Both the position numbers and the translations under genes were made by a program. From an uncultured Acidobacteriota bacterium (lineage in GTDB: Bacteria > Acidobacteriota > Thermoanaerobaculia > Multivoradales > UBA5704): DNA of 64,000 nt. Below are positions 1 through 64,000 of this stretch, piece after piece (position 1 is the first letter of the stretch; each line of letters opens with the position of its first letter). The notes below the pieces were generated by a model that saw only the letters and a list, made by a program, of their open reading frames with translations, did no database searches and was not told the DNA's origin. The stretch is taken from NCBI GenBank assembly GCA_963700145.1, contig OY969474.1:1664001-1728000 (forward strand), written 5' to 3'.

Positions 1-16
1 CCAGCTAGCACAAGGC

Positions 17-899
17 ATGGCGGGTCAGGTGAAGAAGGTGGCCGTAGTCGAGTTCCCCGACCTGAACGGGTATCAATCGACTCTCGGTCAGTTCATCGCC
101 GAGGAGCTGATCACCCAGCTCTCCGCCGGCAAGGCGCCTGGTCAGTTCGATGTGGTCGAGCGCCGCCTTCTCGCGCGGGTGCTGAAGGAGCAGGAGCTCA
201 CGGACAGCAGCCTCTTCGATGCTGAGTCGATCGCCAAGATCGGCAAGATCCCTCGGCATCGAGGCGATAGTCACCGGCTCGATCGCGGACCTAGGCTCGG
301 ACGTCAAGATCAACGGTCGCGCGATTTCAGTCGAGAGCGCCAAAGTCTTCGCCGCCGCGTCGGCCAAGATCCCGAAGACCGACACCGTACAGCAGCTCAT
401 GCGACAGAATGCCGGTCAGGCTGCGCTCTTGTCAGCCTCCGCGCCTGCCTCGCGGGTGGCACAGCGGAGCGACGTGTACTTCCAGAACGACTTTCTGCGG
501 GTTGATATCTCGTCCGCGGCACTTTCCAAGGCCAAGGACCGCCTGACGCTTTCCCTGATTCTTCAGAACACCTCGAGCCAGGAGATTCTCGTCGCAATGG
601 ACAAGTACGGAGGTTGTCTAGCCCGAGTGGTCGATAACTCCGGCATAGTCGCACCTAGCGACAACGGCGGCGCCGTCATGGTCACAGGAGTACGCTGCCT
701 CGACTGGAGAGAGAGACCCGAGAACTACGCCCGACTCAGCCCAGGAGCTAAGACGCCTATCGTGCTCGCCTTCGAGACAGAGCGCGAAGAGCCGTTTGGA
801 GGCGGCCCCTTCTCTTTCAGCGCCGAATTCCTGCGGCTCGATGGAGGCAGCTACTCGCGTTTCACCATCGGACTCTCGGACATCGCGGTTAGAGACTGA
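17..899 (+). pseudogene. FlgO/CsgG-like (curli assembly/TolB-N-like) domain protein, frameshifted near 250; true start may lie before the window
   Basis: Frame 17.. gives KKVAVVEFPDL...FDVVERRLLARVLKEQEL...IAKIGKI. Frame 219..899 continues LGIEAIVTGSIADLGSDVKINGRAISVE. One extra C in 'atccctcggc' (248-257) separates the two frames. Confidence 0.7.
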
Positions 900-930
900 G
901 GGCAGCGCGAGGGCCCCGCACCCGCACGGC

Positions 931-1380
931 TCAGCTCTCTCTTCCCGGAGGTCGGGTCGCTCCAAGCAGGGATTCGACCTCTTCGATGAGCATAGGAAGG
1001 TTCGGCTGGTTGAAGCTCATTCCGGGCGCCGGGATGCGGTTGTGCTTCATCTCGGGAGGGACGTGCTTGTGGTGGGGGAACGTGCTCTGCAACGCCGGCT
1101 CGTTCGGATGGGGCTGCGGGTCGTACCAGTAGAGCTTCTCGCCGCCTTGCCAAGCCTCGTAAGCGTAGCCGGCGATGACTACCGGAAGGCGATCGAAGAC
1201 CAGCCTTTCGCGGACGACGAGCCGAATGCTGCGATCGAAATACAGCTCACCTTCCACGCGCGCCAGCGAGCTGCCACGCCTGACCAATGTGATCGTGGAA
1301 CGCCGAGTGCTGGCGAATCGCTCGGTCAGGGTGTAGAGGAAGAGCTCGTAGTCCTCGACCGTGCGGAGCGCGTCGGTCAC
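931..1380 (-). CDS. DUF6516/TumE-family toxin
   Basis: Motifs YAYEAWQGGEKLYWYDPQPHP...TFPHHKH. The GTG start overlaps the upstream gene's TGA (GTGA). Confidence 0.7.
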   Translation of the reverse strand: MTDALRTVEDYELFLYTLTERFASTRRSTITLVRRGSSLARVEGELYFDRSIRLVVRERLVFDRLPVVIAGYAYEAWQGGEKLYWYDPQPHPNEPALQSTFPHHKHVPPEMKHNRIPAPGMSFNQPNLPMLIEEVESLLGATRPPGRES

Positions 1381-1646
1381 GCGACCACGCGAACCAGACC
1401 TGCGAGGCTCGAGCGGCCCCCTTGGAGGGCCTGGATCTCGTTGCGGTACTCGGCTTGCCTTTCCAGCCACGTGCGGTAGACGCTCGCCCACTCGGCGAAG
1501 TCGAGCACCCAGGCTTCGTCCTCCGGCTCCTCACCGGCCGCATAGGCGGCATAGAAAGTCTCGGAGCGAAGGCCGTACCTGCGCTCGAGCTCCAGCAGCT
1601 CCTCTTCCAGAGCGTGGATGTCGGCCAGGATCTCTTGCGGAGTCAT
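1377..1646 (-). CDS. putative TumA-like antitoxin
   Basis: 89 aa and acidic, with an ELERRYGLRSETFY...DFAEW pattern; translationally coupled to the DUF6516 gene. Confidence 0.65.
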   Translation of the reverse strand: MTPQEILADIHALEEELLELERRYGLRSETFYAAYAAGEEPEDEAWVLDFAEWASVYRTWLERQAEYRNEIQALQGGRSSLAGLVRVVA

Positions 1647-1707
1647 GGGCTTTCCTCGGGCATCGAGTATAGACGGGGGTTAAGACGCCCGGCACGTGGG
1701 CCGGGCG

Positions 1708-2565
1708 CTACTTCTTCGAGTAGTCGTAGAACCCCCTGCCGCTCTTCCGCCCCAGGCGGCCGGCAAGGACCATCTGCTTGAGCAGCGGCGGCGGGGCGAA
1801 GCGCTTCTCGCGGTACTCCTCGAACATGATGTTGGCGATGTAGTAGGTGGTGTCGAGGCCGACGAAGTCGAGGAGAGCGAAGGGCCCCATCGGGTAGCCG
1901 CAGCCGAGCTGCATCGCCTTGTCGATGTCCTCGAGCGACCCCACCCCCTCCTCGTAGGCGCGGATGGCGTCGAGGATGTAGGGGACGAGGAGGCGGTTGA
2001 CGATGAAGCCGGAGTTGTCGCGCGCCGTCACCGGCTCCTTGCCGAGCGTCTTGACGAAGGCGAAGGCCGACTGGAAGGTGTCGTCGGAGGTGGCGAGGGT
2101 GCGCACCACCTCGACCAGCTTCATCACCGGCACCGGGTTGAAGAAGTGGAGCCCGACGAAGCGGTCCGGGCGCTTGGTGGACATGGCGAGCTGGGTGATG
2201 GTCAGCGACGACGTGTTGCTGGCGAAGATCGCCTCGGGCTTGACCGCGGTGTCGAGGGCGGCGAAGGTCTGCCGCTTCTCCTCGGGGTTCTCGACGATCG
2301 CCTCGACGACCAGGTCGCAGTCCTCGAAGGCGGCGAGGTCGACCGTGCCGCTCAGCCGCGCCGCCGCCTCGTCGCGCTGGGCGGCCTCCAGCTTCCCCTT
2401 CTCCACCGCCTTGTCGAGCGAGCCGCGGATGCGTCCCATCCCCTTCTCCAGCAGCTCCTCGTTGACCTCCCGCACCACGGTCGGGTAGCCCGCCCGGGCG
2501 CAGACCTCGGCGATCCCGGAGCCCATCAGCCCGCTGCCCAGGACGCCCACCTTCTGGATCTTCAT
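1708..2565 (-). CDS. 3-hydroxybutyryl-CoA dehydrogenase
   Basis: GxGxMG Rossmann motif, SNTSSL, HFFNP, GFIVNRLL, PMGP. Confidence 0.95.
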   Translation of the reverse strand: MKIQKVGVLGSGLMGSGIAEVCARAGYPTVVREVNEELLEKGMGRIRGSLDKAVEKGKLEAAQRDEAAARLSGTVDLAAFEDCDLVVEAIVENPEEKRQTFAALDTAVKPEAIFASNTSSLTITQLAMSTKRPDRFVGLHFFNPVPVMKLVEVVRTLATSDDTFQSAFAFVKTLGKEPVTARDNSGFIVNRLLVPYILDAIRAYEEGVGSLEDIDKAMQLGCGYPMGPFALLDFVGLDTTYYIANIMFEEYREKRFAPPPLLKQMVLAGRLGRKSGRGFYDYSKK

Positions 2566-2581
2566 CGAATCCTCCTTGGGA

Positions 2582-3004
2582 TCATGTGAGTTCCTCCTCG
2601 ATCACCCGCTCCCCTTCGCTCTCCCCGCGCGCCAGCCGCAGCCGCCGCGCCCCGGCGACCGGCCAGGGAAGCCGCTCCGGCCACTCCACCACCTTGACCC
2701 CGGGGCCGGCCAGCAGCTCCTCCAGCCCCAGCCCCGCCGCCTCGGCCGGCTCCAGGCGGTAGAGATCGACGTGCACGAGGCGCGCCCCGCCCGGGCCGGC
2801 GTGTTCGCGGATCAGCGTGAAGGTCGGCGAGGCGATCTCCCGCGGCGCGATCCCCAGCCCGCGCGCCACACCTTGCGCCAGCACCGTCTTGCCGCTCCCC
2901 AGGTCGCCGGCCAGGAGGAGCGTACCGTCCGGGGCCAGCTCGGCGGCGAGCGCCTCCCCCACCCTCCGGGTCTCCTCCTCCGACACGGTGCGCCAGCGTC
3001 TCAC
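2582..3004 (-). CDS. tsaE: tRNA threonylcarbamoyladenosine biosynthesis ATPase TsaE
   Basis: GDLGSGKT, SPTFTL, HVDLYRL, VEWPE. The GTG start overlaps the nnr stop. Confidence 0.93.
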   Translation of the reverse strand: MRRWRTVSEEETRRVGEALAAELAPDGTLLLAGDLGSGKTVLAQGVARGLGIAPREIASPTFTLIREHAGPGGARLVHVDLYRLEPAEAAGLGLEELLAGPGVKVVEWPERLPWPVAGARRLRLARGESEGERVIEEELT

Positions 3005-4563
3005 GACGGGCCGGAGGCGACGCGGGCCAGATGGCGGAAGGCGGACGGCAGCTCTTCGGCCAGGTCGCCGGCCGAAAGCCCGCGCGTCCCCTGCCGCTCG
3101 GCGGCGAGGTCCCCGGCCAGGCCGTGGACGTAGGCGCCGGCCAGGGCCGCGGCGAAGGGATCGAGTCCCTGGGCCAACAGGGCGGCGAGGAGGCCGGTGA
3201 GCACGTCGCCGGTGCCGCCGGTGGCCATCCCGGGGTTGCCGGTCGGGTTGATCCAGACCTCGCCGTCGGGGCTCGCCACCAGCGTCCGCCGCCCCTTGAG
3301 GAGGACGACCGCGCCGGTCTCGCGCGCCAGGCGCTCGGCCGCCCCTACACGGTCGGCCTGCACCTCGGCGGCGGTGAGCCCGAGGAGGCGGCCGGCCTCG
3401 CCCGGGTGCGGGGTGAGGATGGCCGGGCTCGCGCGCTCCGCGAGCTCCCCGGCGCGCCCGGCGAAAGCGTTCAGACCGTCGGCGTCGACCACCACCGGCA
3501 CCGGCGATTCGCGCACGAGACGGCGCACCGCCTCGGCCGTCTCGGGGTCGGTGCCGAGCCCGGGCCCCAGAGCGAGCGCCCCCTTCCCCGCCATCGCCGC
3601 ATGCACCCGCTCGACCGCGGCGCCGGCGAGGGCGCCCGCGGCGTTCGCCGGCAGCGGTACCGTCATCGACTCGGCCGAGCCCGCGGCGACACTCGGGAGG
3701 ATCGGCTCCGGCACCGCCACCGTGACCAGCCCCGCCCCGCCCCGCACGGCGCCGCGCGCGGCCAGAACCGCTGCGCCGGCCTTCCCCCGCGAGCCGGCGA
3801 CCAACAAGGCATGGCCGCAGTCCCCCTTGTGGGCGCCGGCGGGACGCGGCGGCAGGAGGGCGGCGGCCTCCTCCTCGGTCAGCAGGTGGAGCGCGCCGGG
3901 CGCCGCCTCGACCAGCCAGGGCGGGATGCCGAGGTCGGTCACCACCAGCTCCCCCACCGAGTCCGCCGCCGGCGGCAGGACGTGCGCCACTTTGGGGGCG
4001 GCGAAGGTCACCGTCAGGTCGGCGCGCAGGTGCGGCTCCCAGGCCTCGGCGCGGCTCCCCGCGAGGCCGCTCGGGAGGTCCACGGCCACGCGCGGCCGCG
4101 GCAGCGCGTTGAGGGCGGCGACGAGGGCCGCGAAGTGCCCTTCGAGCGGCCGCGCCAGGCCAGTGCCGAAGAGGGCGTCGACGACGAGGTCGGCCGCCGC
4201 GGCGGCGGCGAGGTGCGGGGCGAGGTCGCCGTCGGGCGGCAGCTCGACGAGCGGCAGCTCGAGGGCGCGGACGATGCCGAGCTGCACCGCCGCGTCGCCG
4301 CCGAGCGCCCGCCCACCGGCCGCTAGCACGGTCTCGACCTGATAGCCGCGCACCGCCAGGTGGCGCGCCACGGCCAGGCCGTCGCCGCCGTTGTTGCCCG
4401 GGCCGCAGAAGACGACCGCGGAGGCGGCGCGCGGGTAGACCTCGCCGATCGCCTCGACGACGCCGATCGCGGCGTTCTCCATGAGCACCAGCCCCGGCAC
4501 TCCCAGCTCGTCGATGGCCGCGCGGTCGAGCGCGCGCATCGCCTCGGCGGTCAGGACCCGCAC
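3001..4563 (-). CDS. nnr: bifunctional NAD(P)H-hydrate epimerase/dehydratase
   Basis: LMENAA, GNNGGDG, DALFGTG, HKGDCG, LTPHPGE, GGTGDVLTG. Confidence 0.95.
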   Translation of the reverse strand: MRVLTAEAMRALDRAAIDELGVPGLVLMENAAIGVVEAIGEVYPRAASAVVFCGPGNNGGDGLAVARHLAVRGYQVETVLAAGGRALGGDAAVQLGIVRALELPLVELPPDGDLAPHLAAAAAADLVVDALFGTGLARPLEGHFAALVAALNALPRPRVAVDLPSGLAGSRAEAWEPHLRADLTVTFAAPKVAHVLPPAADSVGELVVTDLGIPPWLVEAAPGALHLLTEEEAAALLPPRPAGAHKGDCGHALLVAGSRGKAGAAVLAARGAVRGGAGLVTVAVPEPILPSVAAGSAESMTVPLPANAAGALAGAAVERVHAAMAGKGALALGPGLGTDPETAEAVRRLVRESPVPVVVDADGLNAFAGRAGELAERASPAILTPHPGEAGRLLGLTAAEVQADRVGAAERLARETGAVVLLKGRRTLVASPDGEVWINPTGNPGMATGGTGDVLTGLLAALLAQGLDPFAAALAGAYVHGLAGDLAAERQGTRGLSAGDLAEELPSAFRHLARVASGPS

Positions 4564-4585
4564 GGTCAGGACCCGCGGAGATGTC

Positions 4586-4622
4586 CCCCTCTCCCATGTG
4601 GGAGAGGGGCCAGGGGTGAGGG
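4586..4622. repeat. REP-like hairpin (CCCCTCTCCCA-TG-TGGGAGAGGGG...GGGGTGAGGG family)
   Basis: Perfect 11-bp stem followed by the GGGGTGAGGG tail typical of this dispersed palindrome family; intergenic. Confidence 0.7.
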
Positions 4623-4674
4623 AGATGGGATCAACGCAGGAAAGGTGGAAGCCTCTTGGATGCTCCCGTCAGGT

Positions 4675-5364
4675 TCAGCGGCCGCAGCCAACGAGAGGGT
4701 CCCTCTTAACCAGTCGATCCCAGGCCTCAAGGAGGCCCCGGGTCCGGGGGCAGCCCAGATCGCCGGCGGCCATCTCGGCGGCGAGGCGGCGGAGGTCGGC
4801 GGGGGTGTCCACGTCGGCGGCATGAGGCAGGAGCTCGACGGCGAGGCCGAGCTCGCGGCAGCGGTCGAGGGTGGCGGCGAGGACGCCGGCGGTGGACCAG
4901 GGGATCTCGCTGAAGAGGCGCGGGTCGAGGGCGGCGGCGCGCAGGGCGATGAGGTAGTAGCCGCCGTCTTCGGCGGGGCCGAGGACGACTTCGGCGCCGG
5001 CTTCTAGGCGCTCGAAGGCGCGGTGGACGAGGGGCAGGGGGAGGGTGGGGTGGTCGCTGCCGAGGGCGGCGACGAGGAGGGCCTCGCGGGCGGCGGCGGA
5101 GAGGGCGCGGTGGAGGCGGGCGCCTAGGTCATGGCCTTCCTGGCGGAGGCCGGGGACGGGGCCGGCGGGGAGGGGGTCACCGGGGTCGAGGTCCCAGGCT
5201 AGGCGGAGGTCGAAGTCGCCGGCGCTGAGGCGTTCCAGGAGATCGGCGAGGAAGGCGGCGTGGAGGTCGGCGGCTTCCTCGGGGCTAAGATCGCCGATTA
5301 GGCGGGTTTTGACTCGGCCGGGGCGGGCTGGCTTGGTGAAGAGAAGAAGGCGGCGGCCGGGCAC
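4675..5364 (-). CDS. TIGR04282/DUF2064-family glycosyltransferase-like protein
   Basis: LLLFTKPARPGRVKTRL, QEGHDLGARL, GSDHP, LGPAEDGGYYLI, DVDTPADL. TACAAT lies 6 nt before the GTG. Confidence 0.88.
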   Translation of the reverse strand: MPGRRLLLFTKPARPGRVKTRLIGDLSPEEAADLHAAFLADLLERLSAGDFDLRLAWDLDPGDPLPAGPVPGLRQEGHDLGARLHRALSAAAREALLVAALGSDHPTLPLPLVHRAFERLEAGAEVVLGPAEDGGYYLIALRAAALDPRLFSEIPWSTAGVLAATLDRCRELGLAVELLPHAADVDTPADLRRLAAEMAAGDLGCPRTRGLLEAWDRLVKRDPLVGCGR

Positions 5365-5393
5365 ACGCGGATTGTATATGGGGAGCCGTGGAG

Positions 5394-5580
5394 GGTCGGT
5401 TGGGGGCCTCCCGGCGGGAACCGGCGCGCGCAACAGATGACTGCCGGATCTGAGGCGCGCGCCTGCGCTTCGCTGCGCGCGGAATCGGGCGGTGGGCCGC
5501 AAAGGGTGTTGCCAGCGCTTGCTCAGAGCTTCCCGCCGGGAGGCCCCCAACCGACCGGGAGCGGCCGTGGCCGCCCTACC
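5394..5580. repeat. 27-bp perfect inverted repeat (5394-5420 / 5530-5556) plus adjacent GTAG-type hairpin; MITE/REPIN-like
   Basis: GGTCGGTTGGGGGCCTCCCGGCGGGAA and its exact reverse complement enclose 109 bp. It is followed by GCGGCCGTGGCCGCCCTAC. Confidence 0.75.
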
Positions 5581-5610
5581 CAGAAAAAAGAAGCAAGAAA
5601 AGGATACGGA

Positions 5611-6414
5611 TTGCCCCTCCTGACTCTGCTCACCGACTTCGGGACGGCGGACTACTACGTCGCGGCGGTCAAGGGGGTGGTGCTGCGGCTGGCGCCGGGG
5701 ACGGTGATCGTGGATGTTGGGCACGAGGTGGCGCCTGGGGACGTGGAGGCGGGCGCTTTCCTCTGGTCGGCCGCCGTGCGTTGGTTTCCAGAGGGGACGG
5801 TGCACCTGGCGGTCGTGGATCCCGGCGTTGGGAGCGAACGGCGGATCCTGGCGGCGCGGGGGGAGCGGGGATTCCTGCTGGCCCCGGACAATGGGTTGCT
5901 CACGCCGTTTCTGGACGAGCCCGGGTTCGAGGTGCGGGTGGTGGAGCGGGAGGACCTGTTTCTTCACGGGCCCGGCACCACGTTCCATGGGAGGGACAGG
6001 TTCGCGCCGGTGGCGGCGTGGGTGCTGCGGGGGGAGGCTTTCGAGGCGCTGGGGCCGGTTGTGGGGGATGCGGTGCGGCTGCCGGGCGAGCGGCCGCGGC
6101 GGGAGGGGGGGCGGCTCACCGGACGGGTGATTCACGTCGATCGGTTCGGGAACCTGGTGACCGACATCCCTTCCGACTGGCTGCCGCCGGGGCCCTGCCG
6201 CGTCGCGGTCGGCGGCCACGCCACCGAGCGCCGCGCCACGCATTACGCGGAGGTCCCGGCCGGCGAGGCTGCCCTCCTTCCCGGGTCTCTCGGCACCCTG
6301 GAGCTGGCGGTCAACGGCGGGCGGCTGGCCGATCTCTGGCGGGTCGGGCGGGGCGCTGGGGTGACCATCGACTGCGGGGTTGGTACGGATCTTTCAGAGA
6401 TTTCGGGCGGCTAG
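5611..6414 (+). CDS. SAM hydrolase / SAM-dependent halogenase family protein (DUF62)
   Basis: LTLLTDFG...YVAAVKG, VVDPGVG, APDNGLL, TFHGRDRFAP, DRFGNLVT. Confidence 0.92.
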   Translation: MPLLTLLTDFGTADYYVAAVKGVVLRLAPGTVIVDVGHEVAPGDVEAGAFLWSAAVRWFPEGTVHLAVVDPGVGSERRILAARGERGFLLAPDNGLLTPFLDEPGFEVRVVEREDLFLHGPGTTFHGRDRFAPVAAWVLRGEAFEALGPVVGDAVRLPGERPRREGGRLTGRVIHVDRFGNLVTDIPSDWLPPGPCRVAVGGHATERRATHYAEVPAGEAALLPGSLGTLELAVNGGRLADLWRVGRGAGVTIDCGVGTDLSEISGG

Positions 6415-6464
6415 GCGCCGCGCCGGCCCCGGGGCGGCGCCGGAGGGTGGGAAGGAGCGCGGCC

Positions 6465-6662
6465 ATGAGCAAGTGGGAGTACAAGATCATCAACATCCGG
6501 AGCGAGAACTATCGCCTCGATCCGAACGCCGCCACGCAGATGAATCAGTTGGGCGAGGAGGGGTGGGAGCTGGTCTCGATCACCTCGGTCAACTTCAAGA
6601 CCGGGGCCACGGACAACATCGCGATGGTCTTCAAGCGGCCGGTGACGGCCGCGCCCGCCTAG
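6465..6662 (+). CDS. DUF4177 domain small protein
   Basis: MSKWEYK...NQLGEEGWELVS...FKRP, with an AAGGAG RBS upstream. Confidence 0.85.
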   Translation: MSKWEYKIINIRSENYRLDPNAATQMNQLGEEGWELVSITSVNFKTGATDNIAMVFKRPVTAAPA

Positions 6663-6904
6663 TCGCTGTCGCGCTTGCTGCGCCGGGCCGCGAGGCGCTT
6701 CTTCTTGCGGCGGGTGCGGCGTAGCGCCACGGCCAGCCCGCCGGCGCCGGCGAGCAGCCCGACCAGCAGGTACTTGTGCCGCGGCACGAAGCCGAGCTCG
6801 CTCTCGACCGAGCCGCGCAGCTCCCCGAGCCGCAGTTCCAGGTCGCGGCGCGCCTCTTCCAGCCGGCGCTCGGCCTCGCTCAGCTCGTCGCTGTCGCTTC
6901 CCAT
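6659..6904 (-). CDS. small membrane-anchored protein (DUF3618/YqjK-like)
   Basis: Coiled-coil N-terminus, one hydrophobic segment, basic tail; follows the holin-X gene with an RBS. Confidence 0.6.
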   Translation of the reverse strand: MGSDSDELSEAERRLEEARRDLELRLGELRGSVESELGFVPRHKYLLVGLLAGAGGLAVALRRTRRKKKRLAARRSKRDSD

Positions 6905-6906
6905 GC

Positions 6907-7356
6907 TCACTCCTCCTCGACCGCCGCGGCCGAGCCAGCCGCCCGCGCCGCCTCGCGCGGCGTCACCACCGGCCGCTCCTCGCGCAGCAGGCTGCTCTGC
7001 CACCAGGCGAGGTGATCGGAAAGGCGGCGGCCGATCGTCCGCGCCGGCCCTTCGAAGGCGCGCAGCTTCTTGGTCCCGATCCAGCCGAGGAGCGCCACGA
7101 CCAGCGCCAGGAGACCGGTGACGATGAGCGCCGCCCCCCAGACCGGCAGCCAGATCGCCAGCAGCGCCACCAGCGCCACCAGCAGCAGCCCGACGAGCCA
7201 GAAGGCCACCACCAGCGCCGCGCCGAAGAGCGCCGCCGCCGCGCCCAGCCGCTTCGCCGACAGGGTGACGTCGGCGCGCAGCGCCTCGCTCTCGGCGCGC
7301 AGCACCTCGAGGAAGGCGGCGCCGATCGCGCGGAGCTGGTCGATGAAGTCGTGCAT
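6907..7356 (-). CDS. holin-X / YhjD-like (phage holin family) membrane protein
   Basis: LRAESEALRA followed by two transmembrane segments with the typical L...PVWGAALIV pattern. Confidence 0.75.
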   Translation of the reverse strand: MHDFIDQLRAIGAAFLEVLRAESEALRADVTLSAKRLGAAAALFGAALVVAFWLVGLLLVALVALLAIWLPVWGAALIVTGLLALVVALLGWIGTKKLRAFEGPARTIGRRLSDHLAWWQSSLLREERPVVTPREAARAAGSAAAVEEE

Positions 7357-7373
7357 CCGGGTCCCGCGCGCCC

Positions 7374-9107
7374 CTACGCCCCGGTCCCGACCCGCACGAC
7401 GCGCGAGATGAAGGAGCTCTCCGAGCCGACGTCGTCGCGCGCCCCCACCGCCACGCGGTGGTCGCCGCCGCGCATCAGCAGGGTCAGCGAGTAGGTGTAG
7501 TGCTTGCCGCGGGCGCTCTCCACCTCGGCGATGGGGATCTGAATCGGCACCCGCGCCTGCTGCACCTCGGAGGTGCCGCCGTCGGCGTCCATGACCGCGA
7601 AGTAGAGCCGCACGACGCCGTCGTGGGTCTGCTCGCGCGGGATCAGCAGCAGCTTGCCGAGCGGGATGCGGACCTGGACCGGCTGCAGGAAGTGGCCGTC
7701 GTCCTTGCGCGTCGGCCGGTCGAAGGTGACCTCGATGCCGAGGGGGTTCTCCTCGTAGGGGAAGTTGAGGGCGGCGAGGGTGCCGTCCGCCATCTGCGCC
7801 TCGGAGCTCTTGTCGCGGTAGCCCTCGCGGTGGCGCACCACGAGCCCCTTGCGCTTCACCTTGACCTCGATCGTGTGGTAGCGGCCGTCCCCGACGTGGG
7901 ACGGCGAGTAGCCGAGCGAGTAGTAGGTCTTGAAGTCGTTGGCGATCTTCTCCAGGTGCGACAGCACGCTGTTGGCGTTGAGGATGGCCTTGCCGCCGGT
8001 CGTCGCCGCCATGTACTGCAGCGGGCTCTGCATGTTCGACATGGTGATCTGGTCGAGGAAGATGCTCTGCCCGGCGCCGCCGGAGTTCTCGGCCGAGATC
8101 GAGGAGTAGGTGCGCAGGCCGGCGGCGTCGATGGTGTAGAAGGTGATGCGGTTGGCGTTGGCCTGCGAGGCCAGCTCGCGGAAGCGGCGCGAGGCGTCGA
8201 AGCGGAAGCCTTCGGTCAGGCTGGCGCCGGCGCTCTGCCCGAACTTCTGCTCGACGGCGTAGAAGAGCTCCTGGCCGGCCGTCATCGGCAGGCCGTCGCT
8301 GACGTAGAGGACCGCCTTGCGGCCCGGCATCCCGGCCAGCATGTCGACCGTCGTCTTGAGGCCGTCGATCGAGAAGTTGAGGTCGTTGGCGATCGACTCG
8401 GCATAGCTGCGGGCGTAACCCAGCGCCTGCTGCGGGCTCTCCGACTCCTCGATGCGCGCCAGGGCGTCGCGCCGCTCGGAGTCGTGGTGGACGGCATGGC
8501 CGGAGACGGTCTCGAGGTCGCCGAGGGCGGCGGCGACCAGGGCGGGGTCGCTGGTGAAGGTGCGCCGCACCTTGAGCGAGCGGTCGTAGGTGACCAGCAT
8601 CACCCGGTCCTCACGCGTCACGTTCTGGTTGAGGAAGGTGCGCATCTCGCGCAGCACCCGGTTGCGGTTGAACGGGTGGATGTTGAAGTTGTCGACGTAG
8701 ACGATGAGCCGCAGCCGCTGGTCCTCGGGGACCGGCTCCGGCGCCGGCGGAGCTCCGGTGGCGCTCGCGACCATTGCCGGCCCGGGGTCGGAGGCCGCGG
8801 AGGGCTTCCCGCCCTCGACGGCGTAGAAGTTGGTCACGGCCATCGGCTTGCGGTCCTCGAACAGCTCGAAGTCGTTCTTGGTCAGGCCGGTGATCGGGTT
8901 GCCCTTCTTGTCGGTGACGTAGACGTCGACGTTGACCACGTTGACGCTGACGATGTCGGCGAAGAACTCCTGCCCCTCCCCCGGCGGTTGCGTGCCGCGA
9001 GGCTTCTGCGCCAGGAGGACCGCCCCGGGGAGGAGCAGGAGAGAGAGCGCCGCCGCGGCGAAGGCCCGGCGGGAGTGGCGGAGGGACGTACGGCGGGTGA
9101 CTCGCAT
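7374..9107 (-). CDS. VWA domain protein (VWFA-related acidobacterial type), exported
   Basis: Signal peptide, VNVDVYVTDKKGNPITGL...DFELFED, GRKAVLYVSDG, TTGGKA, YYSLGY. Confidence 0.88.
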   Translation of the reverse strand: MRVTRRTSLRHSRRAFAAAALSLLLLPGAVLLAQKPRGTQPPGEGQEFFADIVSVNVVNVDVYVTDKKGNPITGLTKNDFELFEDRKPMAVTNFYAVEGGKPSAASDPGPAMVASATGAPPAPEPVPEDQRLRLIVYVDNFNIHPFNRNRVLREMRTFLNQNVTREDRVMLVTYDRSLKVRRTFTSDPALVAAALGDLETVSGHAVHHDSERRDALARIEESESPQQALGYARSYAESIANDLNFSIDGLKTTVDMLAGMPGRKAVLYVSDGLPMTAGQELFYAVEQKFGQSAGASLTEGFRFDASRRFRELASQANANRITFYTIDAAGLRTYSSISAENSGGAGQSIFLDQITMSNMQSPLQYMAATTGGKAILNANSVLSHLEKIANDFKTYYSLGYSPSHVGDGRYHTIEVKVKRKGLVVRHREGYRDKSSEAQMADGTLAALNFPYEENPLGIEVTFDRPTRKDDGHFLQPVQVRIPLGKLLLIPREQTHDGVVRLYFAVMDADGGTSEVQQARVPIQIPIAEVESARGKHYTYSLTLLMRGGDHRVAVGARDDVGSESSFISRVVRVGTGA

Positions 9108-9117
9108 CGCCGCGATT

Positions 9118-10776
9118 CTAGCTCGCCGGGGGGATGATCTGCGTCTCGGCGGTCAGCAGGACGCCGCTGGCGCGGTCGAAGACGGCGACGATCAGGCGCT
9201 GCTTGGCGCGGCGCAGGCGGAGGGTCGTGGTGTAGGGGATGTACTTCCCGGCCGCCGGCTTCTCGGGGATCGAGATGGTGAGCGGCACCACCGGCACCGG
9301 GGCCCGGCGGCCGTCCTCGTCCACCGCCGCCACCCGCAGCTCCAGCTCGGCCACCCACTTCTTCCCCTCCCCGCCCACCGGGATGATGGTGATCGAGTCC
9401 ACCGGGATCGCCACCGTCACCGGCACCTCGATCTCCCGCCGCCCCGAGCGCTTGACCGCCCCGACCTGGATCGGCAGCGGCTGAGTGCCCGGAGGGTTGC
9501 CGAAGAGCAGGGCGCTCTCGACCATCATCGAGATCTCGGCGGTCCGCGAGACGTCGAGGTAGTCCTCGCGCGAGCGGACGCTGAGCCCGGGGCGGAGGAC
9601 GGCGACCTCGATGTCGTGCCGGCCGTCGTCGCGCTTGCGCGTCGGGCTGAAGCCCAGCCAGTAGTACGACCGGGTGTCCTCCGCCGCCCGCGCCAGCGCC
9701 TCGCCGCGCGCGGCGTTGAGCAGGGGGCGGCCGCCGGTCTCGTCGGCCACGAACTCCAGCGAGCGGTGGATCTCGTTCTCGCGCACGTTGAGCCCGGTGG
9801 GCGCGGGGCTGTCGGCGGCGGCGTCCACCGTCTCGGCCTCCAGCCCCGGCACGTCCACCGGGTAGACGGTGTAGCCGAGGAGGTTCGCGGTGTCCACGAG
9901 CGGCCGGAACAGGTCGGCGCCGCCCTGGACCTCGCGGTCGATGATCGGCTGCTGCGGGTCGTTGATCGTGTAATCCGCCGGCGAGTACGGCCAGCCGCCG
10001 GAGAGGAGGAGCATCACCTTCCGTCCCGGCGGCGAGGCGAAGCCGCGCAGGGTGGTGACCGCCGCGGCCACCGCCGTCCGCACCTGCTCGGAGAGGCGCT
10101 CGGCGAAGGCCCGCTCCTCGAAGTCGAGGCGGGTGCCGAGCCCGGCGATGCGGGCGCGGGCGTCCATCGTCGGGCTCGGCGTGTTGCGGCGGGAGACCTC
10201 GAAGCTCCGCCGCTCGGCGAGCCGCTCGAGCCCCCGGCCGCGCCGCAGCATCGCCTTGTCGAAGGCCCGCTCGAGCTGGTTCTGGGAATTCGACCAGGAG
10301 GAGAGCATCTCCAGCGAGCGGCCGTCGAAGGCCACCACCGCCATCCGGTCCTGTGGGCCGAGGCGGGCGAGGTCCGCCTTGAGGTCGCGCAGCACCGAGT
10401 CGCGCCGCTGCTCGATGGCGAAGAGGTCGTCGATGAAGACCAGGTAGCTGGTGCCGACCGGCTCGCCGGGCGACAGGGCGGGCAGGCCCGGCAGCGGCGC
10501 GGCCTCGGCGGCGGTGGGGGCTATCGCTTGGCCGCCCAAGACCTCGGTGAAGTACTCGATCGGCACCTGCTTGCCGTCCACCGTCAAGCGGAAGTCGCCC
10601 GGCCCCAGCCCCGAGACGCGGTTGCCGTCGCGGTCGGTGACCACGACCTCGACGTTGACCACCCGCACCTCGATCAGCTCGCCGAAGGTCTCCTGCGGCG
10701 GCGTCTCCTGGGCTACGGCGGGGGCGAGGCTGGCGCAGAGCAGAGCGGCGGCGGCGAGAGGCGAGCGGAAGCGCAT
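9118..10776 (-). CDS. VWA domain protein (acidobacterial type), exported
   Basis: VVNVEVVVTDRDG, GRKVMLLLSGG, ETGG, YYWLGF. Confidence 0.88.
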   Translation of the reverse strand: MRFRSPLAAAALLCASLAPAVAQETPPQETFGELIEVRVVNVEVVVTDRDGNRVSGLGPGDFRLTVDGKQVPIEYFTEVLGGQAIAPTAAEAAPLPGLPALSPGEPVGTSYLVFIDDLFAIEQRRDSVLRDLKADLARLGPQDRMAVVAFDGRSLEMLSSWSNSQNQLERAFDKAMLRRGRGLERLAERRSFEVSRRNTPSPTMDARARIAGLGTRLDFEERAFAERLSEQVRTAVAAAVTTLRGFASPPGRKVMLLLSGGWPYSPADYTINDPQQPIIDREVQGGADLFRPLVDTANLLGYTVYPVDVPGLEAETVDAAADSPAPTGLNVRENEIHRSLEFVADETGGRPLLNAARGEALARAAEDTRSYYWLGFSPTRKRDDGRHDIEVAVLRPGLSVRSREDYLDVSRTAEISMMVESALLFGNPPGTQPLPIQVGAVKRSGRREIEVPVTVAIPVDSITIIPVGGEGKKWVAELELRVAAVDEDGRRAPVPVVPLTISIPEKPAAGKYIPYTTTLRLRRAKQRLIVAVFDRASGVLLTAETQIIPPAS

Positions 10777-10887
10777 GGGAAAGGTCTCCGGGATCGGTGG
10801 GGGCACAGGACGGACGTCAAAAGGCACAACTCGCTGCGGCCCGGCCGGAATTCCGGCCGGGCGGCAGGCGCGTGGGGCTTTCCACTC

Positions 10888-12579
10888 CTAGAGATCGACG
10901 TCCAGGTCGCTCCAGAGCATGGTCCCCGACAGCGCGTCGTGGATGCCGAAGACCACCCGCTGGTCGATGCGCCGGAGCTTGAGATTGACCTGGAAGCGCA
11001 CGGCGCTGCCGGGGCGGGGCGGCTCCGCCAGGTCGAGCCGCAACGGCAGCAGCGGCAGCGGCGAGCGCCCGCCCCAGCGGTCGAGCGCGGCGAGCGAGAG
11101 GGTGACCTCGGCGCGGAAGCCCTTCCCGGCCGGGTAGATGGTCAGCGCCTCGCTCGGCACCGAGATCGTCACCGGCAGGCGCGTCATGCGCCCGCCGGCG
11201 CGGGTCGCCTTCCCCACCCCCACCTGCAGCTTGCGGTCGGCCTCGCGGCCGCCGAAGAGCAGCACGCTCTCGGTGCGGCGCGCCGTCTCGCTCGCCCGCG
11301 AGAGGTCGGTGAAGCCGCTGCGGGTGCGCACGCGGAGGCCGGGACGCAGCACCTCGACCCGCACCTCGTGGCGCCGGTCGTTCGCCTGCCAGGTGGGGGT
11401 GAAGCCGAGCCAGTAGTAGGAGCGGGTGTCGTCGGCCACGCGCTCGAGGGCGGCCAGGCGGGAGTTGTCGAGCAGCGGTGCGCCGCCGGTCTCGGCGGCC
11501 AGGAAGCGCAGCGCGTCGTGCGTCTCCTGCTCCCACTCCGAGGTGAACGCGCCGCGGCCCGGGACCTGGTCCTCGGCGTCGGCGATGACCGACCGGATGT
11601 CGCGCCCCTGCACGTCCACCGCATAGATCGTGTAGCCGAGCAGGTTCGCGGTGTCGGCGAGGGGGCGGTAGACGTCCTGGCCGTACGCGAGGTACGCCGT
11701 ACTGGTGAGGGAACGGCCGGGCTCGCGCAGGTCGTCGTGCGCCGAGTAGGGCCAGGCGCCGGCGAGGAGCAGCATGATCTTGCGCCCTTCGGCGGGCGGC
11801 ACGCCGCGCAGCGCCGCCGCCGCCGCCGACACTGCTCCCTGGACACGGCTCGACAGATCCGGCCATCGCTCTCCGACCCGCGCCGCCTCTCTGCCGGTCG
11901 ACGCCGCGTACACTCCCGGCAGCGGTGCGTCGAGCGCCGCTTGGCGCCTGCCGCCGCCGATGGGTGCCATCGCCAGCGCCGACTCGCGGCGCAGCGAACG
12001 GCGGTTCGCGACCACCTCGATCCCGCGCGCCGGGCGGCGCCGCGCCTCCGCCAGACCGGCCTGCAGCAGGCGGGCGTCGCCCGTCCACTCGCTGAGCAGA
12101 TCCAGCCGGCGCCCGTCGAAGGCGACGATCGCCATGCGATCCTCTGGCGCCAGGCGCGACAGCTCCCGCCCGAGCTCGTCGAGCACCTGGTTGCGCTGCG
12201 CGGCGACGGCGAAGCTCTCGTCGACGAAGACCAGGATGCTGCGGCCGATCCGGCCGTCGGCGGACGGGACCGGAGCGGCGGCGACCGTCGGCGGCGGCGC
12301 CGCGCTCTCGCCCTCGACCACCTCGGTGAAGTAATCGATCGCGACCGGCGCGCCGTCGACGAGGAGCCGGAAGTCGGCGGGCCCGAGCCCGCGGACGCGC
12401 TCGCCGGCGCGGTCGGCGACGACCGCCTCGACGTTCACCACGCGCACGTCGACGGCGTCGCCGAACCCCGCGTCGGCCGCTGGGGCCGCGGCGGCGGAGA
12501 CGGAGACACCGGACAGGAAAGGGAGGGCCGCGGCGACCGCGGCGAGGGCGAGGCGCTGGGGGCGGCTGGAGAGAGTCAT
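10888..12579 (-). CDS. VWA domain protein (acidobacterial type), exported
   Basis: Paralogue of 9118-10776 with the same motif series; AGGAG RBS. Confidence 0.85.
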   Translation of the reverse strand: MTLSSRPQRLALAAVAAALPFLSGVSVSAAAAPAADAGFGDAVDVRVVNVEAVVADRAGERVRGLGPADFRLLVDGAPVAIDYFTEVVEGESAAPPPTVAAAPVPSADGRIGRSILVFVDESFAVAAQRNQVLDELGRELSRLAPEDRMAIVAFDGRRLDLLSEWTGDARLLQAGLAEARRRPARGIEVVANRRSLRRESALAMAPIGGGRRQAALDAPLPGVYAASTGREAARVGERWPDLSSRVQGAVSAAAAALRGVPPAEGRKIMLLLAGAWPYSAHDDLREPGRSLTSTAYLAYGQDVYRPLADTANLLGYTIYAVDVQGRDIRSVIADAEDQVPGRGAFTSEWEQETHDALRFLAAETGGAPLLDNSRLAALERVADDTRSYYWLGFTPTWQANDRRHEVRVEVLRPGLRVRTRSGFTDLSRASETARRTESVLLFGGREADRKLQVGVGKATRAGGRMTRLPVTISVPSEALTIYPAGKGFRAEVTLSLAALDRWGGRSPLPLLPLRLDLAEPPRPGSAVRFQVNLKLRRIDQRVVFGIHDALSGTMLWSDLDVDL

Positions 12580-12625
12580 GGATCTCCTCCTGGCTGGGAC
12601 CGCGTTCGAATCTGCAACCTGCTTG

Positions 12626-12641
12626 ATCAAGAAAGGTGCCA
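12626..12641 (-). promoter_or_regulatory. possible sigma54 promoter
   Basis: Minus strand reads TGGCACCTTTCTTGAT, with exact -24/-12 spacing but TTGA instead of TTGC, about 50 bp before the VWA gene start. Confidence 0.35.
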
Positions 12642-12736
12642 GGCGGCGTTCGCTCGACGGCCGCCGGCCGTCAAGCCTTTCACGTCCTCCGTGCAGGACG
12701 GGTCCGTGTCTCGTGGGGTCCGCGCGCCAGCGCCGC

Positions 12737-13759
12737 TCAGGAGGGCGATGACGGCGCGGGGACGGCGAGGCGGGTCAGCAGGTGGGCGACGATGCGCGGG
12801 CCGTGGTCGCGGGAGTTCTCGATGAAGATCTTGTCGGTCTGCCGCCCCGCCTGGAGGGTGCCGGCGATGTAGAGGCCGGGGACGTTCGACTCGCAGGTCT
12901 CGGGGTCGAAGCGCGGCACCAGGGTCTCGGGGTCTACCTCGACACCGCAGCGGCGCTGGAAGTCGGCGTCCGGCAGATAGCCGATCAGCACGTAGACGGC
13001 CTGCGCCGGCAGCAGCTCCGGCCCCGCCGGCGTGCGCACCTCGACCGTGCCGTCCGGCCGAAAGGCGCAGACCACGCTGTCGAAGAGGGCGCGGATCGAG
13101 CCCTCCTCGATGCGGTTCTCGACGTCCGGCTTGAGCCAGTACTTGACCCCGGCCTTGAGCTCGGAGCGGCGGTGCACCAGGGTGACCCGCGCGCCGCCGT
13201 TGCGCCAGAGCTCGAGCGCCGCCTCGGCCGCGGTGTTGCCGGCGCCGACGACGACCACGTCCTGGCTGTAGTGCGGGAAGGGCTCGACGTAGCGGTGGCG
13301 CACCCAGGGGAGGTCCTCCCCCGGCACGTCGAGCCGCTTGGGGCCGAAGAAGTAGCCGGTGGCGATCGCCACCGCGCGCGCCCGGCGGGTGCGCCGGCGG
13401 CCGTCGCGCACCGCGGCCGTCTCGACGGCGAACTCCTCCCCCTCGCGACGCGCCACCAGCACCTCCTCGTAGAGCGCCAGCGGCACCTGGTAGCGCTCGA
13501 CGACGGCGCGGTAGTAGGCCAGGGCGTCGCGGCGGGTGGGCTTGGCCTCCGGGATCGTGAAGGGAACGTCGGCGATCTCCAGGCGCTCGCGGGTGGTGAA
13601 GAACTCCAGGAAGGTCGGGTAAGCCTGGATGGCGGCGGTGAGCGAGCCGCGATCGACGAGCAGGACGTCGAGCCCCGCGCGCCGCGCCTCGGCGCCGATG
13701 GCGATGCCCGTGGGGCCCGCGCCGACGACCAGGAGGTCGAGGAGGTCAGTCGTAGACAT
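12737..13759 (-). CDS. ypdA: YpdA-family (bacillithiol disulfide reductase-like) FAD oxidoreductase
   Basis: VVGAGPTG, FFTTRERLEI, KPTRRDALAYYR, KYWLKPDVENRI, IFIENSRDH. Confidence 0.9.
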   Translation of the reverse strand: MSTTDLLDLLVVGAGPTGIAIGAEARRAGLDVLLVDRGSLTAAIQAYPTFLEFFTTRERLEIADVPFTIPEAKPTRRDALAYYRAVVERYQVPLALYEEVLVARREGEEFAVETAAVRDGRRRTRRARAVAIATGYFFGPKRLDVPGEDLPWVRHRYVEPFPHYSQDVVVVGAGNTAAEAALELWRNGGARVTLVHRRSELKAGVKYWLKPDVENRIEEGSIRALFDSVVCAFRPDGTVEVRTPAGPELLPAQAVYVLIGYLPDADFQRRCGVEVDPETLVPRFDPETCESNVPGLYIAGTLQAGRQTDKIFIENSRDHGPRIVAHLLTRLAVPAPSSPS

Positions 13760-14573
13760 GGCTTTGCCAAAGATGGTCCACCGGCCCCCGCCCGCCGCCC
13801 AGCGGATAGGCGGCGCGTAGCGCGCCCTGCAGATACTCGATCCCGCCGCGCACCGCCTCGGCCAGCGGCTCGCCGGCACCGAGGCGGGCGGCGATGGCGG
13901 AGGAGAGCGTGCAGCCGGTGCCGTGGTCGGAGGTCGTGGCAATCCGCGGGTGGGCGAAGCGGTGGACCTCGTCGCCGTCCACCAGCAGGTCCACGACCTC
14001 GTCCCCCGCCACGTGCCCTCCCTTCGCCAACACGGCAGGCCCGCCGCCAGCTGCCAGTTCCCGCGCCGCCGCCAGCCGCTCCGCCTCCCCCTCCCCCACC
14101 TGTCTTCCCGCCAGCCGCTCCAGCTCCGGCAGGTTGGGCGTTACGAGCGTCGCGAGCGGCAGCAGCTCCTCGACGATCGCCGCCACGGCGTCGTCGGCGA
14201 GCAGCGGGTCGCCGCTCTTCGCCACCATGACCGGGTCGAGCACCACCGGCGGTCGCGGCCGCGGCCCGGGTCCGAGCCAGGCGCGCAGCCGCGCCGCCAC
14301 GGCACGGACGACGCCCTCGTCGGCCAGCATGCCGATCTTCACCGCGTCCACCCCGAGATCCTCGAAGACAGCGTCGATCTGTGCCGCCACGAAGTCGGGC
14401 GGCGCCGCGTGGACCGCCCGCACGCCACGGGTGTTCTGGGCGGTCAGCGCGGTCACCGCGCTCATGCCGTAGGCGCCGTGGGCGGCGAAGGTCTTCAAGT
14501 CGGCCTGGATGCCGGCCCCTCCTCCCGAGTCCGAGCCGGCGATGGTGAGGAGCCGAGGCGGGGTGCGGCGCAC
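13746..14573 (-). CDS. thiD: hydroxymethylpyrimidine/phosphomethylpyrimidine kinase
   Basis: [42 protein letters not shown]. Confidence 0.96.
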
Positions 14574-14576
14574 GGC

Positions 14577-15425
14577 TCAGCGCGACGTCGAGGCGCGCGG
14601 CGGGGCCGAGGCCGGCCGCGCCGTCGCGGCCGCCGCGCGGACCACGCCGCGCCGCCGCCAGGCGAGGACGCCGACGGCGAGCAGCACCGCCACGCTGATC
14701 ACCTGCGCCAGCGTGAACTCGCCGAAGAAGCGGTCGTCCTTGGCGCGCAGGAACTCGATCCCGAAGCGCTCGATCGCCAGCAGAGCGATGACCGCCAGCG
14801 TCGTCGTCCCCGGCGTTACCCGGCGGCGCAGCAGCCAGACGCCGAAGCCCCAGATCAGCAGCGCCAGCGCGGTTTCGTAGAGCTGCGTCGGGTGGACGGG
14901 CAGGAGGGCGTCGGGCGCGACGCCGGACGGCACCTCCGCGCCCATCGCCCGCAGGTTGGCGGCGGTGGGGAGCGGCACCCCTTCGGGGAAGACGACGCCG
15001 ACCGGCAGGTCGGTCGGGCGGCCGTAGTCGTCGCCGACCAGGAAGCAGCCGAGGCGCCCGACGGCGTAGCCGAGCGCCAGCGCCGGGGCGAGCGCGTCGG
15101 AGGTCGGCCAGGGCGGCAGCCGCCGCAGCCGCATGACGACCAGGAGCAACACGACGGCGAGGACGAAGCCGCCGTACCAGACCAGCCCCGAGCGGTCGAA
15201 GAGCAGGCGCCAGTCGTCGTAGAGGATCGCGTAGTACACCTTGGCGCCGACGATCCCCCCGAGGCCGGCGGCCAGCAGCAGCGCGCTGGCGTCGTCGTCG
15301 TCGCCCACCCCCAGCCGCACCAGGCCCCAGCGGAGCTGGAAATAGCCGGCCAGGAAGGCCAGCACCAGCATCACCCCGAAGGGGCTGATCGAGAACGAGC
15401 CGATGCGGAAGAGCTCCTGGATCAT
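14577..15425 (-). CDS. lgt: prolipoprotein diacylglyceryl transferase
   Basis: [36 protein letters not shown]. Confidence 0.95.
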
Positions 15426-15541
15426 GGGGGGCGGAATCGTAGCAGAAGGCTAGGAGCGTCCCGCTGACGCGGGACGGACAGTGCTCCTAGCGTTGATTAG
15501 AGCCCGGCGCGAAAGCCTTCGCGCCTTAGAATCCCCCCTTC

Positions 15542-16609
15542 ATGATTACCGACGCCACGCGCGAGCGCGCCGCGGAGCTGCGGCGGGTGGTCGAGGCGCC
15601 GCCCGCGGGGCCCTGGCTCGTCCTCACCCACGACAACCCGGACCCCGACGCGCTGGCCTCGGCGGCGCTGCTCGAGCACCTCCTGACCGAGGTCTGGAAG
15701 CGCCGCGTCACCGTCGCCTACGGCGGCATCGTCGGCCGCGCCGAGAACCGGGAGATGGTCAAGACGCTGCGGCTCGAGCTCGCCCACGTGCGCGGCCTCG
15801 ACTTCGGCCGCTTCCGCCGCTTCGCCCTGGTCGACAGCCAGCCGCGCACCGGCAACAACCAGCTCCCCGACCGCATCGTCCCCGACCTCGTTTTCGACCA
15901 CCACCCGCTGCGCAAGGCGACCCTCGCCGCGCGCTTCGCCGACGTCCGCCCGAAGTACGGCGCCACCGCCACCATCCTCACCGAGCACCTGCTGGCCGCC
16001 GGCGTCCGCCCGGGCCGGGCCCTCGCCACCGCGCTGGTCTACGCCATCCGCTCCGAGACCCAGGACTTCAGCCGTGAGTTCGCCCCTCCGGACAAGGCGA
16101 TGTACGACGCCTTCCTCCCGGAGATCAACCAGCGGGCGCTGGGGCGCATCCAGAACGCGCCGCTGCCGCTCGGCTACCTGCGCAACCTCCACGACGCGCT
16201 GGAGAACCTGGAGACCGTCTCCAACCTGATCGTCAGCCACCTCGGGCCGGTCGACCACCCGGACATCGTCCCCGAGGTGGCCGATCTCCTCCTCCGCCTC
16301 GAAGGGATGACCTGGTCGCTCGCCACCGGCCTCCACGGCGACCGCATCTACCTCTCGCTCCGCACCACCAACGGCCGCGCCGACGCCGGCCGGGTGATGC
16401 GCGCCCTCGTCGGCCGACGCGGCAAGGGCGGCGGCCACGGCATGATGGCGGGGGGCTGGGTCGAGACGGCGAAGGCCGCGAACGGCGACGTCAAGCAGCT
16501 CCAGCGGCAGCTCGGGCAGCGGCTCGCAGCCCTGCTGCGCAAGAACCCGGAAAAGCTGGCCCGCATCGAGCTCAAGCGGGTCGAGGCCGAGCCGCCCCCG
16601 GCGGGCTGA
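15542..16609 (+). CDS. DHH-family phosphoesterase
   Basis: HDNPDPDA, LVD, FDHH, GATATI, GGGHGMMAGG. Confidence 0.92.
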   Translation: MITDATRERAAELRRVVEAPPAGPWLVLTHDNPDPDALASAALLEHLLTEVWKRRVTVAYGGIVGRAENREMVKTLRLELAHVRGLDFGRFRRFALVDSQPRTGNNQLPDRIVPDLVFDHHPLRKATLAARFADVRPKYGATATILTEHLLAAGVRPGRALATALVYAIRSETQDFSREFAPPDKAMYDAFLPEINQRALGRIQNAPLPLGYLRNLHDALENLETVSNLIVSHLGPVDHPDIVPEVADLLLRLEGMTWSLATGLHGDRIYLSLRTTNGRADAGRVMRALVGRRGKGGGHGMMAGGWVETAKAANGDVKQLQRQLGQRLAALLRKNPEKLARIELKRVEAEPPPAG

Positions 16610-16629
16610 CAGCAGCCGGGGGCCGGCTC

Positions 16630-19386
16630 CTACGGCTGCTGCACGATCCTCACGTCGTCCACCGCCGCCTCCACCAAGCTCGCGGTCGCGGCGTCGGCGG
16701 CCTCGATGCGGATGCGCACCGTCTGCCCGGCAAACGAGCTGATGTTGACGCTGTGCGGCGCCCAGACCGCGTCGTCGTCGTTGCCGGCCCCCAGCTCCTC
16801 GAGCACCAGCGACGTTGTCGTCCCGACCACGCGGACGCGCAGGAAGTCGGCGGTCGAGGCGTTGCTGCCGTGGGCCATGTAATAGCTGAAGGAGAGGCTC
16901 AGCGTGCCGGTCGACGGCAGGGCGATCGCCGGCGACTGGATCGTTGTGGTGCCGCCGTCGAGGTCGTGCACGCCGGCCGAGCTGCCGGCCAGCCGCCCGG
17001 TCACCAGGTCGTTGACGCCGGAGATGGTGGTGCCGAGCTGCTTGGGCCCGGAGGAATTGGTGTCCTCGGGGTTGCCGCGCTCCCAGAGGCCGGTCGTCGC
17101 GGTGTCTGTGCCGAGCGGGTTGCGCGTCCACCCGCGGTCGATCTCGAAGTCATCGGAGAAGACCGTTACCGGCGGGTTGCCGGCGCCCTCCGTGGCGGCG
17201 CCGGTCACGACCAAAGCGAAAGGCTGCGGCCCGCTGGGCACGGCGAAGGAGCGGACGGTGACCGTGTAGGTGCCGGTCGCCGGGGTCAGCAGCAGCACCT
17301 GCTCCAGCGTATTGCGGCGGTCGGCGCTGCCGCCGGTCGCCGACTGCCCGCCCGAGAAGACGTTGCCGCGCCAGACGGTGCCGGTCGGACCGGTGACGAT
17401 CAGGTCGAGGTCGTTGACCAGGTTGACGCTCGCCGCCGGCGTCGAGGGGAAATCGGTCCAGGCGGCGGTGACCTTGAAGGGCTCGGCGCCGCTCGAGACC
17501 GTGAAGGTGAAGGTGCGGTCCTCGTTGGTCGAGCCGGTCGGGAAGGCGGCGGCGTTGTCCTTGGCCCAGAGGCGGCGCGGCTGGCCGGCGAAATGGAGGA
17601 CGTTCTCGAGCAGCACCCGCCCCCAGCCCTGGCAGTTGGCGGGGATCGCCGTCGTGCCGGTCATGTTGATCGCGGAGTTGACCAGCGCCGCCTTCATCAG
17701 CGCCGCCGAGGGCGCGAAGCCGTTGGCCGGCACCTCGGTGCCCGAGGGGTACCACCCGTCGGTGAAGTACTGGCGGATGAGCGCGGTGAGCCCCGCCGCC
17801 CCCGGCGTCGCCATGCTGGTGCCGCTCGAGCTCTTGGTGCCGCAGTTGTTGGTGGTGACGTTGAGGTCGTTGTTGGCCGAGATGATCCCCGACCCCGGCA
17901 CCGTGACGTCGGGCTTGATCCGCCCGTCGGCGGTCGGGCCGCAGCTCGAGAAGGAAGCCATCGAGTTGGCGCTCGTGCCGCGCAGCGTGGCGCCCACCGA
18001 GACGCCGCTCTTGGCGGTCGAGGGACTGCCGACGGTGCCCGTCCCGGGGCCGCCGTTGCCGGCGGCGAAGAAGACCAGGAAGTCCTTGTGGTTCCACATG
18101 AACTCGTCGACGTCCTGGCTGCCGTTCGAGTAGTTGTTCTGCACTGCCGCGTTCTCGTTGTCGCCCCAGGAGTTGGAGTGGAAGCGCGCGCCCTGGGTGT
18201 AGGTCTGCTGGAAGATCGGGTTCAAGTCCACGACCGGGCAGCCGATCCCCGGCAGGTCGCCGCAGTTGTCGACCAGGTAGCCGGCGTCCTGCATCACCAG
18301 CTTCGCGCCCGGCGCCATGCCGTCGGCGGTGTCGTGCAGCAGCGGGTTGGCGAAGTTGTCCCCCGCTGCCGTGCCGGCGACGTGGCTGCCGTGGTCCTGG
18401 GTGTCCCACTCGGTCGAGGAGATGCCGCCGTTGCACTCGCTCTGCCAGAGAAAGTCGACGGCGATCACCTTGCGCTGGCTCGCGTTGACCGTCGTGCCGC
18501 CGTTGCAGGCGTTGGTCGGGGGCAGGCCGAGAGCGGTGTCGCGGAACCAGCACATGTCGGCGTCGATGCCGGTGTCGAGGATGGCGATCGTCTGCCCCTC
18601 GCCGAAGATCCCCTGGCTGAAGATCGGCGTCGTCTGTCCGCCGGAGAGCCCGGACTGCCCCACCCAGACTGTGGTGTCGTTGAGCAGCGCCCGCCGCGGC
18701 TCGAGCTCGATCCAGAAGACTTCGGAGAGGGCGGCGAGCGAGTCGCGGAGGGAGGCGATCTCGGCCGGCGTCAGCAGCAGGCGGAGGCGCGAGAAGCTCG
18801 CGCGCTGGCGCCAGGCGACGACGCCGGGGACGCCGAGCCCGCGCAGGTGGTGCGCCAGCCCGCGCGCGTCGGCCTCGGGGAAGAGGTGGAGCATGACCAT
18901 CCGGTAGTCCGGCGCGGCGACCGCCTCGATGGCCGGATCGCCGCCGGCGGCGGCGTCCTCGCCGCCCAGCGCCGCGACGGCGCGGGAGACCTTGTAGTCG
19001 GGTAGGTAGGCCCCGACCCAGCTCGCGCCGAGCCGCGCCAGGCCCGCGCGGTCGGCGCGCCACCCCGCCGGGGCCCGCACCAGGAAGGCGTCGTGGGGCA
19101 GGTAGGTGTAGACGCGCAGCCCTTCCCGGCGCATCGCCTCGGCCTGCCAGCCGGCGATCGGGCGCGGGAACTTGAGGAGCAGGACCTCGCCCGCCGCGGC
19201 GCCCGCGGCCTCCCCGGCGCTCGCCGCCTCGTGCGCCGGCTGCGGCCGGCGCGTGTCGATGGTCTGCGACTCGAGGAGGATGAGCGGCGACTCCGCGGCC
19301 TCGCGCTGGGCGAGGGCGGGCACCGCCGGGGTCAGGAGGACGAGCGCGGCGACGAGCAGGCGAAGCGGCGAGCCGGACGGGTGCAT
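16630..19386 (-). CDS. secreted S8 serine peptidase (Kp43-like) with C-terminal beta domains
   Basis: Signal peptide; catalytic triad ILDTG / DHGSHVAG / GTSMATP; FAAGN; GRIKPDV; LVNDLDL. Confidence 0.93.
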   Translation of the reverse strand: MHPSGSPLRLLVAALVLLTPAVPALAQREAAESPLILLESQTIDTRRPQPAHEAASAGEAAGAAAGEVLLLKFPRPIAGWQAEAMRREGLRVYTYLPHDAFLVRAPAGWRADRAGLARLGASWVGAYLPDYKVSRAVAALGGEDAAAGGDPAIEAVAAPDYRMVMLHLFPEADARGLAHHLRGLGVPGVVAWRQRASFSRLRLLLTPAEIASLRDSLAALSEVFWIELEPRRALLNDTTVWVGQSGLSGGQTTPIFSQGIFGEGQTIAILDTGIDADMCWFRDTALGLPPTNACNGGTTVNASQRKVIAVDFLWQSECNGGISSTEWDTQDHGSHVAGTAAGDNFANPLLHDTADGMAPGAKLVMQDAGYLVDNCGDLPGIGCPVVDLNPIFQQTYTQGARFHSNSWGDNENAAVQNNYSNGSQDVDEFMWNHKDFLVFFAAGNGGPGTGTVGSPSTAKSGVSVGATLRGTSANSMASFSSCGPTADGRIKPDVTVPGSGIISANNDLNVTTNNCGTKSSSGTSMATPGAAGLTALIRQYFTDGWYPSGTEVPANGFAPSAALMKAALVNSAINMTGTTAIPANCQGWGRVLLENVLHFAGQPRRLWAKDNAAAFPTGSTNEDRTFTFTVSSGAEPFKVTAAWTDFPSTPAASVNLVNDLDLIVTGPTGTVWRGNVFSGGQSATGGSADRRNTLEQVLLLTPATGTYTVTVRSFAVPSGPQPFALVVTGAATEGAGNPPVTVFSDDFEIDRGWTRNPLGTDTATTGLWERGNPEDTNSSGPKQLGTTISGVNDLVTGRLAGSSAGVHDLDGGTTTIQSPAIALPSTGTLSLSFSYYMAHGSNASTADFLRVRVVGTTTSLVLEELGAGNDDDAVWAPHSVNISSFAGQTVRIRIEAADAATASLVEAAVDDVRIVQQP

Positions 19387-19474
19387 GGTTTCCCTCCTCT
19401 GAAGGAAGGGGTGCAGGAAAGGCGTGCCCGCGAGCCGGCTCCGGCGAGCAGCGCGGCGCGGAGCAGGGCGCGCC

Positions 19475-20833
19475 TCAGGGCGCCGCCCCCCGCTGCCGCA
19501 GGAGCGCGGCCACCCGCCGGCTCGCCATCGACTCGGGCGGCTCGCCCCAGCGGTTGATCGCCGTCTCGCGGTTGGCGCCGGCGTCGAGGAGCTGGCGGAC
19601 GACGGCGCAGTAGTCACGGTCGTTGCCGGGACGGGCGTTGGTCGAGCCGTGCGCCGCCCAGGCCAGCGGCGAGCAGCCGTAGGTGGCGTCGCGGACGTTG
19701 ACCGGCGCGCCGAGCGCGAGCAGCAGCCGCACCATCGCCGGGTTGCCGTGCCAGGCGGTGTGGTGCAGCGGCGTGCCGCCCCAGGCGCCCTCCCACGCGA
19801 GGTCGAAGCCCAGCTCGGCCATCAGGCGCACGCTGGCCTCCCGCCCCTCCTCGGCGGCGAGGGCGAAGGCTTGCCGGTCTTCGGGCGTCAGCTCGGCGAG
19901 GAGGTCCGGGTGGCGCGCCAGGACGGCCCGCGCCGCCGTTTCGTCGGCCGCCATGCAGGCGCCGAGGAACTCGTCGACGGGAGCGCGGCGGCCGGCATCG
20001 GCGCCGCGCGCCCGCAGGAAGTCCGCCATCGCGGCGTTGCCGGCGCGGACGGCGAGGACGTACGGCGTGCGGCCGTCGGCGCGCGGCGCGTCGAGCGCGG
20101 CGCCGTGGGCGAGGAGCAGCTCGGCCGCCGCCGGGCCGTGGCCGTAGGCGGCGAGGCGGTGGAGCGGCGTCTCGCGCGTCTCGTAGCTCGTGACGTTGGG
20201 GTCGGCGCCGTGCTCGAGGAGCCAGCGCATCCCCGCCCTCGCGGTGACGTGGTTGGGGTGGAACTCCTTCCAGCCGGCGAGGTAGTAGAGCGGCGTGTTG
20301 TTCCAGTGCGGGTGGCGTGCGCTCGGGTCGGCGCCGTGGGCGAGCAGCAGCTCGAGGCAGCCGCGGTGGTCGAGCTCCGCGGCGTGGTAGAGGGACTCGC
20401 CGTCGTTGGGCTCGGCGCCGCGCGCCAGCAGCAGGCCGACGAGCGGTACGTTGTCGCCGACGCAGGCCCAGTAGAGGGCCGGGATGCGGCTGTTGGGGTC
20501 GCTCGCGTCGAAGAGGGTGTGGTCGTTGGGGCCGGCGCCGGCGTCGAGGAGGAGCTCGGCGTAGCGCAGGATGCCCGCCGCGCGCTCCGGGCTCGCGGCA
20601 TGAAGCGGCGAGGCGCTGGCATAGAGGAGAGGCGTCCAGCCGTCGGGCTCGTGCCGGGCGGCGGCGAGCGCGGGCTCGGCGGCGAGCCGCGCGGCGACGG
20701 TGTCCGCCGCACCGGCTGCGGCGGCGGCGAAGAGATCGGCGCGGGCGACGCCGGGGTGCCGAGCGAGGAGCCGCTCGGCGGCGGCGCGGTCGTGCTCGCG
20801 CACAGCGGCGAGGAACCGCTCGGCCGCGCGCAC
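19475..20833 (-). CDS. ankyrin repeat protein
   Basis: Multiple TPL(H/Y)...LLxxGADPN repeats. Confidence 0.9.
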   Translation of the reverse strand: MRAAERFLAAVREHDRAAAERLLARHPGVARADLFAAAAAGAADTVAARLAAEPALAAARHEPDGWTPLLYASASPLHAASPERAAGILRYAELLLDAGAGPNDHTLFDASDPNSRIPALYWACVGDNVPLVGLLLARGAEPNDGESLYHAAELDHRGCLELLLAHGADPSARHPHWNNTPLYYLAGWKEFHPNHVTARAGMRWLLEHGADPNVTSYETRETPLHRLAAYGHGPAAAELLLAHGAALDAPRADGRTPYVLAVRAGNAAMADFLRARGADAGRRAPVDEFLGACMAADETAARAVLARHPDLLAELTPEDRQAFALAAEEGREASVRLMAELGFDLAWEGAWGGTPLHHTAWHGNPAMVRLLLALGAPVNVRDATYGCSPLAWAAHGSTNARPGNDRDYCAVVRQLLDAGANRETAINRWGEPPESMASRRVAALLRQRGAAP

Positions 20834-20836
20834 CGC

Positions 20837-20986
20837 TCAGCGCTTCTCCGCCGCCAGGCGCTTGAGGAGCTGGACCTGCCCGGCGTGGTAGAGGTCGTGG
20901 GCCGCGATCCCAGTGCAGGAAGGCCGGTCGAACGCCTGGTCGAGGAGGGCGAGGAGGAGGTCGCGCTCGCCCGCGGCGCCGCTCAT
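20837..20986 (-). pseudogene. internally deleted DinB-family gene
   Basis: The N-terminal LLDQAFDRPS is joined directly to the C-terminal GIAAHDLYHAGQVQLLKRL; 49 aa. Confidence 0.65.
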
Positions 20987-22197
20987 GATCCGCGGTCCCC
21001 GTCCAGCGCGCCGTGCGCGCGCAGCAGCAACGTCTTGATCGGCAGGTCGTAGCTGCATGCCTGCTCGCAGAAGCCAGCGCAGTGCGCGCAGTGGGCGGCG
21101 CGCTCGGAGGCGACGAGACGCGCGTACGACTCCACCGCCCGCCCCTCTTGCCGGTACTCGTGGTAATACATCGAGAAGCGCAGGATGTCGGCGATCCGCA
21201 CGTCTTCGGGGCAGGCCTCGTGGCAGGCGCCGCTGAAGCGGCAGACCTCCTGCGAGAAGGTCGCGGCGTACTCCTCGAGGACGGCGTGGTCGGCGGCGGC
21301 GAGCGGGGCGCCCGAGGCGGTGACGTACTCGTCCACCTGCCGGCGGCTGGCGATCGAGATGATCAGGTTCGACAGCCGCGCGTTCGACAGCACCCACTTG
21401 AGCGCCGCCTGCCGGAAGCTCGTCTGCCGGTCGCGGAAGCGCTCGAGGTCGGCGCCCTTGGCCCCGGCGAGGGTCTTCATCGCCACGAAACCGACGCCGC
21501 GCCGGTGGGCGCGGTCGATGAGCCGATTCTGCTCCGGGTAGTCGAGGAAGCTGTAGCGGCCGAGGAGGACGTCGAAGCGGCCGTCGGCGACGGCGTGGCC
21601 CATCACCTCCATCAGGTCCGGGTCGTGACCGCTGACGCCGAGGAAGCGCGCCTTGCCCGCCTGTTTCGCCGCCGCGAAGGCGGCGAGCATCTCCGGGTTG
21701 CGCAGGCGCTCGATCCCCAAGCCGTCCGAGCGCTCCCCCACCTCGTGGTTGAGCAGCACGTCCACGCGATCGCTGCGCAGGCGCCGCAGGCTGCCGTCGA
21801 GCATCTCGAGGAAGTGCCGCTTGCGCGCCGGCTTGCCGACGTGGTGCGGGCACCACTTGGTCGCCAGCACGACCTTGTCGCGCCGGCCGCGCAGCCCCTC
21901 GCCGAGCACCTCCTCGCTGCGCCCGCCGCGGTAGCAATGGGAGGTGTCGAAGTAGTTGATCCCCTGGTCGACGGCGTAGCGGACGACGTCCGGGTCGTCC
22001 ACCGGGTAGCCGCCGAAACCGATCTCCGAGACCTGCAAGCCGGTGCGGCCGAGCCGGCGATAGCGCATGCCGCCGGCGCGCGGCGCGGCGGCCGCTTCCG
22101 GCTCCGCCGCGGCGCCGGCGGCCGTGAGCGCCCCGAGCGCGGCCGACCCGCGCAGCAGCTCGCGGCGGCTCAGCCCTTCGCGATCCCGTTCAGACAT
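20983..22197 (-). CDS. aldo/keto reductase with twin-arginine leader and C-terminal Fe-S motifs
   Basis: SRRELL leader, YRRLGRTGLQVSEIGFG, GINYFDTS, CRFSGACHEAC, CAHCAGFCEQAC. Confidence 0.9.
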   Translation of the reverse strand: MSERDREGLSRRELLRGSAALGALTAAGAAAEPEAAAAPRAGGMRYRRLGRTGLQVSEIGFGGYPVDDPDVVRYAVDQGINYFDTSHCYRGGRSEEVLGEGLRGRRDKVVLATKWCPHHVGKPARKRHFLEMLDGSLRRLRSDRVDVLLNHEVGERSDGLGIERLRNPEMLAAFAAAKQAGKARFLGVSGHDPDLMEVMGHAVADGRFDVLLGRYSFLDYPEQNRLIDRAHRRGVGFVAMKTLAGAKGADLERFRDRQTSFRQAALKWVLSNARLSNLIISIASRRQVDEYVTASGAPLAAADHAVLEEYAATFSQEVCRFSGACHEACPEDVRIADILRFSMYYHEYRQEGRAVESYARLVASERAAHCAHCAGFCEQACSYDLPIKTLLLRAHGALDGDRGS

Positions 22198-22621
22198 GTC
22201 TCCCCTCCAACGCGAGCCGCGCCCCCGGCCGGGTCAACAGCACCAGGAAAAGGACGAAGAACGCGAGTACGTAGACCTTGTTGGTGAGCCAGAGCAGCCG
22301 CCAGAAGGAGAGGTCCGGTCGCTGCCAGTACGCCGCCAGCTTGACCGCCACGATGACGACCTCCGCCACCGCCACGGCGACGCCGCAGAGCCAGGCCCGC
22401 CGGTCGCGCCGCCAGAGCATCCAGGCGAGCGCGAGGTGGGCGATCCACCAGAAGTCCCACATGACCGGGGGGCCGGCCGCCGCGCGGCCCGCGGCGCGCT
22501 CGGCGGCGAACCAGGCGGCGGGGGCGAGGAACTTGACGACGAGGGTCCAGGTCGCCATGACGACGAGCGCGAAGACGCTGAAGACGACCCAGCCGGAGGG
22601 CGGCTCCGCAGGATTCCTCAT
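22190..22621 (-). CDS. hypothetical membrane protein
   Basis: About 4 hydrophobic segments; overlaps both neighbours as expected in an operon. Confidence 0.7.
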   Translation of the reverse strand: MRNPAEPPSGWVVFSVFALVVMATWTLVVKFLAPAAWFAAERAAGRAAAGPPVMWDFWWIAHLALAWMLWRRDRRAWLCGVAVAVAEVVIVAVKLAAYWQRPDLSFWRLLWLTNKVYVLAFFVLFLVLLTRPGARLALEGRHV

Positions 22622-23409
22622 GCGGCCACCTGTCGGCGCCGGCCGAGGAGCGCCGCGACGAGCCCGAGCGCCAGCGCCGCCGTGGCCGCCCGCGCGACGT
22701 AGAACAACGGCCCGCCCGCGACGTAGTTGGCGGCCGGGAAGAAGAGGCTGTACCAGTCGTTGATGACGAAGGCCTCGGTGAAGACCAGGAGGCCGCGGTA
22801 GAGGCCGGCGACGACGAGGCCCCCGCCGCGGGCGAAGAGCAGGACGAGGGTCAGCTCGCGGCAGACGGTCGCCGCGAGCGAGGCGGCGACGAAGGCGGGG
22901 TCCCGCACCTGCCCCTCGGGCAGGATCGCCGGCAGCGCGAGGGCGGTCCCGGCGAGCGCGGAGAGCGCCGCCGCGGCCGGCGCTGACAGCCGGCGGCGCC
23001 AACCCGCGTAGACGCAGCCGCGGAGAGCCCGCTCCCATCCCGCGACGCCGAGGACGAGGCACGCCGGCAGCGCCCAGAGCGCCGCCCGCGCGAGCCCCCC
23101 GCCGGCCAGCTCCTGGGCGCCGTACGTGAAGGTCACGCTCCGTGTCGCGTGGGCCACGGCGAGGAAGCTCTGATCGGCCGCGAAGGCGAGGAGCGCGGCC
23201 GCCAGGCCGGCAAGGCGGTGGGACGGCGCACGACCTGCTGCGCCGCCCCTCCCGCACCAGGCGGCGAGCGCCGCCGCGGCCAGCGGCAGGCCCCAGAGCA
23301 CGACCCGCCGCTGGAGCTCCACCGCCCCAAACAGCCCTGCGGCTCCGGCGACGGTCACTCCGCCGCCGAGCGCACAGAGCAGCACCGTGAAGATGGCCGT
23401 CCGCCGCAC
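22618..23409 (-). CDS. multi-TM protein, degenerate CPBP/Abi-like
   Basis: Multiple TMs; WERALRG resembles the EExxFRG motif. Confidence 0.5.
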   Translation of the reverse strand: MRRTAIFTVLLCALGGGVTVAGAAGLFGAVELQRRVVLWGLPLAAAALAAWCGRGGAAGRAPSHRLAGLAAALLAFAADQSFLAVAHATRSVTFTYGAQELAGGGLARAALWALPACLVLGVAGWERALRGCVYAGWRRRLSAPAAAALSALAGTALALPAILPEGQVRDPAFVAASLAATVCRELTLVLLFARGGGLVVAGLYRGLLVFTEAFVINDWYSLFFPAANYVAGGPLFYVARAATAALALGLVAALLGRRRQVAA

Positions 23410-23494
23410 GTCTCACTTCCCGGCGGAACGCTACCACCCGGCTCTCGGCACCTCGGCGCCGCGCGCGTAAAAAGATTGCAAAAACCGCGGAGCG

Positions 23495-24190
23495 TCAGCT
23501 CTTGGGCTTGATCTCGTACTCGCCGCCCGGATAGACGAAAGAGTCGCGCGGCGCGAACCAGGAGGAGCCGGTCACGACCTGCAGCGGCTGTGCCGGGCGC
23601 ATCACCCAGGTCGGGTGGTCCTTGGCCAGGAACTCGACGGCCTGCAGCTCGAAGGGGTCGACCAGGTCGCCGATGTAGGCGTAGTTGCCCGCGATCAGCT
23701 TGCCGTCGAGCCGAGTGACGTAGGTGAGGTGGCCGCGGGCGACGACGCCGATCTTCGTCCCCACCCGCGCGCGGGTGCGGATGACCGGCACGCCTTCGAA
23801 CGAGGTCGTGGCCTCCAGCTCGTGGCCGTTCACCTCGACGGTGGTCGAGCCGGCGGTCGCGGGCACGCCGCGCTCGAGGACGTAGGCGCGCATCACCGGC
23901 GAGGAGTTGAGGTAGTTGGTGAAGAAACGCCCCGGGGTGACGCCGTCGGGCGCCGTGACGTTGCCGAGGTCGATGCCGAGATAGGTGAGCGAATAGGCGC
24001 CGAAGCCCGAGGTCTGCTCCTCGGAGTCGACGACGTACTGGTTCATGTAGACGGCGCGGTTCGCCGCCGGCTCGAGGCCGCGCGGCAGCAGCGCCGCGAC
24101 CTTCTCCGGCTCGGCCGGGACCCAGCTCGAGTAGATCATCCGGCTGTTGATGACGAGCTGCGGCGCGGCGAGGCTCGACTGCTCAGGCAT
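23495..24190 (-). CDS. acetoacetate decarboxylase-like protein
   Basis: AEPEKVAALLPRGLEP and SGFGAYSLTY pattern; AGGAG RBS. Confidence 0.55.
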   Translation of the reverse strand: MPEQSSLAAPQLVINSRMIYSSWVPAEPEKVAALLPRGLEPAANRAVYMNQYVVDSEEQTSGFGAYSLTYLGIDLGNVTAPDGVTPGRFFTNYLNSSPVMRAYVLERGVPATAGSTTVEVNGHELEATTSFEGVPVIRTRARVGTKIGVVARGHLTYVTRLDGKLIAGNYAYIGDLVDPFELQAVEFLAKDHPTWVMRPAQPLQVVTGSSWFAPRDSFVYPGGEYEIKPKS

Positions 24191-24280
24191 GCATAGGCTC
24201 CTTCAGGACGACAGATTCACGGACCGGCGCACGCCGCGCCGGAAGGGCGCGCATCTTACCGAATGCGACGACTCGTTTCT

Positions 24281-27580
<3,300 letters not shown>

Positions 27581-27637
27581 GCAGGGGTCTCCTTCGGGTC
27601 TCGGGTTCGGGCCCGAGATGCTACCTCAACGGCCTAG

Positions 27638-28907
27638 CAGGCTGCTGAAAAACCCCGGTTCGCGCTACCCTTGCAGGCCATGCGAGGGAAAGCGCGCGAG
27701 CAGAGGACGTTGTTGATGGTGGGGTCGTTGGAGGAGCGGATTCCGGCGGCGCATCCGATCCGGCGGATCAAGGGGCTGGCCGACCGGGCTCTCGGGCAGT
27801 TGAGTGAGGTGTTTGCGGTGATGTACGCCGAGACGGGGCGGCCGTCGGTGCCGCCGGAGCGGCTGCTCAAGGCGCAGCTGCTGATCGCGCTGTTTTCGGT
27901 GCGGAGCGACCGGCAGTTTTGCGAGCAGCTCGAGTACAACCTGCTGTTTCGCTGGTTTTTGGATCTGGAGCTCGACGAGCCGTCGTTTGACGCGAGCACG
28001 TTTTCACGCAACCGGGAGCGGCTGATCCGGCACGAGGTGGCCGAGCGGTTTTTGGCGGCGATCGTGGCTGAGGCGAGCGTGCAGCGGCTGCTGTCGAGCG
28101 AGCACTTCTCGGTGGATGGGACGCTGATCGAGGCCTGGGCGTCGATGAAGAGCTTCCGGCCCAAGGACGGGCCACCGGGCGGAGACGCCAACGGCTGGAG
28201 CGATTTCACGGGGACGAAGCGGAGCAACGAGACGCACGCCTCGACGACCGACCCGGAAGCGCGCCTGGCCCGCAAGGGGGATGGGCACGAGGCGAAGCTC
28301 TCGTTTTCCGGCCACGCTCTGATGGAGAACCGCAACGGATTGTTGGTGGACTTCGTGGTGGCCCAGGCCGATGGGTTCGCCGAGCGTCGCGAAGCTCTGG
28401 GTCTGCTCGCGCGGCTCGAAGGCTCGCGGCGCAAGACGGTGGGCGCCGATAAGAGCTACGACACCAAGGGCTTCGTGGCTGCCTGCCGAGAGCTCGGCGT
28501 CACCCCCCACGTCACCCAGAATGCCCACCGGCGCAGGCGCTCGGCAATCGACCGGCGAACAACGCGCCGTCCCGGCTACCGGATCAGTCAGGTCGTACGG
28601 CGGCGAATCGAGACGATCTTCGGCTGGCTCAAGACCTGCGCAGGGCTGCACCGGACCAGGGTCCGAGGCGTGGCGAGGACGCAGCTGGCCGCCCGCCTCG
28701 CCGCCGCAGCGTACAACCTGCTCCGATTAAGTCGCCTGCTCGTGCCAGCATAGCCCAAAAAGGTCCTGCCCAGCAAAACCAGCGGCGCTCAAACGCGCCC
28801 ACAAGGCGCCTGTTGCCCTCCCCTTCCACCCGCGCACGCGACATCGCCCGCTCCCAGATCGCTGTCAGCCTCGCACCCGCCGTTGAAGGCCGTTTCTCAG
28901 CGGCCTG
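27638..28907 (+). mobile_element. IS5-family insertion sequence with CTAG target duplication
   Basis: IRs CAGGCTGCTGAAAAA and (reverse complement) CAGGCCGCTGAGAAA. CTAG is present at 27634-27637 and 28908-28911. Confidence 0.9.
27680..28753 (+). CDS. IS5-family transposase (DUF772 + DDE)
   Basis: GRPSVPPERLLKA, NLLFRWF, FSVDGTLIEAWAS, GADKSYD, RRRIETIFGW. Confidence 0.95.
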   Translation: MRGKAREQRTLLMVGSLEERIPAAHPIRRIKGLADRALGQLSEVFAVMYAETGRPSVPPERLLKAQLLIALFSVRSDRQFCEQLEYNLLFRWFLDLELDEPSFDASTFSRNRERLIRHEVAERFLAAIVAEASVQRLLSSEHFSVDGTLIEAWASMKSFRPKDGPPGGDANGWSDFTGTKRSNETHASTTDPEARLARKGDGHEAKLSFSGHALMENRNGLLVDFVVAQADGFAERREALGLLARLEGSRRKTVGADKSYDTKGFVAACRELGVTPHVTQNAHRRRRSAIDRRTTRRPGYRISQVVRRRIETIFGWLKTCAGLHRTRVRGVARTQLAARLAAAAYNLLRLSRLLVPA

Positions 28908-30716
28908 CTAGCCCTGCCGCGCGATCCAGGCGTCGATCCGCCGCTCCAGCACCTCGAGCGGCAGCGCGCCGGCGCTCAGCACCTCGTCGTGGAAGGCGCG
29001 GATGTCGAAGCGCGGCCCGAGCGCCTTCTGCGCCTTCTCGCGCAGCTCCAGGATCTTGAGCTGGCCGATCTTGTAGCCCAGCGCCTGCCCCGGCCAGACG
29101 ATGTAGCGGTCGGTCTCGGCCTGGATGTCCGGCTCGTCGACGGCCGAGTGGTCGCGGAAGAACTGCACCACCTGGTCGCGGCTCCACCTCTTGTAGTGGA
29201 AGCCGGTGTCGACGACGAGGCGGATGGCGCGCAGCATCTCGTCCTGCAGGCGGCCGTAGTCGCTGTAGGGGTCCTGGTAGAAGCCGACCTCCTTGCCCAG
29301 CCGCTCGGAGTAGAGCGCCCAGCCCTCGGCGTAGGCGGTGAAGTGGGCCTGCTGGCGGAAGGGCGGCAGGCTCGGCAGCTCCTGGGCGATCGCGACCTGC
29401 AGGTGGTGGCCCGGCACCGCCTCGTGATAGGCGGTCGACTCGATCGTCAGCGTCTTCCGCTTGTCCGGCTCGCCAGTGTTGACCCTGACCACTCCTGGGC
29501 GGGAGCCGTCGGGCGTGCCCTGGTTGTACTCGGCGCCGGCGGCCTCCTTTTCGCGGAACTCCTCGACCGGCTCGACGACCACCTTCGCCTTCGGCAGGCG
29601 GCCGAAGAGCTGCGGGAGCTTGGCGTACATCTGGTCGGTGTAGCGGCGGTAGAGGTCGAGCATCCGCTCGCGGCTGCCGGCGCGGAGCTTGGGGTCGGCC
29701 TCGATCGCGGCGTTGAAGCTCTTCAAGTCCTGGTAACCGAGCTTCTTGGCGATCGCCAGCATCTCGGTCTCGATCGCCGCCACCTGCTGGAGGCCGAGCT
29801 GGTGGATCTGTTCCGGCGTCATGTCGGTCGTCGTCTGGCGCTTGACCGCCAGGGCGTAGCGCGCCGCGCCGTCGGGCAGCGCCCACACCCCCGGCTCCGT
29901 GCGGCCCCGCGGCGCGTACTCGTCGCGCACGAACTTGGCGAAGGCGGCGTAGGCCGGGAGGACGGCGTCGCGCAGGACGCCGTGGAGCTCGCGCGTAAGT
30001 CGCTCGCGCTCGGCGGCGGGGACGGCGTCGGGGAAGCTCGAGAGCGGGCGGCTGAAGGGCGAGGTCTCGGGCGGCGTGTCGGCGATCCCCTGCGCTTGCG
30101 TCGCCACCTTCTCGAGCAGGAACTTGGGCGGCATCAGGCCCTCGGCCATGCCGACCCGCATGTGCGCCACGGTGTCGTCGAACATCTTCGGCAGCTTCTT
30201 GAGCCGGGCGATCCAGTCCTCGTAGTCCTTGACCGACGCGAAGGAGAGGTAGGACGCAAACTGCGCCGCTTCCAGGTGGATGCCGCCCATCTGGTTGACC
30301 GGCATGCGCCAGCCGTGGAAGCGGACGCCTTCCAGCCGGTCGCGCATCTGCCGCACCATCAGCTCCTTGTTGAGCGCCTCCTGGTCGGGGAAGCCTGTCG
30401 TGTCGATGGCCTCGAAGCGGCCCAGGAGCTCGCGGGTCTTCGCGAGGTCGCGGTCGAGGGCTTCCTGCGAGAGGTCGGAGACCTGGTCGTTCCAGCGCTT
30501 GTCGCCCAGGATCGAGGCGAACTCGGGGCTGGTCGAAAGCACGTACTCCCACTGCTCGTCGATCAGGCGGGAGAGCGCCTGGCGGCGGGCTTCGAGGTCC
30601 GCCGCGGGTGCGGCGGCCGGGGCGGCTGGTTTGGTGGTCGAGGTGCCGTTCGGGGCGGCCAAGGCGGCGACGGGCAGGAGCAGGAGCGAGACGCAGAGCG
30701 GTGCGATTGGGCGCAT
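28908..30716 (-). CDS. DUF885 family exported protein (HExxxGH metallopeptidase-like)
   Basis: Signal peptide, HEAVPGHHLQ, AYAEGWALYSE, RLVVDTG, PGQALGYKIG. Confidence 0.93.
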   Translation of the reverse strand: MRPIAPLCVSLLLLPVAALAAPNGTSTTKPAAPAAAPAADLEARRQALSRLIDEQWEYVLSTSPEFASILGDKRWNDQVSDLSQEALDRDLAKTRELLGRFEAIDTTGFPDQEALNKELMVRQMRDRLEGVRFHGWRMPVNQMGGIHLEAAQFASYLSFASVKDYEDWIARLKKLPKMFDDTVAHMRVGMAEGLMPPKFLLEKVATQAQGIADTPPETSPFSRPLSSFPDAVPAAERERLTRELHGVLRDAVLPAYAAFAKFVRDEYAPRGRTEPGVWALPDGAARYALAVKRQTTTDMTPEQIHQLGLQQVAAIETEMLAIAKKLGYQDLKSFNAAIEADPKLRAGSRERMLDLYRRYTDQMYAKLPQLFGRLPKAKVVVEPVEEFREKEAAGAEYNQGTPDGSRPGVVRVNTGEPDKRKTLTIESTAYHEAVPGHHLQVAIAQELPSLPPFRQQAHFTAYAEGWALYSERLGKEVGFYQDPYSDYGRLQDEMLRAIRLVVDTGFHYKRWSRDQVVQFFRDHSAVDEPDIQAETDRYIVWPGQALGYKIGQLKILELREKAQKALGPRFDIRAFHDEVLSAGALPLEVLERRIDAWIARQG

Positions 30717-30741
30717 GGAGGCCCTCCTGCCGCTGTCTACG

Positions 30742-31071
30742 CTATTCGGGCGGCAGGGTTTCGCCCTCCTCCTCGTCTTCCGGGGCAGGGCCCGCGGCGA
30801 AGCCCTCGACCGCGGTCTGGATGAGCGCCCGCGCCTCCTCGGCGCGGTCGGCCGCCACGTGGATCTCGACCGCCATCGGGTCCTCGTTCGAGACAAACCC
30901 GCCCGACAGGGGCAGGAGGCCGAACGATTCCTCGCCCTCGGTGTAGAACGGAATCCCGGCCGCCTCCAGCGCCGACCTCAAGACCGGCAAGAGCGTCGGA
31001 TCGGCCGTCTCGAAGACCTCCACCAGCTCGAGGTTCGGGTTGCCCTGCGGTTCTTCCGGCTCGTCCGCCAT
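30742..31071 (-). CDS. DUF2007 (putative signal-transducing) protein
   Basis: LVEVFET...LRSALEAAGIP...EIHVAADRAEEARALI. Confidence 0.8.
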   Translation of the reverse strand: MADEPEEPQGNPNLELVEVFETADPTLLPVLRSALEAAGIPFYTEGEESFGLLPLSGGFVSNEDPMAVEIHVAADRAEEARALIQTAVEGFAAGPAPEDEEEGETLPPE

Positions 31072-31147
31072 CGCGTTCCTCCCCGTGTGACGACCGGAGC
31101 ATACAAGCGTTCCCTCGCCGCGCTGTAGAATTGGCGGAGCGGGAATC

Positions 31148-31492
31148 ATGAAGGCCCAACCCTCAGTGGTCAGCGCCGAGGTCCGCGACGGGATCCGCGA
31201 GATGGTCCGCCGGATCGTCGAGCAGTTCGATCCGGAGCAGATCATCCTCTTCGGCTCCCACGCACGGGGTACGTGCCGACCAGACAGCGACATCGACCTC
31301 CTCGTCGTCATGTCCCACCACGGCTCGCGCCGTCAGCAGCAGGTCGAAATTCGCCTCGCGCTCCACGATCTGGCCTTCGCCAAAGACGTGATCGTCGCCA
31401 CGCCCGAGGAGTTCGCATCGCGCAAGGAGGTCCCGGGCACGATCGAGCGGCCAGCGGCGCGCGAGGGCAAGGTTCTCTATGCCCGATCCTGA
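31148..31492 (+). CDS. minimal nucleotidyltransferase (MNT) antitoxin
   Basis: IILFGSHARG...DSDIDLLVV. Confidence 0.9.
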   Translation: MKAQPSVVSAEVRDGIREMVRRIVEQFDPEQIILFGSHARGTCRPDSDIDLLVVMSHHGSRRQQQVEIRLALHDLAFAKDVIVATPEEFASRKEVPGTIERPAAREGKVLYARS

Positions 31493-31907
31493 TCTCGCGC
31501 TCGAAGTGGCGCGAGAGTGGATCTCGAAAGCGGAGAACGATCTCAAGACGGCGGCTCACGTCCTCAAGCTCGGCGAGCACAGCCCTACCGACTCTGTCTG
31601 CTTTCACGCGCAGCAATGCGTCGAAAAGTACGTGAAGGCCGTGCTCGTCCTCGCCGGCACCGATTTCCCGAAGACCCACGATCTCGAGCGGCTCATCGCG
31701 ATGTGCCCGAAGAGCCTGCGCCCGAGCCTGTCCGCTGCGGAGCAAGCGCTCCTTACTGAGTACGCAACCGGCGCCCGCTATCCTGGCTGGGGTGAGATCC
31801 GACTGGCCGAAGCCCGTAAGGCGGTGAGCTTGGCGCGGCGGGTGCGTAAAGAGCTTCGCGCGGTCCTGCCTAGGAAAGTGTGGGCGGCGAGGTCGCGAAA
31901 GCCATGA
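31479..31907 (+). CDS. HEPN domain toxin
   Basis: WISKAENDL, CFHAQQCVEKYVKA, PKTHDL, ARYPG; overlaps the MNT gene. Confidence 0.9.
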   Translation: MPDPDLALEVAREWISKAENDLKTAAHVLKLGEHSPTDSVCFHAQQCVEKYVKAVLVLAGTDFPKTHDLERLIAMCPKSLRPSLSAAEQALLTEYATGARYPGWGEIRLAEARKAVSLARRVRKELRAVLPRKVWAARSRKP

Positions 31908-31930
31908 AGCGCTCGCCTATGCTCGACCAA

Positions 31931-31984
31931 ATGCGATTTCTCGTCACCCTCGAACAGGACGAGGACGGTCGCACTCTGCCTGGA
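31931..31984 (+). pseudogene. HicB-family antitoxin N-terminal remnant
   Basis: MRFLVTLEQDEDG..TLPG resembles a HicB N-terminus; TATGCT lies 7 nt upstream; similarity then ends. Confidence 0.5.
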
Positions 31985-32003
31985 AGTGCGGGCGGAGCAA
32001 AGG

Positions 32004-32246
32004 CTAGCGCTGTCTTCGAACGATTCGCTCCAGCCCTAGCCGGTCCACCCGCACCTTCGCCACCGGCTTGCCGTCGCGCAGGAGGACGGGGACGGCTTCG
32101 CCGTAGCGCAGGCGGAGGGTGGGGTTGCCGTCTACGTCCACCGGTTGCCAGGTGAGGCCGTGGGCGGGGAGTACCTCGTCGAGGAGGGCGGCCATCCCGT
32201 GGCAGAGGTGGCAGCCGGCGCGGGTGATCAGCTCATAGCGCGCCAT
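32004..32246 (-). CDS. glutaredoxin-like protein (DUF836), copy 1
   Basis: TRAGCHLC, VDVD, YGEAVPVLL. Confidence 0.88.
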   Translation of the reverse strand: MARYELITRAGCHLCHGMAALLDEVLPAHGLTWQPVDVDGNPTLRLRYGEAVPVLLRDGKPVAKVRVDRLGLERIVRRQR

Positions 32247-32256
32247 CTCTCCCCCG

Positions 32257-32285
32257 CCCAGATCCTTCGCTGCGCTCAGGATGAC
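32257..32285. repeat. REP-like element (GTCATCCTGAGCG..GCGAAGGATCT family)
   Basis: CCCAGATCCTTCGCTGCGCTCAGGATGAC; two more copies at 45549-45651. Confidence 0.8.
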
Positions 32286-33502
32286 GGAGCGATCGCGGCG
32301 GCGGGCGTGGTGACGCCAGGGTAGGCGGCGAGCGCCTCGGCCAGCACCTCGACGGCGCGCTCGAGCTGCGGCCGGGCGAGGACGTAGGCGATGCGCGCCT
32401 CGTCGCGGCCGAGGCCGGGGGTGGCGTAGAACCCCTCGGCGGGGGCGATCATCACGGTGGCCCCCCGGTTGGAGAAGTCGGTCAGGAGAAAGCGCGCGAA
32501 GGCCTCGGCGTCGTCGACCGGCAGGCGGGCGATGAAGTAGAAGGCCCCTTCCGGCTTGCGCAGGAAGACGCCGGGGATGCGGCGCAGGCCTTCGTAGAGG
32601 ACGTCGCGGCGCGCCTGGTACTCCGCGGTCAGGGCGGCGAAGTAGGCGTCCCCCAGCTCGGCGGCACCGGTCGCCGCGAGCTGGCCCAGACCGGGCGGCG
32701 AGAGCCGACCCTGGGCCATCCTCAGACAGGCCTCGTGGACCTCGCGGTTGCGGGTGGCGAGACACCCCACCCGCAGCCCGCAGGCGCTGAAGCGCTTCGA
32801 CAGGCTGTCGGCCATGACCACGTGGTCCTCGTGGCCGGCCAGCTCGAGGACCCCGGTCGCTCGCCTCCCGTCGTAGGTGAACTCGCGGTAGACCTCGTCG
32901 GCGATCAGGAAGAGCTCGTGGTCGCGGCAGAACTCCGCCAGCCAACGCACCTCCTCCGGGCGGTAGACCGTGCCGGTGGGGTTGTTGGGGTTGCAGAGCA
33001 GCGCCAGGCGGGTGCGGGGGGTGAGGGCGCGCTCCCAGGCCGCGGGCGGCGGCAGGTGGAAGCCGTCCTCGCCGCGGGCGGTGAGCGGCACCAGGCGCAC
33101 GCCGGCGAGGGCGGCGAAGGCGTTGTAGTTGGTGTAGTAGGGCTCGGCCACCAGGGCCTCGTCGCCCCACTCGGCGCAGGCCATGAAGGCGAAGAGGAGC
33201 GCCTCGCTGCCTCCGGTCGTCGCCACCAGCTCCTCGCTCCCCAGGTCGAGGCCCCAGCGCCGGTAGTAGCCCTGCAGGAAGTCGAGGTACTCGGGCGTGC
33301 CGCCCGACGAGGTGTAGGCCACCACCTCCGGGATGCAGGCGGCTCGCCGCCGCATCGGCTCGGGCGTCGGCAGATCGGGCTGCCCGATGTTGAGGTGGAG
33401 GACCTCGACCCCCCTCTCCCGGGCCGCATCGGCGAGCGGCATCAGCTTGCGGATGGGCGACGCCGGCACCCGGCGCGCCCGCTGCGAGATCTGGGGGGCC
33501 AT
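32276..33502 (-). CDS. PLP-dependent class I/II (aspartate-type) aminotransferase
   Basis: LNIGQPD, NPNNPTG, DEVYREF, DSLSKRFSACGLRVG. Confidence 0.95.
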   Translation of the reverse strand: MAPQISQRARRVPASPIRKLMPLADAARERGVEVLHLNIGQPDLPTPEPMRRRAACIPEVVAYTSSGGTPEYLDFLQGYYRRWGLDLGSEELVATTGGSEALLFAFMACAEWGDEALVAEPYYTNYNAFAALAGVRLVPLTARGEDGFHLPPPAAWERALTPRTRLALLCNPNNPTGTVYRPEEVRWLAEFCRDHELFLIADEVYREFTYDGRRATGVLELAGHEDHVVMADSLSKRFSACGLRVGCLATRNREVHEACLRMAQGRLSPPGLGQLAATGAAELGDAYFAALTAEYQARRDVLYEGLRRIPGVFLRKPEGAFYFIARLPVDDAEAFARFLLTDFSNRGATVMIAPAEGFYATPGLGRDEARIAYVLARPQLERAVEVLAEALAAYPGVTTPAAAIAPSS

Positions 33503-33577
33503 GGCCCGACTCTAACGCCAAGCCACGCCAGGCCGGAGGACGCGCCGCTCAGGCGGTTCGAGCGGCTCCTCGGGCGC

Positions 33578-33975
33578 CTAGTCCAAGTCCCTCGATAAGC
33601 GCCACCGCCCGGCTGCATCCCAGCGAGCCACGGAGGCCCCGGCGCCATCGCGGCGCGAGGGGCGGGCGGAGTAGACGACCTCGGCGGCGGCCTCGTCCCA
33701 GGCCAAGCGGTCCAGCACCAGAGGGCAGCGGATCCCGTAACGACCCAGGCGAGCCGCCTCCTGCCGCTCCTCCACCCGAACCGCCGCGTGCACCGAGAAG
33801 CCACTGTGGCGCCAGGAGAGGAGGCTCTCGACCACCTCGTCGCCGATCTTGCGGCGCTCGACGAGGAGGCGGAGCACCTCGGGAGTCGAAGTAGAGCAGG
33901 TGGCGAAAGCTGCCGTCGGGGAGCCAACCGCCGTCGGCGAGCAGCACGTGCAAGTGGGGATGCCAGCCTAAGAGA
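33578..33975 (-). pseudogene. IS91-family (HUH/Y2) transposase internal fragment
   Basis: WHPHLHVLLADGG (HUH motif), then after a frame change SWRHSGFSVHAAVRV...RLGRYGIRCP. Confidence 0.75.
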
Positions 33976-33982
33976 CTCCGTC

Positions 33983-34060
33983 TACGACCGGCTGGCGGAC
34001 GTGAAGACCACGTACGACCCCGACAACGTCTTCCACCACAACCGGAACATCCGCCCCGGG
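33983..34060 (+). pseudogene. C-terminal BBE-domain remnant of an FAD-linked oxidase
   Basis: YDRLADVKTTYDPDNVFHHNRNIRP matches the berberine-bridge C-terminal signature. Confidence 0.65.
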
Positions 34061-34109
34061 TTGAGCGACGGTGTGGGTAGTTCCGATGGCGCGGGCGACG
34101 CTTGACGGG

Positions 34110-34335
34110 TGTGGGGTAGTCGCCCGCGACGAAGGCTGGCCATCGGCATCCTGGCCCGAGAGGTGCCAGCGAATGGTCTAATCGGTGACCGGGAGGAAGC
34201 GACGGGGACCGTCGGTGCACTTGATGCGCGGCTTCTCAGCGAGGCCGCGAACCCACTCGTTCGCGCAGGCGGGCGCATACCCCGCCCTCCCGGTCCCCCC
34301 GCTTTCGAACCGGGCGAGGTACGCGTCGTCTGCCA
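34110..34335 (-). pseudogene. remnant of a TOTE-type archaeo-eukaryotic primase/helicase N-terminus
   Basis: Manual translation gives DAYLARFESGGTGRAGYAPACANEWVRGLAEKPRIKC...RFLPVTD*TIRWHLSG, then frameshifted FVAGDYP. Confidence 0.65.
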
Positions 34336-34754
34336 GTTCTCACCTCGTCCTGACTCTCAGGATCGGCTCCGTCAAGTCGGTCGTCAACACCTCGACCTGC
34401 AGGCCGCTTGGCCTGCCGTCGGGCCAGCTGACATTGATCGTGCCGTGGCTATTCTTGAAAAGACCCTGCGAGAAGCCGTAGCTGCCGCCCGGTGCCAGGA
34501 TGTAGACCGCGAGGTCGATTTCTCCCGGCAGGGGATTTCCACTCGGGTCACGGGCGGGAATGATCAACGGAGTACCGTCGTCGCCGATCTTGACGTACCA
34601 GATGGCCAGTCCGCTGTCGGGTATGCCCTGCAGGTTGTTGAAGGGGGCGCCGTCGTAGTTGAAGTAGGCACCTTGGGTGATGTACCCCTCTAGCCGCACG
34701 CAGGTGTAGTCGGGTGCCATGGTCGACAGGCCTGGCGTGCCGACCCAGGTCTGA

Positions 34755-36213
34755 GGGGTTGTCCCTCCCGCTGTTGAAAGAGCAATGAGGTGAAGGCGGC
34801 TCCTCGGCCCACCTGATCGAGAATCGGGTTGGTCGAATAACCGGCCCCGCCAGGGGGCCAAGGAGCCGTGATGAAGACGAGAGCAGAAAGGCGGGTGGTG
34901 TGGCAAGGGGGCCGTGCGGCGCGCATCAGCCACGGGCTACAAGCGCTGCTGCGGCCGATGGTCGAGGGCATCGAGGCCAGCCGCCAGGGGCTGCTGGAGC
35001 TGTTTCACGCCGCGGGCGTCGAGGCCCTGGGGCGGCAGCTCGCGGACGAGGTCGAGGCCGTCGTCGGTCCGAAGCGTCGGCGCAATCCGACCCGCGAGGC
35101 GTACCGCTGGGGCTCGACGGCGAGCGAGTTCGTGCTGGGTGGCCGCCAGGTGGCGCTGCCGCGACCGCGCGTCCGGCGACGCGACGGTGGCGAGATGAGC
35201 TTGCCTTCGGTGCGCGCCTTTCAGGACGAAGATCCCTTCACGGAGCGGGTGATCGAGCAGGCGCTGGTCGGCGTCTCGCAGCGCCGCTACGGTCGGAGCT
35301 TGGAGCCGCTCGCAGAGTCGGTGCCGGAGCGCGCGACGAGCAAGAGTGCGGTCCAGCGCCGGCTGGTGGCGGGGACGCGTCGTCTGCTGGGCGCGTGGCT
35401 GCGCCGAGACCTGTCGGACTTCCAGCCCCTGATCCTGATGATCGACGGGCTGGAGGTGGCCGGCCACACCCTGGTGGTGGCACTCGGCATCGCGCGCGAC
35501 GGGACCAAGCGGGTGCTCGGCCTGCGTGAAGGCGCGACGGAGAACGCGGCGCTCTGTACCGGCCTGCTCCAGGAGCTGTTGGAGCGAGGCCTCGCGATGC
35601 CGCCGCGCTTCTTGGCGGTGCTCGACGGCGGCAAGGGGCTGCGCAAGGCCGTGCGCGCCGTCTTCGGGGACGCAACCCACGTCCAGCGCTGCCAGCTCCA
35701 CAAGCGCCGCAACGTCCGCGACCACCTGCCCAAGCAGCTCCAAGCCCGGGTCGACCGCCTGATGGTCGAGGCCTACCAGAGCGCTCGCTTCGACCTCGCC
35801 AAGCGTCGCCTCGAGCAGCTTGCCCGCTGGCTCGAGCACGCAGGCCACGCGGGCGCCGCGGGCAGCCTGCGCGAGGGCCTCGACGAGACCCTCACCGCCT
35901 TGCGGCTGAAGCTGCCCGACGCTCTGCGCCGGTTGCTCGCCTCGACCAACGCGATCGAGAACACGATCGGCTCGATCCGTACGACGACGCGCAACGTCAA
36001 GCGCTGGCGCGGCGGCGACATGGTGCTGCGCTGGGTCGCCCTGGCGCTGTGTGACGCGGAGGCTGGCTTCCGGCGTGTCAAGGGACATCGGCACCTCGGG
36101 GCTCTCGAGCTCGCGCTCGCGGCGATCGAGGAACCGACGAACACCAAGGCCGTGGCATGATCAACCGAGCCGCTTTCCCTCTTTCGGCTTTCAACAGGGA
36201 ACGGGGCATCCCC
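34755..36213 (+). mobile_element. IS256-family insertion sequence with 9-bp TSD CAGGTCTGA
   Basis: IRs GGGGTTGTCCC...CTGTTGAAAG and (reverse complement) GGGGATGCCCC...CTGTTGAAAG. TSD at 34746-34754 and 36214-36222. Confidence 0.9.
34868..36160 (+). CDS. IS256-family transposase
   Basis: GVSQRR, LMIDG, VLDGGKGL, QRCQLHKRRN, STNAIE. Confidence 0.94.
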   Translation: MMKTRAERRVVWQGGRAARISHGLQALLRPMVEGIEASRQGLLELFHAAGVEALGRQLADEVEAVVGPKRRRNPTREAYRWGSTASEFVLGGRQVALPRPRVRRRDGGEMSLPSVRAFQDEDPFTERVIEQALVGVSQRRYGRSLEPLAESVPERATSKSAVQRRLVAGTRRLLGAWLRRDLSDFQPLILMIDGLEVAGHTLVVALGIARDGTKRVLGLREGATENAALCTGLLQELLERGLAMPPRFLAVLDGGKGLRKAVRAVFGDATHVQRCQLHKRRNVRDHLPKQLQARVDRLMVEAYQSARFDLAKRRLEQLARWLEHAGHAGAAGSLREGLDETLTALRLKLPDALRRLLASTNAIENTIGSIRTTTRNVKRWRGGDMVLRWVALALCDAEAGFRRVKGHRHLGALELALAAIEEPTNTKAVA

Positions 36214-38284
36214 CAGGTCTGATCGGCCGTCAGGTAGTTGTCGCTACGCGAAGGGCTGAACCAGGAATACAAGGGGAGCGTATTCGCGGGCCGTGCTAGA
36301 GCCGGGTCGTAGACGTAGCCCAGCACCCCCTGGCTGACGTATGGCCTCCTGCGGTCTCCCCTCACTCCCGCCCATGCGGGATTGGTAGTGGTAAAGCCGT
36401 CCCCATAGGTACTGCTGTACCAGCCATAGAGGGGAACGGTCCCGGCCGGTGGCGGATTTGCAGGGGTGAAGACGAACCCCTCAATCTTGTGGAACCTGGA
36501 AGACAGGGTGCTGGGACCGAACAGCACGTCGCCACCGTGGCTGGTCGTAGCCCAGTTGTCGCCGCGGTCGCTGTCCCAGAGATTGTAGAGCGGTATCAAG
36601 TCGCCGCGACCGCTCAGTTGGTGCGTGTGGCGGTATTCGAGGATGAAGAACTCGCGCTTGCCTCTGGCGGGGTCGTAGAACACATAGGCCTTGCCAGTAG
36701 AGTTCTTGGGGTTCTCGGTGGCCAATATCTCGAACGGTCCCTCTGTCCCAATTTGCCTCACGATAGGCTCGATCCAGCCCATCAGTATCTTGTTCATCGG
36801 ATCCGGGTGCGACAGCCGTATGCCGCCTTGGATCGCGGCCATGAGGGAGTACTGGTAGTTCTTGCCGAATCCGGCTCCGTAGACATCCACTCCTCCCACG
36901 TAGTGGATCATTTCGTGGCCGAGCACCGAGAGGTTGTTGACGGCGTCCTGGACGACGGTGATGCCGTTGGTCTGGATGCGCAAGCCTCCAGTCAGCCCGA
37001 CGTCGATCCCGATCTTCTGGGCGCCGCCCACCAGCCCGTTCCCTTCCCACAGGTAGAGAGGCGTCGTGTCCCGTGGTTGCGGCAACGCCGGGTCGAAAAT
37101 GAAGCCCTCGCCCCTCACCAGGGAATAGCCCCCCTCCCTCAGTGCCCGCGCCTCCGGGCTCGAGCCGCCCGTCGTCGTCAACAGGTAGTCGCGCCGCACC
37201 GGGTTGTACCAGGTGAAGATCTCAACGGTATTCGCCGGGCGTGCCCGCGAGGCCGCAAACACGTAGCCGAACGCCCGGTCGGTGGTGTAGCCGGCAGGCA
37301 CACCACGCTCGTGGCTGGCGCGGGTGGTGGTGTAGTTATCCTTGGGGGTGGGGTCGTGCCAGAAATGCAGTGCCCGCGTTCCGTCGGGGGCCGCCGACAG
37401 GCTGGGCGAATAGATGTAGCCCAAGTGCCTGATGAAGGCATAGCCCAGGTCATTGAAGACATTCGGGCCCGAATGTCCGGGCACTGGCGGCCACTCGGTC
37501 GTCGCAAAGAACTCGTGAGCCTCCCGGTTGGAGTTGATGATGTTGATGGACAGCTCGTCGGGGCGAATCACCCCGTCCCTGTTCTTGTCGAAGGGCCTGA
37601 AATCGAAGCCGGATCTTGCGGCCTCCGCCAGCACCAGCGAAGCGTAAGCGTTGCCGGTGGGAGTTCCGCTGAGCTTGCTTTCGTCGGCGGGCGTGCCGGG
37701 AATGTCTCTGGCCGGAATCGGCCCGACGATCCCGGCGTTCAGGAAGTTCACGTTGCCGTTGGTCATCTGGTCGTAGAACCCGAAACTCCCCGCGAGGCTC
37801 GGCTTGACCGGAGTCGTGCTGCCGCCGAAGACCAGCTCGGTGTACCGAGCCCGGTAGTCGGGGGAAAAAGTTCCGTATCCGACAGCTGCCAGAGCACGGT
37901 AAGGACAGAGACTGCACCCCAAGCAGGGGTAGCCTTGAAGCCAAAGTTCTCGGCTGGTTCCGCAGAGGCGGCGCCGTGGGCAAGGAGAGCGAGCGCGATG
38001 AAGAGAGAGCTAGCTTTCATTCCAGATCCTCCGTTAACGCCACCGTTGAAGATGTCGGCCTGCGGCTCACGTGGAAGGAATTCGCGACCTGCACCTGCTT
38101 TCTGACAGGCGGACTCCCAGGAGCGAATGTCGCTGGCGTCGCCATGAGACGCGAAGGCGGGCAACGTCGCAGGCTTGCCCTTGTTCGCAGGTCGACTACT
38201 TCGCGAACAGAGGCAACGCCTGTTCGCGTCCACGTTCCAGTACGTCTTCCACCACGAGAGCGAAGACAGCATCACCATCGTGCC

Positions 38285-38301
38285 GTGTAGGAAGTCGCTT
38301 T
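38285..38301 (-). mobile_element. oriIS-like end of an IS91/ISCR element
   Basis: GTGTAGGAAGT on the + strand resembles the ISCR oriIS GTATAGGAAGT and lies about 220 bp downstream of the transposase C-terminal fragment. Confidence 0.45.
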
Positions 38302-38515
38302 TGGGCCGCGACGGGTGCGAGCGTCCAATCGTAGCGATCAGAGCGGCCTGGGGCCACAGCGAGGGCCGATCCGAGGCCGGGAATCCGCGCTCGCGCCATT
38401 CCTGCGTTGGCGGAGAGCTGTGTGTAGGTGTCACTGACCCGAGAGTCCAAGAGGGAAGGGCGCAGAGCGCACACCCCTTCCACGGCCGTCCTTTCGCGTG
38501 GCGGGCCGGGGCCGG

Positions 38516-38794
38516 TCAGGTGGGGGCGTAGACGAGCTCGTCGGGGTGCTGGAGCAGGCGATAGACCGAGGAGCGGTCGACGAGGAACGCGACGATGCGC
38601 ATCGCGGCGCCACAAAAGGTGCACAGCAGCGGATCGATCTCGTAGACCTTGCGGATGAGCTGCGACCAGGAGAGACGCCGGCTCTTGGCTTCGTCGCCCG
38701 ATTCGGTGTGCCTTCTGGGGGTGGCGCCCGACTCGCCCTGCAGCCGGCGCCGCCGGCCCCGGGCGGCGTTGCTGTACCAGCCGCAGTAGCGCAC
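38516..38794 (-). pseudogene. IS91-family transposase C-terminal fragment
   Basis: RYCGWYSN, WSQLIRKVYEIDPLLCTFCGAAMRIVAF. Confidence 0.8.
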
Positions 38795-38835
38795 GAGCTG
38801 TGGTGCTCGCCGGGCGAGGGTGGTACCTTAGGGTC

Positions 38836-39150
38836 GTGAGCGTCGCCGGGAAGATGATCGTCGACTACATCGAGTCGACGCCGGGGGTGTGCGGTGGGCG
38901 CGCGCGCATCGCCAGCACCCGCATGAAGGTCAGTCAGGTGGCCGCCGAGTACGAACACCTCGGCATGACCCCGGACGAGATCGTGGACGCCCATCCCCAC
39001 CTCACCCTCGCCGGTGTCCACGCAGCGCTCGCCTACTACTACGACCACCGTGACGCCATCCGCGCCGAATGGCGCGAGACGGATGACTTCATCGCCGAGA
39101 TGAGGGAGCGGCAAGCGGCCCTGGCGGCCGGCAAGCACCCCCGCCCGTAG
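38836..39150 (+). CDS. DUF433 antitoxin-like protein
   Basis: IESTPGVCGGRARIASTR...TPDEI...PHLTLAGVHAALAYY; TACCTT lies 6 nt before the GTG. Confidence 0.9.
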   Translation: MSVAGKMIVDYIESTPGVCGGRARIASTRMKVSQVAAEYEHLGMTPDEIVDAHPHLTLAGVHAALAYYYDHRDAIRAEWRETDDFIAEMRERQAALAAGKHPRP

Positions 39151-39159
39151 GCGACACGT

Positions 39160-39357
39160 TTGCCCCTGCGCCTCTACGCCGACGAGTGCGTCAACGGGCA
39201 CCTCGTCGCCGGCCTGCGGCCTGCCGCTGGTGAGCCGGCTCCTCCACGAAGGCGGGACTTCCCGGGTCTCATCTTCATCCTGCCGCGGACATCCCTCGCC
39301 GCGGCCCTGCGCTCGATCGGCCTAAAGCCTCCGCCGAACAATCCGCTCCAGCCCTAG
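39160..39357 (+). pseudogene. DUF5615 PIN-like toxin, internally deleted
   Basis: LRLYADECV...LVAGLR is joined to ...FPGLIFI; the central D...TxD motifs are missing. Confidence 0.65.
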
Positions 39358-39588
39358 CCGGTCCACGCGCACCTTCGCGACCGGCTTGCCGTCGCGCAGG
39401 AGGACTGGAACGGCTTCACCGTAGCGCAGGCGGAGGGTGGGGTTGCCGTCTACGTCCACCGGTTGCCAGGTGAGGCCGTAGGCGGGGAGGACCTCGTCGA
39501 GCAGGGCGGCCATCTCGTGGCAGAGGTGGCAGCCGGCGCGGGTCACCAGTTCGTAGCGGGCAGCCGGGGCGGCGGGTTTGCCGGGCAT
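39322..39588 (-). CDS. glutaredoxin-like protein (DUF836), copy 2
   Basis: TRAGCHLC; nearly identical protein to 32004-32246. Confidence 0.88.
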   Translation of the reverse strand: MPGKPAAPAARYELVTRAGCHLCHEMAALLDEVLPAYGLTWQPVDVDGNPTLRLRYGEAVPVLLRDGKPVAKVRVDRLGLERIVRRRL

Positions 39589-39600
39589 CCTGGCCGCCTA

Positions 39601-39972
39601 GAGCTCTTCCCGGACGACCCGGGCACTGGTGCGACGGACCGGGAACTCTGCCCGGACGGTCCGGGAGTTGTTCCCGCGGCTTGGGAACTCTGCCCGGACG
39701 GATCGGGAACTGTTCCGAAGGCCTGGGAACTCCGCCCGGACGAACCGGGCATTGTTCCCGCGCCCTGGGAACTCTGCCCGGACGAGTCGGGAGCTGTTCC
39801 CGACGCCCAGGAACTCCGCCCGGACGGTCCGGGCACTGTTCCCACGGCTCGGGGAACGCTCCCCGCCGCCCCGGAACTCTGCCCGAAGCGTTCGGGCATT
39901 GTTCCAATCGAAAAGGAACTCTGCCCGGTTCGTCCGGGCACTGTTCCTACGGCTCGGGAACTCTTCGGAGCC
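39601..39972. repeat. 42-bp tandem array of ~35-bp imperfect palindromes, left part
   Basis: Units start at 39641, 39683, 39725, 39767, 39809, (half unit 39851), 39872 and 39914. Consensus GGGAACTCTGCCCGGACGGTCCGGGCACTGTTCCC plus a 7-nt linker. Confidence 0.9.
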
Positions 39973-40006
39973 TGTCAAGCCCGTTGAGACAGAGTTCAGA
40001 GAGAAA

Positions 40007-41016
40007 TTAGGGAAGTCTCGTCGGGGTGTCCTCCTGGGGAGGGTTGATCCAGACGGCCTGGGGGAGTTGCCGAGGACGGGGCACGCGGTGGAAGCGTTCC
40101 GGGTGGGCGGCGTAGGCCGCACGGAGGACGTCGGCGCGGCGGGCGAGGATCTCGGGGGCGCGGCCGAAATGGACGTCGGCGGGGGTCAGCAGCGCCAGGC
40201 CAGAGTGGTGGTGCTGGTGGTTGTACCAGGGGAAGAAACCGCGGCAGAAGAGCCGGCCGTCCTCGAGCGAGCCAAAGCGATCGGGAAACAGCGGATGGTA
40301 CTTCAGGGTCTTGAGTTGGGCCTCGGAGTAGGGATTGTCGTTGCTGGTGTGGGGGCGGCTGTGGCTGTTGAGGATCCCGAGGTCGGCCAGCAGCTGAGCC
40401 ACCGACTTCGACGTCATGCTCGGGCCGCGATCGGCGTGCAGCGTCAGCGCGCCCGCGACCACGGGATACTTGGCAAGGGTCTCGGCCAGCAGACGCTGAG
40501 CGAGCAGCTCACTCTCGCGTTGGGCCAGCAGCCAGCCGACGACGTAGCGGCTGAAGATGTCGAGCACCACGTAGAGGCTGTAGTGGATCCCCTTGGCCGG
40601 CCCGCGGAGCTTGGTGATGTCCAGGACCAGACCTGGTTGGGGCCGGTGGCCAAGAGCTCGGGCTTGCGGTAGAGGGGGTGGCGCAGCTGGTGGCGTCGCT
40701 CCCGCACCTCGCCCTGGCGCGCCAGCAGGCGGTACATGGTGCGCACCGAGCAGAGGTAGTGACCTTCGTCGAGCAGGGTGGCGTGGACCTGAGCCGGGGA
40801 GGCGTCGACGAAGCGCGGGCTATGGAGGACCTCCAGGGTCTGCCGGCGTTCGTCGGCGCTGAGGGCCCGCGCCGGCGTGGGCCGGGGCGGCGGCGGCCGT
40901 CGCGGCCCGGCGCCGGCTTGGCGGCGGTGACGGTCCAGCGACGAGCGCGGCACACCCAGAGCCGTGCAGGCCCTCTGGACCCCGACGCGCTCGGCCAGCG
41001 CGGGCACAGCGCTCAT
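40007..41016 (-). pseudogene. IS3 orfB DDE transposase, frameshifted near 40621
   Basis: PELLATGPNQVWSW is followed by a 1-nt loss before DITKL; then LDIFSRYVVGW, LHADRG, SNDNPYSE. Confidence 0.85.
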
Positions 41017-41549
41017 GCGCTCGTCTCGTCCTCGTCGGGTGCGGTCAGGCGGATGCCCAGCACCTCCGAGAGTTTTTTTTGCACCTCGACGATGGCCTCG
41101 GCCTGCTGCAGCGCGCGCTGCAACCGCTGGTTGTCGCGCTCGAGCCGACGCAGGTGCTCGCGCAAGGCCGTGTCGGGGTCGGGCTTGCGCCCGCGCGGAC
41201 GGCCGAGGGCTGCGGCGCCTCCCTGCCGGTGGAGGGCACGCCAGCGGCCGAGATGGGAAGCGTACAGTCCTTCCCGCCGCAACAACGCACCGATCTCGCC
41301 GCGGCCCTGGCAACGGTCGGCCTGCTCGAGGATGCGCAGTTTGTAGGCGACCGAAAACTGCCGCCGCCGGGCCTTGGGCTCGACCTCAGGATCCGGGAGC
41401 GGATCCCGCGGCCCAGCCCGCAGCGTCGTGGGCGAGGAGGGTGGGGAGGCCTCTCCTCCCCCGCCCCCGGCCTCCCCACCCTCCCCGCCGACCCTTGCCT
41501 CCGCCCCCTGGACCCGCCACCCATCCTGCCTCTCCAACCCTCGCTTCAT
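41013..41549 (-). CDS. IS3 orfA transposase (HTH); start uncertain
   Basis: RRQFSVAYKLRIL, GALLRREGLYASHL..WR, AIVEVQKK. Confidence 0.85.
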   Translation of the reverse strand: MKRGLERQDGWRVQGAEARVGGEGGEAGGGGGEASPPSSPTTLRAGPRDPLPDPEVEPKARRRQFSVAYKLRILEQADRCQGRGEIGALLRREGLYASHLGRWRALHRQGGAAALGRPRGRKPDPDTALREHLRRLERDNQRLQRALQQAEAIVEVQKKLSEVLGIRLTAPDEDETSA

Positions 41550-41620
41550 CGCCGCGCCTCTCTCCGCCCTCTACCCTATTTTGAGCACGCTCGCCTGTCT
41601 CACGGGATGTTGGCAGAGAG

Positions 41621-41741
41621 GGCTTCCCGGACCGTCCGGGCATTGTTCCCACTGAAAAAGAACTCTGCCCGGTCCGTCCGGGCGTTGTTCCTCGGTCCTG
41701 GGAACTGTTCCCGGAGCGTCCGGGCGCTGTTCCTCGCCACG
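41621..41741. repeat. 42-bp palindromic tandem array, right part (about 3 units)
   Basis: Same unit at ~41621, 41658 and 41700, directly after the guaA stop. Confidence 0.85.
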
Positions 41742-41746
41742 CTCCC

Positions 41747-43321
41747 CTACTCCCACTCGATCGTCGCCGGGGGTTTGCTCGTCACGTCGTAGACCACGCG
41801 GTTCACCCCTTTGACCTCGTTGATGATCCGGTTGGCCACCCGGCCCAGGAGCTCGTACGGCAGGGGGCTCCAGTCGGCGGTCATGAAGTCTTGGGTGTCC
41901 ACGGCGCGGAGGGCGACGACGCTCTCGTAGGTGCGGAAGTCGCCCATCACGCCGACGCTCTTGATCGGCAGCAGCACCGCGAAAGCCTGGCTGACCTTGT
42001 CGTACCAGCCGCTCTCGCGCAGCTCTTCCAGAAAGATCGCGTCGGCCTCTTGCAGCAGGGCCACCCGCTCCGCCGTCACCTCGCCGAGGATCCGCACCGC
42101 CAGGCCCGGCCCCGGGAAGGGGTGACGGCCCAGCAGCTCCTCCGGCAGGCCCAGCTCGCGGCCGAGCTGGCGGACCTCGTCCTTGAACAGGTACCGGAGC
42201 GGCTCGACGAGCTCGAAACCCAGGCGCTCGGGGAGGCCGCCGACGTTGTGGTGGGTCTTGATGACCGCCGAGGGACCCTTCACCGACACCGACTCGATGA
42301 CGTCGGGGTAGAGCGTCCCTTGCGCCAGGAAAGCTGCCCCTTCCAGCCGCCGCGCCTCGTCCTCGAAGACCTCGATGAAGACGCGGCCGATGGCGCGCCG
42401 CTTCGCCTCCGGCTCCTCGATGCCGGCGAGGGCGGAGAGGAAGCGGGCGCCGGCGTCCACCGCACGCACCGGGACGCCCAGCCCGTCGCGCAGGCTGCGC
42501 ATTACCTGCCGCGCCTCGGCCTTGCGCAGGACACCGTTGTCGACGAAGACGGCGGTCGACTGCTCGCCCACCGCGCGCTGCAGCAGCGCCGCGACGACCG
42601 AGGAGTCGACGCCGCCGGAGAGCCCGCAGACGACGCGCCCCTCCCCCACCCGCTCGCGGATCGCCGCCACCGCTTCCTCCAGGTACGACGCCATCCGCCA
42701 GTCGCCGCGCGCGCCGCAGGCGCGGTAGAGGAAGTTGCGCAGCATCTCGCCGCCCGAGACGGTGTGCGAGACTTCAAGGTGGAACTGGATGCCGTAGAGC
42801 CGCCGCTCGGGGTCCTCGAAGGCGACGATCGGCGCGTTGTCCGACGACGCCGTGGTGTGGAAGCCGGCCGGCGGCGTGCGCACGCGGTCGCCGTGGTTCA
42901 TCCACACGGTCTCGCGCGCCGCCAGGCCGCGGAAGATGCAGCCCTCCGTGCGCGCGGCGGCCTCGACCCGCACCTCGGCGCGGCCGTACTCGCGGCGGCT
43001 GGAGCCCTCGACGCCGCCGCCCAGGTGGTGGGCCATCGCCTGCATGCCGTAGCAGATGCCGAGCGTCGGCACGCCTAGCCGGAAGAGCTCGGGGTCGGGG
43101 AGCGGAGCGCTCTCTTCGTAGACGCTCTGCGGACCGCCCGAGAGGATGAGCCCGACGGGGCGGCGCCGGCGGATCTCCTCGAGCGGCAGGTCGAACGGAT
43201 GGACCTCGGCGTAGACCCGGTTCTCGCGCACGCGGCGGGCGATGAGCTGCGTGTACTGACCGCCGAAGTCGAGCACCAGGACGGTCTGGTGCTCCGCGCC
43301 GGGGGTCGCGGGCGCGCTCAA
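41747..43321 (-). CDS. guaA: GMP synthase (glutamine-hydrolysing)
   Basis: [49 protein letters not shown]. Confidence 0.98.
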
Positions 43322-44331
43322 ATCTCGGCCTCCGACTTGGGCTCTCGCGTCATCAGCTCCTCCACCGCGCGTCGCGGGTCCTTGCCATCGTAGATGACCG
43401 CCGCCATCTGCTGGGTGATCGGCATCTCGACGCCGCGCGCCGCGGCCAGGCGCGCGATCGCCATCGCGTTGCGCACGCCCTCAGCGACGAAGGGGGTGCC
43501 GCCCTGGATCTCGGCGAGGCTGCGGCCGGCCGCCAGCTCCTCGCCGGTGCGGCGGTTGCGCGACAGGCCGCCGGTGCAGGTCAGCACCAGGTCGCCGAGA
43601 CCGGCCAGGCCGGCGAAGGTGCGCGCCTGCCCGCCGTAGGCCAAGCCTAGGCGGGTGATCTCGTGCAGGCCGCGGGTGATGAGGGCGGCGAGGCTGTTGT
43701 GCCCGAGCCCCAGCCCGGCGGCGGCGCCGGCCGCGATGGCGATGACGTTCTTGGCCGCGCCGCCGAGCTCGACGCCGGGGACGTCCGGCGAGGAGTAGAG
43801 CCGCAGGGTCGAGCCGGCGAGGGCGTCGCGCACCGTGCGCGCCAGCTCGCCGTCCTCGGCGGCGACCACCGCCGCCGTCGGCATGCCGCGCGCCAGCTCG
43901 GCGGCGAAGCTCGGCCCGGAGAGCACCGCGAAGCGGACCTCGCGGTCGGCCGCCATCCCTTCCTCGAAGGCCACCTGGCTCATCCGCGCCAGCGTGTCGG
44001 TCTCGACCCCCTTCGTCCCCGACACCAGCACCAGCGGCCGCTCGCGCGGCCAGAGGCGCAGGAAGTCGCGCAGCACGGCGCGGAAGCCGTGCGAGGGGAC
44101 GACCAGGAGGACGAGGTCGCTCTCCAGCAGGTCGCCCATCGCGGCCGTCGGCTCGACCCCCTGCGGCAGCTCGACCTCCGGCAGGTAGAGGGCGTTGGCG
44201 CGCTCCTTCCGCATCCGCTCGGCCAGCTCGGCGTGCCGCGCCCAGAGCCGCACCGGCCGGCCGCGCCGCGCCGTGTGGACGGCGAGAGCGGTCCCCCAGG
44301 CGCCGGCGCCGAGGACGCCGATCGGCTTCAC
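43318..44331 (-). CDS. gpsA: NAD(P)H-dependent glycerol-3-phosphate dehydrogenase
   Basis: [41 protein letters not shown]. Confidence 0.97.
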
Positions 44332-44951
44332 GCGGCGCGCCCCTCGCCCAGCCGCCGCTCCCTGCCGGCGCGCAGCCGCGCCAGGTTCGAGCGGTGCTTC
44401 CAGACGATCAGCGCCGCGATGGCGGCGCCGGCGGCGAGGACCCAGCCGTCCGCTTCGAGCCAGCCGGCGGCGCGGCCGAGCGCCAGCGCGACCGGGAACG
44501 CCACCGCCGCGGCCACCGAGCCGAGCGAGACGTAGCGGCTCCAGGCGACGACGACCGCGAAGAGGAGGAGGACCGCGACCATCGCCAGCGGCGCCAGCGC
44601 CCCCATCGCGCCGGCTGCCGTCGCCACCCCCTTGCCGCCGCGGAAGCCGAGGAAGACCGGGAAGACGTGCCCGACGACGACGGCGACGGCGCAGAGGCCG
44701 ACGACGAGGGGCGGGGCCGCGAGCGCGCGCGCGGCGGCGACCGCCGCCACCCCTTTGGCGACGTCGAGGAGCAGCGCGGTGATCCCGGGGAGCTTGCCGG
44801 CGGTGCGCAGGACGTTGGTGGCGCCGGCGTTGCCGCTGCCGACCGCGCGCACGTCCCGCCCCTGGAGCGCGCGCACGATCAGGTAGCTGAACGAGATCGA
44901 GCCGAGGAGGTAGGTGCCGGCGACCAGCGCGACGGCCGCGAGCGGCCTCAC
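44328..44951 (-). CDS. plsY: glycerol-3-phosphate acyltransferase
   Basis: YLLGSI, GSGNAGATNVLR, GHVFPVFLGFRGGKGVAT, HRSNL. Confidence 0.96.
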   Translation of the reverse strand: MRPLAAVALVAGTYLLGSISFSYLIVRALQGRDVRAVGSGNAGATNVLRTAGKLPGITALLLDVAKGVAAVAAARALAAPPLVVGLCAVAVVVGHVFPVFLGFRGGKGVATAAGAMGALAPLAMVAVLLLFAVVVAWSRYVSLGSVAAAVAFPVALALGRAAGWLEADGWVLAAGAAIAALIVWKHRSNLARLRAGRERRLGEGRAA

Positions 44952-45526
44952 GCGGCGCCTCCGAGCGGCAGCTCGGCCACCGGCGTGTAGCGCGCGCCCT
45001 TGGGCGAAAGCTGGCTCTGGAAGAGCGTGCCGTGAGCAGCCGTCCACGGCTCCCCCACCGGCCCGGCGAAGGCGGCGGCGAAGCGCTCGGCGGCCGGCCG
45101 CGGCCAGGGCTCGCGGCAGCGGGCGAGGGTGACGTGCGGATGAAAAGGGCGGCTCTCCGGCTCGTGGAATTGATCAGAGCCGGGGGCCTCGACGCAAGCC
45201 GCGACGACGTCGCGCTGCACGGCGGCGAGCTCCGGCCCGGCCTCGACGCCGACCCAGGCGACGCGCGCCGCCCGGCCCGGCGGGAAGGTGCCGCCGCCGG
45301 CCAGGCCGAGTGGGAAGGGCGCGTGCGGCGCGAAGGCGGCGGCGAGGCGCTCGGTGAGCGCCGGCACGCGCTCCTCGGGGACCTCGCCCAGGAAGACGAG
45401 CGTCAGGTGGGCGCCCGCGAGGTCCACCCAGCGGGCGGGCGGCAGCGCGGCGCGTACCGCCTCCGCCCGGCGCCGGGCCTCCTGCCGGGCCGCGTCGGAG
45501 AGGTCGAAGGCCACGAAGAGCCTCAA
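44948..45526 (-). CDS. thpR: RNA 2',3'-cyclic phosphodiesterase
   Basis: RLFVA, HLTLVFLG and FHPHVTLAR (2H motifs). Confidence 0.93.
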   Translation of the reverse strand: MRLFVAFDLSDAARQEARRRAEAVRAALPPARWVDLAGAHLTLVFLGEVPEERVPALTERLAAAFAPHAPFPLGLAGGGTFPPGRAARVAWVGVEAGPELAAVQRDVVAACVEAPGSDQFHEPESRPFHPHVTLARCREPWPRPAAERFAAAFAGPVGEPWTAAHGTLFQSQLSPKGARYTPVAELPLGGAA

Positions 45527-45548
45527 GCCGACGACCCGGTCCCCTGCC

Positions 45549-45651
45549 CCCAGATCCTTCGCTGCGCTGCGCTTCGCTCAGGATGACGTCGTTGGGTCGT
45601 GCGCGAAGATGGACCCACCATCGTCATCCTGAGCGTAGCGAAGGATCTGGG
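45549..45651. repeat. inverted pair of REP-like elements (REPIN/BIME-like)
   Basis: CCCAGATCCTTCGCTGCG...CTCAGGATGAC (45549-45587) and GTCATCCTGAGCGTAGCGAAGGATCTGGG (45623-45651). Confidence 0.8.
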
Positions 45652-46961
45652 CGGGGGGCGTGACGGGGCTCGTGCGTCGCGCCGCCCGCGGCAACGAGCG
45701 TCTCAGCGTCCGCGAGCAGCCGCCGGCGCAGCAGCTCCAGCGCGAGCTGGCTGGCCTGCCAGCGCACGCGCTCGCGGTCGCCGGGGAAGCGGACGCGGCG
45801 GTGACCGGGCGGGCCGTCAGGGCCGGCGATCGCCAAGTGCACGGTGCCGACCGGCTTCTCCTCGCTGCCGCCCCCCGGGCCAGCGACGCCGGTGACGCCG
45901 ATCCCGTAGTCGGCGCCGAGCCGCCCCCGCGCTCCTTCGGCCAGCGCCACCGCCACCGGCTCGGAGACCGCGCCGTGCGCGCGCAGCAGCTCGGCCGGCA
46001 CGCCGGCCAGCTCAGTCTTGAGGCGGTTGGTGTAAGCGACGACGCCCCCGACGAAGTAGTCGCTGCTGCCCGCGACCGCGGTCACCCGCTGCGCGACGAG
46101 CCCGCCGGTGCACGACTCGGCGACCGCCAGCGTGCGGCCGGCGCGGCGGAGGAGCTCCCCCACCACCCCTTCGAGCGTCTCCTCCTCGCCGCGCGCGAAG
46201 ACCGCATCGCCGGCCAGCTCGGCCAGCCGCTCCTGCATCGCCGCGAGCCGCGCGCGCCGCTCCGCCGGCGGGCCGGCGGCGGTCGCCAGCAGCCGGATCT
46301 CGCCGGGCTTGGCCAGGATGGTGATCGCCTCGCGCCCGAACTCGGCGTAGGCGGGGGCGATCCGCTCCTCGACCGCCGACTCCGGCAGGCACGCCACCTT
46401 GAGCACCGCCGTCTCCCTCCCGGCGCCGCCGGCGCGCGCCGCGAGCCACGGCTCGAGGTCGGCGGCAACCATCGCCTCCAGCTCGAACGGGACGCCGGGG
46501 AGGAGGAAAATCGTCGTCCCCTCGGCCTTCAGGCGCATGCCCGGCGCCGTACCGCGCGCGTTGGCGATCAGCTCCGCTCCCTCGATGACCTCCGCCTGCC
46601 GCTTGTTGACCTCCGGCATGCGCAGGCCGTGGTCGCAGAAGCGGGCGTCGATCCGCCGCAGCACGTCCGCGTCGAACGCCAGGCGGCGGCCGAGGGCAGC
46701 GGCGACCGCCTCGCGCGTGACGTCGTCGGCGGTGGGGCCGAGCCCGCCGGTCACGATGACCAGCTCGACCCGGCCGAGGAGGGCGCGCAGCTCGCGCCCG
46801 ATCTCCTCCTCGCTGTCGCCCACCACCGCCTTGCGCCGCAGCTCGAAGCCGTGGGCCTCGAAGGCGGCGGTCAGGCGCAGGGAGTTGGTGTCGAGCTGCT
46901 CCGTCCCCAGCAGCTCCGAGCCCACGGCCAGGACCGCCGCCGAGCGCGGGAGGGGGGGCAT
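45624..46961 (-). CDS. cinA: competence/damage-inducible protein CinA (MoCF-like + NMN deamidase)
   Basis: VGSELL..DTN, TGGLGPTADD, GTAPG, AESCTGG, HGAVS, TGVAGPGGG. Confidence 0.95.
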   Translation of the reverse strand: MPPLPRSAAVLAVGSELLGTEQLDTNSLRLTAAFEAHGFELRRKAVVGDSEEEIGRELRALLGRVELVIVTGGLGPTADDVTREAVAAALGRRLAFDADVLRRIDARFCDHGLRMPEVNKRQAEVIEGAELIANARGTAPGMRLKAEGTTIFLLPGVPFELEAMVAADLEPWLAARAGGAGRETAVLKVACLPESAVEERIAPAYAEFGREAITILAKPGEIRLLATAAGPPAERRARLAAMQERLAELAGDAVFARGEEETLEGVVGELLRRAGRTLAVAESCTGGLVAQRVTAVAGSSDYFVGGVVAYTNRLKTELAGVPAELLRAHGAVSEPVAVALAEGARGRLGADYGIGVTGVAGPGGGSEEKPVGTVHLAIAGPDGPPGHRRVRFPGDRERVRWQASQLALELLRRRLLADAETLVAAGGATHEPRHAPRPDPSLRSG

Positions 46962-47027
46962 GCCGGGATGATAGCGCGCGCTCCGAGACGACCGGCAAAC
47001 CGTGGCGCCGTAGTAGGATGTGCCGGA

Positions 47028-47834
47028 ATGCGCCGGTCGTTCGCCGCCCTCCTCCTCTTCTCCTGTGCAGCGCTCTTCGCGGTGGAGAGCTCTGGTCAGG
47101 AGATGGCTCGCGGCGAGGTCGAGCTGACCGCCCTCGCCGAGGTCCGCGAGGGCCGGATCGCCGCCGGGACGAGGCGGGAGAACGGCGGCACCGAGCTGGT
47201 CCTCTTCGCGGAGGAATCCGGCCGGATCTCCTCCCTGCCGGCCCCCGGCGGCCGCACCGGCAGGGCCCGCCACGACCCGCGGCTCCTCGTCGCGAATGGC
47301 GAGCTGGCCGCCCTCGCCTGGCTGGAGGGGCGCGACCTGCGCTCGCTCGCGGTCCGCTTCGCGCGCTGGGACGGCGAGGGCTGGGAGGCGCCGCGCACCG
47401 TCGCCGCGCCGGGGCCGGGTAGCCAGATGGCCCTCGCCGGCACGCGGCTCGCGGACGGCTCATGGCTGCTGGCCTGGAGCCGCTACGACGGCGGCGACGA
47501 CGAGGTCGTCTGGAGCCGCTCGGCGGGTCCCGACGGCGCCTCGTGGAGCGCGCCGCGGCGGATTGCCGCCGACAACGCGGTGCCCGACATCACCCCGGCC
47601 CTCTCCGCCGCCCCGGGCGGGGCGGTGGCCGCCTGGAGCCGCTACGACGGCGAGGACTACCGCGTGGTGACCGCCCGCTTCGACGGCCGCCGCTGGTCGG
47701 CGCCGCGCGTCGTCGGCCCGGCGGGGTCGCTGGAGCCGCGCTGGGAGCGGTCGGCGTCCGACGAGCCGGCGCTCGTCGTCCGCACCGTCCTGCCGCGCGG
47801 CCGGCTGACCATCCCCTGGCAGAGGGTGCGGTGA
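47028..47834 (+). CDS. hypothetical exported beta-rich protein
   Basis: Signal peptide; repeated AWSRYDG / WSAPR motifs. Confidence 0.7.
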   Translation: MRRSFAALLLFSCAALFAVESSGQEMARGEVELTALAEVREGRIAAGTRRENGGTELVLFAEESGRISSLPAPGGRTGRARHDPRLLVANGELAALAWLEGRDLRSLAVRFARWDGEGWEAPRTVAAPGPGSQMALAGTRLADGSWLLAWSRYDGGDDEVVWSRSAGPDGASWSAPRRIAADNAVPDITPALSAAPGGAVAAWSRYDGEDYRVVTARFDGRRWSAPRVVGPAGSLEPRWERSASDEPALVVRTVLPRGRLTIPWQRVR

Positions 47835-48966
47835 GGCGCGCCGCGGCCAGCCTGCTGCTCGCCGGCGCCGCCCTCCTCCCCGCCGGCGCCGCCGCCCAGA
47901 CGACCTACGTCGCCTTCGGCGACAGCATCACCTTCGGCATCGGCGACGACCCGGCGCGCAGCGAGAAGGGCTACCCGCCGCGCCTCGAGGCCCTGCTCCA
48001 GGCGCGCGGCCAAGCGGCCGACGTGCGCAACGAAGGGCTCCCCGGCGAGGGCACGACCGAGGGCGTGACGCGCATCACCAACGTCCTCCAGCCCGGCGAC
48101 GACGTCCTGCTGCTGATGGAAGGGACCAACGACGTCAACCAGCTCTCGGTCGAGACGATCCAGTTCAACCTGCGGGAGATCGCGCGCAAGGCGGCCAACC
48201 GGGGCGTCTCGACCGTCCACGCCACGATCCCGCCGCGCCTGCCGTCGGCGACCAACGACGGCGAGAACCACATCGCCGGCCAGATCGCGGGCGCGGTGCG
48301 CGAGCTGGCCTTCCAGGAAGAGCGCCGGCTCGCCGACCCTTTCGAGGTCTTCCTCCGCCTCACCCCGGACTTCACGCCCCTCATCGTCGGCGGCGACGAC
48401 AAGGTCCACCCCAACGCGGCGGGCTACGACCTCCTGGCCGAGGTCTTCGCCGACGTGCTGACCGGCGTCGACGAGGTGCCGCCGGTCCTCGGCGTCGTCT
48501 CGCCGGCCAACGACGCGCAGGGGGTCTCCCCCACCGCGCCGCTGCGCCTCGACCTCTACGACTTCGGCACCGGCATCGACCTCGCGGCGACCCGGCTGGT
48601 GATCGAGGGAGTGGAGGTGGAGACGCCGCTCACCGGCAGCGAGCGGAAGCTCGAGATCCGCTACGAGCCGCCGCAGCCCTGGAGCGGCGTCATCCAGGTG
48701 CGGCTGCGGTCGCGCGACCGCGCCACTCCGCCCAACACGCTCGACCGCGAGGTGACGCAGTTCGTGGTCGCCGGCACGACCTTCCTGGCCGGCGACATCG
48801 ACCGCGACGGCCGCGTGGACGGCGCCGACCTCCTCGCCTTCGCCCCCTACTTCGGCTCCCAGCGCGGCGACGGCCGCTACCGCGGCTTCGCCGACCTGAA
48901 CACCGACGACCGGGTCGACGGCGTGGACCTGGCGTTGCTGGCCGCCAACTTCGGGCGCAGCTCGGC

Positions 48967-48970
<4 letters not shown>
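47831..48970 (+). CDS. SGNH/GDSL hydrolase with Ig-like domain and C-terminal dockerin-like domain
   Basis: FGDSIT, GTND, DKVHPNAAGY; GDIDRDGRVDGADL and DLNTDDRVDGVDL. Confidence 0.88.
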
Positions 48971-50259
<1,289 letters not shown>

Positions 50260-50300
50260 GAGGGCGGGCGCGGGGCCGGCCGCGGGCGCGGCGGCGCGGC

Positions 50301-51041
50301 TCAGGTGCCGACGGTGAACGTCGTGTTGTCGGTGCCCACCTTCTGCTGCGCCAGCTGGCGGTAGGGCGAGCGCGGGTACTCGTCGAGGATGCGCTGGTAG
50401 GACTGCGTCGCTTCCTGCGTGCGGCCGAGCTGCTCGAGGGTCACCGCCAGCTCGTAGAGGACGACGTCCTGCGGCAGCGGCGGCTCGGGGTCTTCGAGCA
50501 GCGCCCGCAGCGCGGTCACCACCTCGTTCCCCTTCCCCTGGCTGCGGTCGAGGGCGATGAGGTTGAGCCGGGTCTCGCCGGCCAGGACGTGCCCGTCGTG
50601 ATCGTCGAGGAAGTCCTCCCAGAGCTTCCGCGCCTCGTCGAGCTTGCCCTCGGCGACGGCGATGTCGGCCAAGTAGAGCCCGGCCACGTCGGCGGCGTCG
50701 CTCCAAGGGTGGTCGTCGCGCACCGTCTCGAAGGCCGCCTTGGCGCGCGTCCGGCGCGCCGCCTCGGTGCCGAAGCTCGGAGCCTCGGGATCGTCCGGTT
50801 TGGGCGCCGCGGGATCGATCGGCGCCGCCGCGAGCTCCATCGCCTCGGCCAGCGCCGTGTTGGCCGCCTCGGAGCGCTGCCCCAGCCACACCCACACCCC
50901 GAGCCCCACCAGCGCCGCCGCCACCAGCGCGCCGACCCCCATGAGCAGGCCGCGCGAGTGGTGCTCGGCGTAATCGACGGTCGACTTGACCGCCGTCGCC
51001 AGCTCGTTCTTCTTCATCTCTTTGCGCGTCAGATGGCTCAT
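50301..51041 (-). CDS. YfgM-like membrane-anchored TPR protein
   Basis: LTRKEMK N-terminus, a single TM, and TPR-like helices. Confidence 0.8.
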   Translation of the reverse strand: MSHLTRKEMKKNELATAVKSTVDYAEHHSRGLLMGVGALVAAALVGLGVWVWLGQRSEAANTALAEAMELAAAPIDPAAPKPDDPEAPSFGTEAARRTRAKAAFETVRDDHPWSDAADVAGLYLADIAVAEGKLDEARKLWEDFLDDHDGHVLAGETRLNLIALDRSQGKGNEVVTALRALLEDPEPPLPQDVVLYELAVTLEQLGRTQEATQSYQRILDEYPRSPYRQLAQQKVGTDNTTFTVGT

Positions 51042-51198
51042 GCTGAATGTGCTCCGCGTCGTCGTTTTTGCGAGGGGGTGATCGCCGGCACCGGTGAGGG
51101 CAGTCGGAGGGGCGCCGGTACCAGTAACGGTAGCATCGGAGTGTGGCCGATGACAATGCTGGGGCGGCTGGCTGGGGTCGAGCTATGCTCAGGCACAG

Positions 51199-52944
51199 AT
51201 GGAAGCGCTGGTGATCACAGACGTGGAAGCAGCCCGCCGCGTGCTCCAGGTGAGGGGGCGCTACCACTACTATCTCGGCGCCGGGACATCCGCCGAGGCC
51301 GGCGTCCCGACCGCGCGCGAGATCTGCGACGAGATCAGAAGCGATTTGCTAGAGAAGGAGCTGCCGCTGCCGCGCACTGCAGAAGCTGTCGCAGTCTGGG
51401 AAAACGCGCGACTGCGGTGGGGCGATGCAGGACTTCGCTATTGCACTTGCATCTGCGCCAGCTATCCAAACCGGCCATCGCGAGTCGATTACTTCCGTAG
51501 CAAGGCCCAGAAGGTTGGCCCATCCTTCTGCCACCATGCCATTGCGCTCCTCATGACGCGCGGCGATATCCGATCGACGTGCTTGACCACGAATTTCGAC
51601 AAGCTCATCGAGAGCGCTTTCCTGAATCAAGGCGATCTCGAGTGCCAGGCGATCCGTACCGATGCAGAGCTCGAGTACTGGCAGTCTGCACCCAACAGGC
51701 CCTACGTGCTCAAGCTGCACGGCGACTACGACACGGGGAACGTCTTCAACACCGCTGACGAGACGATCGCTATCAGCGAAGCCATGACGGTCACCGTCAA
51801 GCGCCTACTACAGGCATCCGGCCTTCTCGTGCTGGGAACGGCGGGATACGAGAAGAGCATCCATACGCTGTTCGATCAGCTTGCGCGTGCCCATGACAAG
51901 GAGAACGTGCTCGCTTTCGGCCTCCTCTGGGGTGTGCACATGGGAGGGCCGAAGCCAAGCGAGAAACTCACCGTCCACCAGATTGCCGGGCAAGTACACG
52001 ACCGAATCGCGAGTGGAACCATCGGGCCGGATATCTTGAGCATGATGAAGCGGATGGCGCCGCGCAACGAATCGTTCGCTTTTTTCCCAGTCTGGGGGGC
52101 TGGAAACTTCCTCTTCGACCTCACACGGCAACTACGGGAGACGGACAAGTACTTGGCCGGGAGAGCAGAACTCTTCCTCGACCACGAGCAGCGGCTCCGA
52201 CACGTCTTCAGCCGCGCCGGCCTTTCTGACTCGGTCGTCGCCAAGCACCTCGAGTCGCTCAGGCGCCGGCGAAACGCGCCGCGATCGGCGAACGAGCGCT
52301 CCGGCGCCTGGGAAACGGTGCTGCGGGCGGCGAGCACATTGCTTCCCCTGGATGTCCGCTTCGTCTACGGCGACATCACCAGCCGCTCCCGGATGTCCGA
52401 AGTCGAGTTCCATGATCGGTACCGGGCCGTCGTTAGCCCGGAGGACACCTTGCTCAGCGCGGGCGGTGGTGTAGCCCTCACCTTGCTCGAGAAAGCGGGA
52501 CGCCACGGGATCCTTAACGAGCTCGCCAAGTTCTCTCCCATTCCCCAGACACAGGTCGCCGTGACCTCGGGCGGCCGCCTACCAGTGCACTATATTTTCC
52601 ACGCAGCCTCAGTCGCGGTGGAAAAGGACGGGGCCTATGACGCCTCGCAGGAGGCTGTCACCGCTACCATGGAGGCGGTCTTGCAAAGGACGGCGGCGCT
52701 CGACGTCGGCGTGCTCTTAGTCCCGCTGCTCGCGGCGGGTGTCGCGTCCCTCGACGGCCGGCACTCATTCGAGGCCATCCTGCGGGCCATCGCCGGCTGG
52801 TCCGCGACAACGCGGCCGTTGACGGTCGTGATCGTCTGCCGCCGCGAAGCCCAGCTTCCCCGCGGCATCGCCGAGGAAGTGCTCAGGCGACAGCTCGAGC
52901 CGAGCTTCGCATGCGAGCAAGTGGATTCCGGCGGCGACAATTAG
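51199..52944 (+). CDS. SIR2-like domain - Macro domain fusion protein
   Basis: SIR2 motifs YLGAGTS..AGVPT, TTNFD, LKLHGD. Macro motifs VYGDIT, AVVSPEDTLLSAGGGV, VTSGGRLPVHYIFHA, VPLLAAGV. TATGCT lies 9 nt before the ATG. Confidence 0.85.
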   Translation: MEALVITDVEAARRVLQVRGRYHYYLGAGTSAEAGVPTAREICDEIRSDLLEKELPLPRTAEAVAVWENARLRWGDAGLRYCTCICASYPNRPSRVDYFRSKAQKVGPSFCHHAIALLMTRGDIRSTCLTTNFDKLIESAFLNQGDLECQAIRTDAELEYWQSAPNRPYVLKLHGDYDTGNVFNTADETIAISEAMTVTVKRLLQASGLLVLGTAGYEKSIHTLFDQLARAHDKENVLAFGLLWGVHMGGPKPSEKLTVHQIAGQVHDRIASGTIGPDILSMMKRMAPRNESFAFFPVWGAGNFLFDLTRQLRETDKYLAGRAELFLDHEQRLRHVFSRAGLSDSVVAKHLESLRRRRNAPRSANERSGAWETVLRAASTLLPLDVRFVYGDITSRSRMSEVEFHDRYRAVVSPEDTLLSAGGGVALTLLEKAGRHGILNELAKFSPIPQTQVAVTSGGRLPVHYIFHAASVAVEKDGAYDASQEAVTATMEAVLQRTAALDVGVLLVPLLAAGVASLDGRHSFEAILRAIAGWSATTRPLTVVIVCRREAQLPRGIAEEVLRRQLEPSFACEQVDSGGDN

Positions 52945-52990
52945 GCTTGCCGGGGCATACTGGTCTTCCGGGGGGCTCCGAGGAGGCCGG

Positions 52991-53935
52991 TTACAACGCC
53001 TTTGCCTTCATCGTCATGCGGTCGGTGCGCACTCGGTCGGCGGCGGCGATCGTGCGGGACCACTCGACCGCGCGCGGCCAACCCGTCTTGGTGTCCATCG
53101 TGTAGGTGGCCCGGTCGCGGATGTCGAGGGTCGGCATCTCCGCGTCCGTGGGCCCGCCATCGGGCATCAGGCGGCGGAGGATGGCGGCGATCGCCGCGCT
53201 CGCCTTCTCCCGGTCGATCTCCTGCTGCCAGGCGATGACGGCCTCGTCGCGCTCGGGCCGGTGCTCCTGCAGCAGGAAGCTCCCCTTGCTCGGGAAGGGG
53301 TCGCCGCCGAACGGGTTGGGAAGGGCGTCAGCGTACTCGACCGTCTCGCCCACCGCCAGCGCGGCGCCGCAGACGAAGTAGAAGACTTGCGCCGAGCGCA
53401 GCAGCAGGCTCTCGACGACCTCGGGCTTGGTCATCATCGCGACTACCTCGGACACCGCCGGCGCCGGCGGCTCGCCCTGCTTCCCCTTGAACAGCTCGTC
53501 GAGCACCCGCTTGAAGACGGCGACGGCCTCGTCGCGGTTCAGCAGCCGCTGCGGCACGCCCGTCTCGTCGGTCTGCATGACCAGGCTCAGGTCGCCGGCG
53601 ACCTCCTGCAGGCGCTCCGTCGAGACCGGCAGCCGGCCCTGCGCGACCTCGTCGAGCCAGCCGGCGCTGTAGGTCCAGACGAAGACGTAGCCCTGCCGGT
53701 TCCGCGCCTTCACCCTCGCCTCCAGGATGCTGCGGCTGGTTCCCGCCGGCGTCTCCTTGCCGCCGGCGGCGTCGATGCGCTCCTTGACGACCTCGAGGCG
53801 CAGCGTCTCGCCGACCTTCCAGTCGGTCGGCAGCTCGACGACCGCCGGCTCGGGCTCGGGTTGGGCGGCCGCGGCGGCGGAAGACAGCAGGAGAAAGAGC
53901 GCCCAGCGGGCGGTCGCAGGCCTATGGAATTCCAT
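52991..53935 (-). CDS. hypothetical exported protein
   Basis: Signal-like [15 protein letters not shown]; high-GC3 coding frame; the start overlaps the giant gene's end. Confidence 0.7.
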
Positions 53936-56900
53936 CGAGCTCCATCGGCGTGAGGAGATTGAAGTAGACGAATTCGGCGAGAGCGCGGCCGCTTGCCAGT
54001 CCCAGCTGGTTGTCGTACTGCCAATGGATGCCGCCGTAAATCCTGCTCTGTCCCGCCTCCTCGCTGGCGGTGGAGAGGCGAGTGAACGAGCGCTGCACTC
54101 CTGGCAAACCGTCCGAGCTCGTCGTGAAGGAGATCTTGTCGGTGCCGAAGAACAGTTCCAGCAACCGGGCGGACGAGCCGCTGAAGGTGCTGTGGCCGGA
54201 GGTATAGGTTGGGAACGGCGGTGTCGTGATGAAGGACGTCCAGCCGGCATCGGCCGCGGTATCCGGGTTGCCGTCGGTGTCAGCCATCTGGATGGCCGTC
54301 ACGGGGCGCCAATGGCTGTAATAGTACTTGTGGTCCCAGGAGACGATGGCCGCGTCGGCGCTGGTAGCGGCGAGCAGTGCAAACAGCCGTGCGTTCTCGA
54401 TCAGGCTGAGGCCCCGCGCTCGGGAGATGCCCTGCGCGATGACATGCCAGTGGCCGGGCGGTGTGGCGGTGCCGGGACCGTCCGCCCAGAACAACGCGAT
54501 CTCGGACTGCTCGCGGGTGCGGTGTCGACTGTCGACCCCCCCGAGCCGCTTCACCTCACGGAACGATCTCGTGTACTCCGAGCTGGCCATGGAGGGCGGC
54601 GGACGCTGCCGGAACTGAGCTGGATGAGCCATGGCCCAGGGCCGCACGTGGCGCCAGTGCGGCAGCAGAGCCGAGGAGAACCCGGGCGACGTCGGCAGCC
54701 ACCAGCTCGGCCCGATCGGGGCCTCGTAGTCGACGGTCTTGTCCGCATTGTCCTTGAGGCGCGCCGCCAGGATCTTTAGTGCCACCATCCGTCCCCACGC
54801 GATCGAGGAGCTTTCCGATGGGCCATCCGGGATGGCGGCCAGGGACGACGCCAGAGCGGAATTCAACGTGGCCTTTTGCGCCGGGAACAGGTGGATCAGA
54901 ACCTTGTGGGCGGCCGCGGCGGCTGCGATCTCGGGCGAGATCGGAGAAATGAGCTGGATGGGCGCCACGAGATAGGGGGTGTACATCCCGCCGGTGGCGC
55001 CGTTCACCGCGTCGAAGATCGCGGTGTGGACGTACGCAAGGGCCCGGCTCGCGCGTGGCGGGTCCGTCCTGTCGACCCGGATGGCTCCCAGGGTCACATT
55101 GTTCCAATCGACCACCATGTCCCCGCGGCGAGGCACCCGCACATCGCCGGACAGCCCGTCGCCGTCGTTGTCCGGATCGACATTGCGGTCGACCTCTTTC
55201 TCGACCCGGAGATCACCGAGCAGGACAGAGGCGCTCGCGGGTACCATGAAGTTCACGATCCGCGGGAGGTCCTCCGCCGAGATCTGAGCCAGCGCCGACC
55301 CTCTCAGCAAGGCCAGCGCCTGGGCCGCGGCCACCGCGGTGACTCGGTCGGGGCTCTGCGCGGCGAAGTGCATCAGGATCGCCTGTCCGCCGGCCGGCAC
55401 CGTGACCCGGTACTCGAGTCTGAGCACGCCGTCCGCGGTGAGCGAAGCCGTCATCGGCTGTACCGCCGCCGCTCCCCCGGAGAAGGCGAACGCCAGAGCC
55501 GGCTCGGTACTTTCCGTGGTGTCGTCGGTGGCCAGCCAGTCATCCATCGTGCTCAGCACCAGATCGCCGCTCGAGCTGCTGAGCACGACGGTATCGGTAC
55601 TCGAGCTCAAGTAGGACAGAACCGTCACGACGGCAGTCGTGCTGACGCTGTCCGGGTTGTCCAAGACCTCGAGGTACCGCACCAGACCGTCGTCCTCCGG
55701 CACGTAGACCTTGCGCGTCACGCGCAGGCCGGAATCGGTCCAGGGCCCGATCTCCAGCTCGCGTCGGTTCTTGCGCAGCGTCCCGGTCTCGAACTGCGGG
55801 AAGGACGATCCGTTCACCGCCAACTCGAAGGCGCCGAAGAAGGCGACGTCGCTGCCGCTGTTGATCCCGCCCGTCCGCATGACGTCCCAGAGATAGTTGT
55901 CCCCGTCGGCCAACTCATACGGCAGGTCGACCGCGAAGACGTCGTTGGACGGGTCGCGCGGGTCGCGGCCGGCGGCGATCTCCGAGCCGTCCTTCTCACC
56001 TCCCCCGTCGGTATCCGCCGCCAGTGGATCGGTACCGTGGACCTCGATCTCGTCACCGTCCGGGAGCGCGTCGCCGTCGGTATCGGCCTTGGTTGGGTTG
56101 GTGCCGAGTGTGGGGTCGATCTCGTACTCGGCCTCGGCCTGGCCGTTACCGAACACTAAGGGGGCGACCGCGGGTACCACGAAGTTGACGATCCGCGGGC
56201 GGTCCTCTGACGAGATCTGCGCCAGCGCCGACCCGTTCAACGAGGCCAGCGTCTGGGCCGCGGCCAAGGCGGTCGTGCGGTCGTGGTTCTGCGTCGCGAG
56301 ATGCATCAGGATCGCCCGTCCGCCGGCCGGCACCGTGAGCTGGAACTCGAGGGCAAGCTCACCGTCCGAGGTCAGGGAAGCCGTGATCGGCTGGACTGCC
56401 GCTCCCGCGGCGGAGAAGGCAAACGCCAGAGCTGGTGTCCCGGTGCCGTCCGCGGCATCGTCGGTGGCCAGCCAGTCGTCGGCCGCGCTCGCCACGAGGT
56501 CCCCACTCGAGCTGCCGAGCACCGTGGTGTCGGTGAACGAGCCCAGGGACGAGACGAGATTGACGATGACGGTGGCGCTCGCCGTGCCGGGATTGTCGAA
56601 TACCTCGAGGTAGCGCACCAAGCCGTCGTCCTCCGGCACGAACATCTTCCGCGTCACCCGCACGTTGGAGGCGGTCCACGGCCCGACCTCGAGCTCACGC
56701 CGGTTCCGGCGCAGCGTCCCGGTGTCGAAGGCTGGGAAGAACGAGCCGTTGACCGCCAGCTCGAAGGCGCTCGAAAAGGCGCCGTCGGTCCCGTTGCCGA
56801 CGCCGCCGGTGTGCCACACGTCCCAGAGGTAGCCCTCGCCATCGGTCAGCGTGTAAGGCAGGCCGACCGCGAAGACATCGTCGGTCGGATCGAGCGGGTT

Positions 56901-59900
56901 CCTGCCGGCGGCGATCTCGGAGCCGTCCTTCTCGCCGCCGCCGTCGGTGTCCGCGTTCAGCGGATCGGTGCCGTGGACCTCGATCTCATCGCCATCGGCG
57001 AGCGCATCGCCGTCGGTATCCGCCTTGGTCGGATCGGTGCCGCGTGTGTGCACCTCTTCACCATCGGTGAGCCGGTCGTCGTCGGTGTCGGCATCCGCCG
57101 GGTCGGTTCCGTTCTGGCGCTCCTCGCCGAGGGTGAGACCATCTCCATCGACGTCGGCGTTGCCGTCGGCCGCGTTCTTCGGGTCGAGACCGTTGGCGAT
57201 CTCGTAGCCGTCGGAAAGCAGGTCGCCGTCAGTGTCCAGCTTGTTCGGATCGGTGCCGTAGACGGCAATCTCGTCGCGGTCGGTCAGGCCGTCACCGTCG
57301 GTGTCCATCAGGGTCGGATCGGTCCCGTGCTGATGGACCTCGTCGCCATCGGAGAGCCCATCACCGTCGGTGTCCGGGGCGAAGGGGTCGCTCCCCGCCT
57401 CTTCCTCGTCGGCATTGGTCAGGCCGTCGCCGTCCTCGTCGCGTGCGCCGTCGGCGGCGTTCTTCGGATCGAAGCCGTTGAAGACCTCGTAGCCGTCCGG
57501 CATACCGTCGTCGTCGGTGTCGGGGTCGCGGCGGTCGGTGCCGCGCGCGTTCTCGTCGCGGTTGGGCAGGCGGTCGCCGTCACCGTCCGGGTTGAGCGTC
57601 GAGAGCATCAGGGTGTGCTGGGAGCTCACCCCCGCTTTCACCCAGGGCACCCGTACCGTGCCGAAGCGGACCGCGGGCGCGGCGACGGCGTTGCCGAACC
57701 CGTTGAACCGCGATGTCGGCCAGTCGGCGACCGGCTGCAGCGGCACGACCTCGGAGCCGTCCGCGCGCAGCCCGCGGGCGAAGAGCGCCGCCAGGCCGTC
57801 CGGGTCGGGCTCGGTCCAGGTCAGCGTGGCGAGACCCGGCTCGAACGCCGCCGCCGGCTTGCTCGCCGGGGCTGGGAGCGCCGGCGTCACCTGGATCGGA
57901 CCGGCCACGGTGATCGCGGCGAGGTCGGCGGCATCGCCGTCGCGGTCGTCGTGGGCCGGGTCGATGGTGAGCCGGAAGGCCTCCGCGTCGGCGCCGCCCC
58001 GCAGGAATACGAGGTCGAGCCGGCCGCCAGCGGCCAAGCCGAGCGACGGGTAGCCGACGGCGGACCCGCCGCCGGGCGTCAGGTCGGTGGCGTCGATGCG
58101 CGTCACGCCGCTCGCCCCGTCGAGCATCCAGTAGAAGACCGAAGTCGCGGCGATGCGCGCGGTGGCGGCGACGTGCAAGTCGCCGCCGGCATCGACTGCC
58201 AGCGCCGGCTGGCTGAACTGATTGGTCCCAGTGCCGGTCAGCAGGACGCGCTCGGGTTGAGCGACCGTGCCGTCCGCCGCCACGTGAGCGTAGCGGACCA
58301 CTTCGGTCGAGTTGAAGAAGCCGCCGACGTTGCGCCAGACCAGATGGGCGTCGCCCGCGGCGCCGGCCGCCATGCCGAGCCGCGTGGACTGCCCCTGGGC
58401 GTTGCTCGACACCGTGAGGGCCGGGGCGGCGGTGATCGCCGCCAGCGCGGCGGGCGATCCGTCGCGATCGTCGAGATACGGATCGATCCGCAGGTAACGG
58501 ATCGCGGAGGGATCGATCCAGGCGACATGGACCCGGCCGAGCGCGTCGGCGTTGACCACCGGATGCACCGGGTCGGCGCAGCCGTCCGCGGTGAGCGGCG
58601 TGTCGCCGATCAGGGTGACGCCCGCCGGCGAGAGCATGCGATAGACGAGGGCGTCGCAGAAGCTCTGCGAGAGCCGCTCGCTCCATACCAGGTGCACGTT
58701 CCCCGCCCCGTCGACCGCGGCGACCGGCTCGGCGAGGTCGGTGGCGGTCCGCACCGCGAGCGGCAGAACCTCGTCGACCGGGTCGCGCGGGTCGGTGCCG
58801 TCGAACTGCACCTCGGCGCCGTCGCCGCGGCCGCCGCCGTCGCTGTCGGAGAGGCGAGGATCGGTGCCGTGGGTGCCAACCTCCGCGCCGTCGCCCAAGC
58901 CGTCGCCGTCGGTGTCGGCCCTCAGCGGATCGGTGCCCGCCGCGATCTCGACGCCGTCCGTCAACCCGTCGCCATCGGTGTCGGCGGCGCGCAGATTAGT
59001 ACCGCGGTCGCGCTCCTGGCCGTCCGAGACGCCGTCGCCGTCGCTGTCCGCCGCCGGGTCGTTCGCCACCTTGGGATCCATCCCGTTGGCGACCTCGAAG
59101 CCGTCGTCGAAGCCGTCGTCGTCGCTGTCGGCGTCGGCCGGGTTCGTGCCCAGGGCGGTCTCCTCCTCGTCCGCGAGCTTGTCGTCGTCGGTGTCGAGCC
59201 GAGCGAAGAAGTTGCGGATCTCGCGCCGCTCGGCCGAGGTGAGCCCCGCCTCGGCGACGCCTTGGAGGTCGGCGAGGGCCGCCGCCGCCGCCGCGGCCTG
59301 CTCGCGCGTCGTCCGCTGCGCGCCGAAGTGCAGCAGGACCACCCGCTGCCCCGCCGGCACGGTGACGTCGAAGCGCACGGTCATCTGCGGCCCGAGCTTC
59401 TGCACCGCCGACGGGCGGAGCGGCTCGAGCGAGTCGGCATGGACGAAGACGACCGGCGGGTTGACCGCGGCCTGCGAGTCGTCCAGAACCACCCAGTCGT
59501 CGGCCGCTGTCGCCCAGCGGTCGCCGTCGGAGCTCGCCATGACGAGGCTCTGTCCGTCCACCTCGTGGCGCAGCACCACCGCGGCGGTCACGTCCGCCGC
59601 CGTCGGGTTGCGCAGGATCTCGAGGTAGCGGACGAAGGCGTCGCCGCTCGGCACGAAGACCTTCCGCCGCACCTCGAGCCCGCCGCCCGTCGTCCACGGT
59701 CCGAACGCCAGCGTCCGCTCGTCGCGCATCAGCGAGGCGGAGGTGAAGCTCGGGAAGTCGGCGCCGTCGACCTCGAGCTGCAGCGCCGGCCCGAACGACC
59801 CCGAGGACGAGCCGCTCGAGCTGGCGCCGTCAGGCTGCACGTTCCAGCGGAAGCCGCCGGCGTCGATCAGCTGATAGCCGAGCGGGATCGGGAAGCTGTC

Positions 59901-62900
59901 GTCGTCGGCGAACAGCGGGTTGGTCCCCTCCCCCACCTCGTTGCCGTCGGTCTGGCCGCCACGGTCGGTGTCCGCCACCTTGGGCTGCGTGTGATGGACG
60001 TTCACTTCCTCGCCGTCGGTCAACCCGTCGGCGTCGGTGTCCCGGGCGAGCGGGTTGGTGGTGTGCGTGCGCACCTCGGCGCCGTCGGTCAAGCCGTCGC
60101 CGTCGGTGTCGGGCTTCGTCGGATCGGTGCCCAGGTTGCCTTCTTCGACGTTGCTCAGGCCGTCGCCGTCGTCGTCGGCGCCGCCGTCGCTCGGGTCGAG
60201 CGGATCGAGGCCGTTGGCGACCTCGAAGCCGTCGGAGACGCCGTCGTCGTCGGTGTCGGGGTCGAGCGGCTGCGTGCCGTGGACGTTGACCTCGGCGCCG
60301 TCGGTCAAGCCGTCCTGGTCGCTGTCGGCGCTCTTGGGGTCGGTGCCGAGCGCGGCTTCCTGGCCGTCGTCGAGGCCGTCGAGATCGACGTCGGCGATCG
60401 TCGGATCGGTGCCGCGCGTCCGCTCGTCGAGGTTGGTCAAGCCGTCGCCGTCGGCGTCCAGGCCGGCATCGGCGGCATTCAGCGGGTCGAGGCCGTAGCC
60501 GACCTCGTAGCCGTCCGGCAGGCGGTCGTCGTCGCTGTCGGCGTCGTTCGGGTTGGTGCCCAGGAGCAGCTCCTGCCCGTCGGAGAGGCCGTCGCCGTCG
60601 GCGTCGGCCCGGCCGTCCGTCGGGTCGAGCGGATCGAGCCCGTGGCCGGCTTCGTAGTCGTCCGAATAGCCGTCGCCGTCGGTGTCGGCCCGGGTCGGAT
60701 CGGTGCCGAGAGCGAACTCCTCGCCGTCGTTCAGGCCATCGCCGTCGCTGTCGATCTCGCCGTCGGCGGGGTCGAGCGGGTCGAGCCCTCGATCCACCTC
60801 GTACTTGTCGGGCAGGCCGTCGCCGTCAGTGTCGCGGTTCAGCGGATCGGTGCCGAGCGCGCCTTCCTCCTCATCGGAGAGCCCGTCGTCGTCGCTGTCC
60901 GGCGGCGCGGCGAAGTTGACGATGTCGCGCGCCTCTTCCGGCGAGAGGCCGGACTTCGCCGCGCCGCGGAGGGCCTCGAGATCGCCCGCGGTCGCCAGCG
61001 CCGTCGCCCTCAGGCCGGCCTGGGAAGCGAAGTGCATCAGGGCCGCTCGCCGGAAGGGCTGCACGGTCACGTCGAAGGTGAGGGTGACGGCGTCGCCGAT
61101 CAGCGACGCCGAGAACGGCTGCAGGCGCGCGCCCGGACCGGCGAAGGCGTGCACGATCGACGGTGCCGAGAAAGCGGACTCGCTGAAGTCGTCGGTGACC
61201 ACCCAGCGGTCGGCGAAGCCGAGCACCTGGTCGCCGTTGGAGGTCGCCACGGTTTGGGTGCAGCAGGAGTCGGAGCCCAGGTTGGTGAGGATCTGGACGC
61301 GCACCGTCACCGGGTTGGCGGTCGGATTCTCGAAGAGCTCGAGGAAGCGGGCGAAGCCGTCGTTCTCGGGCACGAAGACCTTGCGGTTGATGATCAGACC
61401 GTTGAAGGTGCCCGGGCCGATCAACAGCTCCCGGCCGCCGTTCTCGGGGATCGCCGTCGTCGAGCCGCCGAAGTCGAGGCTGCCGCCGAGCCGCAGGCGC
61501 AGGCCGTCGTCGAAGGCGTTGCTGGTGCCGTCGAAGATCCTGCCGTTGGTCTGGATGTCCCAGGAGAAGCCGTCGCCGTCCTTGAGCGTCCGCGGCAGCG
61601 ACAGCCGGTCGTCGCTCGCCGACAGCGGGTTCCTGCCCTGGGAGACCTCCTCGCCGTCGGTCTGGCCGCCGCCGTCGGTGTCGCGCGCCGTCGGATCGGT
61701 GTGATGGACCTCGACCTCCGCGAGGTCCGTCAGGCCGTCGCGGTCGGTGTCGGCGACGAACGGGTCGGTGCCGTGCACCAGCACTTCGTCGCCGTCGGAG
61801 AGGCCGTCGCCCTCGGTGTCGGCAGCGGCGAGGTCGGTGCCGGCGAGCTGCTCGCCGGCGTTGTCCAGGCCGTCGCCGTCGAGGTCGCCGGCTCCGTCCG
61901 CCGGGTCGAGCGGGTCGAGGCCGTGCCGCACCTCGTTGCCGTCGAGGACGCGGTCGCCGTCGGTGTCGGCGACGAGGGGATCGGTCCCGTAGACGCCCGT
62001 CTCATCGGCGTCGCTGAGGCCGTCCTTGTCGGCATCGGGCAGCGCCAGGAAGTTGACGATGTCCACGCGCTCTTCGGGCGTCAGCTCGGCCAGCGCCGAG
62101 CCGGCCAGGTTGTCGAGCTGCCCCACGATCGCGACCGCAGACGGCAGGGTCGCGGTCGCCGCGGCAAAGTGCATCAGGATCACCCGACCGCCAGGCGGTA
62201 CCGTCACGCGATAGGTGAACGAAAGCGTAGCGAGATCGAGGGCCACCTGAGAGGGGCGCAGACGGCCGGTCGAACCGGCGAAGACGTGAATGGATCGGGT
62301 ACTCGATCCACTCCAATCGGTGACGACCGAGCGATCCTCCAGGGTGACGAGCGCGTCTCCGCTCGACGTGCTCGCGGCCTGCGTCGCCGCGCCGCTGGAG
62401 AGCGACGTCGCCAGCTTGACTTCGGCCTCGATCGCCTCCCCGGTCGGGTTCTCCAGAACCTCCAGGAAGCGCACGAAACGATCGTCCGCGGGCACGAACA
62501 CCTTCCGGCTCACCTTGAGCCCGTTGCGGTCCCAGGGGCCGATCACCAGCTCGCGCTGACCGGCTTCCGTGCTGGCCTTCGCGAAGTTGGGGAACAGGGT
62601 GCCGGAGAGGCGCAGCGCGAGGCCGGAGGCGGTCATGAAACCACCGCTGATCCTCCCATCCTGCTGGACGCTCCATGAGGATCCGCCGCCGTCGGTCAGG
62701 CTTCGCGGCAACGACACCGCATCGTCGGCGGCACTGAGCGGGTTCTTCCCCTCGCTCACCTCGGCACCGTCCGCCTGGCCGCCGCCGTCGGTGTCGGCCT
62801 TGAGCGGATCCGTGCCGTGCGTCGAGACCTCGGCGCCGTCGGACAAGCCGTCCGCGTCGGAGTCGGCGGCCTTGGGCTTGGTCCCGTGAACGTTCACCTC

Positions 62901-64000
62901 GGCGCCGTCGTTGAGCCCGTCGTCGTCGGTGTCGGGATCGGAGATGTCCGTGCCGGCGGCCTCCTCGGCGGCGTTGGAGAGGCCGTCGCCGTCGCGGTCC
63001 GCGGCGCCGTCGGCGGCGGCGAGCGGATCGAGGCCGTTGGCCACCTCGCTGCCGTCCTGGATGCCATCGCCGTCCGTATCCGGGTTGTTCGGATCGGTGC
63101 CCCGCGCCGTCTCGTCGGCGTCCGACAGGCCGTCGGCGTCGGCGTCGGGGTAGGCGAAGAAGTTGGCGATGTCCGCCTGCTCGTCCGGCGTCAGCCCAAG
63201 AAGCGTCGAGCCCCGCAGCCGCATGAGGTCGGGCGCCTTGAAGACCGCCGAAGCGCGGACCTTGTTCTGGGCCCCGAAGTGCATCAGGACGACGCGCTCG
63301 CCCGGCTGCAGGACGAAGAGGTAGCGGAAGACGAACGTCCCGCTGCTGCTCAGAGAGATCGTGGAGGGACGAAGACGTCCGCCCGGGCCGGCCCAGACAT
63401 GGGTCACCGCCGGGTTGCCGAAGGAGGTGCCGTCGCCGCTGTCGTCGGTGACGACCCAGTCGTCGTCGAGGCCCAGAACCCCATCCACGCTCGATTCGCG
63501 GATCAGCCGCGTTCCCGTCTCCGAACCGAGATCCGTCTTGATCTCCGCCGTGACGACGTGCGGGTTGGCGTCGTTGTTCTCGAAGATCTCGAGATAGCGG
63601 ATGAAGCGGTCGTCGGCCGGCACGAAGACCTTCCGCCGCACCTCCAGCCCGTCGTTGGTGTGCCAGGGCCCGAGCGTGAGCTGCCGGCCGCCGATCGTCG
63701 TCAGCGCTTCGGCGAAGAAGGGGAAGCCCTGGTTGTTGACCCCGAGCTGGAAACCACCCTGTCGCAGGCTGTGGAAGGCGCCGCTGTCACCGACGCGGAT
63801 GCGGCCGTTCTGCTGCACGTCCCACTTGAGGCCGCCGCCGTCGAAGAGGTTCAGGGGCAGGGCGATCGCCGTCGCGTCGTCGGCCGGATCGAGCGGGTTC
63901 GTCTCGTCGCGGAAGAGCTCGTCGCCGTCCTTGCGGCCGCCGCCGTCGGTGTCGGCGCGGGCCGGGTGCGTGCCGTGGACCGCGACTTCCACGCCGTCCG
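53922..64000 (-). CDS. giant (>3,350 aa, 5'-truncated by the window) protein: TSP3-like Ca-binding repeats, six ~220-aa repeated domains, a beta-propeller-like region, and a C-terminal vanadium haloperoxidase/PAP2 domain
   Basis: Dozens of DTDGDGLxDGxE..GTDP repeats. The C-terminus has [17 protein letters not shown] and [12 protein letters not shown]. Confidence 0.88.

Follow-up and report, generated by a model that had tools for sequence, protein, structure and literature searches.

The question raised by this locus is what a single gene that joins a SIR2 domain to a Macro domain does for the bacterium carrying it. SIR2 NADases make up one of the main classes of immune effectors in bacteria, and to our knowledge all characterized SIR2 effectors are triggered externally, by a TIR signal via SLOG, by an Argonaute, by HerA, or by a long sensor arm. 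The answer that we put first, tentatively and at somewhat short of an even chance, is that SIR2-Macro is an autonomous NADase effector in biological conflict, of the anti-phage or abortive-infection type, which is gated by its own Macro domain.

The window, i.e., the whole 64,000-nucleotide stretch of contig OY969474.1 (uncultured Acidobacteriota bacterium) that was analyzed, contains the following features at and around the gene:

50301..51041, minus strand: TPR_21/YfgM-like TPR gene (Pfam), the last conserved core gene ahead of the insertion
51044..51198, no strand: left border of the insertion and upstream region of the gene (homology end, GC drop)
51044..64000, no strand: in-window part of the 36.5-kb insertion (BLASTN synteny), which extends to window coordinate 87604
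51199..52944, plus strand: SIR2-Macro gene, P0001 (ORF and translation, Pfam SIR2_2 and Macro, AF2 model)
52991..53935, minus strand: exported protein, family unassigned, with a signal-peptide-like N-terminus after the probable start M106
53922..64000, minus strand: 3' part of the gene for a TSP3-repeat/PAP2 surface protein of 6983 aa (Pfam TSP3_bac and PAP2), which continues to 74873

The SIR2-Macro ORF starts with ATG and encodes 581 aa in a stop-free reading frame. The initial annotation had described a 581-aa ORF with a SIR2 N-terminus and a C-terminal Macro domain, which is borne out by the ORF, by Pfam and by the AF2 model of the full-length protein (pLDDT 93.6, pTM 0.91), and the motifs that it had named (GAGTS, TTNFD, KLHGD, SPED, AGVAS) were all located in the translation. 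The whole-chain pTM of 0.91 suggests that the SIR2 and Macro parts are rigidly packed in a fixed arrangement. The codons end in A/T more often than those of the neighbors, as had also been noticed (GC3 0.78 versus 0.90-0.97 in the neighbors taken as real), and GC calculated along the window is about 0.60-0.67 over the gene versus 0.73-0.80 (about 0.75) upstream. A -10 box of its own, which had likewise been attributed to the gene, was not recovered, as a sigma-70 scan of positions 50950-53150 returned 0 promoter-like and 0 terminator-like sites. We conclude that this is an intact enzyme-coding gene that was acquired horizontally.

A strain-specific insertion of 36.5 kb beside a tRNA-Arg has SIR2-Macro as its first gene; BLASTN synteny shows that this insertion is missing from the same site in the same-genus genomes G002, G003 and G004. 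Homology to the same genus stops at window positions 51043-51065, where GC falls, next to the TPR_21/YfgM-like gene that is 80-96% identical in nucleotide sequence across the same-genus genomes. The left junction showed no tRNA-Arg-derived direct repeat (best local score 19 versus a shuffle mean of 18.1), the source-genome gene has neither significant flanking repeats nor a Nudix remnant alongside, and Pfam detected no integrase domain in the scanned island ORFs, three of which had no Pfam match. On the other side, the ORF of the exported protein is open over 52991-54250 on the minus strand, convergent with SIR2-Macro, and gave no Pfam or NCBIfam match; it is probably the last gene of the operon of the giant surface protein, which contains 22 TSP3_bac stretches and a PAP2 domain and has a GC3 of 0.93. 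The TPR and exported-protein genes are thus the neighbors that the initial annotation had reported, and its description of the gene as standing alone holds for these immediate neighbors but not at the larger scale, because the gene opens the insertion. The gene for CinA, which combines a COG1058 ADP-ribose pyrophosphatase with PncC as described in PMC3680494 and PMC4246079, lies about 4 kb upstream of SIR2-Macro in the source genome and was rejected as a partner; it is a conserved core gene and occurs in 0 of the 51 related loci, and its proximity was therefore treated as coincidence.

The N-terminal half of the protein is of the defense/NADase type by sequence and fold and is not a CobB, an assignment already made at first reading and on which the PADLOC, PDB sequence and Foldseek matches agree. 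It comprises the following elements:

51199..51939, plus strand: SIR2_2 Rossmann domain, residues ~1-247 (Pfam, PADLOC, SPARSA Sir2 profile match, invariant N132/D134/H174)
51277-51291, plus strand: GAGTS, residues 27-31, predicted to bind NAD
51586-51600, plus strand: TTNFD with N132/D134, residues 130-134
51712-51726, plus strand: KLHGD with H174, residues 172-176

Residues 128-234 match Pfam SIR2_2 (PF13289; E 6.4e-11, 43 bits versus a cut-off of 24.5), the canonical SIR2 family PF02146 stayed under threshold (16.4 bits versus a cut-off of 24), and the NCBIfam CobB models reached E-values of 0.065-0.17 only. G27, G29, N132, D134 and H174 are invariant in an alignment of 114 SIR2-Macro sequences. 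The only conserved cysteine of the region besides C43 is C84, which argues that there is no four-cysteine zinc module and agrees with the initial report that the Zn-finger cysteine pairs of CobB are lacking. The PADLOC models align within residues ~12-267, the best being pAgo-associated SIR2 models (Aga_SIR2; 3.7e-28, residues ~21-267); PDC-S65 matched with an E-value of 6.8e-23 (residues 12-213 against profile positions 23-227 of 592), ThsA matched weakly in the catalytic core (4.6e-5, residues 127-179), and the Macro half remained without a PADLOC match at E <= 1. In a profile search of the PDB, the SIR2 half matched SPARSA Sir2 (8jkz/8in8; E 1.4e-16, residues 1-246), KomC (2.3e-5), ThsA (7uxt; 2.7e-4), DSR2 (8wkt/8k98; 3.1e-3, residues 125-229) and FAM118B (3.2e-3); canonical sirtuins were absent from the best 60 sequence matches listed. 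Foldseek returned SPARSA (8y80_E; 3.6e-14), ThsA (8bto, 7uxt) and KomC (9v12), again with no canonical sirtuin among the PDB matches listed. The nearest SIR2 relatives outside the SIR2-Macro family have 515-1232 aa and match residues ~5-260 only, which points to N-terminal SIR2 domains with variable C-terminal parts, as in DSR-like proteins.

The remainder of the chain consists of a linker and the Macro domain:

51940..52293, plus strand: conserved alpha/beta-helical linker, residues ~248-365, modelled confidently by AF2, with GLLWGV, FFPVWG and LDHEMRLR motifs
52312..52923, plus strand: Macro domain, residues ~372-575 (Pfam, 2dx6 profile match, Foldseek)
Residues 391-394, plus strand: Macro motif GDIT
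52435-52446, plus strand: Macro motif SPED, residues 413-416
52462-52473, plus strand: Macro motif GGGV, residues 422-425
Residues 455-459, plus strand: Macro motif VTSGG
52735-52749, plus strand: Macro motif AGVAS, residues 513-517

The linker has no Pfam family of its own. Pfam Macro (PF01661) matches residues 416-521 (E 6.7e-10, 39.4 bits versus a cut-off of 22), and the Macro half aligns with TTHA0132 (2dx6) at a profile E-value of 1.3e-21, a Foldseek TM of 0.85 and 31% identity, and with macroH2A1.1, a non-catalytic ADPR binder, at a Foldseek TM of 0.83. S413, G424, T456, S457, H468 and G514 do not vary among the 114 sequences, D416 is present in at least 90%, and the predicted ADPR-contact motifs GDIT, GGGV, TSGG and the GxG loop are conserved in the family alignment. 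The SPED and AGVAS motifs had been noted as unusual; they are present, but not as a peculiarity of this protein. S-P-[ED]-D is found throughout the family (114 sequences), with two acidic residues in all 25 members of a smaller alignment, and an AGVAS-type loop without an aromatic residue is equally family-wide and occurs in TTHA0132, the closest solved Macro. Judged from the alignments, both are family features rather than local decay. MacroD hydrolases carry the motif N-x6-GG[VLI]-D, then His; this motif is absent here, the corresponding positions being D416-x6-GGV-A427 with L431 at the His position. In the alignment with TTHA0132, the two Asn of NAAN are matched by S413 and D416, respectively, and with its two conserved acidic residues S-P-[ED]-D could make the Macro domain catalytic instead of a mere binding pocket.

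A catalytic Macro domain would suit an explanation in which one chain both writes and erases: a SirTM-like SIR2 domain would ADP-ribosylate a protein, a nucleic acid or a small molecule, the Macro domain would take the mark off again, acting as an internal antidote or as a reset, and a Nudix enzyme would clear the ADPR. Sirtuin plus macrodomain is the hallmark of SirTM, in which the macrodomain reverses the ADP-ribosylation made by the sirtuin (as described in PMC8120803 and PMC4518038), all 25 aligned members have the acidic pair next to the distal-ribose site, and the modelled rigid packing of the two domains would fit as well. The SIR2_2 domain, however, is not of class M and keeps H174 where SirTM has Gln (PMC8120803), neither a Zn motif nor GcvH-L/LplA neighbors were found, the closest SIR2 relatives are NADases, and the MacroD catalytic Asp/His positions after GGGV are Ala and Leu. 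We consider this explanation unlikely.

Full-length SIR2-Macro genes were found at 13 loci in 185,579 species genomes and belong to at least eight phyla; the family as a whole counts more than 200 clusters. Searches of 40 relatives of the source genome and, for three other hosts, of 20 relatives each found no full-length copy (pooled: 0/100 relatives over four lineages), and at 10 of the 13 genome loci the gene had a lower GC content than its surroundings within the locus. According to a quick IQ-TREE tree, which served as the allele phylogeny, distantly related alleles occupy one and the same genomic slot. The family is rare and patchy, and the gene is an accessory, horizontally acquired and usually monocistronic unit.

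What is new here, and was not visible from the sequence alone, is the adjacency of SIR2-Macro genes to Nudix genes. The metagenome neighbors were examined using our own Nudix and TIR HMMs together with BLAST clustering. A Nudix gene of the ADP-ribose pyrophosphatase type lies at most 300 bp away in 21 of the 51 related loci (12/28 in the subset with both flanks readable), compared with a genomic background of 4-16 Nudix genes, and shares the strand of SIR2-Macro in about half of the Nudix-linked loci. In some loci (L110, L134, L117, L114) a second, partial Nudix copy is found on the opposite side of SIR2-Macro. The source genome has no Nudix gene adjacent to SIR2-Macro and no ADPRase of the TIGR00052 type anywhere. 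In the three lineages tested the adjacent Nudix gene is a resident core gene that is kept in relatives without SIR2-Macro, an observation no less compatible with a metabolic link than with a defense link. Nudix adjacency, at about 40% of the loci, is the strongest contextual signal; it is compatible with defense and with NAD turnover alike, and with the SIR2-Macro gene it points to a candidate NAD/ADP-ribose conflict module. NAMPT is encoded directly downstream on the same strand at one of the 51 loci (L012), which points toward NAD salvage. The enrichment in defense islands that had been proposed as a check did not emerge: most immediate neighbors at the 13 genome loci are housekeeping genes (TrmD, TonB-type OMP, LysE, LysR, Mur ligase, TatC, methyltransferases), and PADLOC found scattered single genes and no recurring system among 88 neighbors of homologs, which lends no support to such enrichment.

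These neighbors raise the explanation that SIR2-Macro is an NAD-turnover or regulatory enzyme, not a weapon, in a pathway of by-product disposal. The SIR2 domain would deacylate or slowly cleave NAD, the Macro domain would convert O-acyl-ADPR to ADPR, the Nudix enzyme would convert ADPR to AMP and ribose-5-P, and NAMPT would recycle the nicotinamide. The closely linked ADPRase-type Nudix genes, the NAMPT gene of L012 and the housekeeping surroundings speak for this, as do the automatic family names at JGI ('O-acetyl-ADP-ribose deacetylase / NAD-dependent SIR2 family protein deacetylase'). However, the protein has no deacylase zinc/substrate-binding module, PF02146 is below cut-off and no canonical sirtuin is among the PDB matches listed, and the rarity of the family, its foreign composition and the occupation of one slot by distant alleles are atypical for a housekeeping enzyme; we hold this explanation to be quite unlikely.

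In known Thoeris systems the sensor and the effector are encoded in one operon. Directly next to SIR2-Macro, a TIR gene occurs in 1 of the 51 loci (L129), and one more locus has a TIR gene 6.7 kb off, as counted by our own HMM, which was built from TIR stretches of the source genome and which divergent TIRs may escape. The adjacent gene encodes a 293-aa protein about 530 bp downstream and is low in GC like SIR2-Macro; PDB sequence searches with this protein and its neighbor gave no match. The source genome contains 27 TIR_2-domain stretches above cut-off, the nearest being 252 kb from SIR2-Macro. The initial annotation had read the gene as a type II Thoeris sensor combined with a type I Thoeris effector without a TIR gene; the domains and the missing adjacent TIR gene are confirmed, but the search for TIR partners yielded an adjacent gene at that one locus of 51. 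With such distances, and a Macro half without a PADLOC model at E <= 1, it is very improbable that the SIR2 NADase is switched on in trans through a Macro domain that responds to an ADPR-derived signal from unlinked TIR proteins, in spite of the 27 TIR_2 stretches, the L129 gene and the binding of ADPR/IAD by the Macro domain of type II ThsA (PMC11204291).

For the Macro-gated NADase, the explanation that we prefer, we infer the NADase chemistry, the gating, the defense role and the part of the Nudix enzyme as follows. The SIR2_2 domain, by analogy with its relatives, would consume NAD+, most likely as an NAD+ glycohydrolase that yields ADP-ribose and nicotinamide. The Macro domain would bind an ADP-ribose-type ligand and control or process the SIR2 activity: it may block the NADase as long as no ligand containing ADPR is present, and binding of such a ligand would lead to NAD+ depletion. 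Candidate ligands are ADPR itself in free form, an ADPR derivative produced by a TIR protein, or some ADP-ribosylated molecule. A host ADP-ribose pyrophosphatase would remove ADPR and hereby either set the activation threshold or hinder the reversal of NAD loss. SIR2 effectors that are switched on by assembly have been described (10.64898/2026.03.01.708072); in the SIR2-Macro protein no dedicated phage-sensing domain was found. A bolder version, to which we assign a low probability, is a one-gene, self-amplifying NAD switch plugged into the ADP-ribose disposal of the host. The Macro domain would then read the SIR2 product itself (ADPR or a close derivative), so that a small trigger would lead to runaway NAD+ destruction, with the resident ADP-ribose pyrophosphatase acting as the threshold-setting brake; the destruction of ADPR would at the same time starve phage NAD-reconstitution pathways (NARP1) of substrate, and the minimal cassette would have moved between phyla, landing repeatedly beside an ADPRase gene and at some loci giving rise to the second, partial Nudix copy mentioned above.

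If SIR2-Macro is gated by its Macro domain alone, the 581-aa protein would be the most compact version known of a SIR2 effector, and the trigger itself may be what NAD cleavage produces, or an ADP-ribosyl mark. Through the Nudix adjacency, an accessory gene predicted to consume NAD is tied to core ADPR metabolism in a way that can be tested; the adjacency also bears on the current arms race over the reconstitution of NAD+ from ADPR by phages, as described in 10.64898/2026.01.28.702374. A writer-eraser or NAD-turnover role would be informative as well, since it would establish what chemistry an uncharacterized SIR2_2 branch and a Macro subclass with an S-P-[ED]-D pocket carry out.

The comparison with known systems yielded no full-length match: the PADLOC matches are confined to residues ~12-267, no solved structure covering both halves was found, and no description of the SIR2-Macro fusion as a system was found in the literature, so that the check for an already described system, as set out in the initial annotation, gave no match. 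The only literature trace found is a figure legend in PMC12700824 that names 'Macro' as one of the fusion partners of SIR2_2 members. The defining features of CobB deacylases, PF02146 and two Cys pairs in a Zn-ribbon, are both lacking in SIR2-Macro; DSR1/DSR2 are proteins of about 1000 aa with SIR2 and a long helical sensor, from which SIR2-Macro is set apart by its 581 aa. PDC-S65 is a single-gene SIR2 candidate of similar length (592-position profile), for which no paper mentioning the name was found; its SIR2 part alone matches, whereas the remaining ~365 profile positions do not.

SirTM likewise ties a sirtuin-fold enzyme to a macrodomain, but it is described in PMC8120803 with its catalytic His changed to Gln, a zinc site, and an operon with GcvH-L, lipoate ligase and a Zn-macrodomain, whereas in SIR2-Macro H174 is invariant, the Cys cluster is lacking and the neighbors (TPR and exported protein) are unrelated. 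TTHA0132 from Thermus thermophilus (PDB 2dx6) shares the GxGVxxL loop without an aromatic residue, but it consists of one domain, was deposited as 'hypothetical' and has a canonical NAAN where the SIR2-Macro family has S-P-[ED]-D. Type II Thoeris ThsA (TM-Macro) offers the analogy of a Macro domain as ligand-binding module fused to an effector; its Macro domain binds ADPR/IAD without hydrolyzing it, and binding leads to oligomerization (as described in PMC11204291). Its effector part is membrane-bound, whereas the N-terminal 370 residues of SIR2-Macro are modelled as a soluble SIR2 fold. The closest SIR2 domain by sequence and fold is that of SPARSA SIR2-APAZ, which combines APAZ with a short Argonaute, whereas SIR2-Macro has no APAZ and no Argonaute neighbor and carries Macro as its C-terminal half. 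Type I Thoeris ThsA differs in its adjacent TIR (ThsB) gene, which is missing at the SIR2-Macro locus and in 49 of the 51 related loci, and its sequence similarity is limited to the catalytic core (residues 127-179). In architecture it nevertheless resembles SIR2-Macro, with a predicted NAD-consuming SIR2_2-type domain at the N-terminus and a nucleotide-binding domain at the C-terminus of one chain, the SLOG sensor of ThsA having its counterpart in the Macro domain.

The SIR2-Macro gene of G000, the genome carrying the window, encodes a SIR2_2 domain (residues 128-234; 43 bits against a Pfam cut-off of 24.5) and a Macro domain (residues 416-521; 39.4 bits against 22). The canonical sirtuin family PF02146 stayed below its Pfam cut-off, and NCBIfam gave sub-threshold matches only (ADP-ribose-binding macro proteins; CobB).

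50301-51041, minus strand, TPR gene
51199-52944, plus strand, SIR2-Macro gene, ATG start, 581 residues, open throughout

Every motif quoted in the initial annotation was found in the translation, and the codon-usage shift described there was confirmed, with a GC3 of 0.78 in SIR2-Macro vs 0.90-0.97 in the flanking genes taken as real; the GC content of the window falls from 0.73-0.80 upstream to 0.60-0.67 across the gene. The reported neighbours were also recovered, namely the TPR gene and, on the other side, an ORF with no family match that has a signal-peptide-like stretch after its probable start, M106. The proposed -10 box was not retrieved, sigma-70 promoter and terminator scans of 50950-53150 having returned nothing.

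Among 5.8 billion proteins, a word-indexed search retrieved 226 matches to SIR2-Macro; all 120 of these that were listed contain SIR2_2 and Macro, are mostly 560-605 aa long (a few are shorter, 480-549 aa) and share at most 54% identity with SIR2-Macro. When 1.84 billion representatives clustered at 50% identity were searched exhaustively, 87 proteins reached E <= 1e-30, many being fragments from short contigs, and an ESM Atlas cluster of 85 members is labelled 'Macro/SIR2-like domain-containing protein'. In a 114-member alignment the invariant residues were G27, G29, N132, F133, D134, K172, H174, G175 and D176 on the SIR2 side and Y390, S413, G424, T456, S457, H468 and G514 on the Macro side, with D392, D416 and G422/G423 kept in at least 90% of the members. 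The third position of S-P-[ED]-D was E or D in every one of 25 aligned sequences. Since S413 is invariant and D416 at least 90% conserved among the 114 members, S-P-[ED]-D replacing the usual NAAN is a signature of the SIR2-Macro family. The AlphaFold2 model built from this alignment (mean pLDDT 93.6, pTM 0.91) comprises SIR2 (~1-247), a conserved alpha/beta-helical region (~248-365) and Macro (~372-575), and its scores imply that the three predicted parts have a fixed mutual arrangement.

PADLOC models matched SIR2-Macro only within residues ~12-267, the SIR2 half (pAgo-associated SIR2, 3.7e-28; PDC-S65, 6.8e-23; ThsA, 4.6e-5). When compared with PDB sequences, the family profile matched SPARSA Sir2 over residues 1-246 (1.4e-16) and more weakly KomC (2.3e-5), ThsA (2.7e-4), DSR2 (3.1e-3) and FAM118B (3.2e-3), and no canonical sirtuin was among the 60 PDB matches listed. 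Foldseek likewise matched the SIR2 half to SPARSA (3.6e-14), ThsA and KomC, and found no solved structure covering both halves. The structure closest to the Macro half was TTHA0132 (2dx6; E 1.3e-21, TM 0.85), followed by macroH2A1.1 (TM 0.83) and Af1521; both Asn of NAAN in TTHA0132 align to S413 and D416.

By analogy with such relatives SIR2-Macro could plausibly be an NAD+-consuming effector gated by its Macro domain, a tentative reading that we place just short of probable. The SIR2 domain would consume NAD+, as its NADase relatives and intact N/D/H residues suggest. The Macro domain would gate this activity, as suggested by the fixed arrangement of the two domains, by the conservation of the motifs that contact ADPR and by the precedent of type II Thoeris, whose Macro domain binds ADPR/IAD without hydrolysis and oligomerises (PMC11204291). 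That SIR2-Macro is a writer-eraser ADP-ribosylation module seems to us rather unlikely. The positions that hold the catalytic Asp and His in the MacroD motif are Ala427 and Leu431 in SIR2-Macro.

Full-length SIR2-Macro was found in none of 40 relatives of G000 (4 of the same genus, 20 of the same family, 16 of the same order), which gave weak single-domain matches only, and G000 has a single copy. In BLASTN comparisons homology to the same-genus genomes stops where the TPR gene has its start codon (window 51043-51065). In G004, G002 and G003 it picks up again 150-200 bp further on, matching window coordinates 87605-88305, so that G000 carries ~36.5 kb extra relative to these three; in the fourth, G001, the contig continues beyond the breakpoint for 1.5 kb without any match in G000. 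The earlier description of the gene as sitting alone is thus partly right: it lies between the TPR gene and the exported-protein ORF, but is the first gene of the strain-specific ~36.5-kb insertion, which runs from 51044 past the window end to window coordinate 87604. A tRNA-Arg(CCT) sits at the junction in G004 and at window coordinate 82389-82465 in G000, and the extra DNA therefore forms two blocks either side of the tRNA (L102 being DNA beyond the window).

51044-82388 (left block), plus strand, SIR2-Macro
51044-82388 (left block), minus strand, exported protein; 6983-aa TSP3-repeat/PAP2 protein; 183-aa ORF; tRNA-Ser(GGA)-like element; 2036-aa CBM96/Ig/PKD protein
82507-87441 (right block; L102:12507-17441), TPR-CHAT protein (1105 aa), 158-aa ORF, caspase-family protein (395 aa)

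Neither an integrase, among the insertion ORFs scanned, nor an att-like repeat was found. The giant genes have a host-like GC3 (0.86-0.93) whereas the lowest GC in the left block belongs to SIR2-Macro, which, on this compositional basis, probably arrived apart from the rest. The CHAT domain of the TPR-CHAT protein was clear (E 1.2e-72), and this protein, the 158-aa ORF and the caspase-family protein may constitute a conflict module based on proteases; the genome locus L008 also has a CHAT homologue, ~1.6 kb away from its SIR2-Macro. ARAGORN placed a 92-nt tRNA-Ser(GGA), whose anticodon is at position 31, at window coordinates 75942-76033 (L102:5942-6033); the ordinary tRNA-Ser(GGA) of G000 is at 3459721-3459810, and the island element may be a tRNA-like remnant marking an old integration site. 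G004 has ~3.3 kb absent from G000 at window 48971-49001, between the GDSL-lipase/dockerin and pyrimidine-nucleoside phosphorylase genes.

When 185,579 species, each represented by a single genome, were scanned by pattern, 114 stretches encoding a SIR2-Macro relative emerged, and the best 80 of these included 13 full-length loci (L001-L013) assigned by record titles to Gemmatimonadota, Acidobacteriota, Verrucomicrobiota, Thermodesulfobacteriota, Chloroflexota, Bacteroidota, Actinomycetota, Planctomycetota and one unclassified MAG. The metagenome scan added 38 further full-length loci (51 in all). The GC content of SIR2-Macro was below that of the rest of the locus in 10 of the 13 genome loci (difference 0.013-0.133), where it is often a solitary plus-strand gene flanked by minus-strand genes. 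No family member at E <= 1e-30 was detected in the 20 relatives sampled for each of the hosts G041, G043 and G044, some of these genomes being incomplete MAGs. In the metagenome locus L141, 55-bp direct repeats (89% identical; 1018-1072 and 3115-3169) on either side of SIR2-Macro may be cassette borders.

All-against-all BLASTP of the called neighbours at the 13 genome loci revealed only one family recurring across unrelated loci, a ~200-aa protein directly adjoining SIR2-Macro in six; an ECF-sigma cluster at three loci follows common flanking synteny. All six ~200-aa proteins are NUDIX (Pfam), their best NCBIfam matches are ADP-ribose/ADP-sugar pyrophosphatases (NudE, YffH/AdpP, NudF), and two exceed the TIGR00052 cut-off. 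With an HMM built from the six, a Nudix was found within 300 bp of SIR2-Macro in 15 of the 38 metagenome loci and none farther away, i.e., adjacency in 21/51 loci overall, in 19/44 once seven near-identical duplicates (L120, L127, L128, L140, L144, L145, L146) were dropped, and in 12/28 with at least 800 bp on each side. As five host genomes of 4.5-8.4 Mb have 4-16 NUDIX matches each, chance adjacency would be well below 1% per gene. Counting L110 and L134 twice (Nudix on both sides), the Nudix is same-strand downstream in nine cases, upstream in two, divergent in six and convergent in four. The Nudix ADPRase next to SIR2-Macro at L001 (8411-9853) has a multi-TM part of ~285 aa fused to its N-terminal side, which matches SLATT weakly (E 7.3e-4, below cut-off).

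If SIR2-Macro is a gated NAD+ consumer, the Nudix ADPRase might act as a brake or make NAD loss irreversible; a precedent is the aRES system, by which bacteria alter what becomes of NAD fragments so as to defeat phage NARP1 (10.64898/2026.01.28.702374). An NAD-turnover or deacylase module is an improbable alternative, somewhat more so than the writer-eraser module. Across the 13 genome loci, the other immediate neighbours have housekeeping roles or no known family, except for a NAMPT at L012, directly downstream on the same strand and the sole NAMPT across the 51 loci. In G000 no adjacent Nudix, or remnant beside SIR2-Macro, was found, and no TIGR00052-type ADPRase matched anywhere in the genome, which is unusual given that 13 of 14 control genomes match. 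CinA (45624-47273, minus strand), ~4 kb upstream of SIR2-Macro, was rejected as a partner, being conserved core and having turned up at none of the 51 related loci. It has a COG1058-type MoCF domain, a KH and a CinA/PncC domain, and CinA is an NAD-recycling enzyme reported to have ADPR pyrophosphatase activity (PMC3680494, PMC4246079); its proximity is probably a coincidence.

Gene order in host relatives indicates that the Nudix is not a travelling partner of SIR2-Macro in the three lineages tested. In all seven relatives of G041 (host of L013) with both flanks on one contig, the Nudix gene and the Mur-ligase gene are kept, separated by a gap of 72-1400 bp that has no SIR2-Macro; in the two gaps read, small genes of other kinds take its place, encoding an SLT-like exported protein in the case of G054 and a pilin-like one in G050 (L189, L191), and this differing cargo marks the slot as a variable spot. 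Relatives of G043 (L004) retain Nudix-TatC without SIR2-Macro, and those of G044 (L001) lacking SIR2-Macro retain the TM-Nudix fusion gene, followed in one (G061, a genome marked as unpublished) after 212 bp by a SAM_HAT gene also seen at L001. Flank similarity defined three synteny groups, A (ECF sigma, Nudix, M16 peptidases), B (like L013) and C (Nudix-TatC). SIR2-Macro protein identity within these is only 37-66%, and well-supported branches of a quick tree separate group A into three or more parts, so distantly related alleles occupy one and the same slot. Four Nudix-linked loci (L110 and L134 by HMM; L117 and L114 by BLASTN) have a second, partial and diverged Nudix opposite the first, across SIR2-Macro; at L110 the copies lie at 1-351 and 2188-2601 (67% nucleotide identity over 290 bp). 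Such copies suggest that Nudix sequence travels with, or is targeted by, SIR2-Macro. Two mutually compatible explanations of the adjacency remain: selection for linkage to ADPR disposal, and a transfer mechanism dragging or targeting Nudix sequence.

In G000, 27 TIR_2 stretches exceed the Pfam cut-off, and the one closest to SIR2-Macro is 252 kb away. A TIR HMM based on 21 of these gave 27 hits in G000 as a control and found TIR in two of the 51 loci, at L005 (6.7 kb from SIR2-Macro) and at L129, where a convergent 293-aa TIR protein of equally low GC lies ~530 bp downstream.

L129:2195-3898, SIR2-Macro
L129:4431-5312, TIR protein
L129:1500-6600, stretch with both genes and a 337-aa ORF; low-GC patch ~0.50 vs 0.56-0.61

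At L129, 44-bp direct repeats (91% identical) lie either side of SIR2-Macro. This locus could represent a true Thoeris-like pairing; as a general account, a trans-acting Thoeris-like effector appears very unlikely, and what probability remains falls to some other function. For the 88 neighbours at the 13 genome loci, taken to a depth of at most four genes per side, 57 PADLOC models gave matches at E <= 1e-5, none in more than three proteins. The matches are single cases (LmuA, SngC, BrxHI, DpdJ, Avs1a, mad2/3, generic helicase/TPR/subtilase models), and because they are scattered over neighbours pooled rather than resolved per locus, defence-island enrichment is not demonstrated.

SIR2-Macro is a real feature with a putative function. 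As the architecture is already annotated in databases, the fusion itself is no novelty, and 'Macro' is named among domains fused to SIR2_2 proteins in a figure legend of PMC12700824. Beyond that legend we found no print trace and no functional description of the fusion in the literature, supplementary tables lying outside the search; nor do the papers searched treat SIR2-Macro as one unit or describe that it is horizontally mobile and linked to the ADPRase locus. Compared against the membership criteria of Thoeris I and II, SPARSA, DSR, SirTM and CobB, SIR2-Macro belongs to none of the six. Most similar in working mode is ThsA, in which a SIR2 effector and a nucleotide-sensor domain share a single chain, as is predicted for SIR2-Macro.
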